A stretch of DNA of 64,000 nt from NCBI GenBank assembly GCA_903934015.1, contig CAIZMI010000034.1, forward strand, positions 20,378 through 84,377, written 5' to 3'. The translations under genes were made by a program, and so were the position numbers. The stretch comes from an uncultured bacterium (GTDB taxonomy: Bacteria; Patescibacteriota; Andersenbacteria; UBA10190; CAIZMI01). Within the stretch, counting starts at the first letter, position 1. Each line of letters opens with the position of its first letter. Shown here piece after piece: positions 1 to 64,000 of this stretch. The notes below the pieces were generated by a model, which saw only the letters and a program-made list of their open reading frames with translations, made no database searches and was not told where the DNA came from.

Positions 1-1830
1 ATCGGCCTCGCTCAGCGTATCGCCAGTGGCAAGGTTCCGGTTAATCTGATCGATAAACGTATTCTTTCATTAGATTTAGCAGCTGTATTGGCAGGCACAA
101 CTTTTCGCGGTGAATTTGAAGAACGTCTAAAAGAAATTCTGCGCGAAGTAAAAGAAACACCAAATATTCTTCTTTTTATCGATGAACTACATACTATTGT
201 TGGCGCAGGTTCCGCCGGTGGTTCTTTAGATGCCGCCAACATTCTCAAACCGGCCTTGTCGCAAGGAGATATTCAAGTAGTGGGTGCCACGACACTGGAC
301 GAATATCGAAAACATATTGAAAAAGACGCTGCCCTGGAAAGACGCTTTCAGCCGATTGTAGTACGCGAATCAACCGAAGAAGAATCAATCAGTATTTTAA
401 AAGGTGTTCGCGAAGCCTACGAAACGCATCACGGATTAGAAGTCACCGATGACGCCATTGAGGCCGCCGTTGCTTTATCCACTCGCTACATCACAGACCG
501 ATTCTTGCCGGATAAAGCTTTGGATTTACTTGACGAAGCCGCTTCCCTTGCCCGCCTAAAACTTGGAACTGAATCCAAAACCGATACCAGTGAATTACAG
601 GAAACCAAAGAAGAGCTAACGGAAACACAATCACAAAAGAATCGCGCGATTGAAGAAGAGCGCTATGAAGAAGCATTGGTTTTGAAAAAAGAAGAAAAAC
701 GGCTTGAAGAAAAAATCCATTCCCTACACACAATGCCCAAGGAAAAAAATCACGTTCACTCCATCACGCGCGATGATATCGCCTCCGTTATTGCCGAAAT
801 GACAGGCATTCCAACAACACGTCTTCTAAAAGCCGAAGAAAAAAAATTATTGCATCTCGAACGCACCATGGGCAGTCGCATCGTCGGTCAAAAAGACGCC
901 ATCAATACTGTCGCTCGTTTTATTCGTCGCTCTCGCTCCGGTATCGCCAATCCAAATCGCCCCGTCGGTTCTTTTATTTTCCTCGGTCCAACCGGTGTTG
1001 GAAAAACTGAACTGGCGAAAGTTTTAGCGCGCGAAATATATGAAGACGAAGACGCCTTGATTCGTGTTGATATGTCCGAATTTATGGAAGCACATGCTGT
1101 TTCTCGTTTGATTGGCGCCCCGGCCGGCTATGTTGGCTACGAAGAAGGTGGCAAACTCACAGAAAAGATTCGTCGTCGCCCCTACTCTATTGTCCTATTT
1201 GATGAAATTGAAAAAGCCCACCATGACGTTTTCAACATTCTTCTTCAAATTATGGAAGAAGGAGAGCTTACCGACACGCACGGGAAAAAAGCGAATTTCC
1301 GTAACACTATTGTTATACTAACCTCCAACATTGGTTCACAAGAACTGGCAAAAGAAGCAAAGATGGGCTTTGGCGTTACGGATGAAAAAGAAAAGAAAGA
1401 ATCGCAAGAACGTTACGATGAAGTAAAACAACGTGTTATGGGAAACTTGCGCGAAGAAATGGCCCCCGAACTTCTTTCCCGCATTGATCAAATAGTAGTT
1501 TTCCGCCCACTCGGTCTACCGGAATTACGTCGCATCACTGCTCTCAATTTGGAAGAACTCAAAGAACGTCTCCGCAAGCAACGTCTTGAGGCAACAATTT
1601 CCAATGACATCCGTGACCAAATTGCCGAACGTGCCTTTCAAAGCGGTGAAGGCGCTCGACCAATTCGTCAATTTGTCCAAGAATTTATCGAGGACCCGGT
1701 AGCCCAAAGCATTATTGAAGGGTCTATCCCCAGTGGCAATAAATTTAATATCATTTGGGAAGAAGGCAAAACCAAAATTGTCCCAATTGAATTAAAAAAA
1801 GAACAAAAGCAAAAAGTCGCCGCCTTGTAG
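1..1830 (+). CDS. clpC: ATP-dependent Clp protease ATP-binding subunit ClpC-like (AAA+ double ATPase), 5'-truncated by window edge
   Basis: The reading frame is open from nt 1 ([44 protein letters not shown]…). The D1 C-terminal region, a short middle linker, the D2 Walker A (GPTGVGKT) and sensor motifs are present. Stop at 1828-1830. Confidence 0.9.
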
Positions 1831-1945
1831 GGGCAATTCCAGCCGTCGCTAAAGCTATGGCCGGCAGGCATGAATTGCCCACATAGATAGCATAAAAATT
1901 TGTAAACATTTATTAAAAAAATCCACCAGTATCAACTGATGGCAT

Positions 1946-2437
1946 TTAGCGCCTCTGTCCGCAAAGCTGTTGCAGTTGCACTTCTTGGCGTGCGATATTT
2001 TCAACCCGCCTTAATTCCGGTTGCTTCAAATGTTCTGCTTCCTTCCAAATTTCAACAAGCTCCCTGAAACCATAGATACCGTCCCGCCACATGCGCACCA
2101 ACATCAGTATCGCGTTGTCGCTAGCTTTTTGAATACCCACAATTTCAGGATCACATTCAACAAAGCACTCTTGATCCATTCCCACCCCACTCAACCGGAA
2201 ATCGAAGGCGATATAATCCATTACCGCCGTCAGGTTGCGTCGCCTAATCATGCGACCGTCTTGCTCATAATAAGAAAGTTGCAGTATGGGCGATCCGACT
2301 CTTGGTAACCGCATCACGACATAAAGTTCACCGAGCGTCGGCTTAAAACTCTGCAAATCCGCTTGTAAGAAAATCTTGGTCACGTGAGAAACCCTTTTCA
2401 AAAAAAGAAAGAACCAGTACCAAAAACCCGCCACCAT
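1946..2437 (-). CDS. hypothetical protein
   Basis: 163-aa ORF on the opposite strand between clpC and comF; no recognisable motif. Confidence 0.3.
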   Translation of the reverse strand: MVAGFWYWFFLFLKRVSHVTKIFLQADLQSFKPTLGELYVVMRLPRVGSPILQLSYYEQDGRMIRRRNLTAVMDYIAFDFRLSGVGMDQECFVECDPEIVGIQKASDNAILMLVRMWRDGIYGFRELVEIWKEAEHLKQPELRRVENIARQEVQLQQLCGQRR

Positions 2438-2518
2438 TTATTAGCATATAATAATAAAAGACACAAGCCAAAAATACTGCTGATTCCCTTCTTTACCAAG
2501 GAAGGGTGTGGGTAGATT

Positions 2519-3286
2519 TTGTTGGTAATTTGTCATTATTGTGTTAAAAAATTAACAATGACCACACACGCCACCGTCAAAACAGTAAAAAAACTTCACA
2601 ATATTATTATCGACCTTCTTTTCCCGCCCGCTTGTGTGGGCTGTGATAATTTTGGCCCCTGGCTTTGTGACGATTGCCTTAAAAACATCGGCGCCCCGAT
2701 TGAAACCTGTATTTTTTGCAATGAAAAAACATTGCACGGACTTACCTGTGGTGATTGCCGGAAACACAACAGCTTAACAGGTATCATCAGCATTGGTGGC
2801 TACAAAAATCCGGTATTAAGAAACAGTATCCATGCCCTTAAATTTTCAGGCGTGCGCGATATCGCCGAACCATTAGGAGATTTGTTAGCTAAGAGCATCT
2901 TAAAAACTTTAGGGAGCGATTTAAACGGTTTTTCCATTATTCCCATGCCATTACATAAAAAACGGGAAAGAGAACGCGGTTTTAACCAATCGGCATTACT
3001 CGCCGACAGAATCTCTTCCTTGCTTTCCATTCCAGTCGCCAACCTTTTAATCCGCGAAAAAGCCACGACGCCTCAAGCGTCTCTCAATTCAAAAATGTTA
3101 GACTTGCGCCAAGAAAATATTGCTGATGCATTTATTATCAACCCGGAATATACGGCAATAATGCCTAAAAAAATAATTATCTTAGATGACGTAGCAACCA
3201 GTGGCTCAACCCTCAACGAAGCAACAAAATTATTAGGTGAAAAAGGAGTAAAAGAAATCTGGGGCGCGGTGGTTTGCCGAGGATAG
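2519..3286 (+). CDS. comFC: ComF-family competence protein (phosphoribosyltransferase domain, N-terminal Cys-rich zinc finger)
   Basis: N-terminal CxxC…CxxC pairs and a C-terminal PRTase motif (IIILDDVATSGSTLNEA). The alternative start at 2558 is equally possible. Confidence 0.8.
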   Translation: MLVICHYCVKKLTMTTHATVKTVKKLHNIIIDLLFPPACVGCDNFGPWLCDDCLKNIGAPIETCIFCNEKTLHGLTCGDCRKHNSLTGIISIGGYKNPVLRNSIHALKFSGVRDIAEPLGDLLAKSILKTLGSDLNGFSIIPMPLHKKRERERGFNQSALLADRISSLLSIPVANLLIREKATTPQASLNSKMLDLRQENIADAFIINPEYTAIMPKKIIILDDVATSGSTLNEATKLLGEKGVKEIWGAVVCRG

Positions 3287-3299
3287 ATTAGGAACGTTT

Positions 3300-3440
3300 C
3301 GCCCACTTCCGATGTGGTGCCGAGGCACTTCATCGGAAGTGGTGTAGGTTAGTAGCGTCGTAACGACGATACGCGAACCTAAACCACATCGAAGGAGATG
3401 CTTGACCCTGCGAGGGTTGCCGATAAAGCACCACCTTCGA
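3300..3440. other. three consecutive stem-loops (possible terminator or structured RNA) downstream of comF
   Basis: Three inverted repeats: cacttccgatg…catcggaagtg; ggtt…cgtcgtaacgacg…aacc; ccacatcgaagg…ccttcgatgtgg with inner accctgcgagggt. Confidence 0.4.
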
Positions 3441-3580
3441 TGTGGCTACTACGCCCAATATCCTCAACCGTTGAACGGATATAAAAACGCAAGTATTGTA
3501 TAACTAGCTTTAACATGGCAATCTTGAAAAGCGGTTCGTAGTTATCCGATTTCCAATCTCTGATATCCGAATTCCGCGCT

Positions 3581-3711
3581 GGAGAGGTGCCAGAGTGGCC
3601 GAATGGGCGTCCCTGGAAAGGACGTAAGTCCGAAAGGGCTTCGCGAGTTCGCCCACGCACCACGCAGGGTGCGGGGCGCCCAGAACCCAACGTGGTTCTG
3701 TGGCGAATCTC
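3581..3711 (+). pseudogene. tRNA-Ser(GGA) pseudo-copy with a 54-nt insertion in the T-loop and a divergent 3' end
   Basis: The first 70 nt are identical to the intact tRNA-Ser downstream (ggagaggtgccagagtggccgaatgggcgtccctggaaaggacgtaagtccgaaagggcttcgcgagttcg). A 54-nt hairpin-containing insert follows, then aatctc, then sequence that cannot pair with the acceptor 5' strand. Confidence 0.55.
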
Positions 3712-3751
3712 CTACCTATTCTTTAAAACTTTAGAAAAAATAATCAGCTTT

Positions 3752-3837
3752 GGAGAGGTGCCAGAGTGGCCGAATGGGCGTCCCTGGAAAGGACGTAAGT
3801 CCGAAAGGGCTTCGCGAGTTCGAATCTCGCCCTCTCC
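3752..3837 (+). tRNA. tRNA-Ser (anticodon GGA), type II with long variable arm
   Basis: Acceptor ggagagg/cctctcc; anticodon loop ctGGAaa; variable-arm hairpin gtaagtccgaaagggcttc; T-arm gcgag-ttcgaat-ctcgc. Confidence 0.85.
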
Positions 3838-3848
3838 GCAAAAATAAT

Positions 3849-3877
3849 GAAACGCCCTTGCGGCGTTTTGTTATTTT
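3849..3877 (+). terminator. rho-independent terminator after tRNA-Ser
   Basis: Hairpin aaacgcc-cttgc-ggcgttt followed by a T-rich tract tgttatttt. Confidence 0.6.
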
Positions 3878-3885
3878 GCCTGAGC

Positions 3886-3950
3886 AACCAACTGCTTGGC
3901 TCACGGCGAGATTTGAACGGCAAGCGATATCTCGCTCGACTGAATACGAA
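3886..3950 (+). repeat. tRNA-linked module 2, Ser copy: hairpin containing aactgcttg, then an antisense Ser T-arm (gcgagatttgaac), then a gaacggcaagcgat hairpin
   Basis: Same architecture as 6305-6365 downstream of tRNA-Lys (caactgcttg…gaatcgaacggcgagcgat). Confidence 0.5.
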
Positions 3951-4398
3951 GTATCGCAATCCCTAAAATTTGACTGAAATCGAGGGACTAGACACACTAA
4001 AACAAGTTGTTCTATTAGAAAATCCTTGAACAGGAGGCTGTTGATCATGTATAGAACACTCTTTTTGTGGTGGGTTGGGCAAAAACGCAAATTTCAAGCC
4101 TCGTTCGTCCACATTCGGCAACTTCTCTGGTTTCACGTGCGATTGCGCGGTAACGACTTTCATCCGTCACTACAACTTAACGCGAAGCGACGTTCTTCAA
4201 TGACACAGAGCGAACAAGATGGTTACGATTTGGAACTTACTCGGCGTCGCAGTTTGGCTCGCGAACTTGAACTGAAAAATGAAGACCTTGCCCGCACGCG
4301 CTTAGCAAACACTAAGACCTAATCTCTCAGTGTTTTTTTAACTTCCCTTTTTGCTTTATTTATCCTACGCTGGCCATATCAATCCTTAATCAAAATTA

Positions 4399-5157
4399 AT
4401 GTTTTACTACATTTTAATCGCCATCGTCGTCCTAATTTTCAGCTCTCTACGCATCATCAAAGAATACGAGCGTGCGGTAGTGTTCTTCCTTGGTAAATAT
4501 CAAGCCGTCCGTGGCCCCGGTCTCATCTTTCTTATTCCTGTTTTGGAGAAAATGAACAAGACCACCCTTCGCACAATCACGATGAATATTCCATCGCAAA
4601 AAATCATTACCCGTGACAACGTCTCTATCGATATCGCAGCGGTTGCCTACTATCACATTGTCGACCCGATGAAATCGGTAATTGCCATCGAAAACGTCTA
4701 CGATGCCGTGAATCAAATCAGTCAAACGACCGTTCGTAATGTTGTTGGTCAGTTTACACTCGACCAACTGCTCGCCCAAACCAGCGCCATCAATGTCCAA
4801 ATCAAGAACGTAATCGATGAACACACTGAACCATGGGGAGCGCAAGTAACAGCAGTGGAAATAAAAGACATCGTTCTGCCGGACAACATGCAACGCGCAA
4901 TGGCGAAGGAGGCCGAAGCCGAACGCGAACGTCGCGCCAAGGTTGTTGCTGCCGAAGGTGAATTCCAAGCTGCCCAAAAACTCGGCGAAGCGGCGGATTT
5001 AATCGCCGCCCATCCGGTGGCATTGCAATTAAGAACACTCCAAACAATGGCGGAAATCAGCGTGGAGAAAAATTCCACAATCATCTTCCCCGCCCAATTT
5101 ATGACAACAGTCCAAGAGGCAGTAAAAATGATATCCAATGACGGAATAATTAAATAA
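4399..5157 (+). CDS. SPFH/band-7 (stomatin/prohibitin-like) membrane protein
   Basis: N-terminal TM helix, SPFH core, and a C-terminal coiled coil (AEAERERRAKVVAAEGE). Confidence 0.85.
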   Translation: MFYYILIAIVVLIFSSLRIIKEYERAVVFFLGKYQAVRGPGLIFLIPVLEKMNKTTLRTITMNIPSQKIITRDNVSIDIAAVAYYHIVDPMKSVIAIENVYDAVNQISQTTVRNVVGQFTLDQLLAQTSAINVQIKNVIDEHTEPWGAQVTAVEIKDIVLPDNMQRAMAKEAEAERERRAKVVAAEGEFQAAQKLGEAADLIAAHPVALQLRTLQTMAEISVEKNSTIIFPAQFMTTVQEAVKMISNDGIIK

Positions 5158-5318
5158 CCGCGACAAACACATCAATACTAACCCACACCACTTCCAATAA
5201 AGGCCATCCGTGGTCACATTGGAAGTGGGTGCGACAATTCAAATTTGCCTTAATTTATAAGCACTTACATATTTTTTACCTGTTCAACTAATTAAAACAT
5301 CTGTGCTATTATTATGGC

Positions 5319-5888
5319 ATGGCAAAACCAACACTGGATTTGCGCCCAAACAGCACAAATGAAACAGAGATTGATGAAGAAATAGCACAATCACCCGCTC
5401 GTTCTGGTGGCAGCTTAAGCCATGGCCAAATTTATTTGGAATGGGAAGCGCCGGAATATGTTATTTATAAAAAAACTACTGTTTGGTATATCGGTTTCGG
5501 AGTTATGTTGGCGTTACTTCTTTCCATTGCGTTTATTATGCAAAGTTTCCTTACCGGAATTATTTTCCTGCTATCTGGTATACTAATCTTTTTTCACAGT
5601 GAACGACCGCCAAAAATCGTTTCATATGATCTGCGTACCACAGGAATAAGAATCGATTCCCGCATTTATCTTTATCGCGAATTATCAGCCTTCAATATTG
5701 TTGAACACGGTTCCAGTATTTACTTGCTATTAAAAAGCAAGCGCCTTTTAATGCCGTTAATCCACATTCCTCTCGCCGATAACCTTAACCATGAAGAAGT
5801 TTTGGACGCCATTTCTAATCACCTGCCCCAAGATCCGGATTTTGTTGAACCGTTAGCGGATGTGTTAGCGCACTGGCTGGGATTTTAA
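5319..5888 (+). CDS. hypothetical membrane protein
   Basis: 189-aa ORF with two predicted TM helices, co-oriented with the band-7 gene; no recognisable motif. Confidence 0.45.
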   Translation: MAKPTLDLRPNSTNETEIDEEIAQSPARSGGSLSHGQIYLEWEAPEYVIYKKTTVWYIGFGVMLALLLSIAFIMQSFLTGIIFLLSGILIFFHSERPPKIVSYDLRTTGIRIDSRIYLYRELSAFNIVEHGSSIYLLLKSKRLLMPLIHIPLADNLNHEEVLDAISNHLPQDPDFVEPLADVLAHWLGF

Positions 5889-6084
5889 AAAAACAAAACA
5901 TACAACTAACAACAAATGAAGGTTGTATTTTTTCATAAAATAAAGCAGAATAGGTTATCGTTTTACGCGCTCGTAGCTTCCCACTCCGCTCAATCTCTGG
6001 ATTGAGCTACGAGGGACAAGTATTGGAATAATAAACCATTGCCTGTCCACCGTAGCTCCGTTCCGCAGAATGGAGCGAAGGTGG

Positions 6085-6157
6085 GCGCTCGTAGCTCAAT
6101 TGGCAGAGCAGGGGCCTCTTAAGCCCAAGGTTGAAGGTTCGATTCCTTCCGAGCGCA
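6085..6157 (+). tRNA. tRNA-Lys (anticodon CTT)
   Basis: Acceptor gcgctcg/cgagcgc; D-arm gctc-aattggc-agagc; anticodon loop ctCTTaa; T-arm gaagg-ttcgatt-ccttc; discriminator A. Confidence 0.85.
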
Positions 6158-6426
6158 CTCTCGTTGATTAGTTTTGCGAAGCAAAACAATCCAAACGTAC
6201 ATAAAATAGCTCCACGTCCTGTGGAGCTATTTTACACAAGAATCAATGAACTCCGAAAGTTTGCGACAAGAGACGCAAAATTTCGGAGCTACCTTTGATT
6301 GCAACACAACTGCTTGTGTTGCGTGAAGGAATCGAACGGCGAGCGATGTTATGCAGAACCGCTCGCCGATGGCCAGATACTTGCGTATCAACGCGAGTTT
6401 CGAGGCCGATTCCTTCCGAGCGCACT
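6158..6426 (+). repeat. tRNA-Lys-linked miniature element ending in a 20-nt direct repeat of the tRNA 3' end
   Basis: cgattccttccgagcgcact occurs at 6140-6159 (inside the tRNA) and again at 6407-6426. In between are the conserved module 1 (two hairpins, acgtacataaaat, ttttacacaagaatca), a ctccgaaa…tttcggag hairpin, the aactgcttg hairpin, and an antisense T-arm gaaggaatcgaac. Confidence 0.6.
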
Positions 6427-6478
6427 AATATTAAACAAGCGCAGACCAAAGTCCGCGCTTATTTTTTATTTTAAATAA

Positions 6479-6691
6479 CTATTTTACGAGCTCAACAACA
6501 GATACTTTCAATACCGCGGCAATATTCTTAAGCGTCAAAATTGTCGGGTTTCCATTATCACCGGATTCAATCTTAGAAATTGTAATGTTTGATACATCCG
6601 CTTTTTTTGCCAATTCCGCCTGAGAAATCTTTCTTTCTTGTCGAAAGGCTCTGATACGCTTAGCGAATGGTTGTAGGGGCTTTTTTGCCAT
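6479..6691 (-). CDS. XRE-family helix-turn-helix transcriptional regulator (Cro/cI-like)
   Basis: 70-aa protein with a typical HTH_3 segment (ISQAELAKKADVSNITISKIESGD). Confidence 0.8.
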   Translation of the reverse strand: MAKKPLQPFAKRIRAFRQERKISQAELAKKADVSNITISKIESGDNGNPTILTLKNIAAVLKVSVVELVK

Positions 6692-6727
6692 ATGTTTTAT
6701 TTGATAAATTATAAAATGGTACTGCTT

Positions 6728-6761
6728 ATAGTATTAGAGTGTTCCAAGTGTGTCAACACTC
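6728..6761 (-). promoter_or_regulatory. sigma70-like promoter overlapped by a 7-bp-arm palindromic operator, upstream of the XRE gene
   Basis: Minus strand reads TTGACA, a 17-nt spacer, then TACTAT. The palindrome gagtgtt…aacactc overlaps the -35 box. Confidence 0.4.
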
Positions 6762-6799
6762 CTGTATGTAACCACCCACAGGTTAAAGCAAACAACGCA

Positions 6800-6833
6800 T
6801 TAAGGTCCGACCCTTGCAAAGGTCGGACCTTAA
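6800..6833. repeat. 34-bp near-perfect palindrome (copy 1 of 2)
   Basis: ttaaggtccgacccttgcaaaggtcggaccttaa. The second copy at 50788-50821 is perfect. Confidence 0.7.
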
Positions 6834-7022
6834 TCACGAAGAACACAACACGACGGCAATATTTGCTGATACAAACAAAATTCCTCCACCCGTGAACGGT
6901 TACTCCCGTATCTTCTGTTACAAACCGAAACCGACGGGGCGACAAAACAAACCCTCGCTATCCCTGTGACTAAGCGTCAAAAAACGATAAATTTTTTTAT
7001 TATGTCTGCCCCCCAACCTCTC

Positions 7023-7436
7023 CTATTTAATAATGTCTCTTTTTATTAAATCCGGTAATATTTTATTTCTGATAATCGGCGATACCCTATCTGTTACCAA
7101 ACCTTCCCTTCCCAACCAACTGAATTTCACTATCTCGTGCGAAGGAATTGGAACACCTACTATTTTACCAACATACAGCCGTATCGAAACGTCCTTGGTT
7201 GCATCTCCGGCGGCCACATCAACATATTCACCAACAAACTCCAAACTTTCTTTATCCAGCCGAACAGCAAGCTCTTCTCTGATCTCGCGAGCCAGACAAA
7301 CAATATCAGATTCACCATCTTCAATCCGCCCTCCAGGCAAAATATAGTCCGTGGTAAAATTATCCTTTTCACAAACCATGAACATTTTCTGATCTTCCGA
7401 CAATAGAAGTAACCCCACCTTGTTAAAATAAGCCAT
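7023..7436 (-). CDS. Nudix hydrolase
   Basis: Nudix box GGRIEDGESDIVCLAREIREELAV. Confidence 0.8.
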   Translation of the reverse strand: MAYFNKVGLLLLSEDQKMFMVCEKDNFTTDYILPGGRIEDGESDIVCLAREIREELAVRLDKESLEFVGEYVDVAAGDATKDVSIRLYVGKIVGVPIPSHEIVKFSWLGREGLVTDRVSPIIRNKILPDLIKRDIIK

Positions 7437-7466
7437 TTATTAAAGTATAATAGACAAATAATTTAA

Positions 7467-7748
7467 CTATTTTCCCTTATCCCCAATATTATTTTTTGGA
7501 ATAAACATGGAAACACCGCATCGCGCGCATATCCTACCGATTTTATCCTGCACCAACAAACGAATACCCAAAATTTCCAAACCTATAAATATCACCCATG
7601 ACCCTGGCACCAACGGTATTAGATGAATAATCAAACCAAAAACAACCAGTGAAAGACCAAGAACAACCCTTAGCTTGGACCTTTCCTTTATTTGGTCATA
7701 TATTTTACCCATGATTTTAAAGTAAGCAATCGTCCAATCGTTGCTCAA
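7467..7748 (-). CDS. small hypothetical membrane protein
   Basis: 93-aa ORF with a hydrophobic core (LVVFGLIIHLIPLVPGSWVIFIGL). Confidence 0.35.
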   Translation of the reverse strand: MSNDWTIAYFKIMGKIYDQIKERSKLRVVLGLSLVVFGLIIHLIPLVPGSWVIFIGLEILGIRLLVQDKIGRICARCGVSMFIPKNNIGDKGK

Positions 7749-8517
7749 TCCTCTTTTTTGCGTCCAAAACAGGCTTTAAGGAAACTTCTTCAACCAAGTG
7801 ATCCTCCACACTATACCCAAAAGGATTATCAAGATCCTTAATAAAATAGATCATATAAATCAAAATAAAACTAACGAAAGAAACAAAAAACACACTTTCG
7901 TAAAATGGATCCATTTTAATAAAAATCAAACCAATCACAAGTACTGCCGTAATTATCTCGGCGATAGCATAACCTGTCCCCAGAAACGATGTTTCCCTTA
8001 TTGTGTGGATACGAATAATCATTTTCCTTAACATATTCTGCTCCTGCTTCAAACGAACAATAAAATTGGCTTGCGTCAAACCTTCAAAAACTAAAAAATT
8101 ATCATTAAATGAAGACAATAACTTCATCACATTATCCGTACGTTCTTTTTTATAAAACCATTTTATCAATGTCTCATTAAACAGCGCCAATTTCCTTAAA
8201 TAATTCTTCGCCTCTTCGTTCTTTTTTCCGGCAAAAATAATCGACCCTTCATCCGCCATTGTTTCCAGACTCGCAGCCAAATCGCCCGGTAATTTTTCGC
8301 TTTCCTTATAATCAACCAGAGTTCCCGAAATCAAAAAACCGATTAAAAATATATTGGCGGAAATAATTGCCGTAAACAACGAGTTTAAGGTTAAAAACTC
8401 GAAAGCCGAATAATGCACGACAAATTTTACCAAAACAATTGCAACAACCATTGGAATTGTTTTCAATGCCAAACGCCAACGCGAATTTAAGGGGATTTTA
8501 TTGAGAAGTTTTTGCAT
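7717..8517 (-). CDS. hypothetical integral membrane protein
   Basis: 266 aa with multiple TM segments; no diagnostic motif. Confidence 0.5.
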   Translation of the reverse strand: MQKLLNKIPLNSRWRLALKTIPMVVAIVLVKFVVHYSAFEFLTLNSLFTAIISANIFLIGFLISGTLVDYKESEKLPGDLAASLETMADEGSIIFAGKKNEEAKNYLRKLALFNETLIKWFYKKERTDNVMKLLSSFNDNFLVFEGLTQANFIVRLKQEQNMLRKMIIRIHTIRETSFLGTGYAIAEIITAVLVIGLIFIKMDPFYESVFFVSFVSFILIYMIYFIKDLDNPFGYSVEDHLVEEVSLKPVLDAKKRIEQRLDDCLL

Positions 8518-8538
8518 TATTAATTCGAGAACAATTAA

Positions 8539-9192
8539 CTACTTGCCGACTTCCCGATTTTTACCTAACCTTGTTTTAACAAATTCATAAATAATCGGCA
8601 CCACCGAAAGACCAATAATCACCAAGATCACAAGTGAGAAATTTTCTTTAACTGCGGGAATGTTCCCAAAGAAATACCCGATTAGTGTAAAACTAAACAC
8701 CCACACAAAACCCCCCGTTGCATTATAATAAATAAATTTTCGATACTCCATCTGCCCAAGACCAGCCACAAATGGAGCAAATGTCCTGACAATCGGCACA
8801 AAGCGTGCCAAGAAGATTGTTTTCCCGCCGTGCTTTTGGTAGAAGGCATTAGTTTTATCGATATGCGCTTGATTAATCGGAATCCTCGGGCTATCAATCA
8901 ATTTCTGCCCAAAATAGTAGCCGATCCAATAATTAACCGTATCACCCAAAAATGCTGCCCCCCAAAGCAAAAACAAAAGACCAACGATATTAAACGACCC
9001 AATCGCCGCAAAAGCCCCGGCAGCAAAAAGCAACGAGTCACCAGGAAGCAACGGTAAGAAGACCAAACCCGTCTCCGCAAAAACAATTAAAAACAGAATC
9101 AAATATGCAAAAACACCATATTGAGTAATTATTTCTCCCAAATGAGTATCAATATGCAAAATAAAGTTAAATATCGCCGAAATTATACCCAT
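8539..9192 (-). CDS. DedA/TVP38 family membrane protein
   Basis: Conserved FAETGLVFLPLLPGDSLLFAAGAFAA and an FLARFVP motif. Confidence 0.85.
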   Translation of the reverse strand: MGIISAIFNFILHIDTHLGEIITQYGVFAYLILFLIVFAETGLVFLPLLPGDSLLFAAGAFAAIGSFNIVGLLFLLWGAAFLGDTVNYWIGYYFGQKLIDSPRIPINQAHIDKTNAFYQKHGGKTIFLARFVPIVRTFAPFVAGLGQMEYRKFIYYNATGGFVWVFSFTLIGYFFGNIPAVKENFSLVILVIIGLSVVPIIYEFVKTRLGKNREVGK

Positions 9193-9282
9193 GGAAATAT
9201 TGTTCGTGAGAGATAAAAACTATGCACACTTTTCAATTTTTTAAGGATATCATGACCACCCCATTTGGCCAACGCACCCCAA

Positions 9283-9849
9283 TTAACCACCAAACTTGAT
9301 TACCCACTGTTTAAACTTAATAACACCATCTTTATTGTGTTTTTTAATTCCCGCCAATATTTCTTCACTACTTTTTTCCACTGCCCCACCGTCACCTTTT
9401 TTAGAAAAAAATTTATCAGAAAAGCAAATAATCTCTTCCTCTATCGTGACCGGTTGCATATTACGTTTTGGCAATTTCAATTTCTGATTTTCAATATCTT
9501 CAACCGACAACCCCACACCAACATGTCGCTCACAAACAAGAGCGTGCTTTGCAAGACCTTCTTTTTCCAACAACTCTCTTCCTAAGTAGCCGTGACAAAT
9601 GTAGGGCATCGTTCCATGACAATCAATCTCAGGAGCACTGGTTAAAAATATCCCCACGTCATGCAACATCCCCGCTTCTTCAATAAACTGCATATCGGGA
9701 TTAAATTGTGGTACCTTCCTTGCAACCTCAAGCGCCTTGTTTGTCACCGCCAAACTGTGCGCCAATAAAATCGAATAAGCCCGCGAATCGGGCAAGTAGT
9801 ATTTTTGCAGTAATTTAATGGGTTCCATTTTTAAATTTTTCAGAACCAT
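9283..9849 (-). CDS. HD-domain phosphohydrolase
   Basis: H…HD motif (LLAHSLAV…MLHDVGI). The start is taken at the internal Met (MVLKNLKMEPIKLL) to avoid overlapping the upstream gene. Confidence 0.7.
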   Translation of the reverse strand: MVLKNLKMEPIKLLQKYYLPDSRAYSILLAHSLAVTNKALEVARKVPQFNPDMQFIEEAGMLHDVGIFLTSAPEIDCHGTMPYICHGYLGRELLEKEGLAKHALVCERHVGVGLSVEDIENQKLKLPKRNMQPVTIEEEIICFSDKFFSKKGDGGAVEKSSEEILAGIKKHNKDGVIKFKQWVIKFGG

Positions 9850-9883
9850 AAAATCGACTTCTTTTCGAATAACAAAAAATTTC

Positions 9884-11053
9884 CTATCGATTTCCTTTTG
9901 CCCGATTGTGCGTCTTACACAACATCTCACAATTTTTAGCTGTTGTTTTACCACCCTTGCTCCACGCCGATACGTGATCGGCTTCCATTTCACCAAAACT
10001 CCAAATTTTACACTTGTTAGCATCATGGCCAATTACACAATTTGAGCAATTTGATTGACCTTTTTTCTCTGCTTTAGCGGTCTGTGTTGAGTAAATACTT
10101 CTCTTTGTTGCTTCATCAAAGATTCGAACGTCAAGCAATTTTGTGTCAGTGGAGCCGCCGAGAATATACTCAAAAATGCCTTTGCGATTTTTGACGTACG
10201 GATCACCATAGAGCTTTCGTACCTCGCCTGTCACCTTAACGGGATCATAAGCTTTCTTATGGTATTGCTCATATAGTCGCCCCCACTCCAGTCCTCGCAT
10301 CTCACTTTCAACATCTATAAACACACTTGAAACCCAATCAACTACACTACCGAAATACCTTTTCAGCTCGGCAACATTTTTATCAAAACGATGTCGGCTC
10401 ATATAATCGCCAACGTTGCCTTTGCTTACCCAATCAAGCGCACGCTCCAAAAAATCCTGCCTGTTAACACTACCCGCTACATACGCGCCCCATTTTTGGA
10501 TGTTGGCATTTTGGCTATTGCTAAACTCTTCTTTACCAAGCGTCACAAATGGCCCAGAATACACGGCGTTAAGCAACTCCTGATTATTAAGTGGAACTCC
10601 GGCGATGTTGATTGTTTTAAACCATTCTTTTATCTCGCTTTCTTTCCCTTCGCATTCGTAAATAAGCAATGTTGTTATTAAAATTTTATCCTGCTTGTCT
10701 TTTGCCATACCACTAAAATTTTGTGGATTGCCGTTTTCATCTTTGATGGCAAATTTATCAGTCACAAAACGTCCAATACTTGTTATACGTTGTTGCCCAT
10801 CCAAAACTTCCAGCCCATCGTCATCGACTTTATTAAAATAAATTAGGCCAATCGGATAGCCCTTAAGGATTGACTCAATAACAGCTACTTCTTTTTTACC
10901 GCCGTCGGAAGAATATATGTAGTTGCGCTGATATTCTGGCTGAATCGTTAATTTGCCAGACAAGCCAAACAACCCCTTGCCCTCCAATTCGTTATAAACG
11001 AATCCTTCGCAAATAGCTTTGATGGTAATTTCGATTTTCAAAGTAGTTTTCAT
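9884..11053 (-). CDS. DUF262 (ParB-like, DGQQR motif) plus C-terminal HNH endonuclease; GmrSD-like nuclease
   Basis: The [11 protein letters not shown] motif is in the N-terminal half. The C-terminus has an HNH signature ([14 protein letters not shown]…[11 protein letters not shown]…[15 protein letters not shown]). The start codon at 11053-11051 lies 1 nt after the upstream methyltransferase stop. Confidence 0.7.
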
Positions 11054-11054
11054 A

Positions 11055-12230
11055 TTATTTTTTTTTATGTCTAATGAGTACTCTTTGATAAACTTTTTCA
11101 TGTAAACCAGCTCGAATAACTACTCCACTTGCATTCAAATCATAAACTCCCCTTTTTTTGAATTTATCTAAATATGCTTGCTTACATTCCGTTGATTTGT
11201 ACACTTTTGTTTTTAGTTTATATAAATCTTCGTTTTCACACATCCCAACAATACCAAACTGTTCTGGGGAGTGTTTATCAAGAAAACTAATCGGTACACC
11301 CATTAATCCGTTGTAATCACTTGGAATATTTTTTACTAAAGATACTTCTAAGGCATTATAATTATCGTATTTTTCAAATGGTTTTTTCGTTACAAACTTA
11401 ATAATCTCGGCTTCAGTCATGAGTGGCAACGGCTGATGACGACGTCCATGATCAAGATTGGTGAACCAACGAACACCTTGCACTCGGGTGATATAAACTT
11501 TCTTACCTCTCTCATTTGTTTTAATTTCACGAACTTGATCCAAATTAGCAATCTTTTCGGGTATCTCAAAAAACATCGCGCCAGCATTGACTTTGTAATT
11601 GTTGCCCAACCACACTTTATTCTCTTTAATTAGTGGAAATATTTCTTTGTAGGTAATTGCATTCAAGTTGCCAATGATCAAAAACTTTTTATCATAATCA
11701 ACAAGTTGTTTTATATACTCGCGAAACAGGCTAAACGGAGGATTTGTTACCACAATATCAGACTGCTTCAGAAATTCTATAGATTCATTGCTACGGAAAT
11801 CGCCGTTTCCTTTAAGCAGAGTTGTTACATTTTGATCCTGCCTCAACAAACACTCTATATCCTCAAGGTTTACTGCACCATCATTATTTAAATCTTTTAC
11901 CTCATTGATTTCAATTTTGAACGGCTGTTTTCTAGTGAACCTTCTTAATCCTTCTATCCCAGACAACGGAAATATAGTGCCGGTAATAGGTGATGGAACA
12001 TAACTTGTAGTAATAAGTTTTTTAAGTCCAATATTATTGAATTTTAATACAAAGTATTTGAAAAAATTACTTTCATACGGATCGTCACAGTTGCAATACA
12101 CTACTTTGCCTCGAAACACATCAGGATTGTATTCCAAATACGCTTCAATCTCTTTCTGGATATCTACGAATTGCGTATAGAACTCGTCGTTCTTTACTCT
12201 TTTTGCGTTAGTAAGATTTTTGTTTGCCAT
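11055..12230 (-). CDS. DNA methyltransferase, adenine-type (EcoRI-methylase-like N-terminus, NPPF catalytic motif)
   Basis: KNDEFYTQ near the N-terminus and the motif IV sequence [13 protein letters not shown]. Confidence 0.75.
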
Positions 12231-12245
12231 AATTTTATTCCTATT

Positions 12246-12452
12246 CTACGGATAAAATTCAAATTCGCTCATTATTTTTTTATTATCGACAATCTGCTCC
12301 TGTATCGCATCTCGAACAGAAGCAATCATCTCGATATCCCACTTTATTTTTTTGGACGAAGGAATAAAACTTTGCATCAATTCGAAAATTTGATTATCAA
12401 CAAAATCCTGCCTTTCTATTTGCTTATTAGTTAATTTGGACATTTTTATCAT
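12246..12452 (-). CDS. small hypothetical protein (69 aa)
   Basis: The ORF is trimmed to its internal Met because the longer version overlaps tRNA-Ser(GCT). Confidence 0.25.
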   Translation of the reverse strand: MIKMSKLTNKQIERQDFVDNQIFELMQSFIPSSKKIKWDIEMIASVRDAIQEQIVDNKKIMSEFEFYP

Positions 12453-12465
12453 TTTTCCGTTTATT

Positions 12466-12552
12466 ATTTCATTTGCGGAGAGGGTGGGATTCGAACCCAC
12501 GAAACCCTTGCGGGTTTAATGCATTAGCAAAGCATCCTCGTAGGCCTCTTGA
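12466..12552 (-). tRNA. tRNA-Ser (anticodon GCT), type II
   Basis: Minus-strand ggagagg acceptor; long variable-arm hairpin aaaccc-gcaa-gggttt; T-arm gtggg-ttcgaat-cccac. The anticodon loop ttGCTaa is closed by a weak T-T pair. Confidence 0.75.
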
Positions 12553-12580
12553 GTACCTCTCCTTGCGTAAAAACCATACC

Positions 12581-13633
12581 TTATTTGTTCATCTTTCTCA
12601 AGTGCTTTGGATTATGAGAACCAATAAGTTCTATGTATTGTTTTACAGCTGCCCTACTCTCGATAAAAATATCTCGATCCCGCATATTTGCCCAAACACC
12701 GATTTTGCGGAGAGATTCGTGAACTGAATTAAGCAAAGGCGGAGAAGCGGATGTAAAACTAATCTTTTTGTAGCGATAATCTTTGCCTCTTATACGATAT
12801 TGATGCCAATAAACCGAACCATCCGTATCAAAAAGACCTCGAATACAAGGAATTAAATAATTCCGCTTTCTCTTGATCCACATTGGAATATCTATTTTTT
12901 GTCTAATTTTGTTTCCCTTAACCAGACCCAAGTGTTCTATACAAAAGTGAACCATCTCCGTCCGGCTTACGCGATAATCGTTTGCTAAAGCATCTTTACT
13001 AATTATCACGCTCGGTCTAACTCCAAACAATTTCTGAATTAAACTGCATACAAAGATACCGTATTCATGATCATCATACCTGTGTAACGTAACAGTTAGT
13101 TGATAACGGGTTATTCCACCATCACCAAGCATCAATCCGACAAACTCGGCTAATTCCGGTGATTTCATAGGCTTTCTAAACGGCAAACTTTTCCAAAGTA
13201 TTTTGTGTTCTTGATATTTCCCTTTCTCATTCCACCATTTTGTCCACTGCACTCGGCGATAATCCTCATCCATACCAATCCGTCCATATTTTTTAAACAT
13301 TGCTTTACCACCCAAACTGCCAATTTTTTCAAGGCGTTTATTCCATTTTAATAAACTGGCAGAGGTAGGTATTTGTACTCCGCTTTTTTGAGCTAGCGTT
13401 TTAGCGTGGATAAATGACATGTGATACTTCTCTCTCTTCCAATCACAAAGCGTACGCCTATTAATGGCCAACAAACCGGCTAAGAATGGTGTTGATACAT
13501 TTAATTTTGAAGCAACGTTTTCAATAAATTTGCGTTGCTCTTCAGGTTCAAAAATGATCCTGTCTAACTTATCCACTTCATCTATCATGTGGTAATTATA
13601 CAACAAATACGAACATTTTACGAACGTCATTGT
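12581..13633 (-). CDS. double-motif LAGLIDADG homing endonuclease, free-standing
   Basis: Two LAGLIDADG motifs, FVGLMLGDGGI and IRGLFDTDGSV. The start is taken at the internal Met (MTFVKC…) because the 5' extension of the ORF covers a conserved structured non-coding element. Confidence 0.7.
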   Translation of the reverse strand, partial: TMTFVKCSYLLYNYHMIDEVDKLDRIIFEPEEQRKFIENVASKLNVSTPFLAGLLAINRRTLCDWKREKYHMSFIHAKTLAQKSGVQIPTSASLLKWNKRLEKIGSLGGKAMFKKYGRIGMDEDYRRVQWTKWWNEKGKYQEHKILWKSLPFRKPMKSPELAEFVGLMLGDGGITRYQLTVTLHRYDDHEYGIFVCSLIQKLFGVRPSVIISKDALANDYRVSRTEMVHFCIEHLGLVKGNKIRQKIDIPMWIKRKRNYLIPCIRGLFDTDGSVYWHQYRIRGKDYRYKKISFTSASPPLLNSVHESLRKIGVWANMRDRDIFIESRAAVKQYIELIGSHNPKHLRKMNK

Positions 13634-13639
13634 TTTTGC

Positions 13640-13737
13640 ACAATCCGATTCTTGTGCAAAACAGCATTCGCGTTTAGCGAATGCTGTTTTGTGTACATTT
13701 TTTTGTTTCACTAAGCGAAACAAATCTCGAGTGTCCC
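13640..13737 (-). repeat. conserved tRNA-linked module 1 (Arg-locus copy)
   Basis: The minus strand reads ctcgagatttgtttcgcttagtgaaac…aatgtacacaaaaca, a hairpin (cagcattcg…cgaatgctg), then ttttgcacaagaatcgga. The element at 63660-63760 after tRNA-Glu is near-identical, and the Lys copy at 6158-6245 is related. Confidence 0.6.
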
Positions 13738-13830
13738 CGGCAGGACTTGGCCTCGCCTCAAAAATACTGATGTATTTTTGGGCTGGCCACCGCCTCGTGT
13801 TATCTTCGAATAACACTCCGGCGTTCAAGT
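13712..13830 (-). repeat. palindromic element: inverted copies of the tRNA-Arg 3' end (15 bp, ccccggcaggacttg) flanking a two-hairpin core
   Basis: The core (cgccggagt…hairpin…acgaggcggtggccagccc…hairpin…gaggcgaggcc) also occurs inside the interrupted tRNA-Arg copy at 14035-14137. Both hairpins show compensatory base changes between the two copies. Confidence 0.55.
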
Positions 13831-13889
13831 CCTGCCGGGGGATTTAGAAAAAAGACAATCGCACCGCGATTGCCATTTTTCTAAATCTG

Positions 13890-13963
13890 TGTCCCCGGCA
13901 GGACTTGAACCTGCAACCTTCAGCTCCGCAAGCTGACGCTCTGTCCAGTTGAGCTACAGAGAC
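13890..13963 (-). tRNA. tRNA-Arg (anticodon GCG, inferred)
   Basis: Acceptor gtctctg pairs with cggggac through two G-U pairs. D-arm gctc-aactggac-agagc; anticodon stem tcagc/gctga with loop ttGCGga; T-arm gcagg-ttcaagt-cctgc; discriminator A. Confidence 0.7.
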
Positions 13964-14017
13964 ATAATTAGTCTCTTTTTTGTAATGATATCATTTTAAT
14001 TCTTTTTTGAAATCTAC

Positions 14018-14190
14018 CAAGCCGGCAGGACTTGGCCTCGCCTCTCGGAGTGTTGATACACTCCTCGGGCTGGCCACCGCCTCGTATTGCTTGCGAGCAA
14101 TACTCCGGCGCTGAAAAACCATTAAGGGTTTTTCAGCCTGCAACCTTCAGCTCCGCAAGCTGACGCTCTGTCCAGTTGAGCTACAGAGAC
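14018..14190 (-). pseudogene. interrupted tRNA-Arg copy: nucleotides 1-53 identical to the intact gene, a ~105-nt structured insert in the T-loop, then 12 nt of tRNA identity before diverging
   Basis: Plus strand cctgcaaccttcagctccgcaagctgacgctctgtccagttgagctacagagac matches the intact copy. The insert replaces ttc of the T-loop. The 3' acceptor strand is cggcttg, which cannot pair with the 5' strand. Confidence 0.55.
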
Positions 14191-14270
14191 ATAATTAGTC
14201 TCTTTTGACCTCTTCTTGATTACTTGCTAACAGATAATGACACAAATATCTCAAACCGGCAATATCAATA

Positions 14271-14828
14271 TCAAACTCTGGGATTAGCCTTATTTGGCAT
14301 CCGACTTCGTCCCTTATTTCCCGATGCCACTGCGCGAAGAACAATATCACGATCAGTTGCATAAGTAATTTTTCTTAATGCTTCCCTGACTGGCATCCAA
14401 CGCGCTTCAAGCAACCCTTCTTCCGCCTGCGCATGCAATTCACCATCTAGTGATTCCATTAAATAATAATGAACGGTCTTTGTAATTCGTCCGCGTTCAG
14501 TAAAAAAATGATAACGAGTAGAACCAAGTTGACGCTTAAGAACAAGATTGCTAAGACCCAACTCTTCCTGACTTTCGCGCACAGCGGCTTGATCCTGTGT
14601 TTCTCCTAACGCAATTTCTACGTGACCCTTAGGCAAAATCCACACTTCGCCACGTGCGTGCTCTGTTCTTAAGAGCGCAACATGCACCCTCCCATCAATC
14701 CTGCGCACAACAACACCACCGGCAGACTCTTCCGACACACCCGCCACTTTGCAATGTGGTTTTTTGAGTAGCCGTGAAGAACCAGTTTCATTTTCCGGCG
14801 GTTTTGTTGTCCCCAATAAATCATTCAT
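14271..14828 (-). CDS. Nudix hydrolase
   Basis: Nudix box GHVEIALGETQDQAAVRESQEELG. Confidence 0.8.
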   Translation of the reverse strand: MNDLLGTTKPPENETGSSRLLKKPHCKVAGVSEESAGGVVVRRIDGRVHVALLRTEHARGEVWILPKGHVEIALGETQDQAAVRESQEELGLSNLVLKRQLGSTRYHFFTERGRITKTVHYYLMESLDGELHAQAEEGLLEARWMPVREALRKITYATDRDIVLRAVASGNKGRSRMPNKANPRV

Positions 14829-14832
14829 ATAA

Positions 14833-16626
14833 TTAATTTGTTTTTATTATTACTGGTTTTACCGGAATAACGATCTTTGGTTTAGGCGTCGACAATGGAA
14901 GAGGTGTTGGTGTCGGCGCCACAACAACTTTTTCCGCGTTAGCCGCCACAACGTGAGGAAATAGCGCCGGTGATTTATATGAACTTAAAATTATATCTTC
15001 CCTAACCATCTGCCCCGCTTTATAAACTTGCTGCACTAAACGCGCTTTTACAGAACCACTCGCCGTTCGATCATAAGAAGTTGGTCCTACAATTTTAACT
15101 TCCCTGCCATCCGATGTACCCCAAAATTCAAAAAACAATTTCGTTCCCTCAACTCTTGTCTGAATAAGAATATTAGCCGGTGTGTCGTTAACAAATTTCA
15201 AATCGGTCCCGTCTTTCCAGGTGCGCTGATTAGGATAAATCGTTGCGTCAAAACCGGGCGCGCCATAATACGCTACAGGATAAGCGTGATTACTGCGTTC
15301 TACTATTTGCAAACCCGACAAAATGGCAGCACGAAAAGCCGTCGTTGATACCTGACAAAGACCGCCACCATATTCCGGCGTTGTCACATTTTCCTTAATT
15401 ACTAATTCCGGTTTGTATCCGGTGGCTTTACCAACCGGCCCCAAATTTTCATTAAAAGCGAAAGTTGTACCCGGTGGAATCAACACACCGTTAAAGCGTT
15501 CCGCTCCCACTTTGATATTATGAACGCGATTAACCGGGCTTCCGCGAAAATTAGTTTCCCCGGTGCTCAACAATGTCGTAATCCCAAGGCGATCTATATC
15601 CACCGTTGATGCCACCTTAGACTTACTGACACTAAGCGCCAAATTAGCCTCCGTTTGACCACTTTCCACTGCAGACCGAATAGTAACGATACTTCCTTCT
15701 ACGTTTAATTCTTGACCTTCCTGGGCTGGCACAAATACTGTTACCCGATTATTCTCCATCGCAAAACTAGCATCTCGTGTTTCTTTTTGAACCTGCGAAA
15801 CAATTGTGCTTTGTAAATAATCCCTTAATAAATTTTGGGAAAAAGTCACCACTGGCTTACCGTCAACACGTTCCAATAAAAGTAATTGCGCAAAATTCGC
15901 TTTCGGAACTTCAATTGTTTGAACACCCGCCTTTAAAACAAAAGTACTCGCAAGAATTTTCTCAACCTTAGGTTTTAACTCAAGCGCCTGTTGATCATCA
16001 ACCTCAGGTTGCGTAGGTAACAAAGTTAGCTCCACCGGCGCAATATCACCCGCGTTATAACGCGCCAGAACGTCAGACGCGAGTTTTCGCCGATCAATCA
16101 GTTCACCTGATTGTGAAGAAGTAAGTTGTAATTTTCCGGAATCATCCACCACCCAATTAGCTGATTGCGGAGTTTTAATCTGGCCATTTAAAACATCTTC
16201 TAGATATTTATCAAAAATCGGCTTATAAACCAACACCTGCAAAGGTACTTTTTTATTCACAAAACCACTAACTGATTCATTTAACCAAATCGCTCCAGCG
16301 CGTGGCTTTCCAAAATTAATTGCTGTTGTAACCGCCGTTTTTACCTGCGGACTGACACCAATTTCAGTAAATGTTGGTTCTGCCACCAACACACCGCCAA
16401 TATTTAACTTAATCCTTGCCGTATACCTCTCTCGCTCTTGCTCACGCACCTTTGCCTCAGAAAAAACGGCATCTAAATTGCCAACAAAAACGTCGTTTAT
16501 CCAAACATGAGGCAAAATACGTGTTTTATAATAAGAAGTTACAAAACCCAAAACTCCAAAACAGAGTACTAAAACCCCAATCACGCCAAATATTCCCCAA
16601 TAGATTATTGCTTTTTTTCGCTTCAT
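14833..16626 (-). CDS. VanW-like protein with N-terminal TM anchor
   Basis: VanW signature GGGLCQVSTTAFRAA, an N-terminal signal/TM segment, and a Pro/Thr-rich C-terminus. Confidence 0.75.
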   Translation of the reverse strand: MKRKKAIIYWGIFGVIGVLVLCFGVLGFVTSYYKTRILPHVWINDVFVGNLDAVFSEAKVREQERERYTARIKLNIGGVLVAEPTFTEIGVSPQVKTAVTTAINFGKPRAGAIWLNESVSGFVNKKVPLQVLVYKPIFDKYLEDVLNGQIKTPQSANWVVDDSGKLQLTSSQSGELIDRRKLASDVLARYNAGDIAPVELTLLPTQPEVDDQQALELKPKVEKILASTFVLKAGVQTIEVPKANFAQLLLLERVDGKPVVTFSQNLLRDYLQSTIVSQVQKETRDASFAMENNRVTVFVPAQEGQELNVEGSIVTIRSAVESGQTEANLALSVSKSKVASTVDIDRLGITTLLSTGETNFRGSPVNRVHNIKVGAERFNGVLIPPGTTFAFNENLGPVGKATGYKPELVIKENVTTPEYGGGLCQVSTTAFRAAILSGLQIVERSNHAYPVAYYGAPGFDATIYPNQRTWKDGTDLKFVNDTPANILIQTRVEGTKLFFEFWGTSDGREVKIVGPTSYDRTASGSVKARLVQQVYKAGQMVREDIILSSYKSPALFPHVVAANAEKVVVAPTPTPLPLSTPKPKIVIPVKPVIIKTN

Positions 16627-16736
16627 TGAGCGTAAACTTATAAGTCAGATCTAAATATAATTTACATAGAAACTACATAAGACGCAAGACAAGAGTCGCG
16701 AATAAAAATACCATCCGTGGTCTTGCCTAGTGTTTT

Positions 16737-16916
16737 AGGCAACTGACTTAAATAAATTGTCAATATTCTGTTCAATACGCTTTGAATACGAGTACTGCGA
16801 CCGAACGAAAGCTTGAAGCGTACTAGCAGTACGTTAAGAGATTTAGTGACCGAGCAGTGCTTGTAGTCAAAGATGTATAGAAAATAAGATGGATAGGTTA
16901 TTTACGTCAGTCGCCT
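16737..16916. repeat. MITE-like 180-bp element with ~19-bp terminal inverted repeats (copy 1)
   Basis: About 80% identical over its full length to 57719-57898. The ends are aggcaactgacttaaataa and ttatttacgtcagtcgcct. Confidence 0.65.
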
Positions 16917-16920
16917 TAGC

Positions 16921-17331
16921 CTAAAGATACTTTTCAATTAACATTTTTGTTGCGTCTGTAATAGCGATTCTAAATAGTTCATCTTTAGTAAAATAACCCG
17001 CACCGGCCCCTTCTTGCACGGTGATATCACTCCACTCAACCGGTTTATTGTAGTGCACAACATATACTGCTCTATCATCCTTTGGACGCAATTCTCCCAC
17101 TAAATTAAAATATTCTGATCCAGCATAAATATTCAACTCTTCTTTAGTTTCTCGAACCGCACCAACAATAGGATCCTCATCTTCTGTAAGACCACCACCA
17201 AAAAAATTCCACTTTAGAGGATTACAAATACCTTCCGAGCCATCTCGCATTTGAACAAGGTATTTTCCGCTTGAATTTTGCATAATCGTATTTACACTCT
17301 TCTTCATATCAATAACAATTGTAAACCCCAT
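16921..17331 (-). CDS. Nudix hydrolase
   Basis: Nudix box GGGLTEDEDPIVGAVRETKEELN. Confidence 0.75.
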   Translation of the reverse strand: MGFTIVIDMKKSVNTIMQNSSGKYLVQMRDGSEGICNPLKWNFFGGGLTEDEDPIVGAVRETKEELNIYAGSEYFNLVGELRPKDDRAVYVVHYNKPVEWSDITVQEGAGAGYFTKDELFRIAITDATKMLIEKYL

Positions 17332-17464
17332 TAAACATAAAAAAAAGAGAAAGCATTTGTTCCTTATCTAAGTATTCAGATGAAGATCGAAGCAAGATCG
17401 AATAAAAAAGCGCACTCGATGAATTGAGTACGCAAGAGGCGAAAGAACGGCCAGTCTCCATGTT

Positions 17465-18187
17465 TTACGATGTAGGTGAAGTTGGTGCTACCACACCAAA
17501 GCGAAAACATGGTTGGTAAAGCTGATCTGGATTTTCTGTCAAAAACAAACTTCGCCCCATGAATTCTCGCCTAGCAACCAGTTTAAGCACAATGTCTGTG
17601 TATATGGGGTTTTCTTCAAAAGGAACCATCTTCAGGACATTGACCAAACCTCGACTGCTCAAGTTTTCAATGAAGTGGGAAACTCCAGGCTCTTTGCGTG
17701 GAATCTCGTGTATTTCTGGTTTGAGCCGAGAAATATCAGATCTACTCGTAATAGCCCTCTCCAGGTTTTCCAGAAACGAACGCAGAAGACGTGATGAATG
17801 TTGTGAAAAAACCTCCTTCCATTGTTCAGGAATATTTTCAGGGTGTACTACCCCACTCCATGACTGAGACAGAGAATGACACCATACCATAGCATCATAC
17901 TTTTTTGCTTCGTTCACGGTTGCAGTGAGTTCCAATGTCGGCAGTCTTGCAACGGCTGCTTGGATATCTGCAAAAGCAACGATTTCAGATGGGTACTTGA
18001 AATCTGGAATCCGGCCGAACATTTCATGGATGCCGAAGAGCCACTCTAGGTACTGCCCGACGTGTTCGGTCTGTCTGTTATGAACACAAACTAGCGTATC
18101 AACGTCCGAGTACCTTTTGTCTTTTTCAACAGCGAAGCTGCCGAAGATGTAGGCAAAAACCAGTTGGTCTCCAAAAATGCGCTGCAC
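17465..18187 (-). CDS. nucleotidyltransferase-fold protein (polymerase-beta-like NTase)
   Basis: The GSFAVEKDKRYSDVDTLV segment has the G[SG]…D.D signature. Composition is GC-richer than neighbours, and the gene abuts the IS3 left end. Confidence 0.55.
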   Translation of the reverse strand: MQRIFGDQLVFAYIFGSFAVEKDKRYSDVDTLVCVHNRQTEHVGQYLEWLFGIHEMFGRIPDFKYPSEIVAFADIQAAVARLPTLELTATVNEAKKYDAMVWCHSLSQSWSGVVHPENIPEQWKEVFSQHSSRLLRSFLENLERAITSRSDISRLKPEIHEIPRKEPGVSHFIENLSSRGLVNVLKMVPFEENPIYTDIVLKLVARREFMGRSLFLTENPDQLYQPCFRFGVVAPTSPTS

Positions 18188-18269
18188 GGCTTCCTGAAAT
18201 TGAGCCGTTATGACTTCATGTTCTATAGTGGTACCCAGAAACTGGACAGCCAGCTAAGATACAAAAGTT

Positions 18270-18566
18270 ATGCAAAATACTATAAAAAGACAGCACTCAC
18301 CAGAGTTCAAATCGCAAGTAGCAATAGAGGCGATAAAAGAAGTTGAGACGATTGCACAGATCGCATCCAAGCATTCAATCCACCCGACCCAAATCAACAA
18401 GTGGAAAAAAATAGCACAGGATGGTTTGGCCATATTGTTCTCCGGCAAACAAGATGTCGAGCTGAAGAAAAAAGATGAGCTGATTGAACAGTTATACAAA
18501 AAAATCGGTAAACGTGAGGTCGAACTTGATTGGCTTAAAAAAAAGACTGGCCTTCTCGACAACTGA
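18270..18566 (+). CDS. IS3-family transposase OrfA (HTH plus leucine zipper)
   Basis: MQNTIKRQHSPEFKSQVAIEAIKE… matches the IS3 OrfA N-terminus. A slippery A6G run sits at 18539-18545. Confidence 0.8.
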   Translation: MQNTIKRQHSPEFKSQVAIEAIKEVETIAQIASKHSIHPTQINKWKKIAQDGLAILFSGKQDVELKKKDELIEQLYKKIGKREVELDWLKKKTGLLDN

Positions 18567-19386
18567 AAAACGCAGTTTGATCGAGCAAGAAAACCCCGCG
18601 CTTTCCATCGCTTCGCAATGTTCTTTATTAAAACTTCCGCGTTCCACATTCTACTTTCCGCCTAAGTTAATTCTGCCGGAAAAGTCCGTTACGCTGATGC
18701 ATAATATCGATGAGATCTATACTGATTTCCCGTACTATGGTGGCAGAAAGATTAAGGTGGAATTGGTAAAACGTTTCAAGAAGATTGTCGGTCGCAAAAC
18801 AATCCGCAAGCTGATGCGGATCATGGGTCTGGAAGCGATCTATCCGAAGCCAAACACGAGCAAACCAAATCAGCAACATGCTACTTACCCGTATCTCCTG
18901 AAGGGTATCATCGCCGCTTATTCCAATCATATTTGGGGCACTGATATCACATACATCCGGGCTGGCAAATACTGGTTTTATCTTTCGGCAATTCTTGACT
19001 GGCATTCCCGTTATGTTGTCAGCTGGACGCTGTCCGAAAATATCGATACCGCGCTTTGTTTGGAAACTCTGGAAAAAGGACTGGCAATTGCCAAACCCCT
19101 TATCCACAATTCCGATCAAGGCAGTACATATACGGCGGAGGAATATCTAAACCATCTCAAGCAAGCCGAGGTGCAAATCAGTATGGATGGTGTTGGCAGA
19201 TGCATGGACAACATCTTCACGGAACGATTATGGCGGACGGTGAAATACGAAGAAGTCTATCTGCACGCGTACGGCAGTTTCAAAGAAGCTATGCAATCGT
19301 TGAAATTATACTTTAATACATACAACGAAAAACGGGTGCATCAAGCACTCGAATACCGCACACCGGCAGAAGTGTACTTTAAATAA
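18484..19386 (+). CDS. IS3-family transposase OrfB (DDE integrase core, rve)
   Basis: DDE region …HNSDQGSTYTAEEY…ERLWRTVKYEEVY… OrfB is in the +1 frame relative to OrfA, not the expected -1. Confidence 0.75.
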   Translation: MNSYTKKSVNVRSNLIGLKKRLAFSTTEKRSLIEQENPALSIASQCSLLKLPRSTFYFPPKLILPEKSVTLMHNIDEIYTDFPYYGGRKIKVELVKRFKKIVGRKTIRKLMRIMGLEAIYPKPNTSKPNQQHATYPYLLKGIIAAYSNHIWGTDITYIRAGKYWFYLSAILDWHSRYVVSWTLSENIDTALCLETLEKGLAIAKPLIHNSDQGSTYTAEEYLNHLKQAEVQISMDGVGRCMDNIFTERLWRTVKYEEVYLHAYGSFKEAMQSLKLYFNTYNEKRVHQALEYRTPAEVYFK

Positions 19387-19470
19387 TAAGTTAAATTTTA
19401 CTCAAGAAAGGAGGTGGTGAAAATTCTATCTTAGATTTGCCCAAATACTGTCTTGACACTGGTTACCACT

Positions 19471-20721
19471 TTATTCCCAGCTTCCTTTTGTTCTAGAAAC
19501 ACCGGCAAACATTTGTTGTCCACGAGGAGATAAAAAGTTGTAAATCTCACGAGGAATTAACAGGGGTTTGGCAATCCGTAATCCTCGGTACGCAACTGAC
19601 GATGCTCCAGGACTGTAACCACCAAACTCTTCAGTACCTCGTTCAATGTCGTGGATAGTACGATCTTTTAGGATGATGCTTCCACATACTCCAGTGACGT
19701 AATCACTTTCGCCAAACAGGGAAACATACATCTCCTTTTCTTGATAGCGAGTATTAGGATCGCTGAAGTAGAGAGCCAGTTCACGATCATGTTCATACTC
19801 GGTTACCAGAAAGAGCGGGGCGTACAACTCCGTGAAGTTCTGCAGTTGACGGAGGGAGACTCTGACAACACATGGGCACATGACATTATGTTTCAGATCA
19901 ATCTGTCCACCGTATATAATCTCTCCTCCTTGTTGTCGCATTTCAGAGATCAGATTTGCGACATCAAGCAACGAGGAAGCTTCAAACAGTGGACCCACAA
20001 CGACATCATCTGCTGTGTAATCTTTATCGCAGCGTACCTGAGCGAGTTTTTTCAGCAAGCTCTTTACGTAGGCATCGACGATTGAACTGTGTACTAAGAT
20101 AATATCTGGACCAGCACAGTCTTGCCCGTTGTTGAACAACTTGACCTGCAGTGTTTTTTTGACAGCAAGGTCAAGATCTGCGCTAGGAGTTACCACCAGA
20201 GGGTTGTGACCCACACCGCTGAACAAAAGCAGTGTATCTTTGCTACAGGCTTTTCGGATACGCAGGAAGTTCTCGTACTTACCAGTAAAAAGAACAACAG
20301 AAGCATTTGCACAGTGTTCAATAAGAAAATCATCTCGTGAACCTTCAAAGGCTTGAATGTTTGAATAATACTCCCCGAGGGAGAGCCGTTCAAACAATTC
20401 AGCAAATAACTCTTTCATCCGCTGAGGAGGACGAACCATCAGCGACACAGATTGGTATGCAGGGAGGGCTGCAAATAGAACGAATGAATACAGAGGAAGG
20501 TTCAGAGGCAGGAAGGTTGCAGTTTTTTGGGCAAGAGGAGTGATTGGGAAGTACTGTTGGATTTCTCCGATACTTCTCAATGCTTCAATAGAACGCCTCA
20601 CTTCATCATCGACGACTTCTTTGCTTTGGTACTTGCGAAGAATTTCGTGAATTATAGCAACGTTCAATTCCAGGTGACCAGCAAAAGACTGAGCATGATC
20701 GACCACATTGGTGTACAGCAT
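19471..20721 (-). CDS. aldehyde dehydrogenase superfamily / acyl-CoA reductase-like protein
   Basis: Catalytic NNGQDCAGPD motif; 416 aa; GC-richer than the surrounding genome. Its stop codon abuts the IS3 right end. Confidence 0.65.
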   Translation of the reverse strand: MLYTNVVDHAQSFAGHLELNVAIIHEILRKYQSKEVVDDEVRRSIEALRSIGEIQQYFPITPLAQKTATFLPLNLPLYSFVLFAALPAYQSVSLMVRPPQRMKELFAELFERLSLGEYYSNIQAFEGSRDDFLIEHCANASVVLFTGKYENFLRIRKACSKDTLLLFSGVGHNPLVVTPSADLDLAVKKTLQVKLFNNGQDCAGPDIILVHSSIVDAYVKSLLKKLAQVRCDKDYTADDVVVGPLFEASSLLDVANLISEMRQQGGEIIYGGQIDLKHNVMCPCVVRVSLRQLQNFTELYAPLFLVTEYEHDRELALYFSDPNTRYQEKEMYVSLFGESDYVTGVCGSIILKDRTIHDIERGTEEFGGYSPGASSVAYRGLRIAKPLLIPREIYNFLSPRGQQMFAGVSRTKGSWE

Positions 20722-20855
20722 CGAATTTCTCCCTTGGTTGTGAATGAGCTTTCAGTAACTGAATACATAGAGACACCTAAAACCTATTTTCAAGTCATTT
20801 TGCTTGACTATTAATCATAATCATTTTATAAGTTAATGCAAATCAACCTATTCTT

Positions 20856-21626
20856 ATGATGAAGCTTACATTTATTGGCAGTGGTTGCTGGCAAGGAATT
20901 CCAGCGCCTTTTGGCGATGATGAAATTAGCAAAAAAGTAGAATGGGGTTCGAAGGATTTTCGTTTTAGAACATCGCTTCATGTCGAAACTGAAAATGCAA
21001 AAAGTATTATTCTAGAAGCAACACCAGATATTCGATTACAGTCTTGGAAATTCAAACTGAAGAAACCAGATGCTATCATTATCTCACATTGGCATTGGGA
21101 TCATTTGTTCGGCTTACTTGATTTAGACTGGTTTGTCTCAAAAAACCCACTTGTTGTATATGGAAATAGTGTAACAAAAGATTGGTATGACAAGAGAATG
21201 GGTCATATTAAGGTTGATTTTCAGGTATTCAAATCTTACAAATCATTCCAGATCGATAATATTAAAATTACTCCCCTAGAGGTGAATCACGTCGACAAAA
21301 CTGACGGCTTCTTGCTTGAAGACATGAATACGGGGAAGAAAATGGCATATCTTTCTGACCTTCATGGAATACCAGAAAGAACTAACCAGCTTATTAAAAA
21401 TAGTGATTTAGTCATCACCGATGCCACCTACTTAGCTTCGTATATTAATGATGATCCAACGCATTTACAGAAGGATCAGATTGTTCCCTTTCTGGAAAAG
21501 TTAAGTGCCAATGAGATTATTCTTACTAATATAGGTTCATATCAAGGCATGACACATGACGACTTTGAAAAAAAGTTTTCGCAATATACGATTGCATACG
21601 ATGGGATGGAACGACAATCCTCATAA
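20856..21626 (+). CDS. MBL-fold metallo-hydrolase
   Basis: HWHWDH metal-binding motif. Confidence 0.75.
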   Translation: MMKLTFIGSGCWQGIPAPFGDDEISKKVEWGSKDFRFRTSLHVETENAKSIILEATPDIRLQSWKFKLKKPDAIIISHWHWDHLFGLLDLDWFVSKNPLVVYGNSVTKDWYDKRMGHIKVDFQVFKSYKSFQIDNIKITPLEVNHVDKTDGFLLEDMNTGKKMAYLSDLHGIPERTNQLIKNSDLVITDATYLASYINDDPTHLQKDQIVPFLEKLSANEIILTNIGSYQGMTHDDFEKKFSQYTIAYDGMERQSS

Positions 21627-21734
21627 ACATTTCATATAAAACAATGAATCTCCCCCGAGCACCACACCCGGAGCATTAGAAAAAAATCAAACAAACAACT
21701 AATTTATTTTGTTATTTCGATTCCACGCTGAAAC

Positions 21735-23267
21735 CTAGTTTTCTCCCGGTTTATAACCGACAGTTACGTTCGTTCCTACCGGCAGAGCATCTTTTGAGCC
21801 CTCAATCGGTAAGCGCACAAAGAAAGTTGAACCACGACCAAGCCCCGGACTGTCTACCCAGATATCACCATGATGTTCACGACAAATTTTGCGCGCTACG
21901 TACAAACCCAACCCTGAACCATCAGTGTGGTACTTTTCCGCTCCACCCACACGGGTGAATTTCACGAACAAACGACCAATATCCTCTGCGGTCACCCCCT
22001 TGCCAGTGTCCTGAACTGAAAAAGTAAGAAAATCATCTTCTCGAATCACCCTAACATCGACTTGTCCTGAATTTGTGTACTTAATTGCGTTATCCACGAC
22101 ATTTAATACAACTTGTCGAATACGTTGAGAGTCAGCAACCACATGAGGCATACCAGCTTCGGATTGGTGAAAGTTCAAAACCAAATTCTTTTTCTTTGCG
22201 TTTGGCGAAAGTTCTGTGACAATTTCTTGTGCCATTTTTGCCAAATCCACCGACCGAAGCGACAGTTCCAACCTCCCACTTTCGATCCGCGACACATCCA
22301 AAAGATTTTTAATAAGCTCAATCAAACGTTCACTCGACTGGTATAGAATTTCCATAATCGGTTGTTGCTTAACACTCACTTTTCCATAATCCCCTTCTTG
22401 CACCATCGAAAGATAGCCTTTAATCGCCGTTAACGGTGTGTAAAGCTGATGCGAAGCAATGCTTAAAAACTCACTCTTGGCTTTATCCAATTGGGCCAAA
22501 CGATCATTTGCTTCACGTAAGTCTTCAGTGGTTTTTTGTAAATCCTCATAAATTTTGGATTTGTAAATTGCCAACGAAACAAGACCAATAATACCGGAAA
22601 TAGCTTCCCTCTCGTATTGTGAAAGATTATTTAGATCACGACTGGCTGTGAGAATTAAAACGCCTAATGCCTGTTTACTTTGCGAAAGAGGATAAATCAG
22701 CGAACTCTTAAGATTTTTCCCCACCGATGTTTTGGCCACCTGCTCAACAAAAGAAACAGGATAAACACTGGAATATCCATCGATAACATGGGCTTGATGT
22801 TCCCGCATTGCCTCCTTGGCGATATCCACATTCTGCAGTGACTCTTCAAAATTATCTAATGTTTTCTTCTTCAGAATCTTATTTATTTCCGACACGGGAG
22901 ATGTAACCGAAAGCCAACGCATCTTGTCATCATTATTATCATTTCTAAATACGGAAATAGCAGCCAATTCATAACCGAGCTCTTGCCCAATAGCGATTGT
23001 TACCCTTGATGACATATCTTCCATACCAATAGATGTCATAGAAACTTCATCCAATTTTCTAAGTAAAGCCAGTGTCTTGTTACGAATAGCTAATTCCGCG
23101 TTGCGCTTATACAACTCGCGATTTACCTGAGACAGCAAACCTCCCTCACCATCAATTTGCTCATCGTTATTTTCCTTCTTTTTACTTTTCGGATACTTAT
23201 CCACACGCATAAAAAGTAGCTCTTTTATTTTTCCAAGGAAACCGTTACTCATGTTTTTATTATACAT
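21735..23267 (-). CDS. sensor histidine kinase (GAF-like N-terminal region, HisKA, HATPase_c)
   Basis: H-box LSIASHQLYTPLTAIKGY; the N, G1 and G2 boxes are present (DTGKGV…GSGLGL). The start is uncertain; an alternative start lies at 23315. Confidence 0.8.
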   Translation of the reverse strand: MYNKNMSNGFLGKIKELLFMRVDKYPKSKKKENNDEQIDGEGGLLSQVNRELYKRNAELAIRNKTLALLRKLDEVSMTSIGMEDMSSRVTIAIGQELGYELAAISVFRNDNNDDKMRWLSVTSPVSEINKILKKKTLDNFEESLQNVDIAKEAMREHQAHVIDGYSSVYPVSFVEQVAKTSVGKNLKSSLIYPLSQSKQALGVLILTASRDLNNLSQYEREAISGIIGLVSLAIYKSKIYEDLQKTTEDLREANDRLAQLDKAKSEFLSIASHQLYTPLTAIKGYLSMVQEGDYGKVSVKQQPIMEILYQSSERLIELIKNLLDVSRIESGRLELSLRSVDLAKMAQEIVTELSPNAKKKNLVLNFHQSEAGMPHVVADSQRIRQVVLNVVDNAIKYTNSGQVDVRVIREDDFLTFSVQDTGKGVTAEDIGRLFVKFTRVGGAEKYHTDGSGLGLYVARKICREHHGDIWVDSPGLGRGSTFFVRLPIEGSKDALPVGTNVTVGYKPGEN

Positions 23268-23466
23268 GATTATTCTCCAGCAGTCTTCGTTTAAGAAAAA
23301 GAAAAAACCAGCCACAAACTGCCATGGCTGGTTGTTGTGTTGTGTTGTTGACTTTTAATATAAAGATACTATGATAACCTATCGCCTTTAAGTTTGACCT
23401 TTAACAATCACAAAATTTCCTTGATACAATACGCAGGTCAAGGACTTCCCAAATGGAGAATGTACA

Positions 23467-23943
23467 ATGACACGTTTTATTGAGATTCCTGGGCAGGTCG
23501 TTATAGGCACACAAGCCGCTTCCGGAACTAAATATTTTTCTGAACATGGAGGAACAATAGCGCTTCAAAGAACTCATTTCGAGCAAGCGGGAGTCGACTT
23601 GACTAGAATCCATAACGGAACTGTTAATGTTGATATAAAACCACTCTCGTTTTATATCAAAAAGCCAACAATCATTGTTCCAAATGTTTACTGGCATCCA
23701 ATTTACAGAGACAGGTCAGAAACATTCTGGTTCGTTGAATGCATACTTCATTTTCAAGATAATGAGTATGAAGGCTTCGTATATTATCCACATCCTAGCA
23801 CAAAGATAGGTATCTCTCCTGGAAAATCAGTAATCGAGACACTAATACCGTTCATTTCAAATTTGAATTATGGAAGTTTAGTTGCACTAAAACTTCCCGA
23901 CGATCGGATAGAGATAGAAAGACAAAACGAAAGTATCATATAG
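23467..23943 (+). CDS. hypothetical protein
   Basis: 158-aa ORF; no recognisable motif. Confidence 0.35.
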   Translation: MTRFIEIPGQVVIGTQAASGTKYFSEHGGTIALQRTHFEQAGVDLTRIHNGTVNVDIKPLSFYIKKPTIIVPNVYWHPIYRDRSETFWFVECILHFQDNEYEGFVYYPHPSTKIGISPGKSVIETLIPFISNLNYGSLVALKLPDDRIEIERQNESII

Positions 23944-24001
23944 TCTTTCGATTTGCTCTACCCCCTTGCGTATTTGAGGGGGATTTTTATTAACCATAAT
24001 C

Positions 24002-24889
24002 ATGAATATGAAATTAGACAAACAGGCCAATGTGGAAAAAGTAATAATTCTACCCTTCTATGGTGAATTTGGTTGGTTTTTAAATTCACATATTAGGCTT
24101 GCCCATTATTTTATTGCTTCAAACAAAATAGTATGCTGTCGAAAAGGCGAAGAGGTCTACTTCCCCTCTGCGAATAACTTTTTCTATGACTGGAAGGACA
24201 TATTTGAAGACTATGAAAAGTGTGGTTTTCGGAATACGTGGCCAATTAGCCCTTCATTCAAAGCAACTGCCGAAGAAGAAAGACTTAAAACAAAACTTAA
24301 AAGTTTATATCCAGAACACCGATTATTAGACTTCCAATATGCAATCCCCCCAGAATTAGTACAATATTTTCCCATACCGATACAATTCAAAAAGAAATAT
24401 GGTATTAAAGTTGATATCGTTATTTGCGCACGCAAAAGACACGCCACAGGCAATTTCGGTGACCATGGAATAAGAAATTTTGAAAAATGGCCACAAGTAA
24501 TTGTTCCCCTGCTACAAAAAGGATACAGAATTGGTATTGTTGGAAAAAAAGAGACATCTTATGACTATTCAGTTTTTGATACACGTAGCTGGGAATACAA
24601 AGACAACAACAGTGCAATTTTTGAAATGCTAAGCTCTGCCCGCATATATATCGGAACAGATACTGGGCCAACACACCTAGCAGCGCTATTAAAAACACCG
24701 ATGATTCTCTTCCGTAACGAGAATGAAACCTTGAGTCCTAATTTGCTTAATAATTGTATATTACCCATCGCACGCAACCAAAATTTTTACGCTGAAATAG
24801 TGTCAGATGGCTGGAACAATCCTACAAAAGTTGTAGAAACCACTTGCAGATATTTAAACAAAACTACTTCCTCTCAAGAATTTCTCTGA
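24002..24889 (+). CDS. glycosyltransferase family 9-like (heptosyltransferase-type) protein
   Basis: GTDTGPTHLAALLKTPMI resembles the GT9 motif G.DSGPMHLAAA. Tentative. Confidence 0.45.
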   Translation: MNMKLDKQANVEKVIILPFYGEFGWFLNSHIRLAHYFIASNKIVCCRKGEEVYFPSANNFFYDWKDIFEDYEKCGFRNTWPISPSFKATAEEERLKTKLKSLYPEHRLLDFQYAIPPELVQYFPIPIQFKKKYGIKVDIVICARKRHATGNFGDHGIRNFEKWPQVIVPLLQKGYRIGIVGKKETSYDYSVFDTRSWEYKDNNSAIFEMLSSARIYIGTDTGPTHLAALLKTPMILFRNENETLSPNLLNNCILPIARNQNFYAEIVSDGWNNPTKVVETTCRYLNKTTSSQEFL

Positions 24890-25622
24890 TCTGTAATAAT
24901 TTACTTTGCGGTATTGCAATTAATGTTTGTATGCCAGAGTCCCATTGGTAAGGTTTCTGCCCACTGCCCATTACACACAATCCATATTCTTCAAAACAAA
25001 GACTGATTGGCGATAAATCCCATATTTTCGCAGTTTTATTAAAGTAGGCATTATTTTCTTGCGACACGATAGATAACGCATTATCAACACAAGACCAACG
25101 ATCACTTACTATGAAGTCTTGTTTTTTTAGAATTGGGGCAAACCCATTATCGTCAGCAATAATACTCAAATCCTGCGTCTTGTCTAAATTAATATGCTTT
25201 CTTTGTCCATTAACAAAAACTCCTTTATTGCGTTGTGCGGTAACAAGCATATCTTTAAAGGGATTATAAAGAACAGATAACTGAACTTTATCTTCCGTGA
25301 TACGCGCGATCATAACCCCACAATCTTTTACACCATGCGTAAAATTATGCGTGCCATCAAGCGGATCAATAATCCAAATATTTTTTGCGTCAATCGTTTT
25401 TAACAATCCCTTTTCTTCCGCTATAATTCCATCTTCCGGGAAATTTATTTGAATTTGTTCAATAATATACGCTTCTGAACGTAAATCCGCGTCAGTAGCA
25501 AAATCGTTTGCTCCCGATCCTTTAATGTGTCGTTTAAGCTTTTGCCCAAAATAATTCTTGATTATTTCTCCAGCCTTACTCGCCATCTCAACGGCCAGTT
25601 CCAATGGTGTAATCATAATCAC
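24864..25622 (-). CDS. inositol monophosphatase family protein
   Basis: WIIDPLDGTHNF metal-binding motif. Confidence 0.8.
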   Translation of the reverse strand: MIMITPLELAVEMASKAGEIIKNYFGQKLKRHIKGSGANDFATDADLRSEAYIIEQIQINFPEDGIIAEEKGLLKTIDAKNIWIIDPLDGTHNFTHGVKDCGVMIARITEDKVQLSVLYNPFKDMLVTAQRNKGVFVNGQRKHINLDKTQDLSIIADDNGFAPILKKQDFIVSDRWSCVDNALSIVSQENNAYFNKTAKIWDLSPISLCFEEYGLCVMGSGQKPYQWDSGIQTLIAIPQSKLLQIREILERK

Positions 25623-25660
25623 GCAAGAAACTAAAGACGATTTTTTTACAAATTATCTAA

Positions 25661-25951
25661 CTACTTGAGAATCTGTGGAATTTCTTCCTGGGAAGCAAAT
25701 TGGAGCAAAGGACGCACAGCATCTCGACAAACCTCACGAGAAAGTTTTCCGAAAAGTTTTTCGTATTGACCGACCAGATTTTCCAAAACAACCTTAGCAT
25801 CGCCATCAATGTGCACTTCATGTGTTTGTGCATTCAAATTTAGACCCTTTACCTTCTTAGCCTCCGACCAAGCCACAGGACCAATGATAGCAGCTTGTTC
25901 TTCAATGATCTTATTAACGATTTTTTCTACAGCTTCAGTCATTTGAACCAT
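25661..25951 (-). CDS. hypothetical protein
   Basis: 96-aa ORF in an operon-like arrangement with the downstream membrane protein. Confidence 0.35.
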   Translation of the reverse strand: MVQMTEAVEKIVNKIIEEQAAIIGPVAWSEAKKVKGLNLNAQTHEVHIDGDAKVVLENLVGQYEKLFGKLSREVCRDAVRPLLQFASQEEIPQILK

Positions 25952-26777
25952 CCGTTAATTTCTTAAAGACAAAACCAAGATACATTAGAGCAATAGTCAT
26001 TAATGTATATGAAAGTAAATATATATAATCGCTAACTCCACCAGAGTACACCATTTCCCTGCTAGCCCTAAAAATAAAAACATAATCAGCAATTGCCTGT
26101 GAAAAAACCGCCACCATAAGAAATAAAACAGGAAACTTCATGATTCCACCCAGAAACTTCTTTGACAACAAGTAAACCAAAATAATCAAGGAAATGTACA
26201 CTCCATCGATAATTGGTGACGCTAAATCTAAAATTATAACAACGGGGCTTGACCAGTCAAAAACATACCCTCGCAAAAAGAAAAAATAAGACGAAAAAGC
26301 CCATAACAATGGAATCAAAATCGCACCAATTCGTCCTTGATACGTTTTAAGAGCAGGTCGAATACCAAGAGAGCGAATCAACTGGATAGAACCAAAAGCA
26401 TACAAAAAACCAGTACTAAAAAAAGCAAAATCACCAATAGACGGATATGGCACTTCCATACCCAACACAATAATATAGTAAGAGTAACAAATCTGACCAA
26501 CAAATTGAGCCAATAATCCAAGAGCAAATGATCCAAAAGCTTTTCCTAAAATACTTTTAAATCCACCCCATTTTTTCGCTATCACCAATCCTGCAATACC
26601 GCCCCAGAACGCTACTGCCCCATAAACAGACGTAAAAATATCATTCTCCGTTCCACTTTGCTGACCACGAACAAACAAACTAATCCACCAAATAGTAATA
26701 ACTACAAAAAACACTATCGTAAACAAAAACAATTTCTTATTTTTCATTTCTGTAAGTGAATAATTGACTGTGTACAT
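25935..26777 (-). CDS. hypothetical polytopic membrane protein
   Basis: At least seven hydrophobic segments. Confidence 0.5.
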   Translation of the reverse strand: MYTVNYSLTEMKNKKLFLFTIVFFVVITIWWISLFVRGQQSGTENDIFTSVYGAVAFWGGIAGLVIAKKWGGFKSILGKAFGSFALGLLAQFVGQICYSYYIIVLGMEVPYPSIGDFAFFSTGFLYAFGSIQLIRSLGIRPALKTYQGRIGAILIPLLWAFSSYFFFLRGYVFDWSSPVVIILDLASPIIDGVYISLIILVYLLSKKFLGGIMKFPVLFLMVAVFSQAIADYVFIFRASREMVYSGGVSDYIYLLSYTLMTIALMYLGFVFKKLTDGSND

Positions 26778-26790
26778 CTTTTTAATATCA

Positions 26791-27732
26791 TTAATATTGT
26801 ATCATACTCTTCAACCACTGCAATACACCAGTTTTTTGTTCCAACGAATACTTTCTCATAAAAGATATTGGACGATACTGCTCTTTCATGAGCCTTATCT
26901 GACCCAGGCCCAAATCTTCTTCAAGATTTAATAAATCACAATTTCTTTCTCTCAATTTTTTCGAAGCCTCCCTCATCAAAAATGAAAAAACTCCCGTAAA
27001 GTGATAATCTGCTTTTCCAAAATGACTTACAGCTGTAGATTCGTTGCAAATTTGCGCAATCATAAACGCAATTGGTTTTTCTTGAACAAAAACCACAATA
27101 CTAATTAAATTAAAATTATCCACATACTTAAGCAGTTTTAAAAGTGCTTTTTCTTCACGTTTCGAATATGACTCTCGCACAGAATTCCACTTTTCCCAAA
27201 CATTAGTAATTACACTAAGCTCAGCACTGTCATTGAGCTCAACGACCTTCACTTCACAAGAATCGCCATATTGAGACTCAAACCTTTTTGCCAAACGCCT
27301 TTGTCTAGAATATTTTCCTCCCTCCAAAGACGCAATTTCATTAACAGAATATACATAATCAAAATTATCTCGATCTTCCTTGATTTCGACCCTCAATTCT
27401 TCGGCAGAACAAAAATTGATTGTTTCTTGCGGAATCATCCTTAAAATCGGACGAATGTTTTGTTTCTTCGCATATTTAAAAATTGATCGAATTGTTTCAG
27501 GAACCTGATTGTTTCCCAAAAATGAAAAAAATTCTTTCCCTGAAATATCATCCGTTAAACGGACCACCAAATTGTTATTCAACATTGAAAATTGACGCCT
27601 GTCATCCGTATCCCAGCAGAATAGTGAGATGAAATTAAAATCCGAATAAACCGGATAATTTTTCGTAAAATTAGTCACTTCTTCCTGATCTGTAATTTCA
27701 ATTTTCTTAAACTCCGGGAATTGTGGGATCAT
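26791..27732 (-). CDS. DUF2156-like protein (MprF C-terminal-like, GNAT-fold aminoacyl transferase); tentative
   Basis: Overall resemblance only (…YSRQRRLAKRFES…HFGKADYHFTGVFSFL…); not verified. Confidence 0.3.
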   Translation of the reverse strand: MIPQFPEFKKIEITDQEEVTNFTKNYPVYSDFNFISLFCWDTDDRRQFSMLNNNLVVRLTDDISGKEFFSFLGNNQVPETIRSIFKYAKKQNIRPILRMIPQETINFCSAEELRVEIKEDRDNFDYVYSVNEIASLEGGKYSRQRRLAKRFESQYGDSCEVKVVELNDSAELSVITNVWEKWNSVRESYSKREEKALLKLLKYVDNFNLISIVVFVQEKPIAFMIAQICNESTAVSHFGKADYHFTGVFSFLMREASKKLRERNCDLLNLEEDLGLGQIRLMKEQYRPISFMRKYSLEQKTGVLQWLKSMIQY

Positions 27733-27791
27733 TGGTTATTATAGTATAGCGTATTAACAATTTAATAAAAAACCCGACACGTGCGCTTACG

Positions 27792-28160
27792 CTAACACGG
27801 ATCGGGAGGAACAGGGATCGGCACAGGCATATGCCATTGCATGTATACAACGCCCAGGATCGCTATTACCGCTCCAACGTATACCTGTCGAGGCAGAATC
27901 TCTGAAAAAATGAACCGGCTGGCAAGAATCAGCAATACGTTGGTGCCGACGTCATAGAGGATCGCCGCTTCGAGCAAGGTCCCCTTCTTTAGCGATGCCG
28001 TCCAAATCGACAGGGCGACGTTGCAGAGCAGAAAGCCGACAACAAGATGCCAAAGCCTGCCACTATTCTTTGCCCAGTGGTTCAGGACAACATCCCCAAC
28101 CACCGCGAAAATGATCAAGACCAGAGCAAGAAAATAAAAAGCAGTTCGGGTTCCAAACAC
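27792..28160 (-). CDS. small 4-TM DMT/SMR-like membrane protein (ArnE/ArnF-like)
   Basis: 122 aa with four hydrophobic helices. The gene is strongly GC-enriched compared with its flanks. Confidence 0.45.
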   Translation of the reverse strand: MFGTRTAFYFLALVLIIFAVVGDVVLNHWAKNSGRLWHLVVGFLLCNVALSIWTASLKKGTLLEAAILYDVGTNVLLILASRFIFSEILPRQVYVGAVIAILGVVYMQWHMPVPIPVPPDPC

Positions 28161-28450
28161 AGCAACCTCCTTTAGTGACTAGGTATTTCACTTGAAAAGA
28201 ACCAAGCATTATTACACCTATATCTTTTTTTGTCAACAGCCCGTTAGTGTAACTTGCTCAATAACCAAATGACACTTAGCCATAATAAGCCAAATTTTAT
28301 AACACAAATATGGTTTTTTCAGAATGTCGTTACCTAAAATTGGCTTAATAAAGCCAAATGTATCCATGACCAGTAAGCAGTTTCTTGATCGAAACAATAA
28401 TCAAAAGACACAGCAAATATGTTTCTGTGCTATATCCTATTTCCTAGATA

Positions 28451-28873
28451 TTAATATCGAAAATTCACCTTTACATCCGCGCTTTTGCCTTGAAAAAAGT
28501 CTTGGCAAAACTTCGCTGCCTTATACGGAGGATATGCTTTACAGCTGAAAATATCTAAATAGACCGCATTTGTTTGATTTGCAAAATGACCGGAGATTAG
28601 CGATGTTTCAATCAGTTGAGTCATCGAAAAACCGGACACGCGCGGGTCTTCACCAAAATCTACCACTGTGGTTTCACCAAAGGTTTTCATATCAATAAGC
28701 ACGCAAAGTTCGCGGACAAAATCTTTTATTTTTTGCGCATCTCTGATTATTTCCGGATTACACTCCTTTAAATCCACGCAAGTAGACATCCCCCACGGGT
28801 TCTCGTTACCATACTTTTCAACAATTTCTTGGTCTTTCGATACAAAATCACCACTCAATGAATTATCATTCAT
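28451..28873 (-). CDS. speH: S-adenosylmethionine decarboxylase proenzyme, SpeH/class 1 type
   Basis: Self-cleavage and pyruvoyl region GFSMTQLIETSLISGHF…YLDIFSCKAY. Confidence 0.75.
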   Translation of the reverse strand: MNDNSLSGDFVSKDQEIVEKYGNENPWGMSTCVDLKECNPEIIRDAQKIKDFVRELCVLIDMKTFGETTVVDFGEDPRVSGFSMTQLIETSLISGHFANQTNAVYLDIFSCKAYPPYKAAKFCQDFFQGKSADVKVNFRY

Positions 28874-29454
28874 AATACTAACAATAAATAATTAATAAAC
28901 TGCGCACAACGATTATAGCAACCAGCTCGATAATATTCAACCCAACTGTATAAAAAAACACTTCACTTTTTGGATTGTTTAGCCGGATTTTACATTAACA
29001 AAAAAGTCGGCCCCTTCTGTATCCTTAAACGATTTCGTATCTTTTTTATTGATCATAAAAATCCTGCCAGTAGTACCTCCGGCAGGTTAAATGAAAAACT
29101 ATGTTCCTGTGCGAGAACGGTGAATCAAAGAACATAGCATTGATTGCGAAATCATTACGTTCCCTTGTTGCGCAAGAATTGCTTCCTCGCAAAAATTAGG
29201 CGTCTCCAATACATTCCTTTGTTGAAAACGTGAAGCATCCCAAGACGCGACTATGTAACATGTATGTTGCACCGGATTTGTCCATCCCCCAAAATCAGCA
29301 GAATGATCGGCAATAACAACGATTGTGTCGTTTTTGGAAATGCAACCCTTCGATTTATGGTGATGTCTCCGTTTATTGCTTAATTATTTGTGAAAAGTTC
29401 CAACCCGCTTTACATTATTAATATCTATGAAAAAAATGGGAAGTTAGTCAGACG

Positions 29455-30234
29455 ATGAAATTTTTCCTTTCAACCGGAATATTTTCAAAAATCTGCTCCC
29501 CCGACATTGCCGAAAAGATTGCATTAGATGCCGGTTATGACGGAATCGAACTTATGCTACCACCTCGTTATGTTTACCATCAAGAAGATACCGGCGATCT
29601 CTCTGCACTGCGCGCAACGACAATCATTCACTCAGCAAACGATTACTATGACGAATCACGATTTCACGCGGCATTAAGCGATGCGGTGAAAACAGCGCAT
29701 ACCATTAATTCCAAGCTGATCATCATTCATCCACCTTCCGCATATTTTAGTGGCCGTGAAAATATCCGCAGAGGCATCGCGCTCATTCAAAAATTACAAC
29801 AAGATACGGAACTGATAATTGCCTATGAAGTGCTCGGCATTTCATCACCAAAGACGCCAGACTCCTACCTCCACGGTTTAAAACAGCAAGGATACAAAAC
29901 ACCGCAAAAATGGGTAGATGATGTAAAACACTATAATTTAGCCGCAGTGCTCGACACCTCCCATGTGGCAAGTTGGGGAATCAATCCAACAACATTCCTT
30001 TCTCTTCTCGGTTCAAATGTCCGCCATATCCACCTTAGCGACTTCGACCCGAATACCAAAACAACCCATCTCCTGCCCGGTACGGGAAACATCAACTTAC
30101 CTGATTTCTTCCATACACTGCAGAAAGATTACCAGGACATTACTGTGACAATCGAAGTCAATCCAGTGAAGACGATGGCTGAAGGAGTAGAAATTGCAGA
30201 TAAATGTTTTACCTTCCTAAAAAAATATCAATAA
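29455..30234 (+). CDS. sugar phosphate isomerase/epimerase (xylose-isomerase-like TIM barrel)
   Basis: AP-endonuclease-2/TIM-barrel pattern with conserved Glu/His/Asp positions (…IIHPP…AYEVLG…HLSDFD…IEVN). Confidence 0.65.
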   Translation: MKFFLSTGIFSKICSPDIAEKIALDAGYDGIELMLPPRYVYHQEDTGDLSALRATTIIHSANDYYDESRFHAALSDAVKTAHTINSKLIIIHPPSAYFSGRENIRRGIALIQKLQQDTELIIAYEVLGISSPKTPDSYLHGLKQQGYKTPQKWVDDVKHYNLAAVLDTSHVASWGINPTTFLSLLGSNVRHIHLSDFDPNTKTTHLLPGTGNINLPDFFHTLQKDYQDITVTIEVNPVKTMAEGVEIADKCFTFLKKYQ

Positions 30235-30244
30235 TTCCAATGTT

Positions 30245-30937
30245 GTGCTAGACCACCCCGTAACCATTGGTGTCATGCAAAGAACATATCCTTTACACGC
30301 AAAAACACTGGAGGCGCTTCATCAGATTCCGAGCAATACGATTATTGTTGATTCAACACCGGGAAGACCGATTGTCAAGAAGAACGAAAAAATAAAGGTT
30401 ATACACACGCCGGACAAAAATGGTTTTTTTGCGATAGCTCTCCTTGTCCCATTATTTACAGAATTTCTCAATACGAAAAGCGAAAAACTATTTCTGATCG
30501 AAGGCGATCTTGTTCTATCGATGGAAAATATGATCCGCGCCGAACAATGCACGGTAAACACAAAAGTATTTTACGCCGAATCCGATCCAAAAAGTCGGCA
30601 CGCATACATTCGGAGAGAAGGGTTGGCTGGTGTCTTATTGCGCAATGAGTGCGAAAAAATACTTCACTGGATGATCTCTAAACCACCTTCAATATTTAGA
30701 AAATACCAGGGATATTGCGACACTTTTCTTTGGTATGCTGTTTCCAGCGAAACGACAGGATATTCAGCATCAACAAGCGGTCCAGACTGGATACCTGTTG
30801 TACACATGACACATGACGACTACACGCGGGTTACGAAAGTTCAGCGAAGAGATATGAAAGTATACCGCGCACGCATGGCAGAGATAATTCGTTTAGCCAT
30901 AGAATGCAATCAATTTACCTATCCAAAAAGTAACTAA
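30245..30937 (+). CDS. hypothetical protein
   Basis: 230-aa ORF directly downstream of the isomerase gene. Confidence 0.4.
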   Translation: MLDHPVTIGVMQRTYPLHAKTLEALHQIPSNTIIVDSTPGRPIVKKNEKIKVIHTPDKNGFFAIALLVPLFTEFLNTKSEKLFLIEGDLVLSMENMIRAEQCTVNTKVFYAESDPKSRHAYIRREGLAGVLLRNECEKILHWMISKPPSIFRKYQGYCDTFLWYAVSSETTGYSASTSGPDWIPVVHMTHDDYTRVTKVQRRDMKVYRARMAEIIRLAIECNQFTYPKSN

Positions 30938-30949
30938 AAGTATTTCCTG

Positions 30950-31007
30950 CCACCCGCACGAAAAACCGTTTGCCTTTTTGGATCACTTGGCCGCTTCCGA
31001 CTTTTTT
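30950..31007 (+). repeat. degenerate duplicate of the tyrS 3' end (copy 1 of 4)
   Basis: In the tyrS reading frame the reverse complement encodes …VGSGQVIQKGKRFFVRV. The TyrS C-terminus is …VKTGNKIQKGKRFFVRVG. Confidence 0.65.
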
Positions 31008-31324
31008 GATTAATGAGTTTAACAACTTATACCACAACAATACTCACTGTTTCACCACTTCAATGAAATAATTAAAAAGCTCTATTACTCTCAGGAAAAG
31101 AGCTGTCGTTTCCCGCTTATTGCTTGCGTGATGAGGAAGCATAGTAAGAAAGTGACAACTCTCCAACAACAAGGAATTAATAAAGACACGATCAGTAACG
31201 CTAGTCGGAAACACTTCTAAGGGGTTTTCCCAAAAATTAAACTTCGTATCAATATTAAATATGAAATTTTTTTGAATATTTTCTCCAGACATATCAAATT
31301 TGTCCGCGTGAATCAAACACCCCG

Positions 31325-31870
31325 CGGCAAGCCGCGGGGTATGACAGGAGGCATGGCCGTCATGTGAGGAGACGTAACTGCGCTGGGTTACCGCTCGTCT
31401 TTCCCTGGTTTTGGACGTATTGCTCAACCACCTTCCAATTACCCCGCTCGCCCACTGTGGCGAGATAAAAACCGTCACTCCAAAACTCTCCACCCCACAG
31501 ATCCTTCTTGAGCGCGGGAAATCGACGGAACAACTGTATTGCCGTGACGCTTTTGAAAATTCGGACCGCTTGTGAACCACTCATCTTTGGTGGAAAAGAG
31601 CAGAGCAGATGGATGTGATCACCGTCTGTACCTATTTTTTCAAACGTAATTTCGAAGCGTTCCGTGATTTCCCGCGCGATCTGCACAATGGCGAGCGGGA
31701 TTTCGTCAGTCAGTAAAGCTTTTCTGTATTTAACAGGAAAGACGAGGTGATAGTGAGAGGTATAGACATGATGATAACCATGAAGGACGGCCATGCGTTA
31801 ATTCTATACTGGAAACCAATGGTTTCCAGACCTTCCTTTACAAGGACCCCGCGGCAAGCCGCGGGGTAAG
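31325..31870 (-). mobile_element. IS200/IS605-family element bounded by identical subterminal hairpins
   Basis: ccccgcggcaagccgcgggg occurs at 31330-31349 and 31847-31866, flanking tnpA. Confidence 0.8.
31360..31794 (-). CDS. tnpA: IS200/IS605 family transposase TnpA (Y1 HUH)
   Basis: HUH motif GDHIHLL plus YHLVFPVKYRKALL and WGGEFWSDGFYLATVG. Confidence 0.85.
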   Translation of the reverse strand: MAVLHGYHHVYTSHYHLVFPVKYRKALLTDEIPLAIVQIAREITERFEITFEKIGTDGDHIHLLCSFPPKMSGSQAVRIFKSVTAIQLFRRFPALKKDLWGGEFWSDGFYLATVGERGNWKVVEQYVQNQGKTSGNPAQLRLLT

Positions 31871-32685
31871 ATAAAAATATAATCATATAATCCGTGAAAC
31901 GAATGAAGTAGCTTCCCAAGATCGTATTCAATCGGCATCCTGGTTGCGCCATTTGGATCCACAAACTTCACGGAATCACCATTAATCAATATGTTTCCGA
32001 AATGTAAATCACCATGGATAAATCCGACACTTTGCGGTACAAATTTTTCTAAATATCTTTCTTGAGAAATTTTTTCCATTATCAGCGGTACGCCCAAATA
32101 TTCACAGCCATTAATAACAACATTCTTTAGGGCTAGTAATTCTCTTAACCATAAGATGCATTTTGCCTCATTCATTCTAAGACTTATCTTTCGCCAATAT
32201 AATCGTTCAATTTCGACTGCACCCAGAGTGAAAATATTTTTCGAATTATACAGTTCAAACAATATTTCCACGCTCTTTGCCACGTATTTTTTCAAATCAT
32301 CAAAACCAATATTATTATCACAAAAGACGCTTCCGAGAGAACGAAACTGTTCCAAAAATTCCAGCTCATAAATCGCCAAATACTGATCATAAAAGCCACC
32401 ATGAAAACATGGGGCAACATTATTATTAGCACCCAAAGACCGGTACCATTCGATTTCTTTAGAGGTTGTATCCGGCAGATATCCACTCTCCGCTTTCATA
32501 ACCCTCAACCCAAAGCGACTTTTGAAAACAACCAAAAGCGCCTTTGTATTATCTTCTTCGATAAATTTTACGACTCTTTCGCCAAGTATCCTATTAAAAC
32601 TCAGTTTAAGTTCGTCTTTGGTTAAGTGTGTTTTGGTTGATTTCAGCGATTCAATGGCCTCACAGTAAACATCAGACGTAGCCAT
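31804..32685 (-). CDS. aminoglycoside-phosphotransferase-like / choline-kinase-like protein kinase-fold enzyme; 3' end disrupted by the IS200 element
   Basis: Brenner motif HGDLHFGNIL and a downstream VDPNG. The last ~18 codons (…GLPRGPCKGRSGNHWFPV) are translated from the IS200 terminal hairpin. Confidence 0.65.
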   Translation of the reverse strand: MATSDVYCEAIESLKSTKTHLTKDELKLSFNRILGERVVKFIEEDNTKALLVVFKSRFGLRVMKAESGYLPDTTSKEIEWYRSLGANNNVAPCFHGGFYDQYLAIYELEFLEQFRSLGSVFCDNNIGFDDLKKYVAKSVEILFELYNSKNIFTLGAVEIERLYWRKISLRMNEAKCILWLRELLALKNVVINGCEYLGVPLIMEKISQERYLEKFVPQSVGFIHGDLHFGNILINGDSVKFVDPNGATRMPIEYDLGKLLHSFHGLYDYIFILPRGLPRGPCKGRSGNHWFPV

Positions 32686-33217
32686 AAAATTTGGCCGTAT
32701 GCCAAGCAATAAGCAGTGTCGGGTCCACAATGGCACCCCTCTTTAGTAAATCATCCAATTTTTCTTTTCTGACGATCCTTTCCTGTACCCTTTCCACGGA
32801 AGATGTTTGCCTCCCACTGACTTTTTCCATCTCATTCGAGAAAAAAATATGCAACATTCCATCAGATCTTCCCGGACGCATATAATAACTAACCAGTTTC
32901 TTAATTTTTTTGGGCTTATACCCCGTTTCTTCTATACATTCCCTGATTGCGGTTGCTTTGGGGCTTTCACCGGCATTTACCTTTCCTCCAGGAAGGTCAT
33001 AAATCCAAGAATCAATAGGAAATCTGTATTGATACGTCAAAAGCACGTCTCCCTCTTTCGGAACCAATAAAACCGCAGCTGCATCTTTTGAGCGATTTAC
33101 GGCATATTTTATTGTCTCCCCGTCGGGTAATTTCACAGTTTCCTCATAAAGGGGAAAGGGTTCGCCGTATATTGGCTGACTATGCACAATTTTCCATTTC
33201 TTGTTGATTGACTTCAT
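32672..33217 (-). CDS. Nudix hydrolase (ADP-ribose-pyrophosphatase-like)
   Basis: Nudix box GGKVNAGESPKATAIRECIEETG. Confidence 0.8.
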   Translation of the reverse strand: MKSINKKWKIVHSQPIYGEPFPLYEETVKLPDGETIKYAVNRSKDAAAVLLVPKEGDVLLTYQYRFPIDSWIYDLPGGKVNAGESPKATAIRECIEETGYKPKKIKKLVSYYMRPGRSDGMLHIFFSNEMEKVSGRQTSSVERVQERIVRKEKLDDLLKRGAIVDPTLLIAWHTAKFYGYV

Positions 33218-33311
33218 TTCAATGCTTGTTAATATACAATAATATTAAAGTTCGCTATCCGTAAACTATAGAACATTACACCAACTCCTTACAAGCATTA
33301 CTCAAAAGACC

Positions 33312-34421
33312 ATGCAAGAAAGTCTATCATTCAACTATAAGAAGAATTTCAATAAAGAGATTAAAATATACTTTTCGCAAGATAGTGCGAAAATTGTTGC
33401 TGACATATGTGGGTATTTAGGTACTGACCGAATTTTTATTGTTGCCGACAACGGCTTTAAAAACAACCACTCACACCGCCTTAAACAAAATCTATCAATT
33501 AAATTCCCCACTAAAGTACTAAATATAACCGCAAAAGAAATTAAGAAAAAATTATCCACCCTTCACAATTTGTCAGAAAAGATTATTGCCAATGGAGCGA
33601 CAAATAAATCAGTAATAATTTCGTTGGGCGGAGGACTGGTTGGAAATATCGCCGGCATGTTGGCGGGATTATTGTTTAGGGGCGTCCCGTTAATTCACAT
33701 ACCAACAACAGTTCTTTCGCAGGCGGATAGCGCAACGGACGTAAAACAGTCCGTCAATTGTGAAAACATAAAAAACGGGATGGGAATATATTATCCGCCT
33801 GTTGCCGTAATTATTGATGTGAATTTATTAAAAACACTCCCTGAACGCGAAGTCAGATCGGGTTTGGCGGAAATAATCAAGCATGCCCTGGCACAAGATG
33901 AAGATCTTCTTAGGTATTTATACAGAAAAGTCCCCACTCAAAAAATAAATGCGCCCACGCTTGAACGAATAATTGCCAGAACAATATCGCTCAAAATCGA
34001 ACACTGGAAAAACACGCCGGATATGTGGAGCGAGGAAGCAGTCAAAAAACCGGAAAGATTAACTCATCTTGGACACACGACGGGGAAAATTTTAGAGATT
34101 CTTCAACAAGATAAAATAACTCACGGCGAGGCAATCAGCCACGGAATGATAATCGAAGCCATCGCATCAAAAAAACTTGGAATTGGAAACGAGCAAATAA
34201 TTACCGAGATGAAAAAAGTATTTGGACGCTTTCAATTGCTTTATCCCCTCAAGAAAAACATTAATAGCTCTTCAGTTATTTATGGTCTTTATGGAAATAA
34301 AAACAAACAAAAAAATCCGATATTTGCTTTATTAAAAAATTTGGGTGTTCCAAAAACCGTTTCAACTTCAATAAATCCAGATATATTAAAAGAAGCACTG
34401 CTTGAATATGGAATCAAATAA
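33312..34421 (+). CDS. 3-dehydroquinate-synthase-like sugar phosphate cyclase (DHQS/DOIS/EEVS/DDGS superfamily)
   Basis: Glycine-rich NAD-binding motif SLGGGLVGNIAGMLAG; 369 aa; metal-binding His/Glu pattern in the C-terminal half. Confidence 0.7.
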   Translation: MQESLSFNYKKNFNKEIKIYFSQDSAKIVADICGYLGTDRIFIVADNGFKNNHSHRLKQNLSIKFPTKVLNITAKEIKKKLSTLHNLSEKIIANGATNKSVIISLGGGLVGNIAGMLAGLLFRGVPLIHIPTTVLSQADSATDVKQSVNCENIKNGMGIYYPPVAVIIDVNLLKTLPEREVRSGLAEIIKHALAQDEDLLRYLYRKVPTQKINAPTLERIIARTISLKIEHWKNTPDMWSEEAVKKPERLTHLGHTTGKILEILQQDKITHGEAISHGMIIEAIASKKLGIGNEQIITEMKKVFGRFQLLYPLKKNINSSSVIYGLYGNKNKQKNPIFALLKNLGVPKTVSTSINPDILKEALLEYGIK

Positions 34422-35190
34422 GAAAATAGTCATCTTATCAATACGCCGAAAACATTTTCCCAATACCACTCATATTGTTGAAAAACTGAAACGAGCAGGC
34501 GTGAATGTAATACACCCAAAAACGATAAGAGATTTTGAAAAAGCATGCAAAGTGATCAGTTCAAACGATATTATAATCACACTTTATTTTTCGAAAAATA
34601 ATAGCTTTAGAAAACAACTGGTAGCACTAGAAAAGAAGGGGTGCATGTTAATGGATCATCCCAACAAAATGCGGCTTACGGAAAACAGAAAGAAAACTAT
34701 GGAGTTATTGTCAAAGTCAAATATCAAGATTCCAAATTTCTATTTTGGACACCCTGACTGTATTCCAAATCATTTAGGAAATAAGCTGGTAATCAAACAT
34801 CCATTTGGACTTGCTATTGGTTTTATCGATACTAAGAGAGCTAGAGAAATTAACCAAAAGAACATTTACGTCGAAGAAATCCTTTTAAATCCCAAAAAAA
34901 CCGTCCGTTGTATCACTTACGTGTTTGGTATGGTGTTCACAAGAATCAAAAAGGACAAATTTGATATTGGTTTTGCCGATATACCGGGAACAGAGCCAAA
35001 AACGAGCACTTCGAAAAAAGATAGAATACTGGCGCAAAAGGTGCACAAACTTACCGGTATGGAATTATTCAACGTGGATTTAATCGACGAAGTTGTTATC
35101 GAGATAAATTGTTGTCCAAATTTTTTCTTGTACGACTCCATCGTCAAACATTTTGTTAAAAGAATTATAGAACTTTCGCAGAAACAATGA
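34402..35190 (+). CDS. ATP-grasp fold ligase
   Basis: LVIKHPFGLAIG, IYVEEIL, and LFNVDLIDEVVIEINCCPNF. The gene overlaps the cyclase stop codon. Confidence 0.6.
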   Translation: MNMESNKKIVILSIRRKHFPNTTHIVEKLKRAGVNVIHPKTIRDFEKACKVISSNDIIITLYFSKNNSFRKQLVALEKKGCMLMDHPNKMRLTENRKKTMELLSKSNIKIPNFYFGHPDCIPNHLGNKLVIKHPFGLAIGFIDTKRAREINQKNIYVEEILLNPKKTVRCITYVFGMVFTRIKKDKFDIGFADIPGTEPKTSTSKKDRILAQKVHKLTGMELFNVDLIDEVVIEINCCPNFFLYDSIVKHFVKRIIELSQKQ

Positions 35191-35993
35191 CGAACAATTA
35201 TGTAAATAACAAAAATGAAGTAAGGATGGTTTCAAAAGTAAGAAATAATTATTTCAGAAAATTTGTCGATTTTATTATCAAACAATCCTGCCTTAAAATG
35301 GATTCTGTCGTTGTTGACACCCCTTGTGGTACGGGAGAAATGACACAGTTATTGTTGAAAAAGGGGGTCGGAAAGAAATATTATCTTCTCGATATAAACC
35401 CATTTATGACAAAGGAGGCGCGAAATCGTTTACCGAAAAAATCAACCATTATTACCGGCGATGCCAACAATATTGCAAACTTTATTCCTGAAAGAGTCGA
35501 TACTATCTTTTGCTTAAACGGATTTCATATTTATCTATCCCGAAAGCGACAGTTTCTAAAGGGGTGTTACAAAATTCTAAGGCCCGGAGGAACTCTGATT
35601 TTTGACGTGTCAACAAAGGGATTAAACAATGAACAATCAAAAAGGTTTTTAGTGAAAGAAAACGCTGAAATGCGCATCCTATCCAGAAACAAATTTATTA
35701 AATATTGCGCGCTCAAATTGGCTAACCATAATACTTTGAAAAATTACCAAAACCTTCTCAGAGAAGCAGGCTTTTCAATTAAGACAGTAAAAATGTTTGA
35801 CACATGGAAAAGTGTCGATGAATTGGTGGATGAAACCACAAAAATACCTGGACGCCTACGCTCTCGACTATTGAACACCACAGATAAACAACGTGTGACA
35901 ATCTACAAGGAAGCCAACGAGGTTGCAAAGCAAGAAACCGGAATAAAACGCATCGAACACAACAGAATATTTTTTGTCGCAAAAAAACCATAG
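35187..35993 (+). CDS. class I SAM-dependent methyltransferase
   Basis: Motif I VVDTPCGTGEMTQLL. The start overlaps the ATP-grasp stop codon (ATGA). Confidence 0.8.
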   Translation: MTNNYVNNKNEVRMVSKVRNNYFRKFVDFIIKQSCLKMDSVVVDTPCGTGEMTQLLLKKGVGKKYYLLDINPFMTKEARNRLPKKSTIITGDANNIANFIPERVDTIFCLNGFHIYLSRKRQFLKGCYKILRPGGTLIFDVSTKGLNNEQSKRFLVKENAEMRILSRNKFIKYCALKLANHNTLKNYQNLLREAGFSIKTVKMFDTWKSVDELVDETTKIPGRLRSRLLNTTDKQRVTIYKEANEVAKQETGIKRIEHNRIFFVAKKP

Positions 35994-36032
35994 CACGGTG
36001 ATCAACACACTTTGTCTAAAAATTATGTCTTG

Positions 36033-36110
36033 CCCCGCCCGCGCGAAAACCTTTTACCTTTTTGGATCACTTGGTCACTTCCGACTTTTTGGTCGATTGT
36101 TTTCGCGACT
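36033..36110 (+). repeat. degenerate duplicate of the tyrS 3' end (copy 2 of 4; longest)
   Basis: The reverse complement translates to EVAKTIDQKVGSDQVIQKGKRFSRGRGKT. The TyrS C-terminus is VVKSIEQKVKTGNKIQKGKRFFVRVG. Confidence 0.65.
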
Positions 36111-36270
36111 TCCCCACTCATTTTTTATCCAATTTGCCGGCATAAAAAACCGGAATCAGGGACTCCGGCGAAACCATGCCACCATTCTCCGTGACGTTCC
36201 AGAAGATATCCACAAAGACTACAGTGACGCCCAGTAGCTTTTTCTAAATCAAAATGTTATAAATATAAAC

Positions 36271-36669
36271 ATGAATAAGAAATTAGTGATTTGTGCAAGT
36301 GCTTCATTTGAAAATGAAATTGTGGATTGGAAAAACAAGTTAGAAAACAATGGTTATGAGGTAATAAAATACCCCACGAAAATTAATGATGATCTCGTTA
36401 ATAAATACAAAAAGGAGTTTTCTGAACACTACGAAGCTATTACACGGACAGATGTTCTCCTTGCACTTAATTTAGATAAAAAAGGAATACCTGGTTATAT
36501 CGGAGCTGGTGTCTTTGCGGAAATTGCTTTTGGCATCGGTCTGAATCGAGCACTAAAAAAGAATATAGAGATCTATTATCTAAACTCATTCCCCAAAGAC
36601 GCCTTTCCCTATTCGGATGAATTAAAACTTTGGCAGGAGTTGGGCTGGATAAAACAGTTCCGCCCATAA
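36271..36669 (+). CDS. nucleoside 2-deoxyribosyltransferase-like protein; tentative
   Basis: GAGVFAEIAFGIGLNRAL resembles the NDT-family D.GT.FE.G.A motif. Confidence 0.4.
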   Translation: MNKKLVICASASFENEIVDWKNKLENNGYEVIKYPTKINDDLVNKYKKEFSEHYEAITRTDVLLALNLDKKGIPGYIGAGVFAEIAFGIGLNRALKKNIEIYYLNSFPKDAFPYSDELKLWQELGWIKQFRP

Positions 36670-36715
36670 ATAAAAACCGTACACGTTGTACGGCTGATAT
36701 TTTTTTGCGTCGATC

Positions 36716-38005
36716 TCACTGCCAATTTTCGACAAGGAATTGTTCTAGCACCCCGTAAGACCCTTCAAGTTGCGCAAAGTCTTCATCATCACCCCACCAG
36801 TGATAGTTGTTATGGTGGATATGGTATCTTTCCCAGCTAGACCCATTGTCGGGAATGTTGAGATTGAAAGCCTTCGCATTCCTGAAAACATACGAACCCG
36901 GTAATGGCACAAAGCGGAACAGGGATACCCTGTCAACCATCGGCGCAATATCTTTCAGGAGAGAAATTGTCTCATTTGTACTTTCCAGATTTTCACCGGG
37001 AAAGCCATGCACTAGAAAGATCTTGACCATCAAACCTACTGATATGGCAAGATTAACAGCTCTTCTGATTTGGTTAGTCGTCACATTCTTACCCATTGCC
37101 TGCAACATTCGTTCACTGCCGGATTCCACCCCAAATTTCAACTCAATACATCCCGCATCGTGCAAACACTCAAGCAGTTCATAATCAACCGTATCAACTC
37201 TGGAAAGCGCAGACCATTTCAGATTGAGACTTTCTACGGCTCTGCAGATTTCCCTCACCATCTTTTTGTTGATAATGAAGTTATCGTCAACTACCGCGAA
37301 GCCATCAATACCGTATCTGCGTTTGAGATGCTCGAGCTCCATTCTAACATTCTCGCCAGATCGACACTGAACCCTTTTTTGATAAACTGCGCAGAAATGA
37401 CAAGAAAATGGGCATCCTCGACTCATCATAATATGTGCCATTTTCATATCAGTATTTGCCAAACGATCATGCATAATTAAGTCCGACTCGTCGAGCAAAT
37501 GCCTCGCCGGAAAAGGAAGCCAATCTATCCCCTTTTCAAGAGAACGGCTTGCGGTCGTCTTTGGTGACTGATCGACCAAGTAGCCTACCCCTCTAATACT
37601 CGAAAAATCCCCAGTAGAATGTGCTCGTACGATTTCTACTAAGGTTTTTTCTCCGCTTCCTATCGCAACAACATCAGCCCGAAAATCCACAAGCGTTTCT
37701 TCTGGATAGAAACTGGCATGAACTCCACCAACCGCAATTGTAGTATTGGATGAATACATACCCCCAAACCTCGCCCTTTGGACAATCCCGTAAGTCGCCG
37801 AGGATGGGGTGCTAAACCCGACAACGTCATAACCCTGAAAATCACAACTATTTTCCCCCTCGTTAATCTTGAAGATTTTCACTTCAATATTATTTTCTTC
37901 AAGGAAAGCCGCGAGGTACAAAACACCAAACGGAGGAAATTCTTTTCTCTTTTCCTTAAAACGAGCAAGTTCGTAAACCTCTGGATAAACGAGAGCAACT
38001 CGCAT
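36716..38005 (-). CDS. B12-binding radical SAM enzyme (class B)
   Basis: N-terminal cobalamin-binding Rossmann-like domain. CxxxCxxC cluster motif SRGCPFSCHFCAV. Confidence 0.8.
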   Translation of the reverse strand: MRVALVYPEVYELARFKEKRKEFPPFGVLYLAAFLEENNIEVKIFKINEGENSCDFQGYDVVGFSTPSSATYGIVQRARFGGMYSSNTTIAVGGVHASFYPEETLVDFRADVVAIGSGEKTLVEIVRAHSTGDFSSIRGVGYLVDQSPKTTASRSLEKGIDWLPFPARHLLDESDLIMHDRLANTDMKMAHIMMSRGCPFSCHFCAVYQKRVQCRSGENVRMELEHLKRRYGIDGFAVVDDNFIINKKMVREICRAVESLNLKWSALSRVDTVDYELLECLHDAGCIELKFGVESGSERMLQAMGKNVTTNQIRRAVNLAISVGLMVKIFLVHGFPGENLESTNETISLLKDIAPMVDRVSLFRFVPLPGSYVFRNAKAFNLNIPDNGSSWERYHIHHNNYHWWGDDEDFAQLEGSYGVLEQFLVENWQ

Positions 38006-38174
38006 GTTAGACCCTTTCTACTTATTCAATTATTGAAAATGCAATCAGAGCCACAGAACTTGGCAACTTACAATATTATATGCGGATGATCAAGGCTTTC
38101 TACTTACAAGGTGTCAACGCTAAATGACAGAATATCAATCAGTTACCACCTCTCAGTTAATTGTTGGCACCTGA

Positions 38175-38591
38175 TCAGATTTTTTTCTTTTCGGAAAGCC
38201 ACCCAATCAACATCGTCTTTAAACTTTCCGGAAGTAATTTAACTTTATTCAACGACTTTATTTCAATAAACTCGAAACTTATGTGATTTTCCCTGCTCAC
38301 AATTTTTTCTGTACCAATTTCGACAACAAACACTAAATTTAATTCGTGATGTTTCGTTCCATTCTGTTTAAATATGTTTTCGACTACACCAACAGATTCT
38401 CCTAATTTCGCAACAGTTCCTAATTCTTCTCTAATTTCCCTTGCAAGCGCTTTTTGGGCCGACTCCCCAAATTCTATATGACCACCCGGTAAAAAACACC
38501 AGTCGGCCTCTTTGGCCTTGCACACTAACAATTTATCCCCCGAAACAATCACCGCGCGTACAATATTCTCGATAAAAAGATGGCTATCCAT
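38175..38591 (-). CDS. Nudix hydrolase
   Basis: Nudix box GGHIEFGESAQKALAREIREELG. Confidence 0.8.
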   Translation of the reverse strand: MDSHLFIENIVRAVIVSGDKLLVCKAKEADWCFLPGGHIEFGESAQKALAREIREELGTVAKLGESVGVVENIFKQNGTKHHELNLVFVVEIGTEKIVSRENHISFEFIEIKSLNKVKLLPESLKTMLIGWLSEKKKI

Positions 38592-38702
38592 ATTTTATAC
38601 CCTAGCAGATATTAACATTCTTTTCACTCGAGGATTTTTACAAACTTGAGATATCACCCTCAAACTTGTAATGTACTAATACAAGCATTTTCATTAGATT
38701 AA

Positions 38703-39263
38703 ATGGCCACGAAATATACAAAAGACGAAAATGAAATAATTGAAAAAGCAATTCTTTTTCTTGTTACCGAATATGAAAAAACTGGATCCAATGAAAAACC
38801 GGTAATATTTCATAGTCTGCGCGTCGCTTGCAAGCTTGTGGAAGTTGGCGCATCAGCCACTATTGTTACCGCCGCCATTCTGCATGATTTAATTGAAGAC
38901 ACCAATGTTGATTTTGAGCGAATAAAAAATATTTTTGGCAGTGATGTCGCAAAGCTCGTCGACGCCGTTTCTTTTAAACCAAATATCGTTGACAAAGAAG
39001 AACGATATAAAGAAATGTTCGAAAGAACAAAAAATGCCGGAACAGATGCACTTAAAATCAAATGTGCAGATATTTTAGATAACAGTAGCTATTACTCATT
39101 CGGCCTTGACCAAGAACACGAAAAACGCTTGATAAACAAGCTAAAATATTTTTTGTTTATTGCAGAACCACAATTAGACGATTTTCCCCTCTTTCAATTA
39201 CTGAATGAACGTTATCAAACATTACTCACCCAATTTAATAACGACAATAAAAAGCCAATATAA
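38703..39263 (+). CDS. HD-domain (p)ppGpp-hydrolase-like small alarmone hydrolase (RelA/SpoT HD domain only)
   Basis: FHSLRVACKLVE…AAILHDLIEDT matches the Rel/Spo hydrolase HD motif. Confidence 0.65.
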   Translation: MATKYTKDENEIIEKAILFLVTEYEKTGSNEKPVIFHSLRVACKLVEVGASATIVTAAILHDLIEDTNVDFERIKNIFGSDVAKLVDAVSFKPNIVDKEERYKEMFERTKNAGTDALKIKCADILDNSSYYSFGLDQEHEKRLINKLKYFLFIAEPQLDDFPLFQLLNERYQTLLTQFNNDNKKPI

Positions 39264-39299
39264 TGTTCACACGACTTATTTTTTTAACCACACATTAAT

Positions 39300-39622
39300 A
39301 TGAAATTTAAAGATTTAATCTCTAAAGCACTAGTGATCAGAGCTACGTATGGCGAGTATGAAGAAAAAACCTATGGCAAAAGGTGGACTAAAGAAAATAC
39401 CGCCGAGGACTTTGTTGGAGACGTGGGTGATTTAATGAATTTGGTGCTGGTCAAACAAGGAGTACGGCAAATAGAGGAGATTGATAAATAATCGCGCACG
39501 AATTATCTGATTGTTTATGGTCAATTATAGTTTTGGCTCAGTTCTATAATTTTGATTTGGAGTCCGCTTTTTTAACAAACATAGATGAATTAAAGTCTTT
39601 TATCGAAAATAAGATTAAATAA
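39300..39622 (+). pseudogene. MazG-like NTP pyrophosphohydrolase with a single-A frameshift
   Basis: N-terminal part ends …VGDLMNLVLVKQGVRQIEEIDK at the stop at 39489-39491. The C-terminal part continues in the -1 frame (IAHELSDCLWSIIVLAQFYNFDLESAF…). One extra A in the gataaataatc run would fuse the two parts. Confidence 0.55.
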
Positions 39623-39637
39623 AAATAATTTTGTCAG

Positions 39638-40027
39638 TCACACAGAATGAGATTTCCGTAGCCCAATTGCGAGACTGCTGATACAAAGCGCGTGATCAAA
39701 CTTTCCACTGACAATCATTTTCCACAACTTGTCCTCATCAATGAAACTGCAATTTATTACTTCCGCAGGATCTTCTTTTGGTTGAGAAATCTTAACCGGG
39801 TTTTTGACGAGAAAAACAAACATCTTATTGCTCTGTCTGGCTGGATTTGGTGACACCGTACCAACAAAAGAAAAATCTCCCGTATAACCAGTCTCCTCTA
39901 ATAATTCCCTTTTCGCGGCTTCAAGCGGATTTTTGTCTTTTTCATCCACGGCACCGCATGGCAATTCATAGCTCACTTTGCCAATTCCGTGACGATACAT
40001 AATAAGGAGAGACTTTTGTTCCGTCAC
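39638..40027 (-). CDS. Nudix hydrolase
   Basis: Nudix box GAVDEKDKNPLEAAKRELLEETG. Confidence 0.8.
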   Translation of the reverse strand: MTEQKSLLIMYRHGIGKVSYELPCGAVDEKDKNPLEAAKRELLEETGYTGDFSFVGTVSPNPARQSNKMFVFLVKNPVKISQPKEDPAEVINCSFIDEDKLWKMIVSGKFDHALCISSLAIGLRKSHSV

Positions 40028-40374
40028 TGGTCACACAATCATCCGCACGCACCTTAATCCATCGATCAGATAATACATAACGAGACCGCAGCACTTTCCA
40101 AGGCTTAATAATCTTTTTAAAATTTTTGACTAATTTCATGAACTTTCCAGGTTAGTTATTATCATTCCCTTTATGAATCATCCACTGATTTAACCCTAAC
40201 CACTTTCTTATTTTATTTCAATAACCTCGCCCTATCGGTGGTAGATACGAGCATACAGATTGAATATTTTCATTCGATGTTATCACAAAACTTAACTTAT
40301 TAAGTATAAAATTATTTGTGATACTTTTAAAAGTGACTATTTACCAAAAACGGTAATGAACCTAAAGTATCAAT

Positions 40375-40995
40375 ATGCAAAGTCATAACCCTAATCCCGA
40401 CGATAAATTAATTTGGACGGAAATATCAAGAAAACAATTATTCGAGAAATTTTCTCGTGGCATTGATGATGTTGTCTTCAAATTTCCTGATAATCAAATA
40501 CACCATTATTTTATTAAAAATGAGCCGGACACGGTCTGCACACTGGCTTTTGATCAAAATAATCAGGTTATTTTGGCACAACAATTTCGACCCGGTCCAC
40601 AAAAGGTTCTTCTCACGCTCCCTGGAGGAGGCCTAGAGCCTGGTCATGATCCCATTTCAAGTGCCACAAGAGAACTAATGGAAGAGGTTGGTTACGAAAG
40701 CCATCTCAATCTCACTGCAACCTTTTTTGATGACGGGTACTCTACAAGCAGACGCTATTGTTTTTTAGCTGTAAATTGTACGAAAACAAATATCCAAAAA
40801 CTAGATCCGACAGAATTTATCAACACTGTTCAACTGCCCATTGATATCTTTATGGATGAACTCCGAAACGGAAGTATTACTGATCCGGAAGCAGCCTATG
40901 CTGCAATAGATTTTATTAATAAAAATGCGGATTCTCGGAAAGAATACAGCGACTTAAGTGAGTTGTTCAAAAAAACAATATATACGGCTTATTAA
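40375..40995 (+). CDS. Nudix hydrolase
   Basis: Nudix box PGGGLEPGHDPISSATRELMEEVG. Confidence 0.8.
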   Translation: MQSHNPNPDDKLIWTEISRKQLFEKFSRGIDDVVFKFPDNQIHHYFIKNEPDTVCTLAFDQNNQVILAQQFRPGPQKVLLTLPGGGLEPGHDPISSATRELMEEVGYESHLNLTATFFDDGYSTSRRYCFLAVNCTKTNIQKLDPTEFINTVQLPIDIFMDELRNGSITDPEAAYAAIDFINKNADSRKEYSDLSELFKKTIYTAY

Positions 40996-41383
40996 AAAAC
41001 CCTCCATGTTGAGAGGGCTTGTAATAATACAATTATCAGTTTTGAATCAATGGGGTGACACAAAAAGAAAAACAAAAAAGCGTGGTAAGCCTCATCAAGG
41101 GGTTGATAATAGAAGAAATTTTCCTTAAACAAGAGTAGTTTGTCTACCGTTATATCTAGTCCAATTTCCTCTTTGACCTCGCGCTTTAAAGCGTCCTCCA
41201 TTTTTTCTCCGACTTCCATCCCGCCCCGGGAAACCAAAGTTTACCATTACTTTTGTTTCGCATCGTTACAACCTTACCTTGCTCCAAAATAATACCGTAA
41301 ACGCTGGGTCGGAAATAAAACTTCTCGAGAGGAACATCCACCATTTCGTCAAAATTATTTTTGCAAGAAATAAATTTGTCCAT
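40992..41383 (-). pseudogene. Nudix hydrolase split by a frameshift in a G-run inside the Nudix box
   Basis: N-terminal fragment ends …KLWFPGAGWKSEKKWRTL. The C-terminal fragment begins VSRGGMEVGEKMEDALKREVKEEIG. One extra G in ggggcggg restores PGGGMEVGEK…. Confidence 0.55.
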
Positions 41384-41436
41384 TAGTCAACTATTTACAG
41401 AATGGTACCAAACGTGCGTTATTGCAACTGACACCA

Positions 41437-41739
41437 TTAGTTTCCCAAATGTCTCTGCAATAAAAATTTTGTCGTTAACTTTAATTTTCTATCAATGCGT
41501 AAATCATCCACGATTACTGCCAAATTTTGCCAATCTTCTTCTGTGAAATAACGCCACAACAGACGGTTGATGAAACGACTGTAATATTGACGTTCTTCCG
41601 CCGTGTTCCGCCATGGCTGTTTGCACAACATTCCGTCTCAGTTGGTCAGTGCCTCAATATCCGAGGGCGAATAATTCATCATAAATATAGTTTATCATTA
41701 ACGCCCGTGATATTGTTAATCTTGGCTATGCACAATTAA
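41437..41739 (-). pseudogene. paralog of the 80-aa small protein at 43719-43961, with TGG to TGA nonsense change
   Basis: Reads MMNYSPSDIEALTN-stop-DGMLCKQPWRNTAEERQYYSRFINRLLWRY…, about 90% identical to the intact copy. The stop codon sits where the paralog has Trp. Confidence 0.5.
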
Positions 41740-41819
41740 TATTTGCATGAATTTGACAACATAGGTCTCGTCCGTAACAGCCAAATTCGCGTTAATTTTA
41801 CTGTTTTGAATTATGCTTT

Positions 41820-41853
41820 TACAAAAAACCGCTTGCCTTTTGGGATTATTTGG
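41820..41853 (+). repeat. degenerate duplicate of the tyrS 3' end (copy 3 of 4)
   Basis: The reverse complement encodes GQIIPKGKRFFVKA followed by a stop. Confidence 0.5.
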
Positions 41854-41886
41854 CCAAATTTTTACACAAAAAAAGATCGGCTATCA

Positions 41887-42444
41887 CTAACCGATCTCAC
41901 AACCTCTTGATCTAAGAAAACGCATTAACGCCTCACTCGCATGAAAAAAGGTCCCGTTATTGGCGATCTCGATGTCCGCCAGTGAAACAACTTCGGCCAT
42001 TCCCGCTTCCGTCTTAAATCGGTCAATGAGACGCATTTCTGCAATCGCCACATCCAATGAACAACTCAAGCGTCGTTGCATATTAGATTGCCGACGATCA
42101 ACTGAAGCATGAATCAAAACAGTTAGGCAATTTGCACCAGGAAATGCTTCCACTATCCCCTGTTTCAACCAGGGATCGTAGCAACCATCAATCACAACAC
42201 TTACGCCTTTCTCCAGCATTTGCTGAAGAATAACGAGTGTTTTTTTGCGTGCACATTGCACTAAATGATTAGTACCGGCTTTTTTCCACCAGTCTCTAAC
42301 ATGCTTTTCCCCAGCAAACACCGCCAGTTCGTGCAACAACGCTCGTTCCTTGATTATCTGCCAACGAGGATCGGCTTCAACCAGCGCCTTCGCGATAGTT
42401 GATTTTCCCGTCCCGCTCGGTCCAGTGAGCAAAAGAATGAACAT
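41887..42444 (-). CDS. P-loop NTPase / small-molecule kinase-like protein
   Basis: Walker A LLLTGPSGTGKSTIA at the N-terminus. GC-richer than neighbours. Confidence 0.55.
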   Translation of the reverse strand: MFILLLTGPSGTGKSTIAKALVEADPRWQIIKERALLHELAVFAGEKHVRDWWKKAGTNHLVQCARKKTLVILQQMLEKGVSVVIDGCYDPWLKQGIVEAFPGANCLTVLIHASVDRRQSNMQRRLSCSLDVAIAEMRLIDRFKTEAGMAEVVSLADIEIANNGTFFHASEALMRFLRSRGCEIG

Positions 42445-42889
42445 TTCTCTTTTCCCTCCAAAAATCCGCGACTATTTGTTTTGTGCCGACAATGGTTTTT
42501 AATTTTTTCAGCTCCTTATTACTTACCCACTTGTAGACTTTGTGTTCATCGCTAAGTTGCAAAATTCCATCGCAACCAACCAAAAAAACAATACGCACAA
42601 TCAAGTAGCTGATGCCGTTTGTTTTAGTCAAAATCTGCGTTACTGTCAATGGCTCACTTTTAACGACCACCAACCCCGTCTCCTCTTTGACCTCCCTCTC
42701 CATTGCCTCTCGCGCCACCTCCCGCACCTCCAATTTGCCTTCGGGAAGTTGCCACAAACCCCTGAAAGATTTGTGATTTATACTGCGTTTCAACATCAAA
42801 ATACGACTGTTTTTATCGACAATAATCGCTGAAGCAACTAATTTAATTTGCGTTAAATCAGGTATGTTCATTTTGTAATTTTTGCGCAT
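42377..42889 (-). CDS. Nudix hydrolase
   Basis: Nudix box EGKLEVREVAREAMEREVKEETG. The C-terminal 68 nt overlap the downstream kinase ORF, so the true 3' end is uncertain. Confidence 0.65.
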   Translation of the reverse strand: MRKNYKMNIPDLTQIKLVASAIIVDKNSRILMLKRSINHKSFRGLWQLPEGKLEVREVAREAMEREVKEETGLVVVKSEPLTVTQILTKTNGISYLIVRIVFLVGCDGILQLSDEHKVYKWVSNKELKKLKTIVGTKQIVADFWREKRNVHSFAHWTERDGKINYREGAG

Positions 42890-43697
42890 AAGTTCGCATA
42901 CGTGCGACAACCTCTCTCACCTTTAACCAATTTTCATCCAAGTTTTTTTCTGCCAAATCCAAATGCAAAAATAATTGGCGAAATGATTCTTTGTAAGGTG
43001 CCCCTTCTAACAAAGGAAATGAACTGTAACCAACCTCGCGGTCTTCTTCAACCTCGCGAATATCATCGATCAGTTGCATGGCAACGCCATACCCATTAGC
43101 AAAACCCAAGGCTTTTTCTCTGACATCTTCACGCTCGGCCAAAGCGCACCCAAATAAAGCACCAATGGAATTAAACACACAAATATGTTCTATCCCCGGG
43201 CGATAATCACTAAAGTTTGTCGCTTTGTTTTCCCAAAGCAATGAAATATTCTTCCGCTGATAATAATGGTTCAAATTAATCTGCTGTAACAATATATCCA
43301 ACGCCTTCTTCTTATCCATTTCAATCAACATCCTTGTGCCTTCAATCGCCATAATATTCCCCGCAAAAACCAGGCACGACACTAAATCCCTTTCTTTGGG
43401 CATTTCGTCAACAATGTCATCGTGTGTCGAAATCGGTAGCATTGTCATCCCCAGCGCGATCAATGCCTTATCATCAACAGATTTTCCGGTTAAATCAAAA
43501 TGAAAAGCTTCACAAATGACCATCGGCGCCAAAGCGATTACTTTTTTCGGAAGAACAATAAACAATTTTTCTAAACCGGCATCAGGATATGATTTTACAA
43601 CTTCCGCAACTACCGGAATTAGCAACTCACGATAGCGCGTAACGTCGCCGTACAAATCTCCAACCAAACTTGATGTACCACCAACTTTTGATGACAT
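42858..43697 (-). CDS. polyprenyl synthetase family protein (short-chain trans-isoprenyl diphosphate synthase-like)
   Basis: Two Asp-rich motifs, HDDIVDE and QLIDDIREVEED. Confidence 0.7.
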   Translation of the reverse strand: MSSKVGGTSSLVGDLYGDVTRYRELLIPVVAEVVKSYPDAGLEKLFIVLPKKVIALAPMVICEAFHFDLTGKSVDDKALIALGMTMLPISTHDDIVDEMPKERDLVSCLVFAGNIMAIEGTRMLIEMDKKKALDILLQQINLNHYYQRKNISLLWENKATNFSDYRPGIEHICVFNSIGALFGCALAEREDVREKALGFANGYGVAMQLIDDIREVEEDREVGYSSFPLLEGAPYKESFRQLFLHLDLAEKNLDENWLKVREVVARMRTYAQKLQNEHT

Positions 43698-43718
43698 ATA
43701 ATTCCTTAATTATAACCC

Positions 43719-43961
43719 TTATTTCAAATGTCTTCGCAATAAAAATTTTGTGGTGAGTTTTAGTTTTCTGTCTATGCGCAAATCATCAACGATTTTTGCC
43801 AAATTTTGCCAATCTTCTTCTGTCAAATAACGCCACAACAGACGGTTGATGAAGCGACTGTAATATTGACGTTCTTCCGCTGTATTCCGCCATGGCTGTT
43901 TGCACAACATTCCGTCCCAGTTGGTTAACGCCTCAAGATCCGAAGATGAATAGTTCATCAT
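43719..43961 (-). CDS. small conserved hypothetical protein (80 aa) translationally coupled to the upstream NTase gene
   Basis: ATGA overlap with the 43958-44629 gene. A pseudogenised paralog lies at 41437-41739. Confidence 0.5.
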   Translation of the reverse strand: MMNYSSSDLEALTNWDGMLCKQPWRNTAEERQYYSRFINRLLWRYLTEEDWQNLAKIVDDLRIDRKLKLTTKFLLRRHLK

Positions 43962-44629
43962 AAGGTCGTACTGTTAATTAATTTATCTATTTGTGCTGTA
44001 ACTAATTCAATATTTGTTATGCCGTCACGTAAAAACATCTCCGGCCTTAATTGAAACTGCTCCCTTTTCGCAACAAGCTCGCTTAATAATTTTTCTTCAC
44101 CAATCGTTCCCAAACGAAATTTCTTTTCTGCGATTTCAGCAAGATTACGAAGAGACCAATTTTGTTTTTTTGTAAGAAAGGCAATATCGATATAATCCTT
44201 AATTTCATCTCGCGAACAAAGCGCCGACGCTTTGCCGGCGGCCGCATCTTCCAAACTCGCCGTTGCCAATGTTCCAAACACTACAAAGCTCCCAATTTGG
44301 GAAATATTATCGTGTACCGCGTCAATCACCATTCCACTGGCCTTATCCATCCAACCGCGATCAGTATCGACAATTTGATCAACACCAAAAAGCTCTTGCG
44401 CCAAACGGTGCAACCGGATCATCCGTTGGTTAAATACAAGCGCATCAACTTCCGGATAAGTAAAAAAATCAAGATCATTTGATTGTCGCGGAACAATACC
44501 CAACGCTTTTAATAATGTGCCACCGGTCAAATAAAAAGTACGCGCCAGTTCAACATCGTCAGCCACGTTTTTAATCACCTCCAATTGCGGTTCAGTTAAA
44601 TCTTGCAACTCATCAATTGTTCTAATCAT
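43958..44629 (-). CDS. nucleotidyltransferase of the AbiEii/DUF1814-like toxin family
   Basis: YLTGGTLLKALGIVPRQSNDLDFF resembles the AbiEii GGTAL…R.S.D.DF motif. Confidence 0.55.
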   Translation of the reverse strand: MIRTIDELQDLTEPQLEVIKNVADDVELARTFYLTGGTLLKALGIVPRQSNDLDFFTYPEVDALVFNQRMIRLHRLAQELFGVDQIVDTDRGWMDKASGMVIDAVHDNISQIGSFVVFGTLATASLEDAAAGKASALCSRDEIKDYIDIAFLTKKQNWSLRNLAEIAEKKFRLGTIGEEKLLSELVAKREQFQLRPEMFLRDGITNIELVTAQIDKLINSTTL

Positions 44630-44692
44630 ATTTTAAGTTTAACCTATCGCCATACGTAAGTACAGAATAAACGCGCCTGCAAAAAAAGATAC

Positions 44693-45889
44693 TTATCCCA
44701 CCCGCACGAAAAATCGTTTGCCCTTTTGGATTTTATTACCTGTTTTAACTTTTTGTTCAATTGATTTTACAACTTCTTCGTCGATTTTAACCGCGCCCTG
44801 TTCAACCAATTGACGCGCTTTTGTTTTGCTCGTGGCGATTTTACTTTCTACTAACGCATCGACAATCGTCATGCCGGCAACTTTAGCTGTTGGCATTTCA
44901 TCTGGCGTTGTTTTCTTCTGAAAAACATTCACAAAGTAGTCTTGCGCTTCTTTAGCCGCCGCTTCCCCTGCATACATTTTTACCAACTCGGAAGCCAGGG
45001 CCATCTTGATATCGCGTGGATTCGTTTTACCGGCTTTTAATTCCTTGGCATATGTTTCCACCTGTTCCATCGGTAAACGTGTGCAATGCTCAAAATACGT
45101 GACAATTAGGCCATCTGGAACACTCATCACCTTCCCAAACATGTCGTTCGGCGCATCAGTGAGATTGATCGTGTTGCCCCAACTGGAGCTCATCTTGCGA
45201 CCGTCCGTACCCAATACCAAATTTGTCATCACGATGTCTTGCGATTCTTGTCCGTAGTGTTTTTGAATTTCTCTACCGGCCAACAAATTGAAACGTTGAT
45301 CCGTACCACCTAGTTCGACATCGGATTTCACCGCCACGCTGTCATAACCTTGCATCAAGGGATATAAAAGTTCGCGCAACGAAACACGACTTCCCTCTTT
45401 CAGGCGTTTGCTGATATTTTCACGCGCAATAAATTCGGCCAAGGAAAAATAATTAGCAAGCCGACCAATTTCCGCAAAACCCAATTTCTTAAGCCAAGAG
45501 GAATTATATTGCACTTCCGCTTTTTCAAGATCCAAAATTTTCCCGGCCTGTTCAACGTAGGTTTTCATGTTCTTGGCGATTTCTTGCTCCTCCAACATTT
45601 TCCGTTCGCTTTCCTTGTCGGAAGTATCACCAATTACGCCCGTAAAATCACCGACAATGAAAACTACTTGGTGTCCAAGCTTTTGGAAATCGCGCAATTT
45701 GAGCAGTGTTACTGAACGACCAATGTGAAGATTAGGGCTAGTCGGATCAATCCCCAATTTAACCCGCAGTTGTTTTCCCGATAACAACTGTTCTTCCAGA
45801 TGTTTTTTATCGATAACCTCATTAACACCGCGTGTTAACAATTCACTAATGGCTTCTTTGTCGGTACTTAATTCCATAACATTCAGCAT
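44693..45889 (-). CDS. tyrS: tyrosyl-tRNA synthetase
   Basis: HIGH motif (PTSPNLHIGRSV) and KMSKS motif (KMSSSWGN). C-terminal S4 domain ending KGKRFFVRVG. Confidence 0.9.
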   Translation of the reverse strand: MLNVMELSTDKEAISELLTRGVNEVIDKKHLEEQLLSGKQLRVKLGIDPTSPNLHIGRSVTLLKLRDFQKLGHQVVFIVGDFTGVIGDTSDKESERKMLEEQEIAKNMKTYVEQAGKILDLEKAEVQYNSSWLKKLGFAEIGRLANYFSLAEFIARENISKRLKEGSRVSLRELLYPLMQGYDSVAVKSDVELGGTDQRFNLLAGREIQKHYGQESQDIVMTNLVLGTDGRKMSSSWGNTINLTDAPNDMFGKVMSVPDGLIVTYFEHCTRLPMEQVETYAKELKAGKTNPRDIKMALASELVKMYAGEAAAKEAQDYFVNVFQKKTTPDEMPTAKVAGMTIVDALVESKIATSKTKARQLVEQGAVKIDEEVVKSIEQKVKTGNKIQKGKRFFVRVG

Positions 45890-45919
45890 AGCGGATTCCC
45901 GCTTAAGCAGGAATACCCG

Positions 45920-46249
45920 TTATAAAGGATTCCTTCCTGCTTGCAACAGAACCCTTTGTTCCTCAATTATTTTTCGGAAAGATTCATCAACTCGATTCAA
46001 ATCAACCAAATCGACTTTAATTGGTAAATTCGATTCGGAAAAAACATCTGCCATTAATCCCAATACTTTCGAATCAATCGGTTTCTCACAGTCAATAGCC
46101 AAATCAAGATCAGAAGCTGGTTTTGCCTTTCCACTTATTCGTGAACCAAAAACCCAAACAGCGCAACTTGAAACATGAGTGCGTAAAATGTTATTCACAA
46201 TCTCCAATTGTTCCGAACTTAAATCAATTTTTTTAGTTGCTTCGTTCAA
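45920..46249 (-). CDS. minimal nucleotidyltransferase (MNT/HI0073-like)
   Basis: NTase signature VFGSRISGKAKPASDLDLAID. Confidence 0.7.
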   Translation of the reverse strand: MNEATKKIDLSSEQLEIVNNILRTHVSSCAVWVFGSRISGKAKPASDLDLAIDCEKPIDSKVLGLMADVFSESNLPIKVDLVDLNRVDESFRKIIEEQRVLLQAGRNPL

Positions 46250-46628
46250 GGTTTTCCAGTAAATATTTCGCTTCCGTTAAAAATGGTTCCGCAAAAGAAT
46301 AAACGTGCGTCGCCACCTTCACATCATATGTATGTGATGTTTGATTTCGCGCTTTTCGATATTCAAACCATTGTTCGACATTTTTAACATATCCCCGTTC
46401 AAACGCAGTTCGTAAAATGTCGTTATATATCATTTGATCAACATTGTCGTTGTGCTTCATTTCCAAAACCCTTTTAATAAATTTTACCGCCAGTTCATGG
46501 GAATATTCAAAACGCTGAATCACGCCATCGCGGGATAATTCGTTTTCCGGTTCTTTTTTCGCGCGCAAAAGCCCTTCTTCAAGCTGTTTCAGAGCATTTT
46601 TAAGTGGAGTGAGATCCAGTACGTTCAT
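46233..46628 (-). CDS. HEPN-domain protein (HI0074-like NTase substrate-binding family)
   Basis: Rx4HxY HEPN motif RNQTSHTYD near the C-terminal third. Start taken at the internal Met. Confidence 0.6.
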   Translation of the reverse strand: MNVLDLTPLKNALKQLEEGLLRAKKEPENELSRDGVIQRFEYSHELAVKFIKRVLEMKHNDNVDQMIYNDILRTAFERGYVKNVEQWFEYRKARNQTSHTYDVKVATHVYSFAEPFLTEAKYLLENLERSN

Positions 46629-46686
46629 AAAGTCAGTGTACAACCAATTGCGCCAATGTTCCAAATTCCATATCCTGAAGAGTACT

Positions 46687-47724
46687 ATGACATTTGCCGA
46701 ATATTGCCAACAAAATAACGACGCTATACTCAAAACAATCGTGAATTATCTTCCTGAACGCGAACCGCTTGGCCATTACCAAGTTGCGCGGGAATACACG
46801 TTGCGCAAAGGGAAATATGCGCGACCAAATCTGGCACTGCTTTGGACGGAACTTTTTGGCGAATCAAAAGAAATTGTATTCCCCTTTGCTTGTGGTATCC
46901 AAATGGCAGAAGACTGGTTTTTGATGCAAGACGATTGGATGGATCAAAACGAAATGCGACGCGGAAAACCAACCGCCCATTTACTTTATGGCGCGTCCGC
47001 CACGATCAATGCCAGCAATTCGGTTCAAGCGTCGATGTGGAAGATGGTGCATGAGGGGACGTTACAAACCCACCCCCGCCCTCCCTTATCCGGGAGGGAA
47101 ACGACGACGCGACTTTTTGATAAATTCTACGACATTATTAACGTGACTATTGAGGGACAGTATCTAGATTTGAAATTAACTGAACGAAAAATTACCGATT
47201 TTACCCTCGAAGATTACTGGCAATCAATCCACGCCAAGGCGGCCTACTATTCCGTTTATGGGCCAATGCAACTCGGCGCAATCTCGGCGGGACAACCGGA
47301 AAATGTGGTAGAAAAAATCGCGGACTACGGAGAAAAAATCGGTCGTGCTTTTCAACTAAAGGATGATATTCTCGATTGTACTTCAAACGAAGAAACGCTT
47401 GGAAAAACAATTGGAAATGATGTTTTAGAAGGCACAAAGACGGCCATTCTTTGGCATTGTATTCAAAAAGCTAGCTCACAGGATTTAGAAAAACTACAAG
47501 CAATCTATGCGAAAAAACGAACAGAGAAAACTGCTGATGAAATTGGTTATGTCTTGGATTTGTTTAATACCACTGGCAGTATCACTTATGCCGAGCACTT
47601 AACCGATTCCCTGGCAAAAGAAGCGATGTTGGAATTTGAAAAACAAACGACAAGCCTCCCCGAAACGGAGTTAAAAGACACTGCTCGCGATGCGATACTT
47701 AAAATGACTCAACGAGAAAAATAA
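46687..47724 (+). CDS. polyprenyl (geranylgeranyl/farnesyl) diphosphate synthase
   Basis: First Asp-rich motif LMQDDWMDQNEMRRGKP and second FQLKDDILD. Start taken at the internal Met. Confidence 0.8.
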   Translation: MTFAEYCQQNNDAILKTIVNYLPEREPLGHYQVAREYTLRKGKYARPNLALLWTELFGESKEIVFPFACGIQMAEDWFLMQDDWMDQNEMRRGKPTAHLLYGASATINASNSVQASMWKMVHEGTLQTHPRPPLSGRETTTRLFDKFYDIINVTIEGQYLDLKLTERKITDFTLEDYWQSIHAKAAYYSVYGPMQLGAISAGQPENVVEKIADYGEKIGRAFQLKDDILDCTSNEETLGKTIGNDVLEGTKTAILWHCIQKASSQDLEKLQAIYAKKRTEKTADEIGYVLDLFNTTGSITYAEHLTDSLAKEAMLEFEKQTTSLPETELKDTARDAILKMTQREK

Positions 47725-47727
47725 AAA

Positions 47728-48519
47728 CTACAAACTATCCGCGATTTTGCGAATAATGTCTTTGTTTTGATCTAAGAGGATACTGGTCTGCAAACTTGAC
47801 GCCTGACTCTGTTTTTTCTTGGCGATAAAAATATTCGCTTCCAAAAGTGAATCAAAAGTACCCGCATCGATCCAACGACCCTTAATGATGCCGGCCTTCA
47901 ATTTACCTTCTTTGAGATAAATGTTATTCAAATCTGTAATTTCCAATTCGCCCCGCGGAGAAGGTTTTATAGTTCTTATTTTATCGTAGACAGTCGTGTC
48001 ATAGATATAAAAACCGGGTTGTCCATAGTTACTTTTTGGGTTTTGTGGCTTTTCTTCAATCGAAATCACATTCATATCTTGATCAAATTCCACCACCCCG
48101 AAACGATGCGGATCCGGCACTTCCTTGGCAAAAATTTTCGCACCCGTTCCGCTAAAATTACGAATTTCTTCCGACAGATCATCCTCAAAAATATTATCCC
48201 CAAGAATAAAAGCAATCGGCTCATTGTCGGCAAAAGTTTCCGTTAATGAAAGCCCCTGTGCCAACCCCGCCGGTTCATCCTGAATTTCATATGTAAAGCG
48301 CGCGCCAAATTCCTTACCGGAACCAAGGTAGGCCAAAAAGTCACCGGCATGATCGGGTGCCACAACAAAACAAACTTCTTTAATCCCGGCTTTCAAGAGG
48401 ATTTCCAAAGGATAGAAAATCAACGGCCTGTCATAGACATGCAAAAGCTGTTTGCTTGTTACTTTTGTGAGGGGTGCGAGACGCGTTCCCTTTCCTCCGG
48501 CTAAAATTACACCTTTCAT
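47728..48519 (-). CDS. sugar-1-phosphate nucleotidyltransferase (RmlA/GlmU-type)
   Basis: N-terminal GxGxRLxPLT motif MKGVILAGGKGTRLAPLT. Confidence 0.8.
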   Translation of the reverse strand: MKGVILAGGKGTRLAPLTKVTSKQLLHVYDRPLIFYPLEILLKAGIKEVCFVVAPDHAGDFLAYLGSGKEFGARFTYEIQDEPAGLAQGLSLTETFADNEPIAFILGDNIFEDDLSEEIRNFSGTGAKIFAKEVPDPHRFGVVEFDQDMNVISIEEKPQNPKSNYGQPGFYIYDTTVYDKIRTIKPSPRGELEITDLNNIYLKEGKLKAGIIKGRWIDAGTFDSLLEANIFIAKKKQSQASSLQTSILLDQNKDIIRKIADSL

Positions 48520-48532
48520 AGAAATAGATTAA

Positions 48533-49615
48533 TTAAACAGTCTCTGTTTGAGAAACATACTGCAAACTCTCTTGACGCACCAGTTCCTCGGTAAATTTGG
48601 CAATTAAATGGCGATTTTCCGGATCAGCAATTTGCGCCAACAATTCTTCATAGGTGGCAACACACGTACCCGCTTTGCGCACCCCAATACCACCGACAAT
48701 ATTGGCGATAAACGCGGCTTCAACCAACGACGCACCGGAAGTTAGGGCCAAAACACTTGCCGCGAGAATCGTATCACCGGCACCAGTCAAATCGAACGCC
48801 TCTGCCTTTTGAGTAGGAATAACTGCCGTCACATTGGTTGCTCTTTCGTGGATCACCGAGCCATCCGGACCAAGAGTAACAATCACATCACATTGATATT
48901 TATCACTCAAGATTTGAGCGACTTCTTCAGGTTTTGTTTTCACAGCATCAACTTTTGCCAGCGCACAAGCTTCCCACCAATTTGGTTTAAGAAGCGAAAA
49001 CATACCCGGACGATAATTTTTTTCATTACTCGGTTTTGGATCTAAAGCAATAATCATTTGCGGAAATTGCGCACGGATTTCCAAGAGAAAATTCATCAAT
49101 TCTCCACGAACAACACCCTTGTCATAATCCTGGATAAAAATGGCATTGGTTTTTGGCAAAAGGCTGTGAATATGATTTTTACACTCTTCAAAAATTCCGG
49201 TACCAATCGAATCCTTTGATTCGTTGCTGATCCGTAACAAGTGAAATTGATTATTACAATAACGCAATTTTGTCGTGGTGGGACGAGAAGAATCTTCAAT
49301 GCCAATCAAGTTGACGTTTTGTTTTACCGCCATCAATTTTCTTAATGAGTCAGCTTCCGGATCACGCCCGACAACACCGATAAGATGCACAAAACCACCC
49401 AGTAATCCGACATTCCAAGCCGCGTTTGCCGCACCACCGGGAACCTCTGTAAGACTGGGATTATGGAGATCAATCACCGGCGCTTCGGGAGAAAGCACAA
49501 CCGCTTTGCCTCGACGATATTGATCCAACATTAAATCACCTACTCCTACAATGGTTTTTTGCGGAAAGGAATTAACAATGCCCTCCAGGCGTTGTATTAC
49601 ACGTTCTACGAACAT
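48533..49615 (-). CDS. PfkB-family carbohydrate kinase (HldE/RfaE kinase-domain-like)
   Basis: PfkB signature GAGDTILAASVLALTSG and an N-terminal GG dipeptide. Confidence 0.75.
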   Translation of the reverse strand: MFVERVIQRLEGIVNSFPQKTIVGVGDLMLDQYRRGKAVVLSPEAPVIDLHNPSLTEVPGGAANAAWNVGLLGGFVHLIGVVGRDPEADSLRKLMAVKQNVNLIGIEDSSRPTTTKLRYCNNQFHLLRISNESKDSIGTGIFEECKNHIHSLLPKTNAIFIQDYDKGVVRGELMNFLLEIRAQFPQMIIALDPKPSNEKNYRPGMFSLLKPNWWEACALAKVDAVKTKPEEVAQILSDKYQCDVIVTLGPDGSVIHERATNVTAVIPTQKAEAFDLTGAGDTILAASVLALTSGASLVEAAFIANIVGGIGVRKAGTCVATYEELLAQIADPENRHLIAKFTEELVRQESLQYVSQTETV

Positions 49616-49877
49616 AAATATTGTGTTTGGAGAGTAAACTAGTGCGACTATAATGTCAATAGCAAATCACTTGACAGTGTCACAACGAGGTGGTACTTTG
49701 CGCGGTTGGCTTTGGACCCCAACGAGACCAGCGTTTTAGCCACTTTTTGTGCTTAAAACGGTGCTCTTTCACCCCGGCGACGACCCGAAAACTCGTCGCC
49801 CATTTTTTCCAGGCATCTGACCGACGTGGTCGGATGGGCTGGACGAAAATGCACTTTTGCAAGGAGAAGAAAAAGCG

Positions 49878-50723
49878 ATGATTACCGAAGTTGCCAAAAA
49901 CTGGGACGAGCTCACCAAACCCCAAAATCTCCCGCGCCTCCGGGCTATTCTGAAGCCGTCGGTACTCGAGGCAATGAACAAAGCCGACATGGAAATCCTC
50001 CTCTCACTGTTACCCAAGTACGGGCCATTGCGAGGACGAACTCCCGGCGCCTTGCGTGTTATGAGCATCGGCTACCACGCGCACATCGTCGGAACGGCGA
50101 TCGGATCGCCGTACGAAGTGGACTACGTCACCAGATTGCACAGTTGCTCGGCAACGAGCAGCATCATCCTGCGCATTCCGGAGAAATGTGGTTTTCGTGG
50201 TTTCGGTGACGTCCCCATGGGCAAAAACCTCCATTTTTTGAAAGCATTATCACTGGCGGAAGAAAAGAAACTGTTCTCCGTTGGCGAACTGGAGCTCCTC
50301 TTGCAGAAAATTTTCCGCCCGGGAACGCCCAACTCCTGGCAATGGGGTACCCCAGGTGGAGTCCACGAACCGAAGGGACCCGACGCGGTCGAGCAAGGAG
50401 TGGTCGAACTAACGGAAGAGGCAGAGGGCTTGACACTGATTGCCTCTGACGTCCTCCTCCATAACCAAATTTTCCAGTCCGGCAACATCCCGGAGTGGCA
50501 CACCATCGTGGTGATGTTGTGCAGCGGTTCCCCTGTTGTAACCGACGGCGCCCGTTCCGAGGGTATTGTGGAATACAAATCAGTACGCCTTGCACAAGCC
50601 ATCTCGGAAATCACAAACTTCGAAAGAGAAGGCGACATCAACAGCCCCAACTACATTCCGTTTGACGGGAAAATCCTCCAAGGTCTGATGATGATTGATC
50701 GCTGGACTCGGGTCATGATCTAG
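49878..50723 (+). CDS. hypothetical protein on a markedly GC-rich segment
   Basis: Roughly 280 aa with an Ala/Gly/Pro-rich composition. A structured ~190-nt leader lies upstream. Confidence 0.45.
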   Translation: MITEVAKNWDELTKPQNLPRLRAILKPSVLEAMNKADMEILLSLLPKYGPLRGRTPGALRVMSIGYHAHIVGTAIGSPYEVDYVTRLHSCSATSSIILRIPEKCGFRGFGDVPMGKNLHFLKALSLAEEKKLFSVGELELLLQKIFRPGTPNSWQWGTPGGVHEPKGPDAVEQGVVELTEEAEGLTLIASDVLLHNQIFQSGNIPEWHTIVVMLCSGSPVVTDGARSEGIVEYKSVRLAQAISEITNFEREGDINSPNYIPFDGKILQGLMMIDRWTRVMI

Positions 50724-50737
50724 TGATGAAGGGAAAA

Positions 50738-50780
50738 CCGAAAACCCGAAGCCGGACACAAACTCGTGTCCGGTATTTTT
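50738..50780 (+). terminator. rho-independent terminator
   Basis: Hairpin ccggacacaaactcgtgtccgg followed by tatttttttaa. Confidence 0.6.
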
Positions 50781-50787
50781 TTAATAT

Positions 50788-50821
50788 ATTACGTATCTTA
50801 AGGTCCGACCTTTGCAAAGGT
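50788..50821. repeat. 34-bp perfect palindrome (copy 2 of 2)
   Basis: ttaaggtccgacctttgcaaaggtcggaccttaa. Confidence 0.7.
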
Positions 50822-50844
50822 CGGACCTTAATGCGATTGTTTTT

Positions 50845-51852
50845 CTATTTTCTCAGCCTCTCCAGATCCGCGTCTACCATCAACTTTGCCAATTCTTCAA
50901 AACTGACTTTTGGTTCCCAACCTAATTCCCTTTTGGCTTTACCAAAGTCACCGCGAGAAGCGGTTATTTCCGTCGGACGCTTAAAGGCATCATCCGAAAA
51001 AACGTGTTCTTCCCAATTCAAACCAACGTGTGCGAATGCAATCTGACAAAATTCTTTAATCGAATGCAAAGTGTTCGTCGCGATAATGTAATCGTCCGGC
51101 TTTTCTTGTTGCATAATTCTCCACATCGCATCAACATATTCTTTGGCATAGCCCCAATCACGCATGGCGTCCAAATTGCCCATGTGTACTTTACCATCGC
51201 GCACGAGCGATTGACCGGATTCGTCCAATGGCGGATCCGTGATCCCTAATTTTATACAAGCAACCGCGGTGGTAATTTTTCGACTGACAAAATGCAAACC
51301 ACGACGCGGACTCTCGTGATTAAATAAAATACCGGCACAAGTGAACATCCCAAAAGACTCGCGATAATTGCGCATCATTAAATGCGCGTAAAGCTTGGCA
51401 ATACCGTATGGATTATTTGCCAAGAATGGTGTTTGTTCATCCATTACCTCCTGATGCACGCCACCAAAAATCTCACGACTGGAACCCTGATAAAATTTAC
51501 ACGCCGGCACGAAACGACGGATTGATTCTAACAAACGTACAACTCCCAAAGCTGTCACTTCTCCGGTATAAATTGGATGGGTCCAACTATCGGCCGGAAC
51601 GGATTGAGCGGCTAAATTATAAACTTCATCCGGCTGATGTTTTTGAATGACGTTATCAAGAGAACTACTATCGATTAAATCCGCATACTCGATAACAATT
51701 TTTCCCTTTAAATGCTTAATATTCGCACGTTCACTTTCTGAAGTACGTCTCAATGTGCCCACAACCTTATAGCCTTTTTCAACCAACAGATCCGCCAAAT
51801 ACGATGCGTCTTGCCCGCTCACCCCTGTAATAATCGCTGTTTTTGTGCTCAT
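50845..51852 (-). CDS. gmd: GDP-mannose 4,6-dehydratase
   Basis: N-terminal ITGVSGQDASYLADLL motif; SDR catalytic YGIAK; characteristic GMD segments. Confidence 0.9.
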   Translation of the reverse strand: MSTKTAIITGVSGQDASYLADLLVEKGYKVVGTLRRTSESERANIKHLKGKIVIEYADLIDSSSLDNVIQKHQPDEVYNLAAQSVPADSWTHPIYTGEVTALGVVRLLESIRRFVPACKFYQGSSREIFGGVHQEVMDEQTPFLANNPYGIAKLYAHLMMRNYRESFGMFTCAGILFNHESPRRGLHFVSRKITTAVACIKLGITDPPLDESGQSLVRDGKVHMGNLDAMRDWGYAKEYVDAMWRIMQQEKPDDYIIATNTLHSIKEFCQIAFAHVGLNWEEHVFSDDAFKRPTEITASRGDFGKAKRELGWEPKVSFEELAKLMVDADLERLRK

Positions 51853-52145
51853 GAGAAATTTTTCACTTAAAATTAATGTTCGAATCGCCTTGGCAAATAG
51901 TCCGTTGACGCATTCGAATTCCTACCCCTAGTTTACGAAAAATGTATTAATGACGCAATTATCCAATATTACGTAAAACTATAAAAACATGACCATTATA
52001 ATACGTATTTGTCAATCACTATTGACACTAATTTTTTAAGGGGGGATAATAAAAACTCCCAACAACGTATTAGATTAACCAATTAACATAATATTTTTTA
52101 ATAATACGGCTGATAATAGTAATTAATGTTAATATTAACTGACAA

Positions 52146-52421
52146 ATGTATAACACCAATCTCCCAACTAACAACTTAAGCACCGAATACATGGCGCGTT
52201 TATTTCGCACACCCGTTAACACAATAATTGGCACCCTCGACCTTCTTCGTGAAGGTGCTTTCGATAAGCTAGATGAGGAAAAAAAGACAGAATTACTTAA
52301 TAACGCTTATGCCAAAGCAAAAAAACTGAATGAATACATCAACTACAGCATTTGCGACGATCGACACTGCATGGATAATACGTGTAAGATACACTTTCCT
52401 GACACTGCTAATAATGAATAA
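52146..52421 (+). CDS. small hypothetical protein with a degenerate HisKA-like segment
   Basis: ARLFRTPVNTIIGTLDLL resembles an H-box with the His replaced by another residue. Weak. Confidence 0.25.
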   Translation: MYNTNLPTNNLSTEYMARLFRTPVNTIIGTLDLLREGAFDKLDEEKKTELLNNAYAKAKKLNEYINYSICDDRHCMDNTCKIHFPDTANNE

Positions 52422-52612
52422 GTTTAGAGGCTAATTACAACTTACAAAGCCCTAATCTCATCAAATTTTCAATTATCAATTCCCAATTTTCAATTACGAC
52501 GTCGCACTTTGATAATTTAAGAATTGATAATTATTTGAAAATTGGTAATTGAACATTGAAAATTTTGAGTGCAAATCATTTTTTTGCTTCAAAATTTATC
52601 GACTTCCTAATT

Positions 52613-53923
52613 TCAATCTTCTTCCACTGATATATCCGCTCCCAGATCGGCGAGTTTTTCAACTAAGTGGTCAAATCCCCTTTCCAGTTTTTCCACACCC
52701 TTAATTCGTGTTGTGCCATCAGCAATCAATGCCGCGAGTATGTAGGCAAAAGCCGAATGAATATCTGAAATATTCAGATTACCCCCTTTAAGGGCTACTG
52801 GCCCTTTTATTATCGCGCTGTGTTTTTCGCCGGTATTTTTAAAACGACACTCACTGCTTCCCAAACATTCAGCAAAAATCTGAATATCCGCCCCCATTTT
52901 TACCAAATCATCCGTGTAACTAAAATGCTGTTCATGCACCGTTTCGTGTAAAACTGATGCGCCATTGCATTGCGTTAATACAACCGAAAAAGGCGGTTGC
53001 CAATCAGTCATAAAACCGGGATGTACGCCGGTTTCCAAGTTAATGGCTTTTAGTTCACCTTCATGCGAAAAAGCAATACCCTCATCAATGACGCTAAAGT
53101 TTCCACCGATTTTTCTAATCACATTCATTAATGTTTGATTTTCATCTTGTACTGCACCTTTAATAAAAATACTTCCCTGTGTTGCGATAGCCACGCACGC
53201 AAATGAAGCCACCTCAATACGATCCGGAATAATGCTGTGTTCTGCCCCATTAAGAAAACCAACACCTTCAATCACAAACACCCTTCCGGGTTCGTGAAAA
53301 ATTACCGCGCCCATCTTCTGCAATAAATTCGTCAAATCAATAATTTCCGGTTCCACGGCCACGTTTTTTATGACCGTCTTCCCTTCCGCTAAAACAGCTG
53401 CCAGTAATAAATTCTCAGTTGCAGATACACTCGGATATGGAAGTACGATTGAAGCACCTTTCAATTTTTCGGAACGAAAAAAAAGCGTATTATCTTTTTC
53501 CTCCACTTTCGCTCCCATCGCTTTGTAACCTTCAATGTGATAATCCACCGGTTTCTCCGCGCCTTTTAACGAACCATCCAACGGAATTTCTGCGTGACCA
53601 AAACGATGTAAAAGTGGCGCCGCCAAAAGCATTGGCAAACGATTTCTGCCGTGCCACTCCACCGATGCTCTACTATCCCGTACCTCCGGCGTCGTTAAGT
53701 GCATAAACTTATTTTCCTTATCCCAAGTAATTTGGGTACCGATTTTTTCCAGCATTTCCATCGTACTCTGCACTTCTCCAATATCAGGAACATTCTTTAG
53801 ACGAATCGGATCAAACGAAAGCAGTGACGCAATCATCATTTTTGTGACTGCGTTTCTGGAACCACTGACATTTACTTGACCGTGTAATTGGTTTCCTCCT
53901 TTTATGATGTATGTTTTTGGCAC
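52613..53923 (-). CDS. murA: UDP-N-acetylglucosamine 1-carboxyvinyltransferase (paralog 1)
   Basis: MPKTYIIKGGNQLHGQVNVSGSRNAVTKMMIASLL… and a conserved catalytic-loop region. Confidence 0.9.
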   Translation of the reverse strand: MPKTYIIKGGNQLHGQVNVSGSRNAVTKMMIASLLSFDPIRLKNVPDIGEVQSTMEMLEKIGTQITWDKENKFMHLTTPEVRDSRASVEWHGRNRLPMLLAAPLLHRFGHAEIPLDGSLKGAEKPVDYHIEGYKAMGAKVEEKDNTLFFRSEKLKGASIVLPYPSVSATENLLLAAVLAEGKTVIKNVAVEPEIIDLTNLLQKMGAVIFHEPGRVFVIEGVGFLNGAEHSIIPDRIEVASFACVAIATQGSIFIKGAVQDENQTLMNVIRKIGGNFSVIDEGIAFSHEGELKAINLETGVHPGFMTDWQPPFSVVLTQCNGASVLHETVHEQHFSYTDDLVKMGADIQIFAECLGSSECRFKNTGEKHSAIIKGPVALKGGNLNISDIHSAFAYILAALIADGTTRIKGVEKLERGFDHLVEKLADLGADISVEED

Positions 53924-53959
53924 ACGTTAATATTATCACATGTGCCGATTAACCGTAGA

Positions 53960-54001
53960 CCACTCCAGGAGCGGAGCAACCTTGCTCCGCTCCTGGAGTG
54001 G
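53960..54001. terminator. long palindromic hairpin (ccactccaggagcggagcaa…ttgctccgctcctggagtgg); probable terminator of the 54129-54944 gene
   Basis: 20-bp stem. A related hairpin lies at 55138-55179. Confidence 0.45.
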
Positions 54002-54128
54002 TGCAAAGGTTCGTTTAGAATCAATCAAACATCCCCCGTCGCCAAGGCTATGGGGGATTATCTTCTTTGAAAAGAAAAAAATCTCCCGTTCGAAGAACGG
54101 GAGAGAAAGAACACTCTGAATGAGCAAA

Positions 54129-54944
54129 CTACGCGGCCAATGAGCAGACATACTGTGCCAATGTCGTTGCGTAACGAATCGCAACTGTCGCAAGCAACAC
54201 GACTGCGGTCAGCAACTTCTTAAGCCATTGCGCAGCGCCGGTTTGTTTCTCAACATGAGCCGGATTTTTCGGATCGAGCTCGCGTTGGCGACTCCACAAG
54301 CGTTCCGATTCCCTTGCGGCCTCAATTGCGTCTCCATGACGGCCGATTTTTTCGAGAATTTTGCTTTTCCAGTGGTTCGCAGCTGCGCGATGATGAACGT
54401 TCATGTCACCGTCACCGTAACGTGCAAGGGCTCCCCCAATGAGAATTTTTGCGTGATGAAAGTGTTGTTCGGAATCAGAACCTCCTTTTTCACCAAGTGC
54501 TAAGAAAAACCGAGCGCCATTGTGCCACAAGTTGGCGGTGGAAACATCTGTTCCCTGATGACGGATAACACGCGCAAGGACATCAGACGATGCAATTGTG
54601 CTATCGGCGTCCCGCGCCCTGATTATGATCGCGTTACAAGAATTTACCGTGTCACCAAGCTCTGCGCACAGCGCAATCAGTGTTTCGTCATTTTTGTACC
54701 CTGGCGCGTATGCCGCCAGATACATCAAACACTCACGTGCCCACACAAAACTCCCAGCCTGGTTGGCAAAATCGAAAGCCTCCGCGTACTTTTTGAGTCG
54801 GTAGAAACACCACGCACCTAAGGCAAACAACTCACTCCGCTCTTGACCTTCGACCCCCCCCCGAAGCTCTTTTTCGACCGCTTCAAGGGCTTCCAAAAAT
54901 TTACTGCCGTCGTAAAGACTTGACCGAATCTCTGTCGCTTTCAT
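54129..54944 (-). CDS. hypothetical protein with C-terminal TM helix; GC-rich
   Basis: Ala/Arg-rich sequence with a C-terminal LLTAVVLLATVAI segment. Start taken at the internal Met. Confidence 0.45.
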   Translation of the reverse strand: MKATEIRSSLYDGSKFLEALEAVEKELRGGVEGQERSELFALGAWCFYRLKKYAEAFDFANQAGSFVWARECLMYLAAYAPGYKNDETLIALCAELGDTVNSCNAIIIRARDADSTIASSDVLARVIRHQGTDVSTANLWHNGARFFLALGEKGGSDSEQHFHHAKILIGGALARYGDGDMNVHHRAAANHWKSKILEKIGRHGDAIEAARESERLWSRQRELDPKNPAHVEKQTGAAQWLKKLLTAVVLLATVAIRYATTLAQYVCSLAA

Positions 54945-55055
54945 GTGCGACCTCCTTTTTGTTAACGAACAACTCGCCACCTTTCTAACATTAATCTGCA
55001 CCATAGTAAGGTGTCAGGTACTTTTTCCCTTAAGAAAAAGTACCTGACACCCTTC

Positions 55056-56504
55056 TTATATTACAAACTCAATCGGTTCCGGGGGTAATGGAATTTGTTC
55101 TTTTTCAGAATACTCTATCGACACTTGCGAACCAGCACCACCTACGAGGTGGAGCAAGTTTGCTCCACCTCGTAGGTGGTCGGAGGCTTCATCCACCACT
55201 TGAATATCCGCGCCTAAACCGCGCAGTTTTTCGACCAATGATTCGTAACCACGTTCAAGTTGATCCACACCACTGATGACCGATGTCCCCTGCGCCATCA
55301 AGGCAGCAATGACATAAACAAATCCTGCCCTCAAATCCGGCACAACCAAATCCACGGCTTTCAAATTAACTGGACCGCGCACTGCTACGCTGTGCTGGTA
55401 ATTCATTCCTTGAAAACGACAGTTATGACCGCCTAAACAATCGGTAAATAAATTTACGTCCGCGCCCATTTTCTTCAAGCCATCAAAATATCCAAAACGT
55501 TTTTCGTGCACCGTTTCATGCACGACCGACATGCCTTCCGCCTGCATCAAAAGCAACGAAAATGGCGGTTGCCAGTCGGTCATAAACCCCGGATGTGTTC
55601 CGGTTTCCATCGTTACGCCTTTCATCTGACCGGTCGAATAAAACCAAATACCGTCATTACTAATTTCAAAAGCCCCGCCGATTTTTCGCAACATATTCAA
55701 GAACGTACGCATACCATGTTGACTTACACCCTTAACAAGAACACTTCCCTTCGTGGCAATTGCCGCGCAAGCAAAAGAAGCTGCCTCAATTCGGTCTGGA
55801 GCAACGCGATGCTCTGCTCCATTGAGTTTAGCCACTCCTTCAACAACAAATGTCCGTTCCGGTTCCAAGAAAATAATCGCGCCCATCTTCTGAAGCAAAT
55901 CAACAAGCTCAATAATTTCCGGCTCGATAGCGGCATTTTTAATAACCGTTTTTCCTTCCGCCAAAACAGCACCAAGCAATAAACTCTCTGTCGTCATGAC
56001 GCTTGGGTATGGCAATTCAATCACCGCGCCATGTAGTTTGTTTGCCTTAAACACTATCGTGTTGCCATTCTCAACTATTTCCGCGCCCATTGCCCGGTAA
56101 CCAGTGATGTGGAAATCAACCGGTCGCGGACCAATCTTGTCGCCACCTTCTATGGGAATTTCGGCATGACCAAAACGATGCAAAAGAGGACCGGCCAATA
56201 AAATTGGAATTCTGTGTTTGCCGGAAAAAACAGCTGGAACTGTACTGGTTTGCAATGTCGGAGAAACAAGATGCACAGATGATTCCTTTGTGCCGTCCCA
56301 CATTGCCTGCGCGCCAAGGGAATTGAGCAAACTCATTGTTAACTCAACTTCCCCGATATGAGGGATATTAGAAAGTTTCACCGGTTCTTTTGTTAGAAGC
56401 GAAGCCACCATCATTTTTGTAACGGTATTTTTAGAGCCACCAACGGTAACAGACCCCTTTAAAGGGTTTCCACCAGTTACGATATATTGATTTGACATAG
56501 ACAA
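55056..56504 (-). CDS. murA: UDP-N-acetylglucosamine 1-carboxyvinyltransferase (paralog 2) with ~45-aa C-terminal extension
   Basis: MSMSNQYIVTGGNPLKGSVTVGGSKNTVTKMMVASLL… The extension (…HLRGGANLLHLVGG…) is translated through the palindromic hairpin at 55138-55179. Confidence 0.85.
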   Translation of the reverse strand: MSMSNQYIVTGGNPLKGSVTVGGSKNTVTKMMVASLLTKEPVKLSNIPHIGEVELTMSLLNSLGAQAMWDGTKESSVHLVSPTLQTSTVPAVFSGKHRIPILLAGPLLHRFGHAEIPIEGGDKIGPRPVDFHITGYRAMGAEIVENGNTIVFKANKLHGAVIELPYPSVMTTESLLLGAVLAEGKTVIKNAAIEPEIIELVDLLQKMGAIIFLEPERTFVVEGVAKLNGAEHRVAPDRIEAASFACAAIATKGSVLVKGVSQHGMRTFLNMLRKIGGAFEISNDGIWFYSTGQMKGVTMETGTHPGFMTDWQPPFSLLLMQAEGMSVVHETVHEKRFGYFDGLKKMGADVNLFTDCLGGHNCRFQGMNYQHSVAVRGPVNLKAVDLVVPDLRAGFVYVIAALMAQGTSVISGVDQLERGYESLVEKLRGLGADIQVVDEASDHLRGGANLLHLVGGAGSQVSIEYSEKEQIPLPPEPIEFVI

Positions 56505-56561
56505 AGTATTATGTTCCCAAAATGATTTTTTGTCAACCCCTCAAAATTACCCTTTTTGTGC

Positions 56562-57074
56562 CTATTTTACGCGATAAAGATAGACTTTCCCCACGCCATC
56601 AATACTCTTCTCTGCTTCAACCTGCCAATCTTTTATGGGAAAAGTATACGTAACAATTCGTGTGCCAGGCTTTAATTTTTTCTGCAATTCCCGCATCAAA
56701 TTTGGAAGTGTTTGAGGCATCAGAAATAAAAACAATACATTTACATTCGACATGTTGGCAGCAAAACCATCCCGCAACTTAACAGAACCTTTTACGCTAT
56801 TTCGCAACAGCGTAATTTTTGCCAACAACCAAAGGAATGGCGATAGCTCATAACCGATTACTTTTGCCCCTCGTTTGGCCGCCATCACCAAAACACGACC
56901 ATCTCCCGCACCAATATCAACTAAAGTATCCCCTGCTTTTACCTGCGCCAAATCCAATGCGACTTCCACTGCTTTTTTTGGGGTTGGAACATAAGGTGCG
57001 CCCTTCCATGCCGCCAAGGCTGTCATTGCGCCCGCTAGAAGCAAGATAAAATAAATAAACCAACCGATGGTCAT
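56562..57074 (-). CDS. small class I SAM-dependent methyltransferase with N-terminal TM helix
   Basis: Motif I LVDIGAGDGRVLVMAAKRGAKVIGYELSP. Confidence 0.65.
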   Translation of the reverse strand: MTIGWFIYFILLLAGAMTALAAWKGAPYVPTPKKAVEVALDLAQVKAGDTLVDIGAGDGRVLVMAAKRGAKVIGYELSPFLWLLAKITLLRNSVKGSVKLRDGFAANMSNVNVLFLFLMPQTLPNLMRELQKKLKPGTRIVTYTFPIKDWQVEAEKSIDGVGKVYLYRVK

Positions 57075-57167
57075 ATGATTTTAAATAAAATTGTCTCACG
57101 CCCGATACTAACGGGCAATTCATGAATTGCCCCTACAATAGACCCCGTTTCAATAAAAATAATTCTC

Positions 57168-57674
57168 CTAAAATCCACGAACCTTTACCTTCTTTGTGAG
57201 AAGCGCGTCGGCCTTAGGAATCCGAATTGTAAGAATTCCGTCCTTTAAAGATGCGTCAGCTTTTTCCGAAACAATATCAACAGGCAAAATAATCGAACGG
57301 GAAAAAGATCCCCAATAGCATTCGCGATAAAAATAGTCTTCTTCCGTTACTTCTTCATCGTGACGCCTGGTACCACGAATTGTCACCATGTCATTAGTAA
57401 TCGAAACGTCCAAATCATCAGGTTTTACCCCGGCAATGGTTGACTTAACAACAATGAATTCGGGTGTTTGATAAACATCAACAGTTAACTGCCCTTCTTG
57501 TTCATCCATCGCGCCATTTTTTTCTGCACGGGTTATCGGTAAGCTTTTCGATGGTTCAATTTTTTCATCGTCGGAACGCATTTCCACAACTTGCTCGTCA
57601 TCATCACCCTCGATGTCAACATCGTGGCCGGCCGAACCTGTTAGGCGTTGAAATAGTGATCTTCGTTCTCCCAT
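57168..57674 (-). CDS. Hsp20/alpha-crystallin family small heat-shock protein
   Basis: ACD core (…VDVYQTPEFIVVKSTIAGVKPDDLDVSITNDMVTIRG…LKDGILTIRIPK). Confidence 0.85.
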   Translation of the reverse strand: MGERRSLFQRLTGSAGHDVDIEGDDDEQVVEMRSDDEKIEPSKSLPITRAEKNGAMDEQEGQLTVDVYQTPEFIVVKSTIAGVKPDDLDVSITNDMVTIRGTRRHDEEVTEEDYFYRECYWGSFSRSIILPVDIVSEKADASLKDGILTIRIPKADALLTKKVKVRGF

Positions 57675-57718
57675 ATAGAAACATTATAACAAAAACCCTA
57701 CAAAAATACCAACTACTT

Positions 57719-57898
57719 AGGCGACAGACATAAATAACATTTCCATATTCTGTTCAATACGCTCTGAATACGGTTACTGCGATTGAACAAAATCTTGAGG
57801 CGTACTGTAAGTACGATGAGAGATTTTGTGATTGAGTAGTAATTGTAGTCAGAGATGTAGTGGACATAAGATGGATAGGTTATTTACGTCCGTCGCCT
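57719..57898. repeat. MITE-like 180-bp element with terminal inverted repeats (copy 2)
   Basis: Ends are aggcgacagacataaataac and gttatttacgtccgtcgcct. The element abuts the valS stop codon. Confidence 0.65.
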
Positions 57899-60635
57899 AA
57901 ATCCTCTTTATCAAAGTATCCAAAGCAGTAATCCCATTCTGTTGTTTTTCTAGATCAAGTTTTTTTGCAACAAGTAGTTCCCGCTGTTGCTGAACCACAT
58001 TAACCGGCGCCTTGTCACCCATCTGTATCAAGCGTTGCTCCAATTTAATAATTTCTTCCTGCGCTTTTTTAGTATCTGACTCCATAGTAATCAGCCTTTC
58101 CTTAAGAGGCAAAGTTGAAAGTGTCTCAGTGGTCAAAGCAATCTTTGAACAATATGTTGCCGGCAATGACACCCATTTTGCGCCATTTTCTTTTTCAACA
58201 ACTTCTGAAAAATTACTTAATTGCGCAATCGCAGGCCATAACGGTTTTAGATTCCTTTCTGTTTGTAGAAGAATCACTGGCTTTGTACCATTTGGGATTC
58301 CCAATAAATTCCTTATGCTGCGTAGCTCGCCAACAATTGCTTGGAAATATTTAATCTCCTTAATTTCTTTTTTCCTAGACTTAGCAAATTTCGGCCATGC
58401 CGTATTGATCAACATTCCTTTTTTGTCTCCAAAATCCTTCCAAAGCTCTTCAGTGACAAACGGCATAAAAGGATGCAAAAGCACCAGGCATTTTTTAAAC
58501 ACGTCTTTAGCAACATTTGCACTCGTAAGTCCCGGCACCTTACTCACTTCAATGTACCAATCGGCAAATTCATCCCAAATGAAGGCGTGCAGCATTCTTG
58601 TTGCATCACCAAAACGAAACTCATCCAGAGCCACAGTTACTTCTTCAGACACTGTTTCAAGCCGCTGCAAAATCCAATTATCAAATAAGGTCGGGGCTGT
58701 TTTGGCCTTCTTTGCCGAACCAATATACTTTCCAATATTCCATAATTTGTTAGCAAAATTTCGTCCAACCCGCACAGCATTTTCATCAAAACGCAAAGCC
58801 TGCTGATCTTGCTGTGTTTGGATCAACAGACCAAAACGCACCGCGTCTGCGCCATACTGATTAATTAAATCTATTGGATCAATCCCAGTACCCAAAGATT
58901 TACTCATCCTCTGCCCTTTCAGATTCAATACTGTTGGGTGAATAATGACATTCTTAAATGGAATTTGTTGGCTCAAATTTTTCTTGCCGTATTGTTTAGC
59001 GGGTAAATATTTATTCTTATCGGTAAATTCAAGCCCTGAAAAAACCATTCGAGTAACCCAGAGCGCCATAATATCACGCGCCGTCGCCAAAACTGATGTC
59101 GGGTAAAAACGTGCCAAATCATCCGTCATTTCCGGCCATCCAAAAACAGCAAAAGGCCAAAGAGCGGAAGAAAACCAAGTATCTAAAACATCAGGATCTT
59201 GAATAAAATCCGTACCACCACAATCCAGACACTTCTTTGGTTTTACTGAAGAAAACACAACGTGTCCGTTCGTCTTAATCATTCGTTTATCATCATTCGT
59301 CATTCTTCCAGTCTGGCAATACCAAACTGGCAACTGGTGCCCCCACCATAGCTGTCGCGAGACACACCAATCTTTCACTCCGGTTAACCAATCCAAATAC
59401 ACTTTTTTCCAACGCTGAGGTTCAAAATTAATCAAATCTTTTTCCGCAACGATTATAGCCGGTTTTGCCAACGGTCCCATTTTCACAAACCATTGCTTGG
59501 AAACAAGTGGTTGAATAACGGTACTGCAACGATCACACAACGACACATTGTGACGAATTTTTTCCGGCTCACCTTTCAATAATTGTAGTTCCTGTAATTT
59601 TTGCAAAACTTTCTCACGGGCTTCAGATGTAGGTAACCCAACATATTCCAACCCAACAGCTTGGGTCATTTTTCCATCTTCACCAATCACATTAATCACC
59701 TGCAATTTTTGACGTTCACCGATTTCCCAATCAGTCTGGTCGTGTGCCGGAGTAACTTTTACTGCGCCCGTACCAAAAGTTTTGTCGACCGCATGGTCAG
59801 CAACAATTGGAATTTCGCGGTTCGTTAACGGCAGTTTGATTTTCTTTCCAACCAATTCTTGATAACGCCCATCACTCGGATAAACTGCCACCGCCGTATC
59901 TCCCAACATCGTTTCCGGGCGCGTAGTCGCAACAACCACCGAACCGGAACCATCGACCAATGGATAAATAAGATTATAGATTAAGCCGTCACGCTCTTCA
60001 TGTTTTACTTCCAAGTCAGAAATGGATGATGCGCAACGTGGGCACCAATTTACAATGCGATCACCACGGTAAATTAATCCTTTTTTTGCGTAATGAATAA
60101 AGGCCTCTTGCACGGCGCGCACATATTCTTTGTCCATAGTGAATCGCTCGCGCGACCAATCACAAGAAGAACCAACACGACGCAACTGTTTACTAATTGT
60201 GGTTCCCGACTGCCCTTTCCACTGCCACACCCGTTCGATAAATTTTTCGCGACCCAAATCATGGCGCGTCAAACCTTCCTTTTTTAATTGTTTTTCAACA
60301 ACATTCTGCGTAGCAATACCGGCATGATCCATTCCTGGAATCCAGACCGTATCGTCCCCCTTCATGCGGTGATAGCGAATCAAGGCATCCTGCATTGAAG
60401 CATTCAAAGCATGCCCCATATGCAATGAACCGGTAACATTTGGTGGCGGAATTACAATCGAAAAAGACTTTTTTCCACGTGGTTTTTTCACGGCCGGCTG
60501 AAAAGCCTTAGCACGCTCCCAAGCTTTATAAATCTTCTCCTCGGTTAAAGAAGGATCATAAGGCCGTGCGCTTCCCCTCTTTATTAAAGAGGGGCTAGGG
60601 GAGATTTTCTCCGTGTTTTTAGTAGCCATTGACAT
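57897..60635 (-). CDS. valS: valyl-tRNA synthetase
   Basis: HIGH-class motif PPPNVTGSLHMGHAL; KMSKS motif; C-terminal coiled coil. Confidence 0.95.
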   Translation of the reverse strand: MSMATKNTEKISPSPSLIKRGSARPYDPSLTEEKIYKAWERAKAFQPAVKKPRGKKSFSIVIPPPNVTGSLHMGHALNASMQDALIRYHRMKGDDTVWIPGMDHAGIATQNVVEKQLKKEGLTRHDLGREKFIERVWQWKGQSGTTISKQLRRVGSSCDWSRERFTMDKEYVRAVQEAFIHYAKKGLIYRGDRIVNWCPRCASSISDLEVKHEERDGLIYNLIYPLVDGSGSVVVATTRPETMLGDTAVAVYPSDGRYQELVGKKIKLPLTNREIPIVADHAVDKTFGTGAVKVTPAHDQTDWEIGERQKLQVINVIGEDGKMTQAVGLEYVGLPTSEAREKVLQKLQELQLLKGEPEKIRHNVSLCDRCSTVIQPLVSKQWFVKMGPLAKPAIIVAEKDLINFEPQRWKKVYLDWLTGVKDWCVSRQLWWGHQLPVWYCQTGRMTNDDKRMIKTNGHVVFSSVKPKKCLDCGGTDFIQDPDVLDTWFSSALWPFAVFGWPEMTDDLARFYPTSVLATARDIMALWVTRMVFSGLEFTDKNKYLPAKQYGKKNLSQQIPFKNVIIHPTVLNLKGQRMSKSLGTGIDPIDLINQYGADAVRFGLLIQTQQDQQALRFDENAVRVGRNFANKLWNIGKYIGSAKKAKTAPTLFDNWILQRLETVSEEVTVALDEFRFGDATRMLHAFIWDEFADWYIEVSKVPGLTSANVAKDVFKKCLVLLHPFMPFVTEELWKDFGDKKGMLINTAWPKFAKSRKKEIKEIKYFQAIVGELRSIRNLLGIPNGTKPVILLQTERNLKPLWPAIAQLSNFSEVVEKENGAKWVSLPATYCSKIALTTETLSTLPLKERLITMESDTKKAQEEIIKLEQRLIQMGDKAPVNVVQQQRELLVAKKLDLEKQQNGITALDTLIKRI

Positions 60636-60704
60636 AAAGTAAGTACCTGAGTAAGATACCTTGTTCCGCGTGTTCTTTCAATTTTTTCTGTACGGAGAAC
60701 GACA

Positions 60705-60995
60705 ATGCCTGCTCATGCAGTCGCAATCACCTGCGAGTCGAATAGCGAAGCCCTGAAAGTCGCCACAGATACGGTCAATCACCTGCGAAACGGCACTGAG
60801 GCGGTACAAATATTGTACCGAAACGCAGATGATATCAATCGGGTGAAGGTCTACATTCCGGGGATAGCCCTCGAAGATGAAGAATTCACCATTTCCGAAA
60901 CAAAAATTGGGGACCCAAATTCTTCGGAACATATTATGTGTCATGTCCTCACAATCACCCGCAAGCCCCCGAAGGACATACCACAACCCTATTGA
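60705..60995 (+). CDS. hypothetical protein
   Basis: 96-aa ORF followed by a plus-strand terminator (gccgc-taaccac-gcggc plus a T-run) at ~61017-61050. It is preferred over the overlapping minus-strand ORF. Confidence 0.35.
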   Translation: MPAHAVAITCESNSEALKVATDTVNHLRNGTEAVQILYRNADDINRVKVYIPGIALEDEEFTISETKIGDPNSSEHIMCHVLTITRKPPKDIPQPY

Positions 60996-61196
60996 TCCGA
61001 TGGTACTGATAAACCCCGCCGCTAACCACGCGGCTTTTTTTATTTTATTTTGCATCTGCAAAATAAAATAACCCTGCGCTTTTACCCTGAGCCGAGTCGA
61101 AGGGTGTCGAAGGGTATTACGTATGCGGTATGTTGTATTTAGTATGCTGTATAAACGCGACGCCGATACCACATACAGCATACCGAATACCGCATC

Positions 61197-62186
61197 CTAC
61201 GCCGGCATCTCAATGCCGAGTAAAGCTGCCGCGCCTATCATTGCCGCATTATCCGTACAATATTTTATCGGTGGGACAATGAATTGTGTATCACCCAAAG
61301 CCGTTTTCATTGTTTCACGCAGTTTTGTATTGGCAGCCACACCACCGGCAATGATTACTTCTTGCGCACCTTCTTGTTGTACAGCTTTTAATGTTTTTTG
61401 TATCAGAATATCGACAATCGCATTTTGTGCGCTGGCGGCCACATCTGCTTTTTCTTGCAATGATAATTTTTTATCACGAATTGCGTAATAAACGGATGTT
61501 TTCAATCCCGAAAAACTAAAATCTAAATCTTCCGAATTAAACATCGGTCGCGGAAAATCAAATGCTTTTCCATAACCTTGCAATGCTAATTTTGCCAATT
61601 CCGGACCACCAGGATATGGAAGTTCCAATAATCGTGCAATTTTATCAAACGCTTCACCGGCCGCGTCGTCTCTTGTCTGACCAAGTAATTTCATTTCCAG
61701 TTTTTCATTCAACTGAAAAAGTTGCGTGTGACCACCAGAAACAACAAGTACAGTCGCGGGAAACTTGTGAATAATTGTTTCTTTCTCTGAGGACAACCAC
61801 GCAGCAGCAATATGCCCAGCAATATGATGTACCGGCACAAACGGCTTATTCCAGGCAGCCGCCAACGCCCACCCAGCCGTTTCTCCCACCACCAACGCTG
61901 GTCTCAGCCCCGGTTGCGTAGTTGTTACAATGGCATCAATTTCTTCTTTCGTAATTCCTGCCCGTTTCACTGCTTCCGCAATTACAGGAATAATCGCCTC
62001 AACATGCGCCCGTGCCGCCACCTCTGGCACTACCCCGCCCGTAATCTTATGAATATCAATCTGCGAAGAAACAATGGACGACAAAACGACGATTGATTGA
62101 TGATTAATGATTAATGATTGATGAAGTTCAACGACCGCTACGGCGGTTTCATCACAAGATGTTTCAATTGCTAAAACGCGTTTCAT
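61197..62186 (-). CDS. tsaD: tRNA N6-adenosine threonylcarbamoyltransferase
   Basis: MKRVLAIETSCDETAVAVVE… and conserved His/Asp metal-binding positions. Confidence 0.9.
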   Translation of the reverse strand: MKRVLAIETSCDETAVAVVELHQSLIINHQSIVVLSSIVSSQIDIHKITGGVVPEVAARAHVEAIIPVIAEAVKRAGITKEEIDAIVTTTQPGLRPALVVGETAGWALAAAWNKPFVPVHHIAGHIAAAWLSSEKETIIHKFPATVLVVSGGHTQLFQLNEKLEMKLLGQTRDDAAGEAFDKIARLLELPYPGGPELAKLALQGYGKAFDFPRPMFNSEDLDFSFSGLKTSVYYAIRDKKLSLQEKADVAASAQNAIVDILIQKTLKAVQQEGAQEVIIAGGVAANTKLRETMKTALGDTQFIVPPIKYCTDNAAMIGAAALLGIEMPA

Positions 62187-62272
62187 AGCTGAAAATGTAG
62201 CACTAGAAACCAAAAACGAGAAATTAAAAATATAAAACTGACTTAATTTTTCTAATTTCCAACAACTCCTAC

Positions 62273-62662
62273 TTACACACCGACGCGCTCACCCACAAAT
62301 TTCTGAACGACTTTTACAAGATCAATTGGCAAAAGATCTGCTTTTAGCAAAACATTTTTTGCACCCAAAGCCAACGCTTCTTTTTCCATTCCATCAAACT
62401 GTGCGTTTGAAAGTAAAATTACCGGTCCGTTTGGAATTTTTGACGATTCGACATTTAACCGACGAAGCACGCCCATACCATCCAATTTAGGCATCAATAA
62501 ATCAAGAAGAATCACCGCGTACCCCCCACTACTTGCTTTCACCAGCGCTTCTTCTCCGTCCTGCGCCACATCAACCTCAAAACCGTTGCGTGTAAGAACG
62601 ATATTGTACATATTGCGTAATGCTTCATCGTCTTCTACTAAAAGAACTTTACTTTGAGACAT
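62273..62662 (-). CDS. single-domain response regulator (receiver domain only)
   Basis: REC motifs VLLVEDDEAL, phospho-Asp context ILLDLLMP, and a K-box. Confidence 0.85.
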   Translation of the reverse strand: MSQSKVLLVEDDEALRNMYNIVLTRNGFEVDVAQDGEEALVKASSGGYAVILLDLLMPKLDGMGVLRRLNVESSKIPNGPVILLSNAQFDGMEKEALALGAKNVLLKADLLPIDLVKVVQKFVGERVGV

Positions 62663-62771
62663 AAATTATTAGAAAAAGATTAATATTTAGCCAAAAACCC
62701 GACTATCAATTTATTATAGCTTATCACAAATCGAAGCAGTAGATACCCCGAACATAAACAAATAAATTATT

Positions 62772-63462
62772 TCAGCCTGTAGATATTCCAAAAATATACC
62801 CACGAATCATGCAAAACAATTTTCTATCGTTAACCCTAATATGAATTGTGCCAAACGGAAGCGCGTACGTCGGTCTTTTATGCTTACTTGCACGACTTAC
62901 CGCAACAGAAACCCAAAACATCTCTACCGGCAATCCGATAACGTTAGCCCAATAAACCTTTGCTTTTCCTGCGTCAACGTTTGGGTGGATAATTATGCCT
63001 GGCTTTATGTTTTCATCTTTTACACATAAAATTTCTCGCAAATATCTCATAAACACCTTCACCATACAAAGATCGGAATTTACGAATGTTACTAATTGAT
63101 ACCCCTTTGAAAGTTGTTTATTTACACCCTCCCCCCCAATACAACGACGTTCCGATCATTAATAAGTCTCTTTTTGAAAGCCTTCCGATTTCCTGTTCCG
63201 CATCCTTATAAATAATATTATTCTCACGAATAATTGCTGCGGTTCGTCTTTTATTAAATTCCGTTAAATTTTTCTCTTTTGACTGACTCGTAAGACGCCT
63301 CAACCTATTCCTTGCTTTAATCCCCAACTCAATATCACGAAACCAAAAACTTAATGTCCCTTTTGATAAAATGTCTAATTGGTTCATTATTTCGCCATAA
63401 CTCTTGCCCTGCTTTCTTAAATCAATTGCCATTTTCTTTTTGACGTTAAGTACCTTTGTCAT
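62772..63462 (-). pseudogene. HTH-containing protein split by a frameshift in a G7 run
   Basis: The 114-aa N-terminal ORF (HTH AIDLRKQGKSYGEIMNQLDILSKGT) ends …LYWGGGCK. Deleting one G in gggggggag reads …LYWGEGVNKQLSKGYQLVTFVNSDLCMVKVFMRYL… straight into the 62772-63065 ORF. Confidence 0.5.
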
Positions 63463-63587
63463 AACCTAATAATACCATATTCTGGAGTACTATTTTATCT
63501 TATTCAGACTATAGAATAATCATCTACGTAAAATATAACCCTTCTTGCCATAATAGTTATAATTCATTATTCTATAGTCACGATTTT

Positions 63588-63659
63588 GGCCCTATCGTCT
63601 AACGGCTAGGACACGAGACTTTCATTCTCGTAATCGGGGTTCGATTCCCCGTGGGGCTA
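63588..63659 (+). tRNA. tRNA-Glu (anticodon TTC)
   Basis: Anticodon stem cgaga/tctcg with loop ctTTCat; T-arm cgggg-ttcgatt-ccccg; acceptor 3' strand tggggct; 4-nt variable loop. Confidence 0.8.
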
Positions 63660-63964
63660 CTCGAGATTTGTTTCGCTTAGCGAAACTATATAATGTACAC
63701 AAAACAACCAAACATCCCGTTTGGTTGTTTTGCACAAGAATCGAAGAACTCCGAGACTCTAGGCGCTCGATAGCGCCGAGTCTCGGAGCAGCATTGATTA
63801 ATGCCCTTTACGGGTGTTTTTAAATATCTTCTGTCGAATATGGGGAATCGAACGGTATTTTGAAAACATGAACTGCTTCATGTTTTCAAAAACCGAGGCT
63901 TCGCAGGAGGAGTTGCGCATCGAGCCGAAGCGAGGCGCAGCGACGGAAGCGAAGGATTCCCCGT
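63660..63964 (+). repeat. tRNA-Glu-linked miniature element: conserved module 1 plus hairpins, an antisense T-arm, and a 19-nt direct repeat of the tRNA 3' end
   Basis: Contains ctcgagatttgtttcgcttagcgaaac…aatgtacacaaaaca, a hairpin, then ttttgcacaagaatcgaa. A hairpin ctccgagactc…gagtctcggag follows, then the antisense T-arm ggggaatcgaac. cgattccccgtggggctac occurs at 63641-63659 and again at 63946-63964. Confidence 0.6.
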
Positions 63965-64000
63965 GGGGCTACCAAGTAATAAAAACACCGTGCCAAAAGC

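Follow-up and report, generated by a model that had tools for sequence, protein, structure and literature searches.

LAGLIDADG endonucleases of the I-DmoI/I-Tsp061I type are encoded in introns of archaeal rRNA genes, and LAGLIDADG_3 domains also occur in intein endonucleases, e.g., PI-PfuI. A different arrangement is known from phage T4, in which the GIY-YIG enzyme SegB is encoded by a free-standing gene in a tRNA cluster. In genomes without it, SegB cleaves the tRNA region, and the gene is passed on together with flanking markers, a process termed intronless homing. In WhiA, a LAGLIDADG scaffold that has lost its catalytic acids is joined to a C-terminal helix-turn-helix (HTH). Free-standing LAGLIDADG genes in bacterial chromosomes have, to our knowledge, scarcely been described. 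The literature that we found on LAGLIDADG proteins of CPR bacteria treats them only as rRNA insertions: they reside in 16S and 23S rRNA genes, often within group I introns, and their spread is ascribed to target-specific homing into conserved RNA genes (J Bacteriol 2024, PMC11270868); the word "tRNA" does not occur in that article.

Here, we describe a LAGLIDADG gene from a 64,000-nucleotide stretch of bacterial DNA (henceforth termed the window), together with its relatives in other genomes. The family shares its superfamily and host radiation with the CPR rRNA insertions of PMC11270868 and differs from them in being free-standing, outside and upstream of a tRNA gene. What is new is an N-terminal-HTH LAGLIDADG endonuclease whose gene stands free in a bacterial chromosome, is tied to tRNA-Ser, and overlaps the predicted tRNA-Ser promoter. 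The family thereby joins gene and tRNA in a fixed arrangement in which coding and promoter sequences overlap, and its sites form a natural series from occupied through decayed to empty. Whatever the function of the protein, annotation pipelines mis-start the gene and overlook the embedded tRNA promoter.

Gene boundaries and protein architecture

The listing of open reading frames confirmed the minus-strand frame terminating at 12581 as a real gene, which we place at 12581..13588 (335 aa plus the stop codon TAA at 12581-12583). Its start codon, the ATG at 13588-13586, is conserved among homologues and is the point at which their alignment (A1) begins. The closest relatives (P0002-P0008) are 335 aa long, identical in length to the product of this ATG, and the closest homologues share 59-78% identity with the window protein. 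A family HMM matched the window protein over its full length (492 bits) and found a single, intact gene copy in the 64-kb window. The first-pass annotation had let the gene begin at 13633 and given it an N-terminal extension of ca. 170 aa; position 13633 holds no start codon (the nearest ATG is at 13630), and since the conserved start is the ATG at 13588, the extension shortens to ca. 143 aa. Over-long calls comprise a 415-aa mechanical ORF and a 411-aa database entry (P0001), both of which traverse a 106-nt inverted-repeat element; they are too long because this upstream element is read through.

Two tRNA genes, both on the minus strand like the gene, bound the block. The tRNA-Ser(GCU) gene (12475-12562; ARAGORN and Rfam) begins 18 nt past the LAGLIDADG stop codon. 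The upstream neighbor, tRNA-Arg(GCG) (13889-13963; ARAGORN/tRNA search), is followed by an intrinsic terminator at 13854-13874 and here lies outside the unit of the gene. At gathering thresholds, Rfam returned four tRNAs and nothing else from the 64-kb window, and no group I intron or rRNA was matched between 12000 and 14600 at E<=5. A structured RNA or group I intron around the gene was also considered and rejected: apart from tRNAs, the permissive Rfam search gave nothing more than a sub-threshold match (25 bits) to a partial copy of tRNA-Arg. The gene starts at its own ATG under its own promoter, has no host-protein flanks, and coincides with no Rfam intron or rRNA, placing it outside an intron or intein context. 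Given the lack of intron or rRNA matches, the first-pass description of a free-standing gene in a block bounded by tRNA-Ser and tRNA-Arg holds. The counter-scenario raised there, in which homologues are intron- or rRNA-encoded and this copy is degenerate, does not apply: the copy shows no degeneration, and its homologues lie next to tRNA genes. Downstream of tRNA-Ser, the window contains a restriction-modification island. PADLOC gave no match for the LAGLIDADG protein, for which reason a role in a defense system was dropped.

The modeled protein consists of an XRE-type HTH, a helical linker, and an I-DmoI-like double-motif LAGLIDADG core. The core is a predicted monomer (residues 144-335; 12584..13159, minus strand), delimited by alignment, an AlphaFold (AF2) model, and Foldseek. 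Both motifs noted at first pass are readable: motif 1, LAEFVGLMLGDGGI, spans residues 146-159 with the catalytic D156 (13112-13153, minus strand), and motif 2, LIPCIRGLFDTDGSV, residues 245-259 with the catalytic D256 (12812-12856, minus strand). Pfam LAGLIDADG_3 (PF14528) scores 30.1-30.9 bits on the window protein against a cut-off of 22.5 bits and matches all 34 aligned family members (best E 1.8e-15). Across these 34 sequences, which share 40-78% identity in alignment A1, the GDG (D156) and DTDG (D254/D256) residues are invariant, as are many residues of the predicted beta-saddle, and the window copy holds every family-invariant residue.

The AF2 model, built from the 34 homologues, reached a pLDDT of 90.7, and its order of secondary-structure elements matches the alpha-beta-beta-alpha-beta-beta-alpha fold, repeated twice, that forms the DNA saddle. 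Nearly all of the top 50 Foldseek matches in the PDB are LAGLIDADG enzymes. The core retrieved I-Tsp061I (2dch; best match, E 5e-11), the TliVMA intein homing endonuclease, PI-PfuI, I-DmoI, and maturases, while a PDB sequence search with the window protein gave no meaningful match. This structural comparison places the core near I-DmoI and I-Tsp061I, with which it shares a two-motif unit of ca. 190 aa, one catalytic acid per motif, and the same fold (TM 0.76 to the I-Tsp061I target 2dch and ca. 0.65 to I-DmoI). Unlike these enzymes, from which it differs at all but 17-19% of positions, the window protein carries the HTH and helical linker on ca. 143 additional residues and is not borne by an intron or intein.

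In the AF2 model, residues 1-143 have a pLDDT of 87. An XRE/Cro-type HTH occupies residues ~17-70 (13379..13540, minus strand) according to AF2, Foldseek, and Pfam. Foldseek relates this domain to C.BclI, HipB, CylR2, ClgR, and Aca proteins with probabilities of 0.97-1.0 and weak E-values, and individual Pfam HTH families each match up to 11 of the 34 members. Two long helices (residues 82-121; 13226..13345, minus strand) with the invariant residues R111, W115, W118, and W119 link the HTH to the nuclease; Foldseek gave no structural match for them. With invariant catalytic aspartates, a predicted fold shared with active enzymes, and a score above the Pfam cut-off, nuclease competence is plausible.

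Linkage to tRNA-Ser and the overlapping promoter

The family is large: relatives are encoded in at least 554 species genomes and form 747 clusters at 50% identity (E<=1e-30). More than 200 close database matches are nearly all ca. 333 aa long. For analysis of genomic context, we selected 81 loci by similarity, 78 of which were assessable for tRNA genes (three run into a contig edge). The 80 genomes examined are all Parcubacteria/Paceibacteria-type MAGs. We abandoned the taxon names of these MAGs as a means of grouping the proteins, as same-named groups were not mutual best matches and the names proved too unreliable. No full-length family member was found in viral contigs, and a phage-borne origin was set aside on this basis.

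A tRNA-Ser gene lies directly downstream on the same strand at 77 of the 78 assessable loci (77/81 overall), with the anticodon GCU at 73 loci and UGA at four. The single exception (L046) has a tRNA fragment only. The gap between stop codon and tRNA has its mode at 17-18 nt and falls between -38 and +35 nt at 74 of 77 loci. In contrast to this constancy, the upstream side varies and contains a divergent tRNA-Arg(GCG), tRNA-Ser(ACU), tRNA-Lys, or host genes (IF-2/RbfA, ComF-like, PilM-like). In many other genomes, it is tRNA-Arg(GCG) that lies divergently upstream of the LAGLIDADG gene. Depending on the genome, the same host genes are found on either flank of the LAGLIDADG-tRNA-Ser unit, and the unit has therefore been inverted repeatedly but never split. 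The conserved partner of the gene is tRNA-Ser(GCU), which had been treated at first as a mere block boundary.

Sequence patterns at the junction suggest why the gene and tRNA-Ser stay inseparable: the last codons of the gene supply the -35 box of the predicted tRNA-Ser promoter, with the -10 box following the stop codon. In the window, the -35 box TTGAGA (12596..12601, minus strand) coincides with the Leu-Arg codons of the C-terminal KHLRK, and the -10 box TATGGT (12573..12578, minus strand) lies 2 nt past the stop codon, with 10 nt separating it from the tRNA. A generic promoter scan independently returned TTGAGA-17-TATGGT in the window. Across the family, the conserved C-terminus NPKHL(K/R)RY encodes the predicted -35 element, the Leu-Lys pair of KHLKRY reading TTGAAA; variants of the Leu-Lys/Arg hexamer are TTGAAA, TTGAGA, and TTGAAG. 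The C-terminal leucine is encoded by TTG in 51 of 66 cases, compared to 20.5% of leucine codons elsewhere in the same ORFs (p=7e-23). At 48 of 77 loci, the hexamer and the 5' end of the tRNA are 37-45 nt apart, regardless of the position of the stop codon. A TAnnnT sequence follows at a spacer of 16-18 nt at 44 of 49 loci, as opposed to 5.4% at other TTG sites (p=3e-50).

The gene also has a -10 box of its own, TATAAT (13595..13600, minus strand), located 6 nt before the ATG. The pattern TGnTAtAAT-N6-ATG recurs at 68 of 81 loci, compared to 8-31% for most neighboring gene families. Since the -10 box is only 6 nt from the ATG, the LAGLIDADG mRNA is probably leaderless. No terminator was found between the LAGLIDADG ORF and tRNA-Ser, which makes a read-through co-transcript of the two likely.

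Occupied, decayed, and empty sites among relatives

To sample relatives of the window lineage with and without the gene, we used homologues of the upstream NUDIX gene; HisKA-VanW-NUDIX synteny is common to the window and the close relatives compared below. Six members of this survey were unassessable: four contigs (L130, L131, L133, L134) stop directly behind NUDIX, L135 does not extend to the tRNA region, and synteny is lost in L137. A search of metagenome contigs for the 3' half of tRNA-Ser specific to the lineage, meant as an unbiased sample of occupancy, gave two matches, the L083 contig and a tRNA-array contig (L086), and was uninformative.

Intact copies are present in the window, L083, and L138. 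In L127 (a 1-Mb contig), L132, and L136, tRNA-Ser(GCU) is present and neither a six-frame HMM search nor tblastn found any trace of a LAGLIDADG gene at the locus. L129, a sister of L138 whose NUDIX protein is 89% identical, retains a 3' remnant of only ca. 110 nt, which is 86% identical to L138 and in which TAG replaces the conserved tyrosine. This remnant still has a TTGAGG/TATGTT promoter before tRNA-Ser and, judged from its sequence, is the kind of stub expected from decay under the promoter overlap. The gene has been lost or has decayed in four of seven related lineages, all of one clade (three empty sites and one remnant), marking it as dispensable as far as genome comparison can tell. 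These four loss states weaken the view that it is an essential host gene. Taken together, the family shows a site pattern known from homing genes: a fixed site (77 of 78 loci), presence/absence polymorphism, and a decayed copy.

The tRNA-Ser gene itself carries a further signal. Between L138 and L129, the NUDIX genes are 84% and the tRNA-Arg genes 98.7% identical at the DNA level, but the tRNA-Ser genes only 75%. The tRNA-Ser alleles cluster by LAGLIDADG status rather than host kinship (window and L138, 91%; L129 and L127, 85%), and this sorting points to allele replacement or co-conversion at the junction of the gene and tRNA-Ser.

We compared the upstream regions of the empty tRNA-Ser genes and found nothing in common from which a target sequence could be derived. 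In the clade of the window, alleles with and without the gene differ in the D-arm of tRNA-Ser, a distinction that fails elsewhere: some gene-bearing genomes carry a canonical tRNA-Ser D-arm, and the gene-bearing L017 has the same tRNA-Ser 5' half as the empty L127. Because of this shared 5' half, a simple model of a D-arm target and an immune variant does not generalize. An arms race between the D-arm and the enzyme was likewise rejected, as the D-arms of tRNA-Ser(UGA) are equally variable in the same genomes.

Comparison of protein identities suggests that inheritance has been largely vertical, with occasional exchange and repeated loss. The identity of the gene between genomes correlates with that of host genes at Spearman coefficients of 0.18-0.70, compared to 0.44-0.91 between host genes. 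Beside this overall positive correlation, we observed discordance in two lineages and in the tRNA-Ser mosaicism. The L045 protein shares 54-67% identity with the L009 group, i.e., as much as members within that group share, but its neighbors reach only 31-40%; L079 shows the reverse pattern, with 45-49% identity of the protein to the L023 group and 54-60% for the neighbors. All 81 sampled copies are intact and uniform in length, in a sample that was chosen by similarity. Their mean conservation of 49% is comparable to that of IF-2 (47%) and above that of other neighbors. For a homing gene, such conservation and intactness are unusual, bearing in mind the similarity-based choice of loci.

Proposed homing and alternative readings

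On balance, we lean towards a putative free-standing homing endonuclease gene that has its fixed home directly upstream of tRNA-Ser(GCU) in Parcubacteria/Paceibacteria. The enzyme would cleave LAGLIDADG-less alleles at or near the tRNA-Ser 5' region, and repair from a LAGLIDADG-bearing copy would install the gene and, in many cases, the tRNA-Ser allele next to it. For this repair, the conserved tRNA genes on the flanks could serve as homology arms, and the read-through LAGLIDADG-tRNA co-transcript would be cut by RNase P. Because the gene carries the tRNA promoter, deletion of the whole gene should be costly, and loss is expected to proceed by 5' deletion that leaves a promoter-bearing 3' stub behind. 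By analogy, the logic of SegB and other Seg/Mob enzymes would match the patchiness of the family and the co-segregation of tRNA-Ser alleles. Unlike SegB, the window family belongs to the LAGLIDADG superfamily, resides in a cellular chromosome, carries a fused HTH, extends into the tRNA promoter, and was not found in the viral contigs. If homing holds true, the family would be to cells what intronless homing at tRNA genes is to phages, and would add a new scaffold, with an integral HTH module, to the monomeric meganucleases.

A bolder extension, which we put forward tentatively and with more doubt than conviction, is that the homing lineage persisted across the class-level CPR radiation by "promoter capture". 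With its coding sequence acting as the -35 box of tRNA-Ser(GCU), the gene could not be excised cleanly, and the LAGLIDADG and tRNA-Ser cassette would travel between two conserved tRNA genes as universal homology arms. Stubs such as that in L129 would then be datable fossils of past invasions.

The strongest rival, although we regard it as rather unlikely, is a retained host accessory factor: a domesticated, vertically inherited protein whose HTH and LAGLIDADG saddle act at the tRNA-Ser locus, binding DNA or RNA there and perhaps nicking it. Such a factor might control the embedded promoter of tRNA-Ser or that of its own gene, or aid expression or processing of tRNA-Ser, and its linkage would persist only since the promoter overlap forbids separation. 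The IF-2-like conservation above most neighbors, the intact and uniform copies at all 81 sampled loci, the strong conserved promoter, the positive correlation of divergence with host genes, and the absence of family members from viral contigs are in line with this reading. The putative nucleic-acid-contacting strands are also highly conserved (Y271, Y273, K275, F278, R209, K227), and their conservation throughout the family implies one common ligand. WhiA offers a precedent for a transcription factor composed of LAGLIDADG and HTH parts; it ranks eighth among the fold matches (8dy9_I, E 1.6e-6) and resembles the window protein in its two-lobed LAGLIDADG scaffold with an HTH, its chromosomal location, and its wide conservation. 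Unlike in WhiA, however, the HTH of the window protein is N-terminal and both catalytic aspartates are invariant, in contrast to domesticated proteins of the WhiA type, and Pfam LAGLIDADG_WhiA (PF14527) matches only one of 34 members, weakly (E 6e-4). Loss or decay in four of seven related lineages, together with the discordant lineages and the tRNA-Ser allele mosaicism, further argues against a host factor. Should homing not apply, the family would constitute an unrecognized conserved factor tied to tRNA-Ser in minimal-genome organisms.

The first-pass annotation had seen in the gene the mobility gene, or a passenger, of a family of att-like modules linked to tRNA-Arg. The att-like structures next to the gene are real. 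Between tRNA-Arg and the promoter of the LAGLIDADG gene lies a 106-nt element (13735..13840, minus strand) with terminal inverted repeats (I5, I2) that match the 3' end of tRNA-Arg exactly; a second partial copy is found at 14022-14115, and a 75-nt duplication of the tRNA-Arg 5' part at 14132-14206. The 106-nt element and the partly duplicated tRNA-Arg, 150-600 nt upstream of the gene, and the restriction-modification island after tRNA-Ser would fit an association with a module family. The core of the 106-nt element, however, has two copies in the window and is otherwise limited to close relatives: the module core CGAGGCGGTGGCCAGCCC is confined to this genome and related modules to the near relatives L083-L085. 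In these relatives, the modules are located after tRNA-Ser, and in L083 they end in copies of the tRNA-Ser 3' end, with the LAGLIDADG gene unchanged. The repeats of the tRNA-Arg 3' end bracket the small element and not the gene, and neither ORFs nor Pfam revealed a recombinase, integrase, or transposase between 12.2 and 14.3 kb. Furthermore, the LAGLIDADG-tRNA-Ser pair occurs without a module at at least 77 other loci (77 of 78 assessable loci), unlike what is expected of a tRNA-targeting integrative element. Membership of the module family is hence highly improbable, and the sequence comparisons indicate that the modules are a separate, lineage-specific family of small elements that lies beside the gene incidentally. 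What stands of the earlier reading is a free-standing, intact, tRNA-adjacent gene of plausibly selfish and mobile nature.

That the window copy is a functionless relic, kept solely for the tRNA-Ser promoter in its 3' end, is the least credible reading. The overlap with the promoter would indeed shield the 3' end, and L129 is an example of a relic of this kind. In the window, however, the gene has its full length, a complete set of family-invariant residues, and an intact promoter, and the alignment displays purifying selection along the whole protein and not at the 3' end alone.

Start of the LAGLIDADG gene and its upstream hairpin

The start conserved across the LAGLIDADG family lies at window position 13588 and yields a protein of 335 aa. 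Public gene calls for the window protein (database entry P0001) give 411 aa and the longest open reading frame (12581-13828, minus strand) 415 aa; both of these versions begin within the inverted-repeat element. A -10-like box 5-7 nt upstream of the start codon was found in 13 of 24 PilM-like genes (L009, L025, L027 and other compared loci), which suggests that leaderless first genes may be common across these genomes and that the LAGLIDADG gene may not be special in that respect. A perfect 15-19-bp hairpin (13653-13695) separates the inverted-repeat element from the LAGLIDADG promoter; it scores as a terminator on the plus strand only, and no gene is evident on that strand at this site.

Elements with tRNA ends and a second tRNA-Ser

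The inverted-repeat element (13735-13840) belongs to a lineage-specific family of ca. 100-nt elements that share the core CGAGGCGGTGGCCAGCCC and contain internal hairpins; members are found also at window positions 14022-14206 and, in another genome, at L083 7140-7445. No matching Rfam family was found for these elements. Their ends reproduce, in direct and in inverted orientation, the 3' end of the neighbouring tRNA, which is tRNA-Arg in the window and tRNA-Ser in L083. In one element copy, a duplicate of the 5' part of tRNA-Arg is fused on.

In one sub-clade, the LAGLIDADG gene has a well-formed, divergent tRNA-Ser with the anticodon ACU upstream of it at a distance of 23-67 nt (L024 3847-3934, L035 3820-3909, L046 123-210, L049 3864-3951, L051 1001-1088, L068 3861-3946 and L072 2421-2508), in addition to the downstream tRNA-Ser(GCU). 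A34 tRNA-Ser is uncommon among bacteria. All that is left of the GCU gene in L046 is a T-arm-like fragment (1295-1312), as though the ACU tRNA-Ser had replaced it.

Probable insertions around the locus

Directly downstream of tRNA-Ser(GCU), a small open reading frame (12246-12452) precedes a type II restriction-modification pair (9884-12230, minus strand), in which the methylase is M.EcoRI-like (PF13651, E 1e-124) and the endonuclease is of the GmrSD_N+HNH type (PADLOC REase_II, 7.5e-81). Since a DHQ synthase gene occupies this position in the relatives L083 and L084, the pair looks like an island inserted on the 3' side of tRNA-Ser.

At L135 2968-4430, in the NUDIX relative that is closest (89% identity), an insertion immediately behind NUDIX carries an AAA_14/DUF4143 ATPase gene and is followed by a second copy of the NUDIX 3' end, a duplication that suggests targeted insertion. 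An IS3-type transposase pair (HTH_Tnp_1 / HTH_21-rve) was called ca. 5 kb upstream of the LAGLIDADG locus on L001, a contig of the same genome from another sample; its window position (ca. 18540-19700) is carried over from L001 431-1547.

Follow-up and report, generated by a model that had tools for sequence, protein, structure and literature searches.

The two-hairpin module that stands behind several tRNA genes in this 64,000-nt stretch of DNA (the window) is probably the tRNA-proximal end of mobile, gene-less, hairpin-rich cassettes that land in tRNA T-loops, and it carries a putative terminator. The module, M1, is about 86 nt long and consists of a linker, hairpin 1, a second linker, hairpin 2 and the sequence cacaagaatc. 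It is not a stand-alone trailer. M1 forms the left end of non-coding cassettes of 0.15-0.3 kb with the order tRNA, M1, hairpin 3, hairpin 4, an inverted copy of the tRNA T-arm (anti-T), a structured core, a direct copy of tRNA positions 56/57-73 and the original flank. M1 and hairpin 3 make up module A; hairpin 4, anti-T and the Y-shaped core make up module B. Of the window's five tRNA genes, four have such cassettes. On our best reading they represent an undescribed family of mobile, T-loop-anchored tRNA cassettes in uncultivated CPR-like bacteria.

The initial annotation had placed copies of M1 behind tRNA-Glu, tRNA-Lys and a 3' fragment of tRNA-Arg. All three are present, at 63660-63743 (+), 6158-6245 (+) and 13731-13646 (-), respectively, and each starts exactly 3' of the discriminator base, but the direct and inverted repeats of the tRNA 3' part at these loci had been missed.

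Cassette anatomy at the tRNA loci

The intact tRNA-Glu(UUC) gene (63588..63659, +; ARAGORN, Rfam tRNA 60 bits) has its discriminator at 63659, and an M1 copy of subfamily a lies behind it (63660..63743, +; 100.7 bits with covariance model R1). The linker ctcgagatttg leads to hairpin 1 (63670-63686), a further linker to hairpin 2 (63700-63732), and cacaagaatcg completes the module. Hairpin 3 (63746..63789, +) has a conserved closing stem, ctccga.../...tcggag, and a variable interior. The anti-T segment (63842..63853, +) is the reverse complement of tRNA-Glu positions 52-63 (ggggaatcgaac), and hairpin 4, with its tetraloop in aactgctt, and a type-2 core occupy 63854..63954 (+). This core has nested stems and the conserved loop tcgaRc(c)gaagYgaRc, as compared by eye with loci L003, L005, L007 and L008 on related contigs. 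A direct copy of the tRNA-Glu 3' part (63955..63972, +), running from T-loop position 57 to the discriminator plus c, constitutes an exact 18-nt repeat at +294, and the original flank, which starts with cca, comes next.

The same order is found behind the intact tRNA-Lys(CUU) gene (6085..6157, +; ARAGORN, Rfam). Here M1 belongs to subfamily d (6158..6245, +; R1 95.7 bits), with hairpin 1 at 6171-6187 and hairpin 2 at 6202-6234. The following segment (6248..6322, +) contains hairpin 3 (about 6251-6288), the linker tacctttgatt and hairpin 4 (6301-6322). Anti-T (6325..6337, +) is the reverse complement of tRNA-Lys positions 53-65 (gaaggaatcgaac), and the type-1 core (6338..6406, +) is made of a P1 stem with a conserved loop, gatggccag, the P2 hairpin and ttcgaggc, with GGCC/GGCC as helix P3. 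The direct copy (6407..6425, +) extends from position 56 to the discriminator plus c, an exact 19-nt repeat, and behind it the native flank taatattaaac leads to a terminator (about 6433-6467). Upstream of the gene, an element at 5967..6084 (+) carries a direct copy of positions 1-12 and an inverted copy of positions 4-16, and its motif ccaccgtagct..agcgaaggtgg abuts the tRNA-Lys 5' end. An insert similar to this 5' element occurs at L020, where a repeat of 9 nt from the tRNA-Arg 5' end flanks it.

Two cassettes are stacked behind the intact tRNA-Arg(GCG) gene (13890..13963, -; ARAGORN, Rfam). The left end of cassette 1 is a palindromic terminator-like hairpin (13841..13888, -), followed by anti-T (13823..13840, -; the reverse complement of tRNA-Arg positions 54-71), copy B of the type-1 core (13750..13822, -) and an 18-19-nt direct copy of the tRNA-Arg 3' part, from position 57 to the discriminator (about 13732..13749, -). 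This direct copy is what the initial annotation had called a 3'-end fragment. An M1 copy of subfamily a (13646..13731, -; R1 97.8 bits), with hairpin 1 at 13721-13705 and hairpin 2 at 13691-13657, opens the second, truncated cassette, and the promoter region of an HTH-LAGLIDADG gene follows. In addition to M1, the interval 13640-14190 contains a pseudo-tRNA-Arg (14022..14190, -). It consists of tRNA positions 1-54 (14190-14137), the hairpin ctgaaaaaccc..ggtttttcag (14136-14111), copy A of the type-1 core (14110-14035) and positions 57-69 (14034-14022), with a degenerate acceptor end.

A comparable arrangement is seen for tRNA-Ser(GGA). A pseudo-tRNA-Ser(GGA) (3581..3712, +) comprises positions 1-71, a T-loop insert and a degenerate 3' part, the insert being a 53-nt GC-rich double hairpin (3652-3704); an insert of this type also lies inside a pseudo-tRNA-Lys at L021. 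The intact tRNA-Ser(GGA) gene follows at 3752-3839. Behind it, a module B without M1 was read by eye at 3879..3990 (+), with a hairpin bearing the aactgctt loop, anti-T ggcgagatttgaac (3905-3918) and a core-like stretch, and with no clear 3' copy.

The placement of M1 is strict. All full M1 copies that adjoin an ARAGORN-called tRNA (14/14) start directly after the discriminator, and the remaining copies lack their 5' part or are preceded by a 3' copy or by a 3' end that has degenerated. The orientation is always tRNA-sense and the start always position 74. The 18-mer at the M1 end occurs three times at no more than 3 mismatches, against a chance expectation of 0.18. Exact direct repeats of 18-19 nt, from T-loop position 56/57 to the tRNA end, bound the inserts at Lys, Glu and Arg, and likewise at L002, L003, L005, L007 and L020 (the last read from the sequence). 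Tandem arrays of cassettes occur at L003, L006 and L007 as well as at the tRNA-Arg of the window. Subfamily a was found at Glu, Arg(TCT), Gly(CCC), Gly(GCC), Lys(CUU) and an Arg(GCG) copy, and the M1 subfamilies combined at no fewer than 12 tRNA species. Inside the cassettes, hairpin 3 is joined through tacctt.. to hairpin 4 or anti-T, and these same junctions are seen at different tRNAs and in different genomes. Many copies of M1 or of the cassette are truncated or decayed, and in the window and at L003 intact copies are preceded by pseudo-tRNAs that carry T-loop inserts. At L023, module-B-like units stand behind tRNAs with a recognisable 3' copy absent, and at L007 the sequence directly behind tRNA-Ser weakly resembles the native flank; these two cases suggest that some module B units possibly arose, or were retained, in another way.

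Pairing in the cassettes and a candidate terminator

The initial annotation had taken stems that differ in sequence but remain paired as a sign of selection on structure. Its hairpin-2 stems (cagcattcg/cgaatgctg, aaccaaac/gtttggtt and agctccac/gtggagct) and its hairpin-1 variants were correctly read, but hairpin 2 had been drawn too short, and the lower stem, formed by the conserved flanks caaaaca/tgttttg and covarying to taaaata/tatttta, had been overlooked. Both hairpins showed strong compensatory variation once related metagenome contigs had raised the number of copies to 19-21, and selection for, or maintenance of, pairing is supported by many more copies than the original three. In the M1 helices (alignment A2, 18 copies), 97.4% of cells were paired against 85.4% in shuffles and double-change cells numbered 48 against 15 (0/500), a contrast to be read with the caveat that relatedness among sequences can by itself lift them above shuffles, even where no structure exists. 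The type-1 core gave 87.3% paired against 75.0% and 32 double-change cells against 11.7. When the partners of the M1 helices were slid as a control, 32-43% of cells were paired. Compensatory changes were found in 10 of the 21 M1 pairs, and the upper stem of hairpin 2 occurs in at least 10 different versions, every one paired. The type-1 core contains the elements S0, P1, P2 and P3, with double changes in 14 pairs; P3, a non-palindromic long-range helix (GGCY/RGCC), covaries. The unpaired stretches aatgtaca and cacaagaat are conserved between the covarying M1 hairpins, and in hairpin 4 and the cores the loops are conserved and the stems variable.

Such hairpins might have no selected function. 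If they were quasi-palindromes kept perfect by replication template switching, the covariation would be mutational in origin. The stems consist almost wholly of Watson-Crick pairs on either strand and have tight loops of 3-5 nt, and the window has further palindromic repeats (6796-6835 and 50798-50835, 53959-54002, 55137-55180); together with the caveat on the shuffles, these observations speak for such an origin. We nevertheless consider this origin highly improbable, given that at least ten unrelated hairpin-2 stems share one position between conserved flanks, and given the low pairing in the slid controls, the variable stems around conserved loops, the covariation of the non-palindromic P3 and the strict placement and orientation relative to tRNAs.

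A different question is whether M1, or the whole cassette, is primarily a functional RNA from the tRNA 3' external spacer, set free when the tRNA 3' end is processed, with its spread being secondary. It would be either a small RNA or a processing signal, which the initial annotation had named as its other candidate. Spacer-derived small RNAs are known in E. coli (3'ETS-leuZ). The fixed tRNA-sense orientation with its start at position 74, the conserved unpaired aatgtaca and cacaagaat, the conserved loops of hairpin 4 and the cores, and the 97% conservation of module A where neutral sites differ by about 30% all agree with such a role. However, sense and antisense strands of the cassettes fold with equal stability and G.U makes up 1-5% of pairs on either strand, so that covariation alone is no proof of RNA. 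No described RNA family matches, in keeping with the remark of the initial annotation that it knew of no element of this form: Rfam 15 at the gathering score found tRNA alone in the window and 11 related loci, and E-value scans of the three loci returned chance-level matches only. A hammerhead-like CTGATGA at L004 was dismissed for want of Rfam support. The many truncated or decayed copies, the identity of orthologous copies in stems free to vary elsewhere and the direct and inverted tRNA repeats, which an RNA function leaves unexplained, also weigh against it, and we regard a primary RNA function as unlikely.

Judged by its design, hairpin 2 of M1 is probably the transcription terminator of a rebuilt tRNA gene. 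It is composed of an A-tract, a variable GC-containing stem and a T-tract (tgtttt/tatttt), in the manner of intrinsic (bidirectional) terminators. Hairpins of the same build come next to tRNAs that have no M1 (3851-3875 in the window, Trp at L006, Ser and Arg at L007, Arg-tcg at L003, and L023), and M1-bearing tRNAs have no other terminator ahead of hairpin 2. In a terminator scan, hairpin 2 was called on the antisense side at Lys and Arg but not on the sense strand, where its T-tract pairs with the A-tract, becomes part of an extended stem and leaves no tail. Ordinary intrinsic terminators differ from hairpin 2, which is part of a conserved mobile module and has further conserved sequence, cacaagaatc and hairpin 3, beyond its stem. 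A role as terminator would leave the stem sequence free to change as long as pairing is kept. A possible promoter in the M1 linker (TAnAAT) was rejected, being weakly conserved and situated directly before hairpin 2.

Signs of mobility and the T-loop as a probable entry site

At L027 an intact tRNA-Lys(CUU) is followed by aatattaaaaac, a flank that in the window adjoins the 3' copy and not the tRNA, as judged over 12 nt of flank, aatattaaa(a)ac, at a contig end. This is an empty site, and L026 and L025 are filled orthologues of it. Occupancy differs elsewhere too: tRNA-Arg(GCG) has four configurations (the window, L007, L019 and L020), tRNA-Ser(GCU) is empty in the window and carries two cassettes in L007, and tRNA-Lys is followed by M1d in the window and by M1a in L007. 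Between the window and L026, module A is 97.4% identical, whereas the adjacent HTH gene is 89% identical, with 30% of third codon positions differing, the VTT gene 73.5% and module B 70.5%. M1a of the window and L007 is about 94% identical, against 71% for the HTH-LAGLIDADG proteins of both genomes. M1-type sequence is thus 94-97% identical between genomes whose genes differ by 10-30%. Since this identity of orthologous copies extends to stems that vary freely elsewhere, it points to a recent common origin rather than to structural constraint. The initial annotation had offered, as one candidate, the terminus of tRNA-targeting integrative mini-elements. The repeats, the arrays, the empty site, the differing occupancy and the copies more alike than their hosts bear this out; the classical sense of "integrative", with an integrase specific for one tRNA, does not suit gene-less cassettes whose M1 subfamily sits at many tRNAs.

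In the mechanism we propose, a cassette would enter at T-loop position 56/57, directly 3' of the near-universal GTTC, where crossover or cleavage would take place, presumably with the help of a trans-acting enzyme. After insertion, the tRNA body would be joined to a fresh copy of positions 57-73 with the left end of the cassette at once behind it, be it module A or no more than a terminator hairpin, and the right end (module B) would abut the displaced original 3' part and the native flank. The 57-73 copy is more readily seen as target-derived, by way of a staggered break, than as cassette-borne, because one M1 subfamily occurs at five or more tRNA species. Newcomers would insert beside the tRNA and shove older cassettes outward, giving tandem arrays. 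For the rebuilt tRNA gene, M1 would act in cis by supplying a 3' trailer, and its hairpin 2 would replace the terminator that the insertion separates from the gene.

A simple insertion gives no explanation for the anti-T segment. One tentative and rather doubtful extension is that tRNA genes in this CPR clade are generic landing pads for structure-defined cassettes, in which the folded anti-T/57-73 site mimics a T-arm duplex and a T-loop-specific strand transferase or endonuclease acts at GTTC|R57. Anti-T paired with the 57-73 copy would close the Y-shaped core, an integron- or CTX-like logic transferred to T-loops, with non-coding hairpin modules such as M1 as payload. The by-products would then be flipped tRNA genes together with tRNA fragments, direct, inverted or on the 5' side.

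The cassettes may also be driven by an endonuclease that cuts tRNA T-loops, through homing-type spread or break repair, and not by a recombinase; repair would have produced the direct and inverted tRNA fragments, and M1 and the cores would be DNA copied in at the break site. The last base of anti-T is the complement of position 53/54, and the direct copy begins with 56/57; seen as two versions of the right-hand break end, they differ by a 3' overhang of 2-4 nt around GTTC. LAGLIDADG enzymes leave an overhang of this kind, and an HTH-LAGLIDADG gene lies within the tRNA-Arg/Ser cluster of the window. L021 shows the order pseudo-tRNA-Lys with T-loop insert, GIY-YIG gene, intact tRNA-Lys, and the pseudo-tRNAs upstream of intact copies in the window and L003 could have a similar origin. 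However, no endonuclease gene lies inside the M1 cassettes, and a rebuilt tRNA with an intact T-arm would still be cleavable. The HTH-LAGLIDADG gene was rejected as the cassette's own: its homologues lie 16-25 nt upstream of tRNA-Ser(GCU) in distant genomes without M1, so that it is a conserved neighbour of that tRNA and does not travel with the cassettes, and in L007 it abuts a truncated core and not M1. We therefore hold an endonuclease-driven origin to be improbable.

The cassettes themselves contain no ORF, and no recombinase, fitting transposase, reverse transcriptase or guide-RNA nuclease was found in or beside any of them. Pfam scans that covered most window ORFs of at least 110 aa gave a single kind of transposase, IS3-type, and no tyrosine or serine recombinase, IntI integrase or HUH gene. 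Another view is that the cassettes are decayed attL/attR scars of large integrase-bearing islands or prophages and are not mobile themselves. Partial tRNA repeats and stacked remnants are typical of such islands, whose integrases are tRNA-specific (tycheposon preprint); many cassette copies are truncated, and the tRNA-Ser(GCU) gene of L016 has its 3' end overlapped by the gene of a large serine recombinase. Scars, however, would hardly share identical internal junctions at different tRNAs in different genomes, and none of the 27 loci showed a longer form in which genes separate M1 from module B. The presence of one M1 subfamily at five tRNA species or more is at odds with tRNA-specific integrases, and the copies are far more alike than their host genomes, which leaves this view with a quite small probability. 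No excised form or circle junction was seen.

Several other candidates were considered and rejected. Read on its opposite strand, module B might be taken for a tRNA-like gene, but the T-stem partner is missing. A retroviral-type primer-binding site does not fit an anti-T that stops short of the tRNA 3' end, nor does a mimic of the acceptor/T-arm minihelix fit a stem of 8 to 15 bp that often has no acceptor strand. For an IS110 bridge RNA or a TnpB/Cas12k guide RNA, the gene is absent and the guide would target the cell's own intact tRNA gene.

Relation to known mobile elements

Among known systems, the cassettes resemble the tRNA-targeting integrative elements (genomic islands, tycheposons, cis-mobilisable elements of the CIME type) in their insertion in the tRNA 3' part with the tRNA rebuilt, in the partial tRNA direct repeat and in the piling up of remnants as older arrivals are pushed outward. 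As with integrase-borne elements, a direct repeat of the tRNA 3' part bounds the insert and the native flank lies behind the distal copy. They differ from these elements in being 0.15-0.3 kb long and gene-less with no integrase nearby, in placing one M1 subfamily at many tRNA species and in carrying an inverted T-arm copy in every unit. Integron cassettes likewise form arrays of small units beside a fixed entry site with the newest unit proximal, and attC, too, is a cis element defined by a conserved fold with covarying stems and not by sequence; the type-1 core resembles it as an imperfect palindrome whose fold is kept while its sequence varies. Anti-T ends in ATCGAAC, which matches the RYYYAAC box at 6 of 7 positions, but this motif lies at the inner end of the stem, whereas the attC boxes pair at the hairpin base. 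The GTTRRRY partner box is absent (the 3' side reads GGCCGAT), the scanned window ORFs gave no IntI with attI and Pc, and the cassettes enter at a tRNA T-loop and contain no ORF. The folded single-stranded attP of CTX-phi (an IMEX) offers another parallel, as it has two inverted target-like segments that can fold into a mimic of the duplex target, and it forms tandem copies. The distance between anti-T and the 3' copy is 69-112 nt (about 90 nt in CTX-phi attP sites), and the two can pair over 8-15 bp. CTX-phi, however, targets dif, recombines by XerCD and has a single-stranded replicative form, whereas the target of the cassettes is the tRNA T-loop, and the resemblance is one of anatomy alone.

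Like MITEs and REP/BIME repeats, the cassettes are short, non-coding, structured and repeated, and lie at gene 3' ends. Unlike MITEs they have no terminal inverted repeats (the ends are ctcgagatt.. and ..gaggc/..gcgaag) and no 2-10-bp target duplication, what is duplicated being 18-20 nt of tRNA, and unlike REP/BIME they have no GTAG/CGTC head, no related IS or RAYT, and a strict start at tRNA position 74. HUH elements of the IS200/IS605 and IS91 types insert 3' of a fixed tetranucleotide without duplication; the cassette junction is 3' of GTTC and GAAC stands at a hairpin foot, yet a tRNA-derived repeat is present. Insertions in tRNA genes are also known from the same broad lineage as group I introns of Patescibacteria, which are self-splicing and lie in the anticodon loop (35/36) (PMC13011429). 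The cassettes, in contrast, sit at the T-loop and 3' end, the interrupted tRNA copies are pseudogenes with degenerate acceptor ends, and Rfam scans of the window and related loci gave no match to Intron_gpI.

The family appears to be narrow, as M1 was found neither in GTDB species genomes nor in more distant Paceibacteria loci. The exact M1 pattern and the core pattern each had 0 matches in viral contigs and 0 in GTDB genomes, and a second M1 pattern had 0 in viral contigs. In blastn searches, the Glu locus (tRNA plus cassette) matched phages in its tRNA part alone and the Lys cassette had no match in plasmids. Literature searches did not turn up a description of these elements.

If the proposed reading is true, the cassettes would be among the smallest site-specific mobile units known in bacteria, and they would make unusual use of the conserved T-loop of many tRNA genes instead of one tRNA. 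Their stems, variable yet always paired, amount to a ready-made set of variants on which a function as terminator or as folded-DNA site could be tested. Such mobility would be relevant to tRNA gene annotation and to CPR genome assembly, and it would point to an enzyme activity that recognises T-arm DNA. It would also explain tRNA loci in these reduced genomes as hotspots of rearrangement, with their pseudo-tRNAs, inverted fragments and flipped tRNA genes.

tRNA-linked cassettes and their neighbours in the window

Five tRNA genes are present in the window (Ser-GGA, Lys-CUU, Ser-GCU, Arg-GCG and Glu-UUC; ARAGORN and Rfam), and four of them carry cassette-type material; tRNA-Ser(GCU) is clean. 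The initial annotation had placed the module M1 (linker, hairpin 1, linker, hairpin 2, cacaagaatc) behind three tRNA sequences, and it is present at all three: directly 3' of the tRNA-Glu discriminator (63660-63743, plus strand), directly 3' of tRNA-Lys (6158-6245, plus strand) and directly 3' of a 19-nt repeat of the end of tRNA-Arg (3' side; 13731-13646, minus strand). The 18-mer that ends M1 occurs three times in the window at three or fewer mismatches, against 0.18 expected. The hairpin stems listed there were read correctly, but hairpin 2 had been drawn too short: the flanks caaaaca/tgttttg form a lower stem, which covaries to taaaata/tatttta in the Lys copy.

tRNA-derived repeats are also present at each M1 locus of the window. 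At the Lys and Glu loci, the intact tRNA is followed by M1, hairpin 3 (closing stem ctccga/tcggag), hairpin 4 (aactgctt in its loop), an inverted T-arm copy (anti-T; 12-13-nt reverse complement ending in GAAC), a structured core of 60-70 nt, a 3' copy and the flank, which contains a terminator at the Lys locus. The 3' copy is exact and spans 18-19 nt, from T-loop position 56/57 through the discriminator. The Arg locus, on the minus strand, runs from a pseudo-tRNA-Arg (14022-14190; positions 1-54, hairpin, core, positions 57-69) through the intact tRNA, a palindromic hairpin, anti-T, core, 3' copy and M1 to the promoter of an HTH-LAGLIDADG gene and the gene itself. A hairpin-4/anti-T/core unit without M1 lies downstream of tRNA-Ser(GGA), and a pseudo-tRNA-Ser(GGA) with a 53-nt T-loop insert lies upstream of it (3581-3712, plus strand).

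Pseudo-tRNAs were also seen at two related metagenome loci, L003 (2617-2810) and L021 (6323-6396). Their 5' part runs up to the T-loop, a hairpin unit is inserted and the 3' part is degenerate; in the window, L003 and L021 an intact copy of that tRNA follows each of them 40-300 nt downstream. Small 5'-end elements occur at tRNA genes as well (window 5967-6084, plus strand; L020 396-500). In these, 9-12 nt of the tRNA 5' end are directly repeated, the D-arm region is present in inverted form, and a common motif, ccaccgtagct..agcgaaggtgg, abuts tRNA position 1.

The HTH and double-LAGLIDADG protein (335 aa; 12581-13588, minus strand) has more than 700 homologues, and its promoter region contains two GTTCG boxes. 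In every context examined (window, L007, L010, L013, L015, L016, L018 and L019) 16-25 nt separate the end of the gene from tRNA-Ser(GCU) downstream of it, a spacing kept even with proteins at 43-47% identity. We rejected the gene as part of the cassette; it is a conserved neighbour of tRNA-Ser(GCU), and the two look like a conserved gene-tRNA pair. Directly downstream of this tRNA, a defence-type island (9283-12440, minus strand) encodes an HD protein, a GmrSD-like nuclease with HNH, an EcoRI-type adenine methyltransferase and a small ORF; it is missing at that position in L007 and L023. At L016, a large serine recombinase gene (5029-6602) overlaps the tRNA-Ser(GCU) 3' end and may mark an ordinary integrated island; by gene calls rather than DNA comparison, L015 and L017 have no such gene there.

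Elsewhere in the window, a 38-nt perfect-stem palindrome (cgcattaaggtccgacc.ttgcaaaggtcggaccttaatgcg) occurs in two copies, 97% alike and ~44 kb apart (6796-6835 and 50798-50835). Two perfect palindromes with 21-nt arms and a common centre, gagcaa..ttgctc, adjoin two EPSP-synthase-family (MurA-like) genes (53959-54002 and 55137-55180). Two minus-strand genes, a VanW-like gene and a 168-aa ORF, each have a copy of a 182-nt intergenic repeat upstream (16735-16916 and 57717-57898; 82-83% identity); the repeat has no Rfam match and may be a shared leader or non-coding RNA. Parts of two adjacent minus-strand genes, one of them adjoining an AbiEii-type toxin gene, fall within a 239-nt direct repeat (41446-41684 and 43725-43963; 89% identity). 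The sole transposase found in the window is of the IS3 family (HTH_21 and rve; 18484-19386, plus strand).

Two separable modules in related genomes

A strict M1 pattern gave 12 matches on 9 metagenome contigs and none in viral contigs or GTDB species genomes; additional loci were collected through neighbouring proteins. The covariance model proposed in the initial annotation was built from 19 copies and recovered 21 good ones, with none in more distant Paceibacteria-type loci. Fourteen copies begin directly 3' of an intact tRNA (Leu, Gly-GCC twice, Gly-CCC, Lys-UUU, Lys-CUU twice, Arg-TCT, Arg-GCG, Thr-GGT, Thr-CGT, Tyr, Phe and Glu), and the remainder are 5'-truncated or stand behind either a 3' copy or a degenerate 3' end. 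The family is known from the window's genome and a few metagenomes or sequencing runs only. Protein neighbours point to a CPR/Paceibacteria-like organism.

Module A (M1 and hairpin 3) abuts a tRNA 3' end in every case. Module B (hairpin 4, anti-T, core and 3' copy) is separable from it and stands behind a plain terminator instead at L003 Arg-TCG, L006 Trp, L007 Ser and Arg, and L020 Arg. Cores are of three types; whichever the type, the core meets tRNA position 56/57 at its right end, and anti-T stops at the complement of position 53/54. Some module B units of L023 miss the 3' copy.

Insertion and probable movement

The insert separates the tRNA body from its native flank and has a copy of positions 56/57-73 on either side. 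At L027, an intact tRNA-Lys(CUU) is followed by aatattaaaaac, the flank found behind the 3' copy in the window; on these 12 nt, at the contig end, L027 would represent the empty site, and L026 and L025 are filled orthologues. Tandem arrays of at least two units, each closed by a 3' copy, occur at L003, L006, L007 and the window Arg locus, with greater decay in the distal copies. tRNA-Arg(GCG) shows four configurations in four relatives, opposite gene orientation among them; tRNA-Ser(GCU) has two cassettes in L007 and none in the window; the M1 subfamily at tRNA-Lys differs between the window and L007; and M1 is absent from L021, a close relative. Identity between the window and L026 is 97.4% for module A and 70.5% for module B, 89% for the adjacent HTH gene (30% of third codon positions changed) and 73.5% for the VTT gene. 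M1 subfamily a is ~94-98% identical at no fewer than five tRNA species and between genomes whose HTH-LAGLIDADG proteins share 71% identity. Together, the empty site, arrays, polymorphism and copy similarity argue that module A probably moved or was transferred recently, independently of module B, and the sequence evidence speaks against M1 as a fixed, vertically inherited trailer.

Rearrangement breakpoints coincide with tRNA genes in the Arg-GCG and Lys neighbourhoods. tRNA-Arg(GCG) has the orientation of the HTH-LAGLIDADG gene in the window (13889-13963) and L007, and the opposite one in L019 (1856-1930), L020 (321-395) and L010 (3850-3923). The HTH gene by tRNA-Lys lies on one side in the window, L025 and L026 and on the other in L007, L021, L023 and L027.

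We propose that the cassette would enter in the T-loop, directly 3' of GTTC, and that the target would be duplicated by a staggered break, with cuts at position 56/57 and after position 73-75. Judged from sequence, we favour this target-derived duplication over a cassette-borne tRNA piece because one subfamily occurs at many tRNA species with the 3' part matching each; gene conversion among the copies could also produce this pattern. Anti-T and the 57-73 copy could fold into a stem mimicking the T-arm duplex and closing a Y-shaped core. An endonuclease-driven route to the cassettes is a live rival, since the inverted and direct copies end at 53/54 and 56/57, an offset equal to a short 3' overhang around GTTC, and since in L021 a T-loop-interrupted pseudo-tRNA-Lys and an intact tRNA-Lys flank a small GIY-YIG gene (6441-6698). 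Among the window ORFs scanned, none was recognised as a recombinase, an HUH enzyme, a reverse transcriptase or a guide-RNA nuclease.

Conserved pairing and comparison with known systems

The covariation reported for the M1 hairpins was kept when more copies were added: 97.4% of cells pair, compared with 85.4% in shuffles and 32-43% with slid partners, and 48 cells are double changes against 15 in shuffles, a count that none of 500 shuffles reached. In the type-1 core, anti-T pairs with the 3' copy to form the closing helix; the other helices are P1, whose loop is conserved, P2, and P3, a long-range helix of GGCY with RGCC that includes C56. Here 87.3% of cells pair (75.0% in shuffles), 32 of them double changes (11.7 in shuffles), and compensatory changes in P1, P2 and P3 distinguish the orthologous cores of the window, L026 and L025, with P3 changing from GGCC/GGCC to GGTC/GACC. 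Folding is about equal on the sense and antisense strands, and G.U pairs are scarce on either (1-5% of pairs); both features fit RNA, folded or cruciform DNA, and palindromes whose perfect pairing is maintained by templated repair.

Hairpin 2 runs from an A-tract through a GC-containing stem to a T-tract, a design common to the hairpins behind M1-less tRNA genes of these genomes, and the interval from the tRNA to hairpin 2 contains no other terminator. From this native-like design and position, we infer that hairpin 2 is a putative terminator brought by the cassette, a role that would leave the stem sequence free and the pairing fixed. A simple terminator scan left it uncalled on the sense strand because the T-tract falls inside the extended stem.

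The nearest known kinds, namely tRNA-integrating islands, integron cassettes, folded-attP elements, terminators and MITE/REP repeats, each have some features in common with the cassettes but fail at least one defining feature. Integron attC and CTX-phi attP are folded recombination sites which the predicted stem and the core it closes resemble in anatomy; their defining boxes were not found with the cassettes, nor their enzymes among the window ORFs scanned. [quoted passage not shown] Our literature search found no description of these cassettes, and we rate them as a small non-autonomous element that targets tRNA genes.

Follow-up and report, generated by a model that had tools for sequence, protein, structure and literature searches.

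The tRNA genes of a tiny-genome bacterium (Parcubacteria/CPR) carry tRNA-end palindromic insertion elements: small structured DNA elements without coding capacity, which form a previously undescribed family and of which no account was found in the literature. The elements lie inside the T-loop or directly behind it, and the tRNA 3' end is copied in both direct and inverted orientation, with one functional tRNA gene always kept beside them. In the window, the whole 64,000-nt stretch of DNA that was analysed, four of the five tRNAs share this architecture: besides tRNA-Arg(GCG), the carriers of shared modules are tRNA-Lys, tRNA-Glu and tRNA-Ser(GGA). The same modules occur at no fewer than 15 tRNA loci in related Parcubacteria contigs, and the elements turn over between related genomes.

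Elements at the tRNA genes of the window

The modules of the family are an E trailer, which begins directly after the discriminator N73; an inverted arm, the complement of positions 53/54 to 65–72; a structured core at the place of the T-loop, of three sequence types, with two hairpins and conserved single-stranded linkers; and a direct copy of tRNA positions 56/57–73. The inverted and direct arms are separated by 70–105 nt of conserved hairpins, and the loops carry the conserved motifs ATCA, CTGC and GAGC(C)GAAGCGA. Units measure approximately 100–300 bp, and the inverted arm is present in every one. In one form the core is located inside a real tRNA copy, which is thereby inactivated; the host can bear this loss, as the tRNA comes from a tandem duplicate that has a promoter of its own. 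In the other, the core is held in a 'minihelix' composed of an inverted and a direct copy of the last ~17 nt of the tRNA, which is harmless in its position downstream of the intact gene. Units can be stacked in tandem, each ending with another tRNA 3'-end copy.

The tRNA-Arg(GCG) locus contains both forms, and all three minus-strand pieces reported in the first-pass annotation (an interrupted tRNA-Arg, an intact gene and a palindrome with the same core) are present:

14137–14190, minus strand: A copy, tRNA-Arg(GCG) positions 1–53, a pseudogene identical to the intact gene (repeat D6)
14111–14136, minus strand: left module of the T-loop insert, hairpin CTGAAA...TTTCAG
14034–14110, minus strand: core type 1, copy a, comprising P1, linker GGTGGCCAG, P2 (loop ATCA) and CGAGGCC
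14022–14033, minus strand: aagtcctgccgg, a 12-nt copy of positions 57–68 that closes the interrupted T-arm
13993–14020, minus strand: promoter-like TTGGTA-16-TAAAAT upstream of the intact copy (consensus match only)
13890–13963, minus strand: B, intact tRNA-Arg(GCG), 67.8 bits
13848–13878, minus strand: terminator-like hairpin and T-run behind the intact tRNA
13823–13841, minus strand: IR-L inverted arm, perfect complement of positions 53–70
13749–13822, minus strand: core type 1, copy b
13732–13748, minus strand: direct arm, copy of positions 57–73
13645–13731, minus strand: E module of subfamily a, comprising CTCGAG, a hairpin and GTACACAAAACA-hairpin-TGTTTTGCACAAGAATCG (repeat I1)
12581–13588, minus strand: HTH and double-motif LAGLIDADG gene, context, outside the element

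The A copy retains its native upstream region, a flank that matches the region upstream of tRNA-Arg in the sister genome, and has an Rfam score of 25 bits, under the threshold of 29. Its insert of 103 nt follows position 53; the CTGAAA..TTTCAG start right behind G53 recurs in two other interrupted copies, those of L207 (Arg-TCT) and L062 (Ser-GCT). Closure of the T-stem around the insert is still possible, and the sequence after aagtcctgccgg does not pair with the acceptor. The promoter-like box overlaps the place of the lost acceptor strand and is positioned to drive the intact copy. Copies A and B have 17 nt of 5' flank (D6) and approximately 13 nt of 3' flank (D19) in common, in agreement with the earlier suggestion that the tRNA gene was rescued by duplication. 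The third piece (piece D) is a palindrome of tRNA 3'-end arms around a second two-hairpin core, with a folding energy of −56 kcal/mol (z = −6.4). It had been placed at 13830–13712, which is approximately 10 nt off on the left and runs into the next module on the right, where the E module begins directly after the tRNA 3' end. The window contains exactly two occurrences of the conserved core strings, versus 0 expected, and both core hairpins differ between the copies by compensatory changes, as had been claimed.

The remaining elements in the window are on the plus strand:

3581–3712, plus strand: tRNA-Ser(GGA) interrupted copy, comprising positions 1–57, a 53-nt two-hairpin insert (3652–3704) and gaatctcc
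3882–3918, plus strand: CTGC-loop hairpin, then the tRNA-matched inverted arm ggcgagatttgaac, downstream of intact tRNA-Ser(GGA) (3752–3839)
5967–6084, plus strand: 5'-end analogue upstream of tRNA-Lys
6160–6424, plus strand: full unit behind tRNA-Lys (6085–6158), comprising E-b (6160–6289), CTGC hairpin (6301–6322), inverted arm (6324–6337), core type 1 (6338–6407) and a direct copy of positions 57–73 (6408–6424), with the native terminator next
63660–63971, plus strand: full unit behind tRNA-Glu (63588–63660), comprising E-a (63660–63789), inverted arm (63842–63853) and direct copy (63955–63971)
63854–63954, plus strand: core type 2 of the tRNA-Glu unit (CTGC hairpin and GC-rich hairpin)

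The interrupted tRNA-Ser(GGA) copy upstream of its intact gene had already been recognized, and its coordinates are 3581–3712, with the intact gene at 3752–3839. The occurrence of the family at tRNA-Lys and tRNA-Glu, the E trailer module and the wide spread in Parcubacteria go beyond the earlier claims. The 5'-end analogue at tRNA-Lys contains a copy of positions 1–12, an inverted copy of positions 4–16 and a hairpin, ccaccGTAGCT..ggtgg, abutting the gene; a similar arrangement is found upstream of tRNA-Arg in L216.

Arm boundaries are consistent across the family. The complement of position 53 or 54 forms the end of the inverted arm, and the direct arm begins at 56 or 57, so the bottom strand overshoots by 2–4 nt (GAA[C]), as seen in all 15 units tabulated by hand (15/15); within the unit stem, GAAC occupies the inner end and not the outer one. 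Every interrupted copy has its acceptor 3' strand absent or replaced, and the intact copy is always next to it. Degraded copies are common, many being truncated, chimeric or equipped with degenerate arms (truncated or chimeric examples are L207, L210-Trp, L062 and L082-Arg), and 5'-half tRNA duplications with T-loop inserts and a new promoter were also found.

The adjacent LAGLIDADG gene is a conserved host gene and no element cargo, contrary to the link that its position had implied. The two motifs stand (Pfam LAGLIDADG_3), with the catalytic aspartate of each (D171 and D271) invariant in 25 homologues, and 2DCH is the closest relative of solved structure (E = 5e-5); the start, given earlier as 13633, is likelier at 13588, yielding a homologue-like protein of 335 aa (13588–12581 rather than 13633–12581). 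Of the 60 Parcubacteria loci scanned, 55 have the gene directly upstream of tRNA-Ser(GCT), and two more have it upstream of tRNA-Ser(TGA). The gene is free-standing, with neither the placement in an intron, intein or mobile cassette nor the sporadic distribution of a mobile endonuclease gene. In L215 and L216, both tRNA-Arg and its elements are found on the opposite strand; it is thus the tRNA, not the LAGLIDADG gene, that the elements accompany. The conserved pairing of HTH-LAGLIDADG and tRNA-Ser(GCT) is an unexplained association.

Recurrence and turnover in related genomes

In related contigs the architecture is present at Leu, Arg-TCT, Arg-TCG, Gly-CCC, Gly-GCC, Thr, Tyr, Trp, Val, Lys, Ser and Arg loci, a biased sample fished with the LAGLIDADG protein or the E pattern. 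Comparison of core copies, as the first-pass annotation had proposed, shows that the core is conserved elsewhere and covaries; it is therefore not confined to the two positions at the tRNA-Arg locus. The arms match the local tRNA throughout: identical core types, with arms fitted to each, occur at more than ten tRNA species, and the same design of arms and core is fitted to at least 13 different tRNAs. Distant Parcubacteria have analogous units with other cores. Among 165 tRNAs, extra copies of the tRNA 3' end within 500 nt downstream were detected in direct orientation for 24 and inverted for 23, compared with 7 and 1, respectively, upstream, with some matches to neighbouring tRNA genes included on both sides. 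An independent ENA assembly (L081) reproduces the arrangement at the tRNA-Arg locus and ten contigs carry the flanking protein, which disposes of the concern that the interrupted copies are assembly chimeras.

Comparison with sister genomes shows that inserts and units vary between the window and its relatives (L082 and L216). The E modules are 94–97% identical at non-orthologous tRNAs between the window and sister-lineage contigs, and the LAGLIDADG and NUDIX genes are 73–74% identical between the same genomes. The orthologous tRNA-Lys is followed by E-b in the window and by E-a in L082; the orthologous tRNA-Arg has kept the inverted arm, with a different core in each of the window, L216 and L082; and the window lacks units at tRNA-Ser(GCT), where L082 has two. 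As the modules are 94–97% identical across hosts of ~74% identity and differ at orthologous tRNAs, they are read as mobile, and their turnover and spread are more recent than host divergence. The identity of E across genomes could in principle also come from selection rather than transfer. Allele comparisons are divided on the crossover point: L001 favours the tRNA end (73|74), and L206, L051 and L210-Trp favour the loop (56|57). Neither an excised or circular form nor an empty and filled allele pair at one locus in the same population was seen.

No ORFs are present inside the arrays, and Pfam searches of the 25 larger window ORFs detected no recombinase, integrase, HUH protein or reverse transcriptase. 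Long-range direct repeats (>500 nt) and cargo-bearing versions were searched for and none was found. Rfam searches of the window, the three element types and related loci, at gathering and permissive thresholds, returned only tRNAs and chance microRNA-like hairpins. A VanW-like ORF between two L213 units was ruled out as a recombinase. The sole transposase in the window (IS3-type, 18484–19386) shows no link to the elements.

Fold, covariation and strand preference

All units fold as three-way junctions composed of P0, P1 and P2, and the same fold is shared by unrelated core sequences. Pairing in P2 is kept in 63 of 63 cells over nine copies, with full covariation; the covariation score of 1.38 compares with 0.33 in shuffles, none of 500 reaching 1.38, and with at most 0.35 in slid controls. 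Equal-length stems were used for this analysis because a MAFFT alignment of the whole P2 regions was structurally inconsistent. On the tRNA-sense strand, wobbles comprise 19 internal G·U versus 1 A·C (p = 4e-5), compared with 9 versus 8 on the antisense strand, and the summed folding energy is −1341 kcal/mol for sense and −1256 kcal/mol for antisense. Folding therefore prefers the tRNA-sense strand. The fold, the covariation and the sense wobble bias agree with either RNA or single-stranded DNA, which sequence cannot separate. A common fold across unrelated cores, together with conserved loops, could equally fit a host RNA function.

Explanations and relation to known systems

The reading that we favour, at somewhat better than even chances, is that the elements are a family of small modular non-coding mobile elements specialized on Parcubacteria tRNA genes; such elements would be non-autonomous and tRNA-targeting, with a single-stranded intermediate. 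Propagation would proceed via an intermediate of sense polarity, either ssDNA or RNA, the stem of which would mimic the 3'-end duplex of the tRNA gene and serve as a recognition or recombination site, similar to CTX attP or attC. Insertion would occur at the T-loop (56|57) or the tRNA end (73|74), with catalysis in trans by an enzyme encoded outside the element, and recombination between direct copies would generate arrays and clean deletions. One protein cannot read at least 13 arm sequences, so the fit to each target would presumably require base pairing or templated copying.

A bolder and rather doubtful version is that of a self-retargeting tRNA-gene parasite, whose stem would be copied from the 3' end of the target by fold-back synthesis or hairpin capping, at a 3'-staggered break over G53-T54-T55-C56. 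The sense single strand would be a mimic of the tRNA 'top half', and the cutter might be the HTH-LAGLIDADG protein or another T-arm-reading host enzyme. With a stem copied from the target's own 3' end, one family could colonize every tRNA species. Further mechanisms were considered and discarded: a primer-binding-site-like inverted arm, as the arm stops before the CCA end; a TnpB/IscB guide-RNA-like reading, for which the nuclease is absent and a guide against the intact essential tRNA would be self-destructive; IS91-type targeting of GTTC and simple fold-back at the T-stem, neither of which reproduces the observed junctions; and an IS200/IS605-type orientation rule, as the GC skew has one sign, yet units are on both strands, following tRNA direction.

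An unlikely, though plausible, alternative to mobility is that each unit is a host-functional RNA, a part of the tRNA 3' trailer forming a junction RNA that acts on tRNA biology, possibly as a decoy or substrate of RNase P, RNase Z or the CCA-adding enzyme, or as a switch, with the tRNA 3' end and the downstream copy as alternative pairing partners of the inverted arm. The sense-strand folding preference, the P0/P1/P2 architecture with unrelated cores across distant Parcubacteria, the conserved loop motifs, the start of E at the expected RNase Z cut after N73, and the presence of a unit at most tRNAs of the lineage are all consistent with this. However, the units lie behind terminator-like hairpins without a promoter of their own, many are truncated, chimeric or have degenerate arms, and no Rfam family matches them; tRNA-Ser(GCT) has two units in the sister genome and none in the window, orthologous tRNAs have different modules, and insertion in real T-loops destroys a tRNA copy. 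A decayed att scar, in which a phage, plasmid or island integrase crossed over in the T-loop and the interior was lost, is improbable, and the earlier suggestion of scars of repeated integrase crossovers is weakened accordingly: neither an integrase nor cargo is present, the units measure 100–300 bp, and the inverted arm is always there. The remains would be E as the attL arm, the inverted arm and core as the attR arm, and the displaced tRNA 3' end. Direct 3'-end repeats starting in the T-loop and a restored gene are the classic tRNA-integrase signature (Williams 2002, as cited in PMC9897764); tandem arrays look like successive integrations; and in the unrelated viral contig L217 a genuine prophage was seen whose long direct repeats look like a tmRNA 3' end. 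In the elements, a tRNA 3' direct repeat is indeed present at either end, one end having an intact tRNA, but neither recombinase and cargo nor their remnants lie between the repeats; an integrase, cargo or a long island was seen at none of more than 25 units, the E pattern has 0 matches in 2.9 million viral contigs, and fitting of arms and core to at least 13 tRNAs, covariation with strand-specific folding, and 5'-half duplications with T-loop inserts all argue against scars. A normal integrase core site has a 6–8 bp overlap between two inverted binding sites, with which the 70–105 nt between inverted and direct arms are incompatible.

Break repair after LAGLIDADG cleavage is less credible still. 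The T-loop would be cut with a 4-nt 3' stagger over G53-T54-T55-C56, and the core would be captured at the break in interrupted copies or cap the right-hand end in palindromes. The 2–4 nt overshoot (GAA[C]) of the bottom strand in 15/15 units would fit the 4-nt 3' overhangs that LAGLIDADG enzymes leave, the catalytic aspartates of both motifs are invariant in 25 homologues, and the gene is present in every lineage in which units were seen. This co-occurrence is a sampling artefact, as most loci were fished with that protein; moreover, cutting the universal tRNA GTTC would be suicidal, end-capping does not account for inverted arms that are short and bounded by the end of the tRNA, and the unpaired GAA is possibly just a junction requirement. 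A spliced T-loop intron or an assembly artefact can be very nearly dismissed. The T-loop location and a T-stem that is still closable around the insert suit an intron, yet all interrupted copies lack the 3' acceptor strand (in A it is replaced by promoter-like sequence), the palindrome has no 5' half, an intact copy always follows, and no group I, group II or small-ribozyme match was detected with Rfam at permissive thresholds, so the intron-like reading offered earlier is not supported. To our knowledge, the archaeal splicing endonuclease is absent from bacteria. The identical arrangement in independent assemblies argues against an artefact.

The mobile elements that we favour resemble several known systems in part. 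The T-loop sublocation of tRNA-targeting integrases is attributed to Williams 2002 in PMC9897764. As in islands and prophages of tyrosine integrases that target tRNA or tmRNA genes, the 3' part from the T-loop on is targeted, a displaced direct repeat results, the gene is restored by an element-borne copy, and tandem arrays are possible. Unlike these, the elements have no integrase or cargo, are 100–300 bp long, contain an inverted tRNA-end copy and a 70–105-nt core, belong to one family at many tRNA species, and are associated with 5'-half duplications and a new promoter. CTX attP(+) and integron attC sites have inverted target-like copies around a folding spacer of ~60–140 nt and fold strand-specifically, and their stems mimic a fixed site (dif, or R/L boxes) read by XerCD or IntI. 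The elements share with them inverted site copies, a spacer predicted to fold, a strand preference in folding, the position at the unit 3' end, tandem cassette-like arrays and, on the favoured reading, a non-autonomous nature served in trans; however, their stem changes with each tRNA in place of conserved R/L boxes or a dif-like sequence, and no recombinase such as IntI or XerCD was detected among the 25 larger window ORFs.

Terminal repeats are fixed in bacterial MITEs, in REP/BIME, Correia and Rickettsia palindromic elements and in mitochondrial double-hairpin elements, and some of these elements insert into RNA genes or loops of other palindromes; we know of none dedicated to tRNA T-loops or 3' ends, or to target rebuilding. 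The elements are likewise small, non-coding, hairpin-forming, multi-copy and patchy between strains, varying between related genomes as MITEs do. Unlike in those repeats, their arms derive from the target: in place of element-specific TIRs and a short fixed TSD there are locus-specific target copies, and the duplicated segment extends from the T-loop to the tRNA end. Archaeal bulge-helix-bulge introns occur at non-canonical tRNA sites, including the T-loop. Group I introns are present in Patescibacteria anticodon loops (PMC13011429). The elements share with tRNA introns a host phylum rich in tRNA-gene insertions and, in one form, the T-loop location, but the insert is 53–140 nt without a ribozyme core, the acceptor strand has gone and the majority of copies are located outside the tRNA. 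The parvovirus ITR is a T-shaped terminal hairpin, a long stem closing two small hairpins, which is the topology of the unit fold; the likeness is in shape only, as the elements have no Rep/HUH gene, second terminus or viral genome.

Patescibacteria (CPR) have tiny genomes with a single copy of most tRNAs, and their mobile elements are thought to be few. Most tRNA genes of one lineage are nonetheless flanked, and some interrupted, by structured elements that mimic tRNA ends. If mobile, these would have a route to parasitize essential single-copy RNA genes without killing the host, by a target-matching principle absent from known transposons and integrative elements; if functional RNAs, they would add an unrecognized tier to the way in which a major bacterial radiation processes or controls its tRNAs. 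In CPR genomes, both tRNA annotation and binning will be misled by the interrupted copies and the orphan 3' ends.

Viral sequences were also compared. The locus had no megablast match in 50,697 phage records, the 44-nt type-3 hairpin had chance matches only among phages, and the type-2 loop pattern had 0 matches in viral contigs; a loose core pattern was dropped, being saturated by random matches there. No connection to the CPR elements could be drawn from the viral matches to the loop motif TATGAGCGAAGCGAATT (17–20 nt). That motif is present in 40 viral contigs, many of which represent one 5.5-kb phage family; several matches directly follow promoter-like boxes, and one lies in a hairpin behind an apparent tmRNA 3' end at a prophage border.

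The tRNA-Arg locus and other units of the window

The observation made in the first-pass annotation is confirmed and extended. Its three minus-strand tRNA-Arg pieces are all present when that strand is read and each string located: an interrupted tRNA-Arg(GCG) (copy A), an intact gene (copy B) and a downstream palindrome (D).

Features of the tRNA-Arg locus
14190–14137, minus: copy A, tRNA-Arg(GCG) positions 1–53, identical to the intact gene
14136–14111, minus: insert hairpin CTGAAA..TTTCAG of copy A
14110–14034, minus: insert core of copy A
14033–14022, minus: aagtcctgccgg, copy of tRNA positions 57–68, after the core in copy A
14020–13993, minus: TTGGTA-16-TAAAAT, promoter-consensus match positioned to drive copy B
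13963–13890, minus: copy B, intact tRNA-Arg(GCG)
13841–13823, minus: inverted arm of D
13822–13749, minus: core of D
13748–13732, minus: direct arm of D

The insert in copy A is 103 nt long and directly follows G53. Copies A and B share flanking sequence on both sides, 17 nt at the 5′ end (repeat D6) and approximately 13 nt at the 3′ end (repeat D19), which identifies them as tandem duplicates, the upstream one carrying the element in its T-loop. The sequence after A, previously described as divergent, is there and matches a promoter consensus upstream of B. After B lies a terminator-like hairpin, followed by D (folding z = −6.4), which exists, although its coordinates had been placed about 10 nt off. 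Exact strings common to the A and D cores are absent elsewhere in the window (0 expected), and both core hairpins do differ between the two copies by compensatory changes. Assembly chimerism is ruled out, since the arrangement also occurs in an independent ENA assembly (L081) and the flanking protein is known from 10 contigs.

The window was searched for additional copies of each tRNA's ends and the loci were then read; by this search, tRNA-Ser(GCT) is the only window tRNA without an element. A full unit comprises a trailer module (E), an inverted arm complementary to the tRNA 3′ end, a structured core (types 1–3) and a direct copy of the 3′ end. The E module, first spotted through a 54-nt repeat (I1), starts with CTCGAG right after the tRNA 3′ end. 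At tRNA-Lys the order is E, a CTGC-loop hairpin, inverted arm, type 1 core, direct copy of positions 57–73 and the native terminator; at tRNA-Glu it is E, inverted arm, type 2 core (CTGC hairpin and GC-rich hairpin) and direct copy. At tRNA-Ser(GGA) an interrupted copy precedes an intact one, as noted earlier, with a CTGC hairpin and inverted arm after these. Upstream of two tRNAs, tRNA-Lys of the window and tRNA-Arg of the related contig L216, there are structures in mirror image, made from the 5′ end of the tRNA.

Fold, strand and arm geometry

Every unit adopts a three-way junction fold, in which the inverted and direct arms pair as stem P0. Beyond P0 come an unpaired GAA and two hairpins, P1 and then P2, with P2 stacked on P0. 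In type 1 cores, all 63 of 63 P2 pairs are kept over nine copies, with 3–5 pair types at every position, and swapping P2 arms between different copies leaves pairing of only 46%. Covariation in the core is upheld, with a P2 score of 1.38 versus 0.33 in shuffles (reached by 0/500) and at most 0.35 with slid partners. Helix-internal wobbles comprise 19 G·U versus 1 A·C on the tRNA-sense strand (p = 4e-5) and 9 G·U versus 8 A·C on the antisense strand, whose total folding is approximately 85 kcal/mol worse. This wobble asymmetry and the worse antisense folding indicate that the structure is important as the fold of one single strand, that of sense polarity; judged from sequence, this strand may be RNA or single-stranded DNA. 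The units are located behind terminator-like hairpins, have no promoter of their own, and run in the direction of the tRNA rather than that of replication.

The arm ends of 15 units were tabulated by hand from their sequences. The last base of the inverted arm is the complement of position 53 in eight units and of position 54 in seven, and the direct arm starts at position 56 (9/15) or 57 (6/15); the inverted arm thus always has the complement of T54-T55-C56, which is missing from the direct arm. As a lead, this geometry may be what a 3′-staggered break across GTTC would leave, and may equally be attributable to a requirement of the junction. By comparison of arm alleles, the crossover may lie either at 56|57 or at 73|74.

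Relatives and turnover

The sister contig L082 encodes a LAGLIDADG protein with 71% amino acid identity and retains the VanW–NUDIX–tRNA-Arg–LAGLIDADG–tRNA-Ser order of the window. Its single tRNA-Arg gene is intact, and after it lies a remnant that consists of a short E, an inverted arm and a truncated core belonging to a different type. Behind tRNA-Ser(GCT) this contig carries two units in tandem, and its tRNA-Lys is followed by an E module. A metagenome scan with the E pattern yielded 8 loci; E starts 0–2 nt from the discriminator base in all six with a called tRNA (Leu-GAG, Arg-TCT, Gly-CCC, Gly-GCC, Thr-GGT and Lys), and an array behind tRNA-Tyr also contains E modules. After E, the usual order is an inverted arm whose sequence fits the tRNA in question, core and direct copy, with units sometimes in tandem. 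Further interrupted copies occur at Arg-TCT (L207) and, in a distant genome, Ser-GCT (L062), both with CTGAAA..TTTCAG starting immediately after G53. The same arm–core–arm arrangement with different core sequences is present in distant Parcubacteria (L001, L003, L015, L051, L056 and others). Within 500 nt of 165 tRNAs, additional direct 3′-end copies lie downstream of 24 versus upstream of 7, and inverted copies downstream of 23 versus upstream of 1, with some matches on either side coming from neighbouring tRNA genes.

The E modules form two subfamilies. The E-a module at window tRNA-Glu is 97% identical to that at Arg-TCT (L207) and 94% to that at tRNA-Lys in L082, and the E-b module at window tRNA-Lys is 94% identical to that at tRNA-Tyr (L210); the host LAGLIDADG and NUDIX genes show only 73–74% identity between window and L082. 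Orthologous tRNA-Lys genes of these two contigs have different E subfamilies, and orthologous tRNA-Arg genes keep the inverted arm with three different cores (window, L216, L082). Truncated or chimeric copies are frequent.

Separately, an unannotated sequence of ~100 nt with the end acccgagtRgcccgc is present twice on contig L213 (~3335–3440 and ~4615–4716); it has no Rfam match and no window copy. One of the two runs straight into an E module, in the manner of a stable-RNA 3′ end.

Interpretation and genomic setting

The best-supported reading is a family of non-autonomous, modular mobile elements specialised for tRNA genes. Their functional terminus would consist of a stem mimicking the tRNA end and a two-hairpin core, acting within a single-stranded intermediate of sense polarity. 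The earlier suggestion of a MITE-like element, with the tRNA rescued through duplication, was largely right, given the A/B tandem copies and the family of structured units. In how they would work, the elements come closest to the folded attP of CTX phage and to the attC sites of integrons; by outcome, the closest class is that of tRNA-targeting integrative elements (PMC9897764; Williams 2002, cited there). The family is of the same general kind as these and structured MITEs, its unusual property being direct and inverted arms derived from the target. A literature search found only the anticodon-loop group I introns of Patescibacteria tRNAs (PMC13011429) and nothing resembling these elements.

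Four other explanations were weighed. Splicing or artefact would account for the interrupted copies; the intron reading is not supported. Against decayed integrase scars, no array contains an ORF, a Pfam scan of 25 window ORFs detected neither a recombinase nor an HUH protein or reverse transcriptase, and none of 2.9 million viral contigs carried E. The trailer might also serve the host as an RNA, a reading considered alongside the sense-strand structure. Break repair by the LAGLIDADG enzyme was considered in view of the arm geometry, which would match the 4-nt 3′ overhang left by LAGLIDADG enzymes.

The window's HTH and double-motif LAGLIDADG gene (12581–13588, minus) adjoins tRNA-Ser(GCT) (12475–12562). 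Its protein has >700 homologues, invariant catalytic aspartates in both motifs (25 homologues) and 2DCH as nearest solved relative (E = 5e-5). From 80 genome loci retrieved, 60 were scanned for tRNAs (L001–L060): a same-strand tRNA-Ser(GCT) follows the gene by ~20–170 nt (mostly 20–40) in 55, and tRNA-Ser(TGA) instead in 2. This conserved pairing marks a fixed, syntenic host gene, not roaming cargo. In the relatives L215 and L216, tRNA-Arg is on the opposite strand, and both D and E go with it; the proposed link between gene and elements is not borne out. The CGN arginine tRNA of the window carries a GCG anticodon instead of the ACG (inosine) that bacteria usually have; a GCG tRNA-Arg lies near the gene in 24/60 loci, with Arg(CCG) additionally in two.

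As a whole, the window is an ordinary stretch of Patescibacteria/Parcubacteria chromosome, with genes for ClpB, ComF, VanW, NUDIX, aminoacyl-tRNA synthetases and TsaD among others. Directly after tRNA-Ser(GCT), genes for an EcoRI-type adenine methyltransferase and a GmrSD-N/HNH endonuclease (9884–12230, minus) probably form a restriction-modification/defence islet that was inserted beside the tRNA; in L082 a gene for dehydroquinate synthase takes this position. Just one transposase is recognisable in the window, an IS3-family ORF (18484–19386, plus; HTH_21 and rve integrase core), and it shows no link to the tRNA elements.

Other repeats were also observed. A 182-nt intergenic repeat (16735–16916 and 57717–57898, minus; 82% identity; no Rfam match), upstream of a VanW-like gene and a 168-aa ORF, could on sequence grounds be a leader/regulatory RNA or another repeat family. 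A near-identical 38-nt perfect hairpin (TTAAGGTCCGACC..GGTCGGACCTTAA) occupies two distant intergenic sites (6796–6835 and 50798–50835). Two paralogous EPSP-synthase-family genes (MurA/AroA type; 53573–53651 / 56145–56223, ORFs 52613–53923 and 55056–56504, ~1 kb apart) are each followed by an intergenic perfect 21-nt hairpin (53959–54002 and 55137–55180). Core types 2 (window 63922–63933) and 3 (L001/L003) have the loop motif GAGC(C)GAAGCGA in common, and the longer string TATGAGCGAAGCGAATT occurs on 40 IMG/VR contigs (L217–L256), including one 5.5-kb phage family. Several of these sites lie just downstream of promoter-like boxes; a single one comes after a hammerhead-like CUGAUGAG..CGAAAC, and another is in a hairpin behind an apparent tmRNA 3′ end at a prophage border.

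Follow-up and report, generated by a model that had tools for sequence, protein, structure and literature searches.

A 180-nt palindromic intergenic element, probably a rare, low-copy bacterial MITE, in a putatively CPR/Patescibacteria-like host

Introduction

Mobile elements are poorly catalogued in CPR/Patescibacteria, a group with very small genomes. The MITE RUP is paired with IS630-Spn1 and moves in trans through an IS630-family transposase with TA duplication, and Tourist-like MITEs of the IS5-family/PIF-Harbinger type produce a 3-bp TWA duplication and have ends that often start with GG. REPs are units of 20-40 nt that are usually clustered and accompanied by a RAYT gene in the genome. 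PATEs, which derive from IS200/IS605, have separate subterminal hairpins, lack terminal inverted repeats and insert on the 3' side of a fixed 4-5-nt motif; the IS110 family does not use inverted ends.

Bacterial MITEs have been profiled as A+T-rich elements shorter than 200 bp with inverted ends, TA at their termini and a target duplication; they form long stem-loops with A-G and U-U mispairs, and they are recognised by means of filled and empty sites (PMC2229807). The hairpins of the Correia/NEMIS elements have been proposed as RNase III substrates (PMC2229807). Our literature search found no paper on MITEs in CPR/Patescibacteria. Here, we describe a 180-nt element present in two copies in a 64-kb stretch of DNA from an uncultured bacterium (the window, meaning the whole stretch analysed).

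Results

Two copies with sharp borders

We aligned the two copies (Table 1) with each other and with their surroundings. The results showed 148 of 180 positions to be identical without a gap (82% overall identity; BLASTN E=7e-49), in agreement with the first-pass annotation, which had claimed two 180-nt copies of about 80% identity. With the terminal T[TA]A...TWA included (184 nt), 151 of 184 positions agreed, likewise without indels. The flanks (100 nt per side) were unrelated, and the similarity started and stopped exactly at the inverted termini, the sequences of which had also been read correctly at the outset (aggcAacTgac and aggcGacAgac at one end, ttatttacgtcAgtcgcct and ttatttacgtcCgtcgcct at the other). 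A search of the 64-kb window with an nhmmer profile built from both copies yielded no further copy. Five further assemblies of this strain carry copy 1 with 100% identity, and the G+C content of the element was 39%, compared with 41% for the window.

Both copies are intergenic and have the neighbours first assigned to them, namely a Nudix gene and a vanW-like gene for copy 1, and the valS stop codon and the hsp20 upstream region for copy 2; as a refinement, all flanking genes lie on the minus strand. Copy 1 is located 4 nt past the stop codon (16921-16923) of the 136-aa Nudix gene and approximately 108 nt ahead of the VanW start (16626). The ValS protein shared about 50% identity with proteins of the "Patescibacteria group" and of Portnoybacteria, and VanW shared 35-46% with Andersenbacteria proteins; we infer from the sequences that the host belongs to an uncultured CPR/Patescibacteria-like lineage. 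The 64 kb contain at least four separate Nudix hydrolase genes (7023-7436, 14271-14828, 16921-17331 and 40375-40995), together with two EPSP-synthase-fold (murA-like) paralogues near 53-56.5 kb, and this density of Nudix genes and murA-like paralogues is unusual for a small genome.

Table 1. Positions of the two copies of the putative MITE, their parts and the neighbouring genes (window coordinates unless another contig is named)
Feature	Position	Strand	Sequence or location	Basis or remark
Putative MITE copy 1, 180-nt core AGGC...GCCT	16737-16916		between Nudix gene and VanW gene	alignment, BLASTN, nhmmer
Putative MITE copy 2, 180-nt core	57719-57898		between valS and hsp20	alignment, BLASTN, nhmmer, empty site in L026
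Copy 1, left terminal inverted repeat	16737-16755	+	AGGCAACTGACTTAAATAA	
Copy 1, right terminal inverted repeat	16898-16916	-	AGGCGACTGACGTAAATAA	read on minus strand
Copy 2, left terminal inverted repeat	57719-57737	+	AGGCGACAGACATAAATAA	
Copy 2, right terminal inverted repeat	57880-57898	-	AGGCGACGGACGTAAATAA	read on minus strand
25-nt block	16884-16908 and 57866-57890		ATAAGATGGATAGGTTATTTACGTC	identical in both window copies; 24/25 in L024
Apical loop	16825-16827 (copy 1); 57807-57809 (copy 2)	+	AGC (copy 1); GTA (copy 2)	TGC in L024
Internal-loop hexamer, copy 1	16799-16804 and 16848-16853	+ (16799-16804)	GACCGA	same hexamer, not its complement, on the other arm (16848-16853)
Internal-loop hexamer, copy 2	57781-57786 and 57830-57835		GATTGA	on both arms
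Copy 1 flanking triplet	16735-16737		TTA on plus strand (TAA on minus)	matches 16917-16919 (TAA on minus)
valS-side junction of copy 2	57897-57900	-	...ATT TAG|GCGAC	
Nudix gene	16921-17331	-		
VanW gene	14833-16626	-		
valS	57897-60635	-		
hsp20	57168-57674	-		
Extra features of L025	4260-5555 and 15442-16461 (L025)		431-aa HTH-repeat protein; IS110-family genes	

Inverted ends, conserved block and hairpin

The four ends share the consensus AGGCRACNGACNTAAATAA and form terminal inverted repeats of about 20 nt, which match within the copy at 18 of 21 positions in copy 1 and at 20 of 22 in copy 2. The best-conserved part of the family is a 25-nt block (Table 1), found twice in the window as against 0.00 times expected in window shuffles. 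Beyond the ends, weaker complementarity runs the entire length, and each whole copy is one long imperfect foldback. When the arms were compared, each copy had 64-67 Watson-Crick, 7-8 G.U-type and 16-20 transversion positions, many of the transversion mismatches being common to both copies. Stop codons were present in all six frames of both copies.

Folded as plus-strand RNA, copy 1 reached -69.6 kcal/mol (z -8.5) and copy 2 reached -86.3 kcal/mol (z -13.3), compared with -50.2 and -71.5 kcal/mol, respectively, for the minus strand; copy 2 folded as single-stranded DNA gave -45.1 kcal/mol (z -11.7). The apical loop differed in every copy, including the third one described below, while its closing 6-bp stem, CGTACT/AGTACG, was invariant. 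Further down the stem, the repeated hexamers (Table 1) face each other in antiparallel orientation as a 6x6 internal loop, in which two tandem sheared G.A motifs surround two pyrimidine mismatches. Between copy 1 and copy 2, this GA-YY-GA loop changed from CC to TT in parallel on both arms, a change that could reflect selection on a non-canonical helix or a protein site, or could have arisen by deamination of unpaired cytosines in an extruded hairpin.

We then counted how the copies differ relative to the copy 2 fold. Its 70 pairs comprised 56 that were unchanged in copy 1, 4 with one-sided conservative changes, 2 with double compensatory changes and 8 that were broken, and differences fell in 17 of 140 paired columns compared with 16 of 44 unpaired columns; these constraint counts, like the G.U counts, rest on two full copies with shared ancestry and are not statistically firm. 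The lower number of differences at paired positions and the two double compensatory changes hint at some selection on the hairpin itself. With Rfam 15 at the gathering threshold, only tRNAs were detected in the window and nothing matched the element, and at a permissive E-value both strands gave only noise in the form of plant miRNA hairpins (one scored 26.6 bits where the threshold is 249). Neither copy contains a sigma-70-type promoter or an intrinsic terminator consensus, and no T-run follows the stem.

Empty sites in relatives and a third copy

The insertion sites were compared with the corresponding loci of related genomes. In the closest relative found, L026 (ValS 85% identical, valS DNA 81%), the element was absent: valS ends in ...ATT TAA, exactly 42 nt follow, and the hsp20 ATG comes next. 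The window reads ...ATT TAG[GCGAC...GTCGC]C TAA; the 42-nt spacer comes next and aligns gap-free with that of L026. Deletion of 57719-57898 (180 nt) from the window produced a gap-free match to the L026 junction with ATTTAAG conserved; deletion of 178 or 184 nt required gaps, and deletion of 181 nt required one gap. The valS-hsp20 junction was also without the element in L027 (ValS 78% identical) and L039, and in L025 (ValS 83% identical) a different gene occupied this position. In L027, a short terminator-like hairpin is located where the window has the element. In the closest relative (sample SRR26784071), the element was absent beside both valS and vanW.

A scan of JGI metagenome contigs with the end pattern identified a third copy (L024, 2406-2510), which is partial and runs off the contig end. 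It was 85-87.5% identical to the window copies. In this other organism it precedes ispH by about 20 nt, and its orientation relative to the neighbouring gene is the reverse of that in the window. The ispH upstream region was uninterrupted in L031 and L032 (IspH 93% identical), and the homology of L024 begins right at the element end. Two of the three insertion sites are empty in related genomes, and the comparison shows that the element was inserted between valS and hsp20 and, in the L024 organism, close upstream of ispH. The tyrS genes of the two host lineages were 74% identical in DNA and 81% in protein; because the tyrS DNA is only 74% identical, the element is better conserved than this core gene, and it sits at different loci. 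Such a higher identity than that of a core gene at different loci is what mobility would predict.

For copy 1, no clean empty site was found in the relatives, which are without the whole adjacent segment of about 5 kb. This lineage-specific insertion (window ~16700-21735) is absent in L028, L029 and L030, where a histidine-kinase gene adjoins vanW; it contains a metallo-beta-lactamase-fold gene, an aldehyde dehydrogenase gene, the IS3 copy, a Pol-beta nucleotidyltransferase gene and the Nudix gene, and copy 1 is located at its vanW-side edge. In two independent short-read assemblies, a contig breaks within the element (L005 at its start, 1-55; L024 at its end, 2406-2510). Breaks of this kind happen at repeats and suggest that the repeat or the hairpin disrupts assembly and that more copies may exist than were assembled.

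Target sites

When GGC...GCC was taken as the element, the 2-bp flanks were TA/TA for copy 2, AA/TA for copy 1 and AA on the 5' side of L024, and the 3-bp flanks were TTA/TAA for copy 2, TAA/TAA for copy 1 (a perfect match) and AAA on the 5' side of L024. The triplets of copy 1 (Table 1) are a possible 3-bp duplication, read from the sequence. The base beside GGC was A at all three 5' ends, and the base beside GCC was T at both 3' ends; these bases fit a TWA or TA target preference, and they fit equally well a 180-nt AGGC...GCCT inserted without duplication. The insertion sites are short and A/T-rich (TTTAAG, CTAAAA and AAAAATTT), and the last of these, the empty version of the L024 site, has no TA. 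A strict TA duplication of the IS630 type fits copy 2, and fits copy 1 and L024 only with assumed mutations. The 5' flanks (GATT, GGCT and ATCA) share no common motif. A check for target-site duplications, proposed in the first-pass annotation, thus yielded TA flanks in copy 2 and TAA/TAA in copy 1, but no unambiguous duplication.

Effects on neighbouring genes

The valS stop codon in the window is TAG (57897-57899, minus strand), composed of the flanking TA and the first G of the element; in the empty site of the relative it is TAA. The second TA(A) of copy 2 is at 57717-57719, at the opposite end of the element, and 4 nt separate this end from the hsp20 -35 box. The hsp20 promoter reads TTGGTA-18-(TG)TATAAT at 57712-57683 on the minus strand; with just 8 nt between the end of the -10 box and the ATG, the hsp20 mRNA is probably leaderless. 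Three relatives (L026 ~3190-3215, L027 ~3255-3278 and L039 ~1965-1990) share the TGCTATAAT...ATG arrangement. A 10-mer, TGGTATTTTT, occurs downstream of both copies, in copy 2 as the hsp20 -35 region, and was rejected as part of the element, its distances of 8 nt and about 25 nt being different.

Judged from these sequences, the insertion would be neutral for the ValS protein, with TAA changed to TAG and the length of 912 aa as in L026, and the hsp20 promoter would be left intact by copy 2. The valS-hsp20 insertion would be harmless, the valS stop having been rebuilt and the element halting 4 nt short of the hsp20 -35 box. Transcripts reading through from valS or the Nudix gene would contain a very stable hairpin of 180 nt, and the Correia/ERIC-type elements suggest by analogy that it may influence the ends or the stability of the mRNA.

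Copy number and candidate transposases

The window carries one complete IS3-family insertion sequence (18224-19473) with 26-nt imperfect inverted ends (TATAGTGGTACCCAG... and ...CTGGTTACCACTTTA), an orfA (18270-18566, HTH_Tnp_1) and an overlapping orfB (18484-19386, rve). A match between the ends of the element and those of this IS3 copy had been put forward for checking; the IS3 ends (TGGTACCCAG...) proved unrelated. No transposase other than the IS3-family one was present in the window, and no Y1/HUH transposase, RAYT-like, IS630-type or IS5-type gene was found there. A scan of about 300 kb of related loci with the end consensus returned the known copies and one chance match in a coding gene, and no matching IS. 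The chance match falls within a GDP-mannose-dehydratase-like ORF, where a TIR-like 22-mer (50963-50984) agrees at 19 of 21 specified positions. Relative L025 (GCA_030647555.1) has features that are absent at the corresponding places of the window, namely a 431-aa HTH-repeat protein and IS110-family genes near hsp20 (Table 1). The 431-aa multi-HTH protein was rejected as a transposase, as it has HTH repeats only and no catalytic domain.

The window is contained in a 78.6-kb metagenome contig (ENA ERZ27313539 k141_180469). Two copies were seen in about 78 kb of this genome, extension of the source contig by about 13 kb having added none, and no copy was found in about 70 kb from five relatives. 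Scans of 185,579 GTDB representative genomes with an end-plus-gap pattern and with the conserved 21-mer found none, under patterns that demand an exact match to 19-24 specified bases and would miss diverged copies. One copy, that in L024, came from the JGI metagenome scan. Twelve viral-contig matches to a 16-base end pattern were dismissed as random, there being no element behind them; viral contigs scanned with internal blocks gave nothing, and neither did a blastn search of plasmids and phages. The description of the element as multicopy stands in that the copies are at unrelated loci and the third is in another organism; only three copies were seen, and not the high number that is typical of MITEs.

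Other features of the window

Between the tRNA genes at 12476-12562 and 13890-13963 is a 411-aa ORF (~12581-13816, minus strand) that weakly matches LAGLIDADG_3 and may be a free-standing homing-endonuclease-like gene. The region ~9283-12230 contains a cluster of EcoRI-methylase-like, GmrSD (DUF262)/HNH and HD-domain genes and looks like a restriction or defence island, and an AbiEii toxin gene is located at 43958-44629. Two strong hairpins, aaggtccgacc-tttgcaaa-ggtcggacctt and ccggacac-gagtt-tgtgtccgg, directly follow the GDP-mannose-dehydratase-like gene (50806-50835 and ~50740-50775, minus strand) and are probably terminators. Among the related loci, L002 (6463-11672) differs from L001 and L003 in that TrbL-/PrgI-like (type IV secretion) genes replace the region after the second EPSP-synthase (murA-like) paralogue; this is structural variation at the strain level, possibly an integrated conjugative element.

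Discussion

We consider it quite likely that the element is a non-autonomous inverted-repeat DNA transposon, that is, a bacterial MITE, of 180 nt with an imperfect palindrome as its body. The size, the inverted ends, the lack of coding capacity, the A+T-rich sites and the empty sites all support the non-autonomous transposable element proposed in the first-pass annotation. Under this reading, a transposase encoded elsewhere would bind the inverted ends and cut and paste the element into short A/T-rich sites, presumably with a 2- or 3-bp duplication (TA/TWA-like). Our verdict is a new, rare, low-copy MITE family in a CPR-like lineage, otherwise conventional. The family points to a transposase encoded elsewhere and accounts for the assembly breaks and the changed valS stop. 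Its absence from a relative with 85% identical ValS makes the insertion a marker for recent transposition and inter-lineage exchange, and the understanding of how MITEs work is unchanged by this element.

The features of the fold can also be read as those of a structured small RNA gene or a cis-acting RNA hairpin with a plus-strand product, the copies of which arose by duplication or transfer and not by transposition. The fold of the plus strand is better by 15-19 kcal/mol than that of the minus strand, and G.U pairing is available at 6 positions on the plus strand only compared with 1-2 on the minus strand only; the two double compensatory and four one-sided conservative pair changes, the threefold rarity of substitutions in paired columns, the variable apical loop on an invariant stem and the co-variation of the GA-YY-GA loop on both arms all agree with an RNA. 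However, of the 14 pairs that changed, 8 no longer form in copy 1, and the G.U bias and the compensation counts, taken from two full copies with shared ancestry, are not statistically meaningful. Neither strand has an Rfam match above noise, no promoter or terminator consensus fits a plus-strand unit, and the neighbouring genes are on the opposite strand. The reversed orientation of the L024 copy to its neighbour gene argues against a fixed cis-regulatory RNA, synteny is not conserved, and the sites are empty in close relatives. We regard an RNA gene as improbable and give a small chance to a minor RNA-level role as a secondary property of the element, in view of the better fold of the plus strand and the co-varying internal loop; the small-RNA alternative raised earlier stands to this extent, but leaves the insertion polymorphism unexplained. 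Still less room is left for a segmental duplication or for a chance likeness of two intergenic hairpins such as terminators, which we judge extremely improbable. Both copies do lie directly after the stop codon of a gene on the transcribed strand, a place in which terminators are found, but no T-run follows the stem, the third copy is at the 5' end of a gene elsewhere, and neither the E-value of 7e-49 nor a 25-nt block found twice against an expectation of 0.00 is compatible with chance. A segmental duplication, anticipated at the outset as only two copies within longer flanking homology, was ruled out: the borders are sharp, the flanks are unrelated and fail to align, a third copy exists, and the sites are empty in relatives.

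The manner of insertion allows for a further explanation, in which a hairpin-dependent element inserts as AGGC...GCCT without target duplication, by a non-DDE or single-strand mechanism that reads the folded hairpin. A and T stand outside GGC...GCC at all ends, even where a 2-bp duplication fails, and so look like part of the element; an exact 180-nt deletion regenerates the empty site and leaves no duplicated bases over; the element folds as single-stranded DNA (-45 kcal/mol, z -11.7); and pairing of the arms is maintained better than chance. The same data nevertheless fit a TA or TWA duplication plus one point mutation, the traits of IS200/IS605 and PATEs (no terminal inverted repeats and a fixed 4-5-nt motif) are absent here, and no candidate enzyme gene lies nearby, so we give this mechanism a small chance of being correct. 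An equally unlikely extension is that such a hairpin-recognised element, inserted without target duplication, has its plus-strand transcript or extruded DNA hairpin under selection, with a conserved G.A/A.G - Y.Y/Y.Y - G.A/A.G module; if true, it would represent a new mobilisation or RNA-function class in CPR bacteria.

Taken as a MITE, the element can be compared with the described families. It resembles Correia/NEMIS of Neisseria, RUP of Streptococcus pneumoniae and ERIC/IRU of enterobacteria in being shorter than 200 bp and non-coding, with terminal inverted repeats and TA termini (PMC2229807). Like Correia, RUP and ERIC, it is intergenic, often at gene ends, and forms one long stem-loop with A-G and U-U mispairs, a likeness of anatomy. 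Unlike RUP and Correia, which have roughly 100 or more copies per genome, it was seen at a far lower copy number, and unlike Correia, RUP and ERIC, it has a clean TA duplication in one of two full copies, with no IHF site or outward promoter identified. It shares intergenic location, palindromic structure, multiple copies and lack of coding capacity with REP/BIME and PATEs; however, its unit is 180 nt, its copies are solitary and the window has no RAYT-like gene, which separates it from REP/BIME, and it is a single continuous 180-nt foldback with inverted ends and no common 5' flank motif, which separates it from PATEs. With the Tourist/IS5/PIF-Harbinger group it has in common the flanks TAA/TAA (copy 1) and TTA/TAA (copy 2) and ends that begin with GGC, but removal of 181 nt needs one gap, the L024 flank is AAA, and no IS5-type transposase was seen. 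It departs from RUP/IS630-Spn1 in the AA/TA flanks of copy 1, in the AA at the L024 target without TA, and in that no IS630-type gene or matching IS end was found. In copy 2, by contrast, TA stands on both sides of GGC...GCC and the empty site has a single TA, as in RUP/IS630-Spn1, and by analogy with that pair, mobilisation in trans through shared inverted ends is likely.
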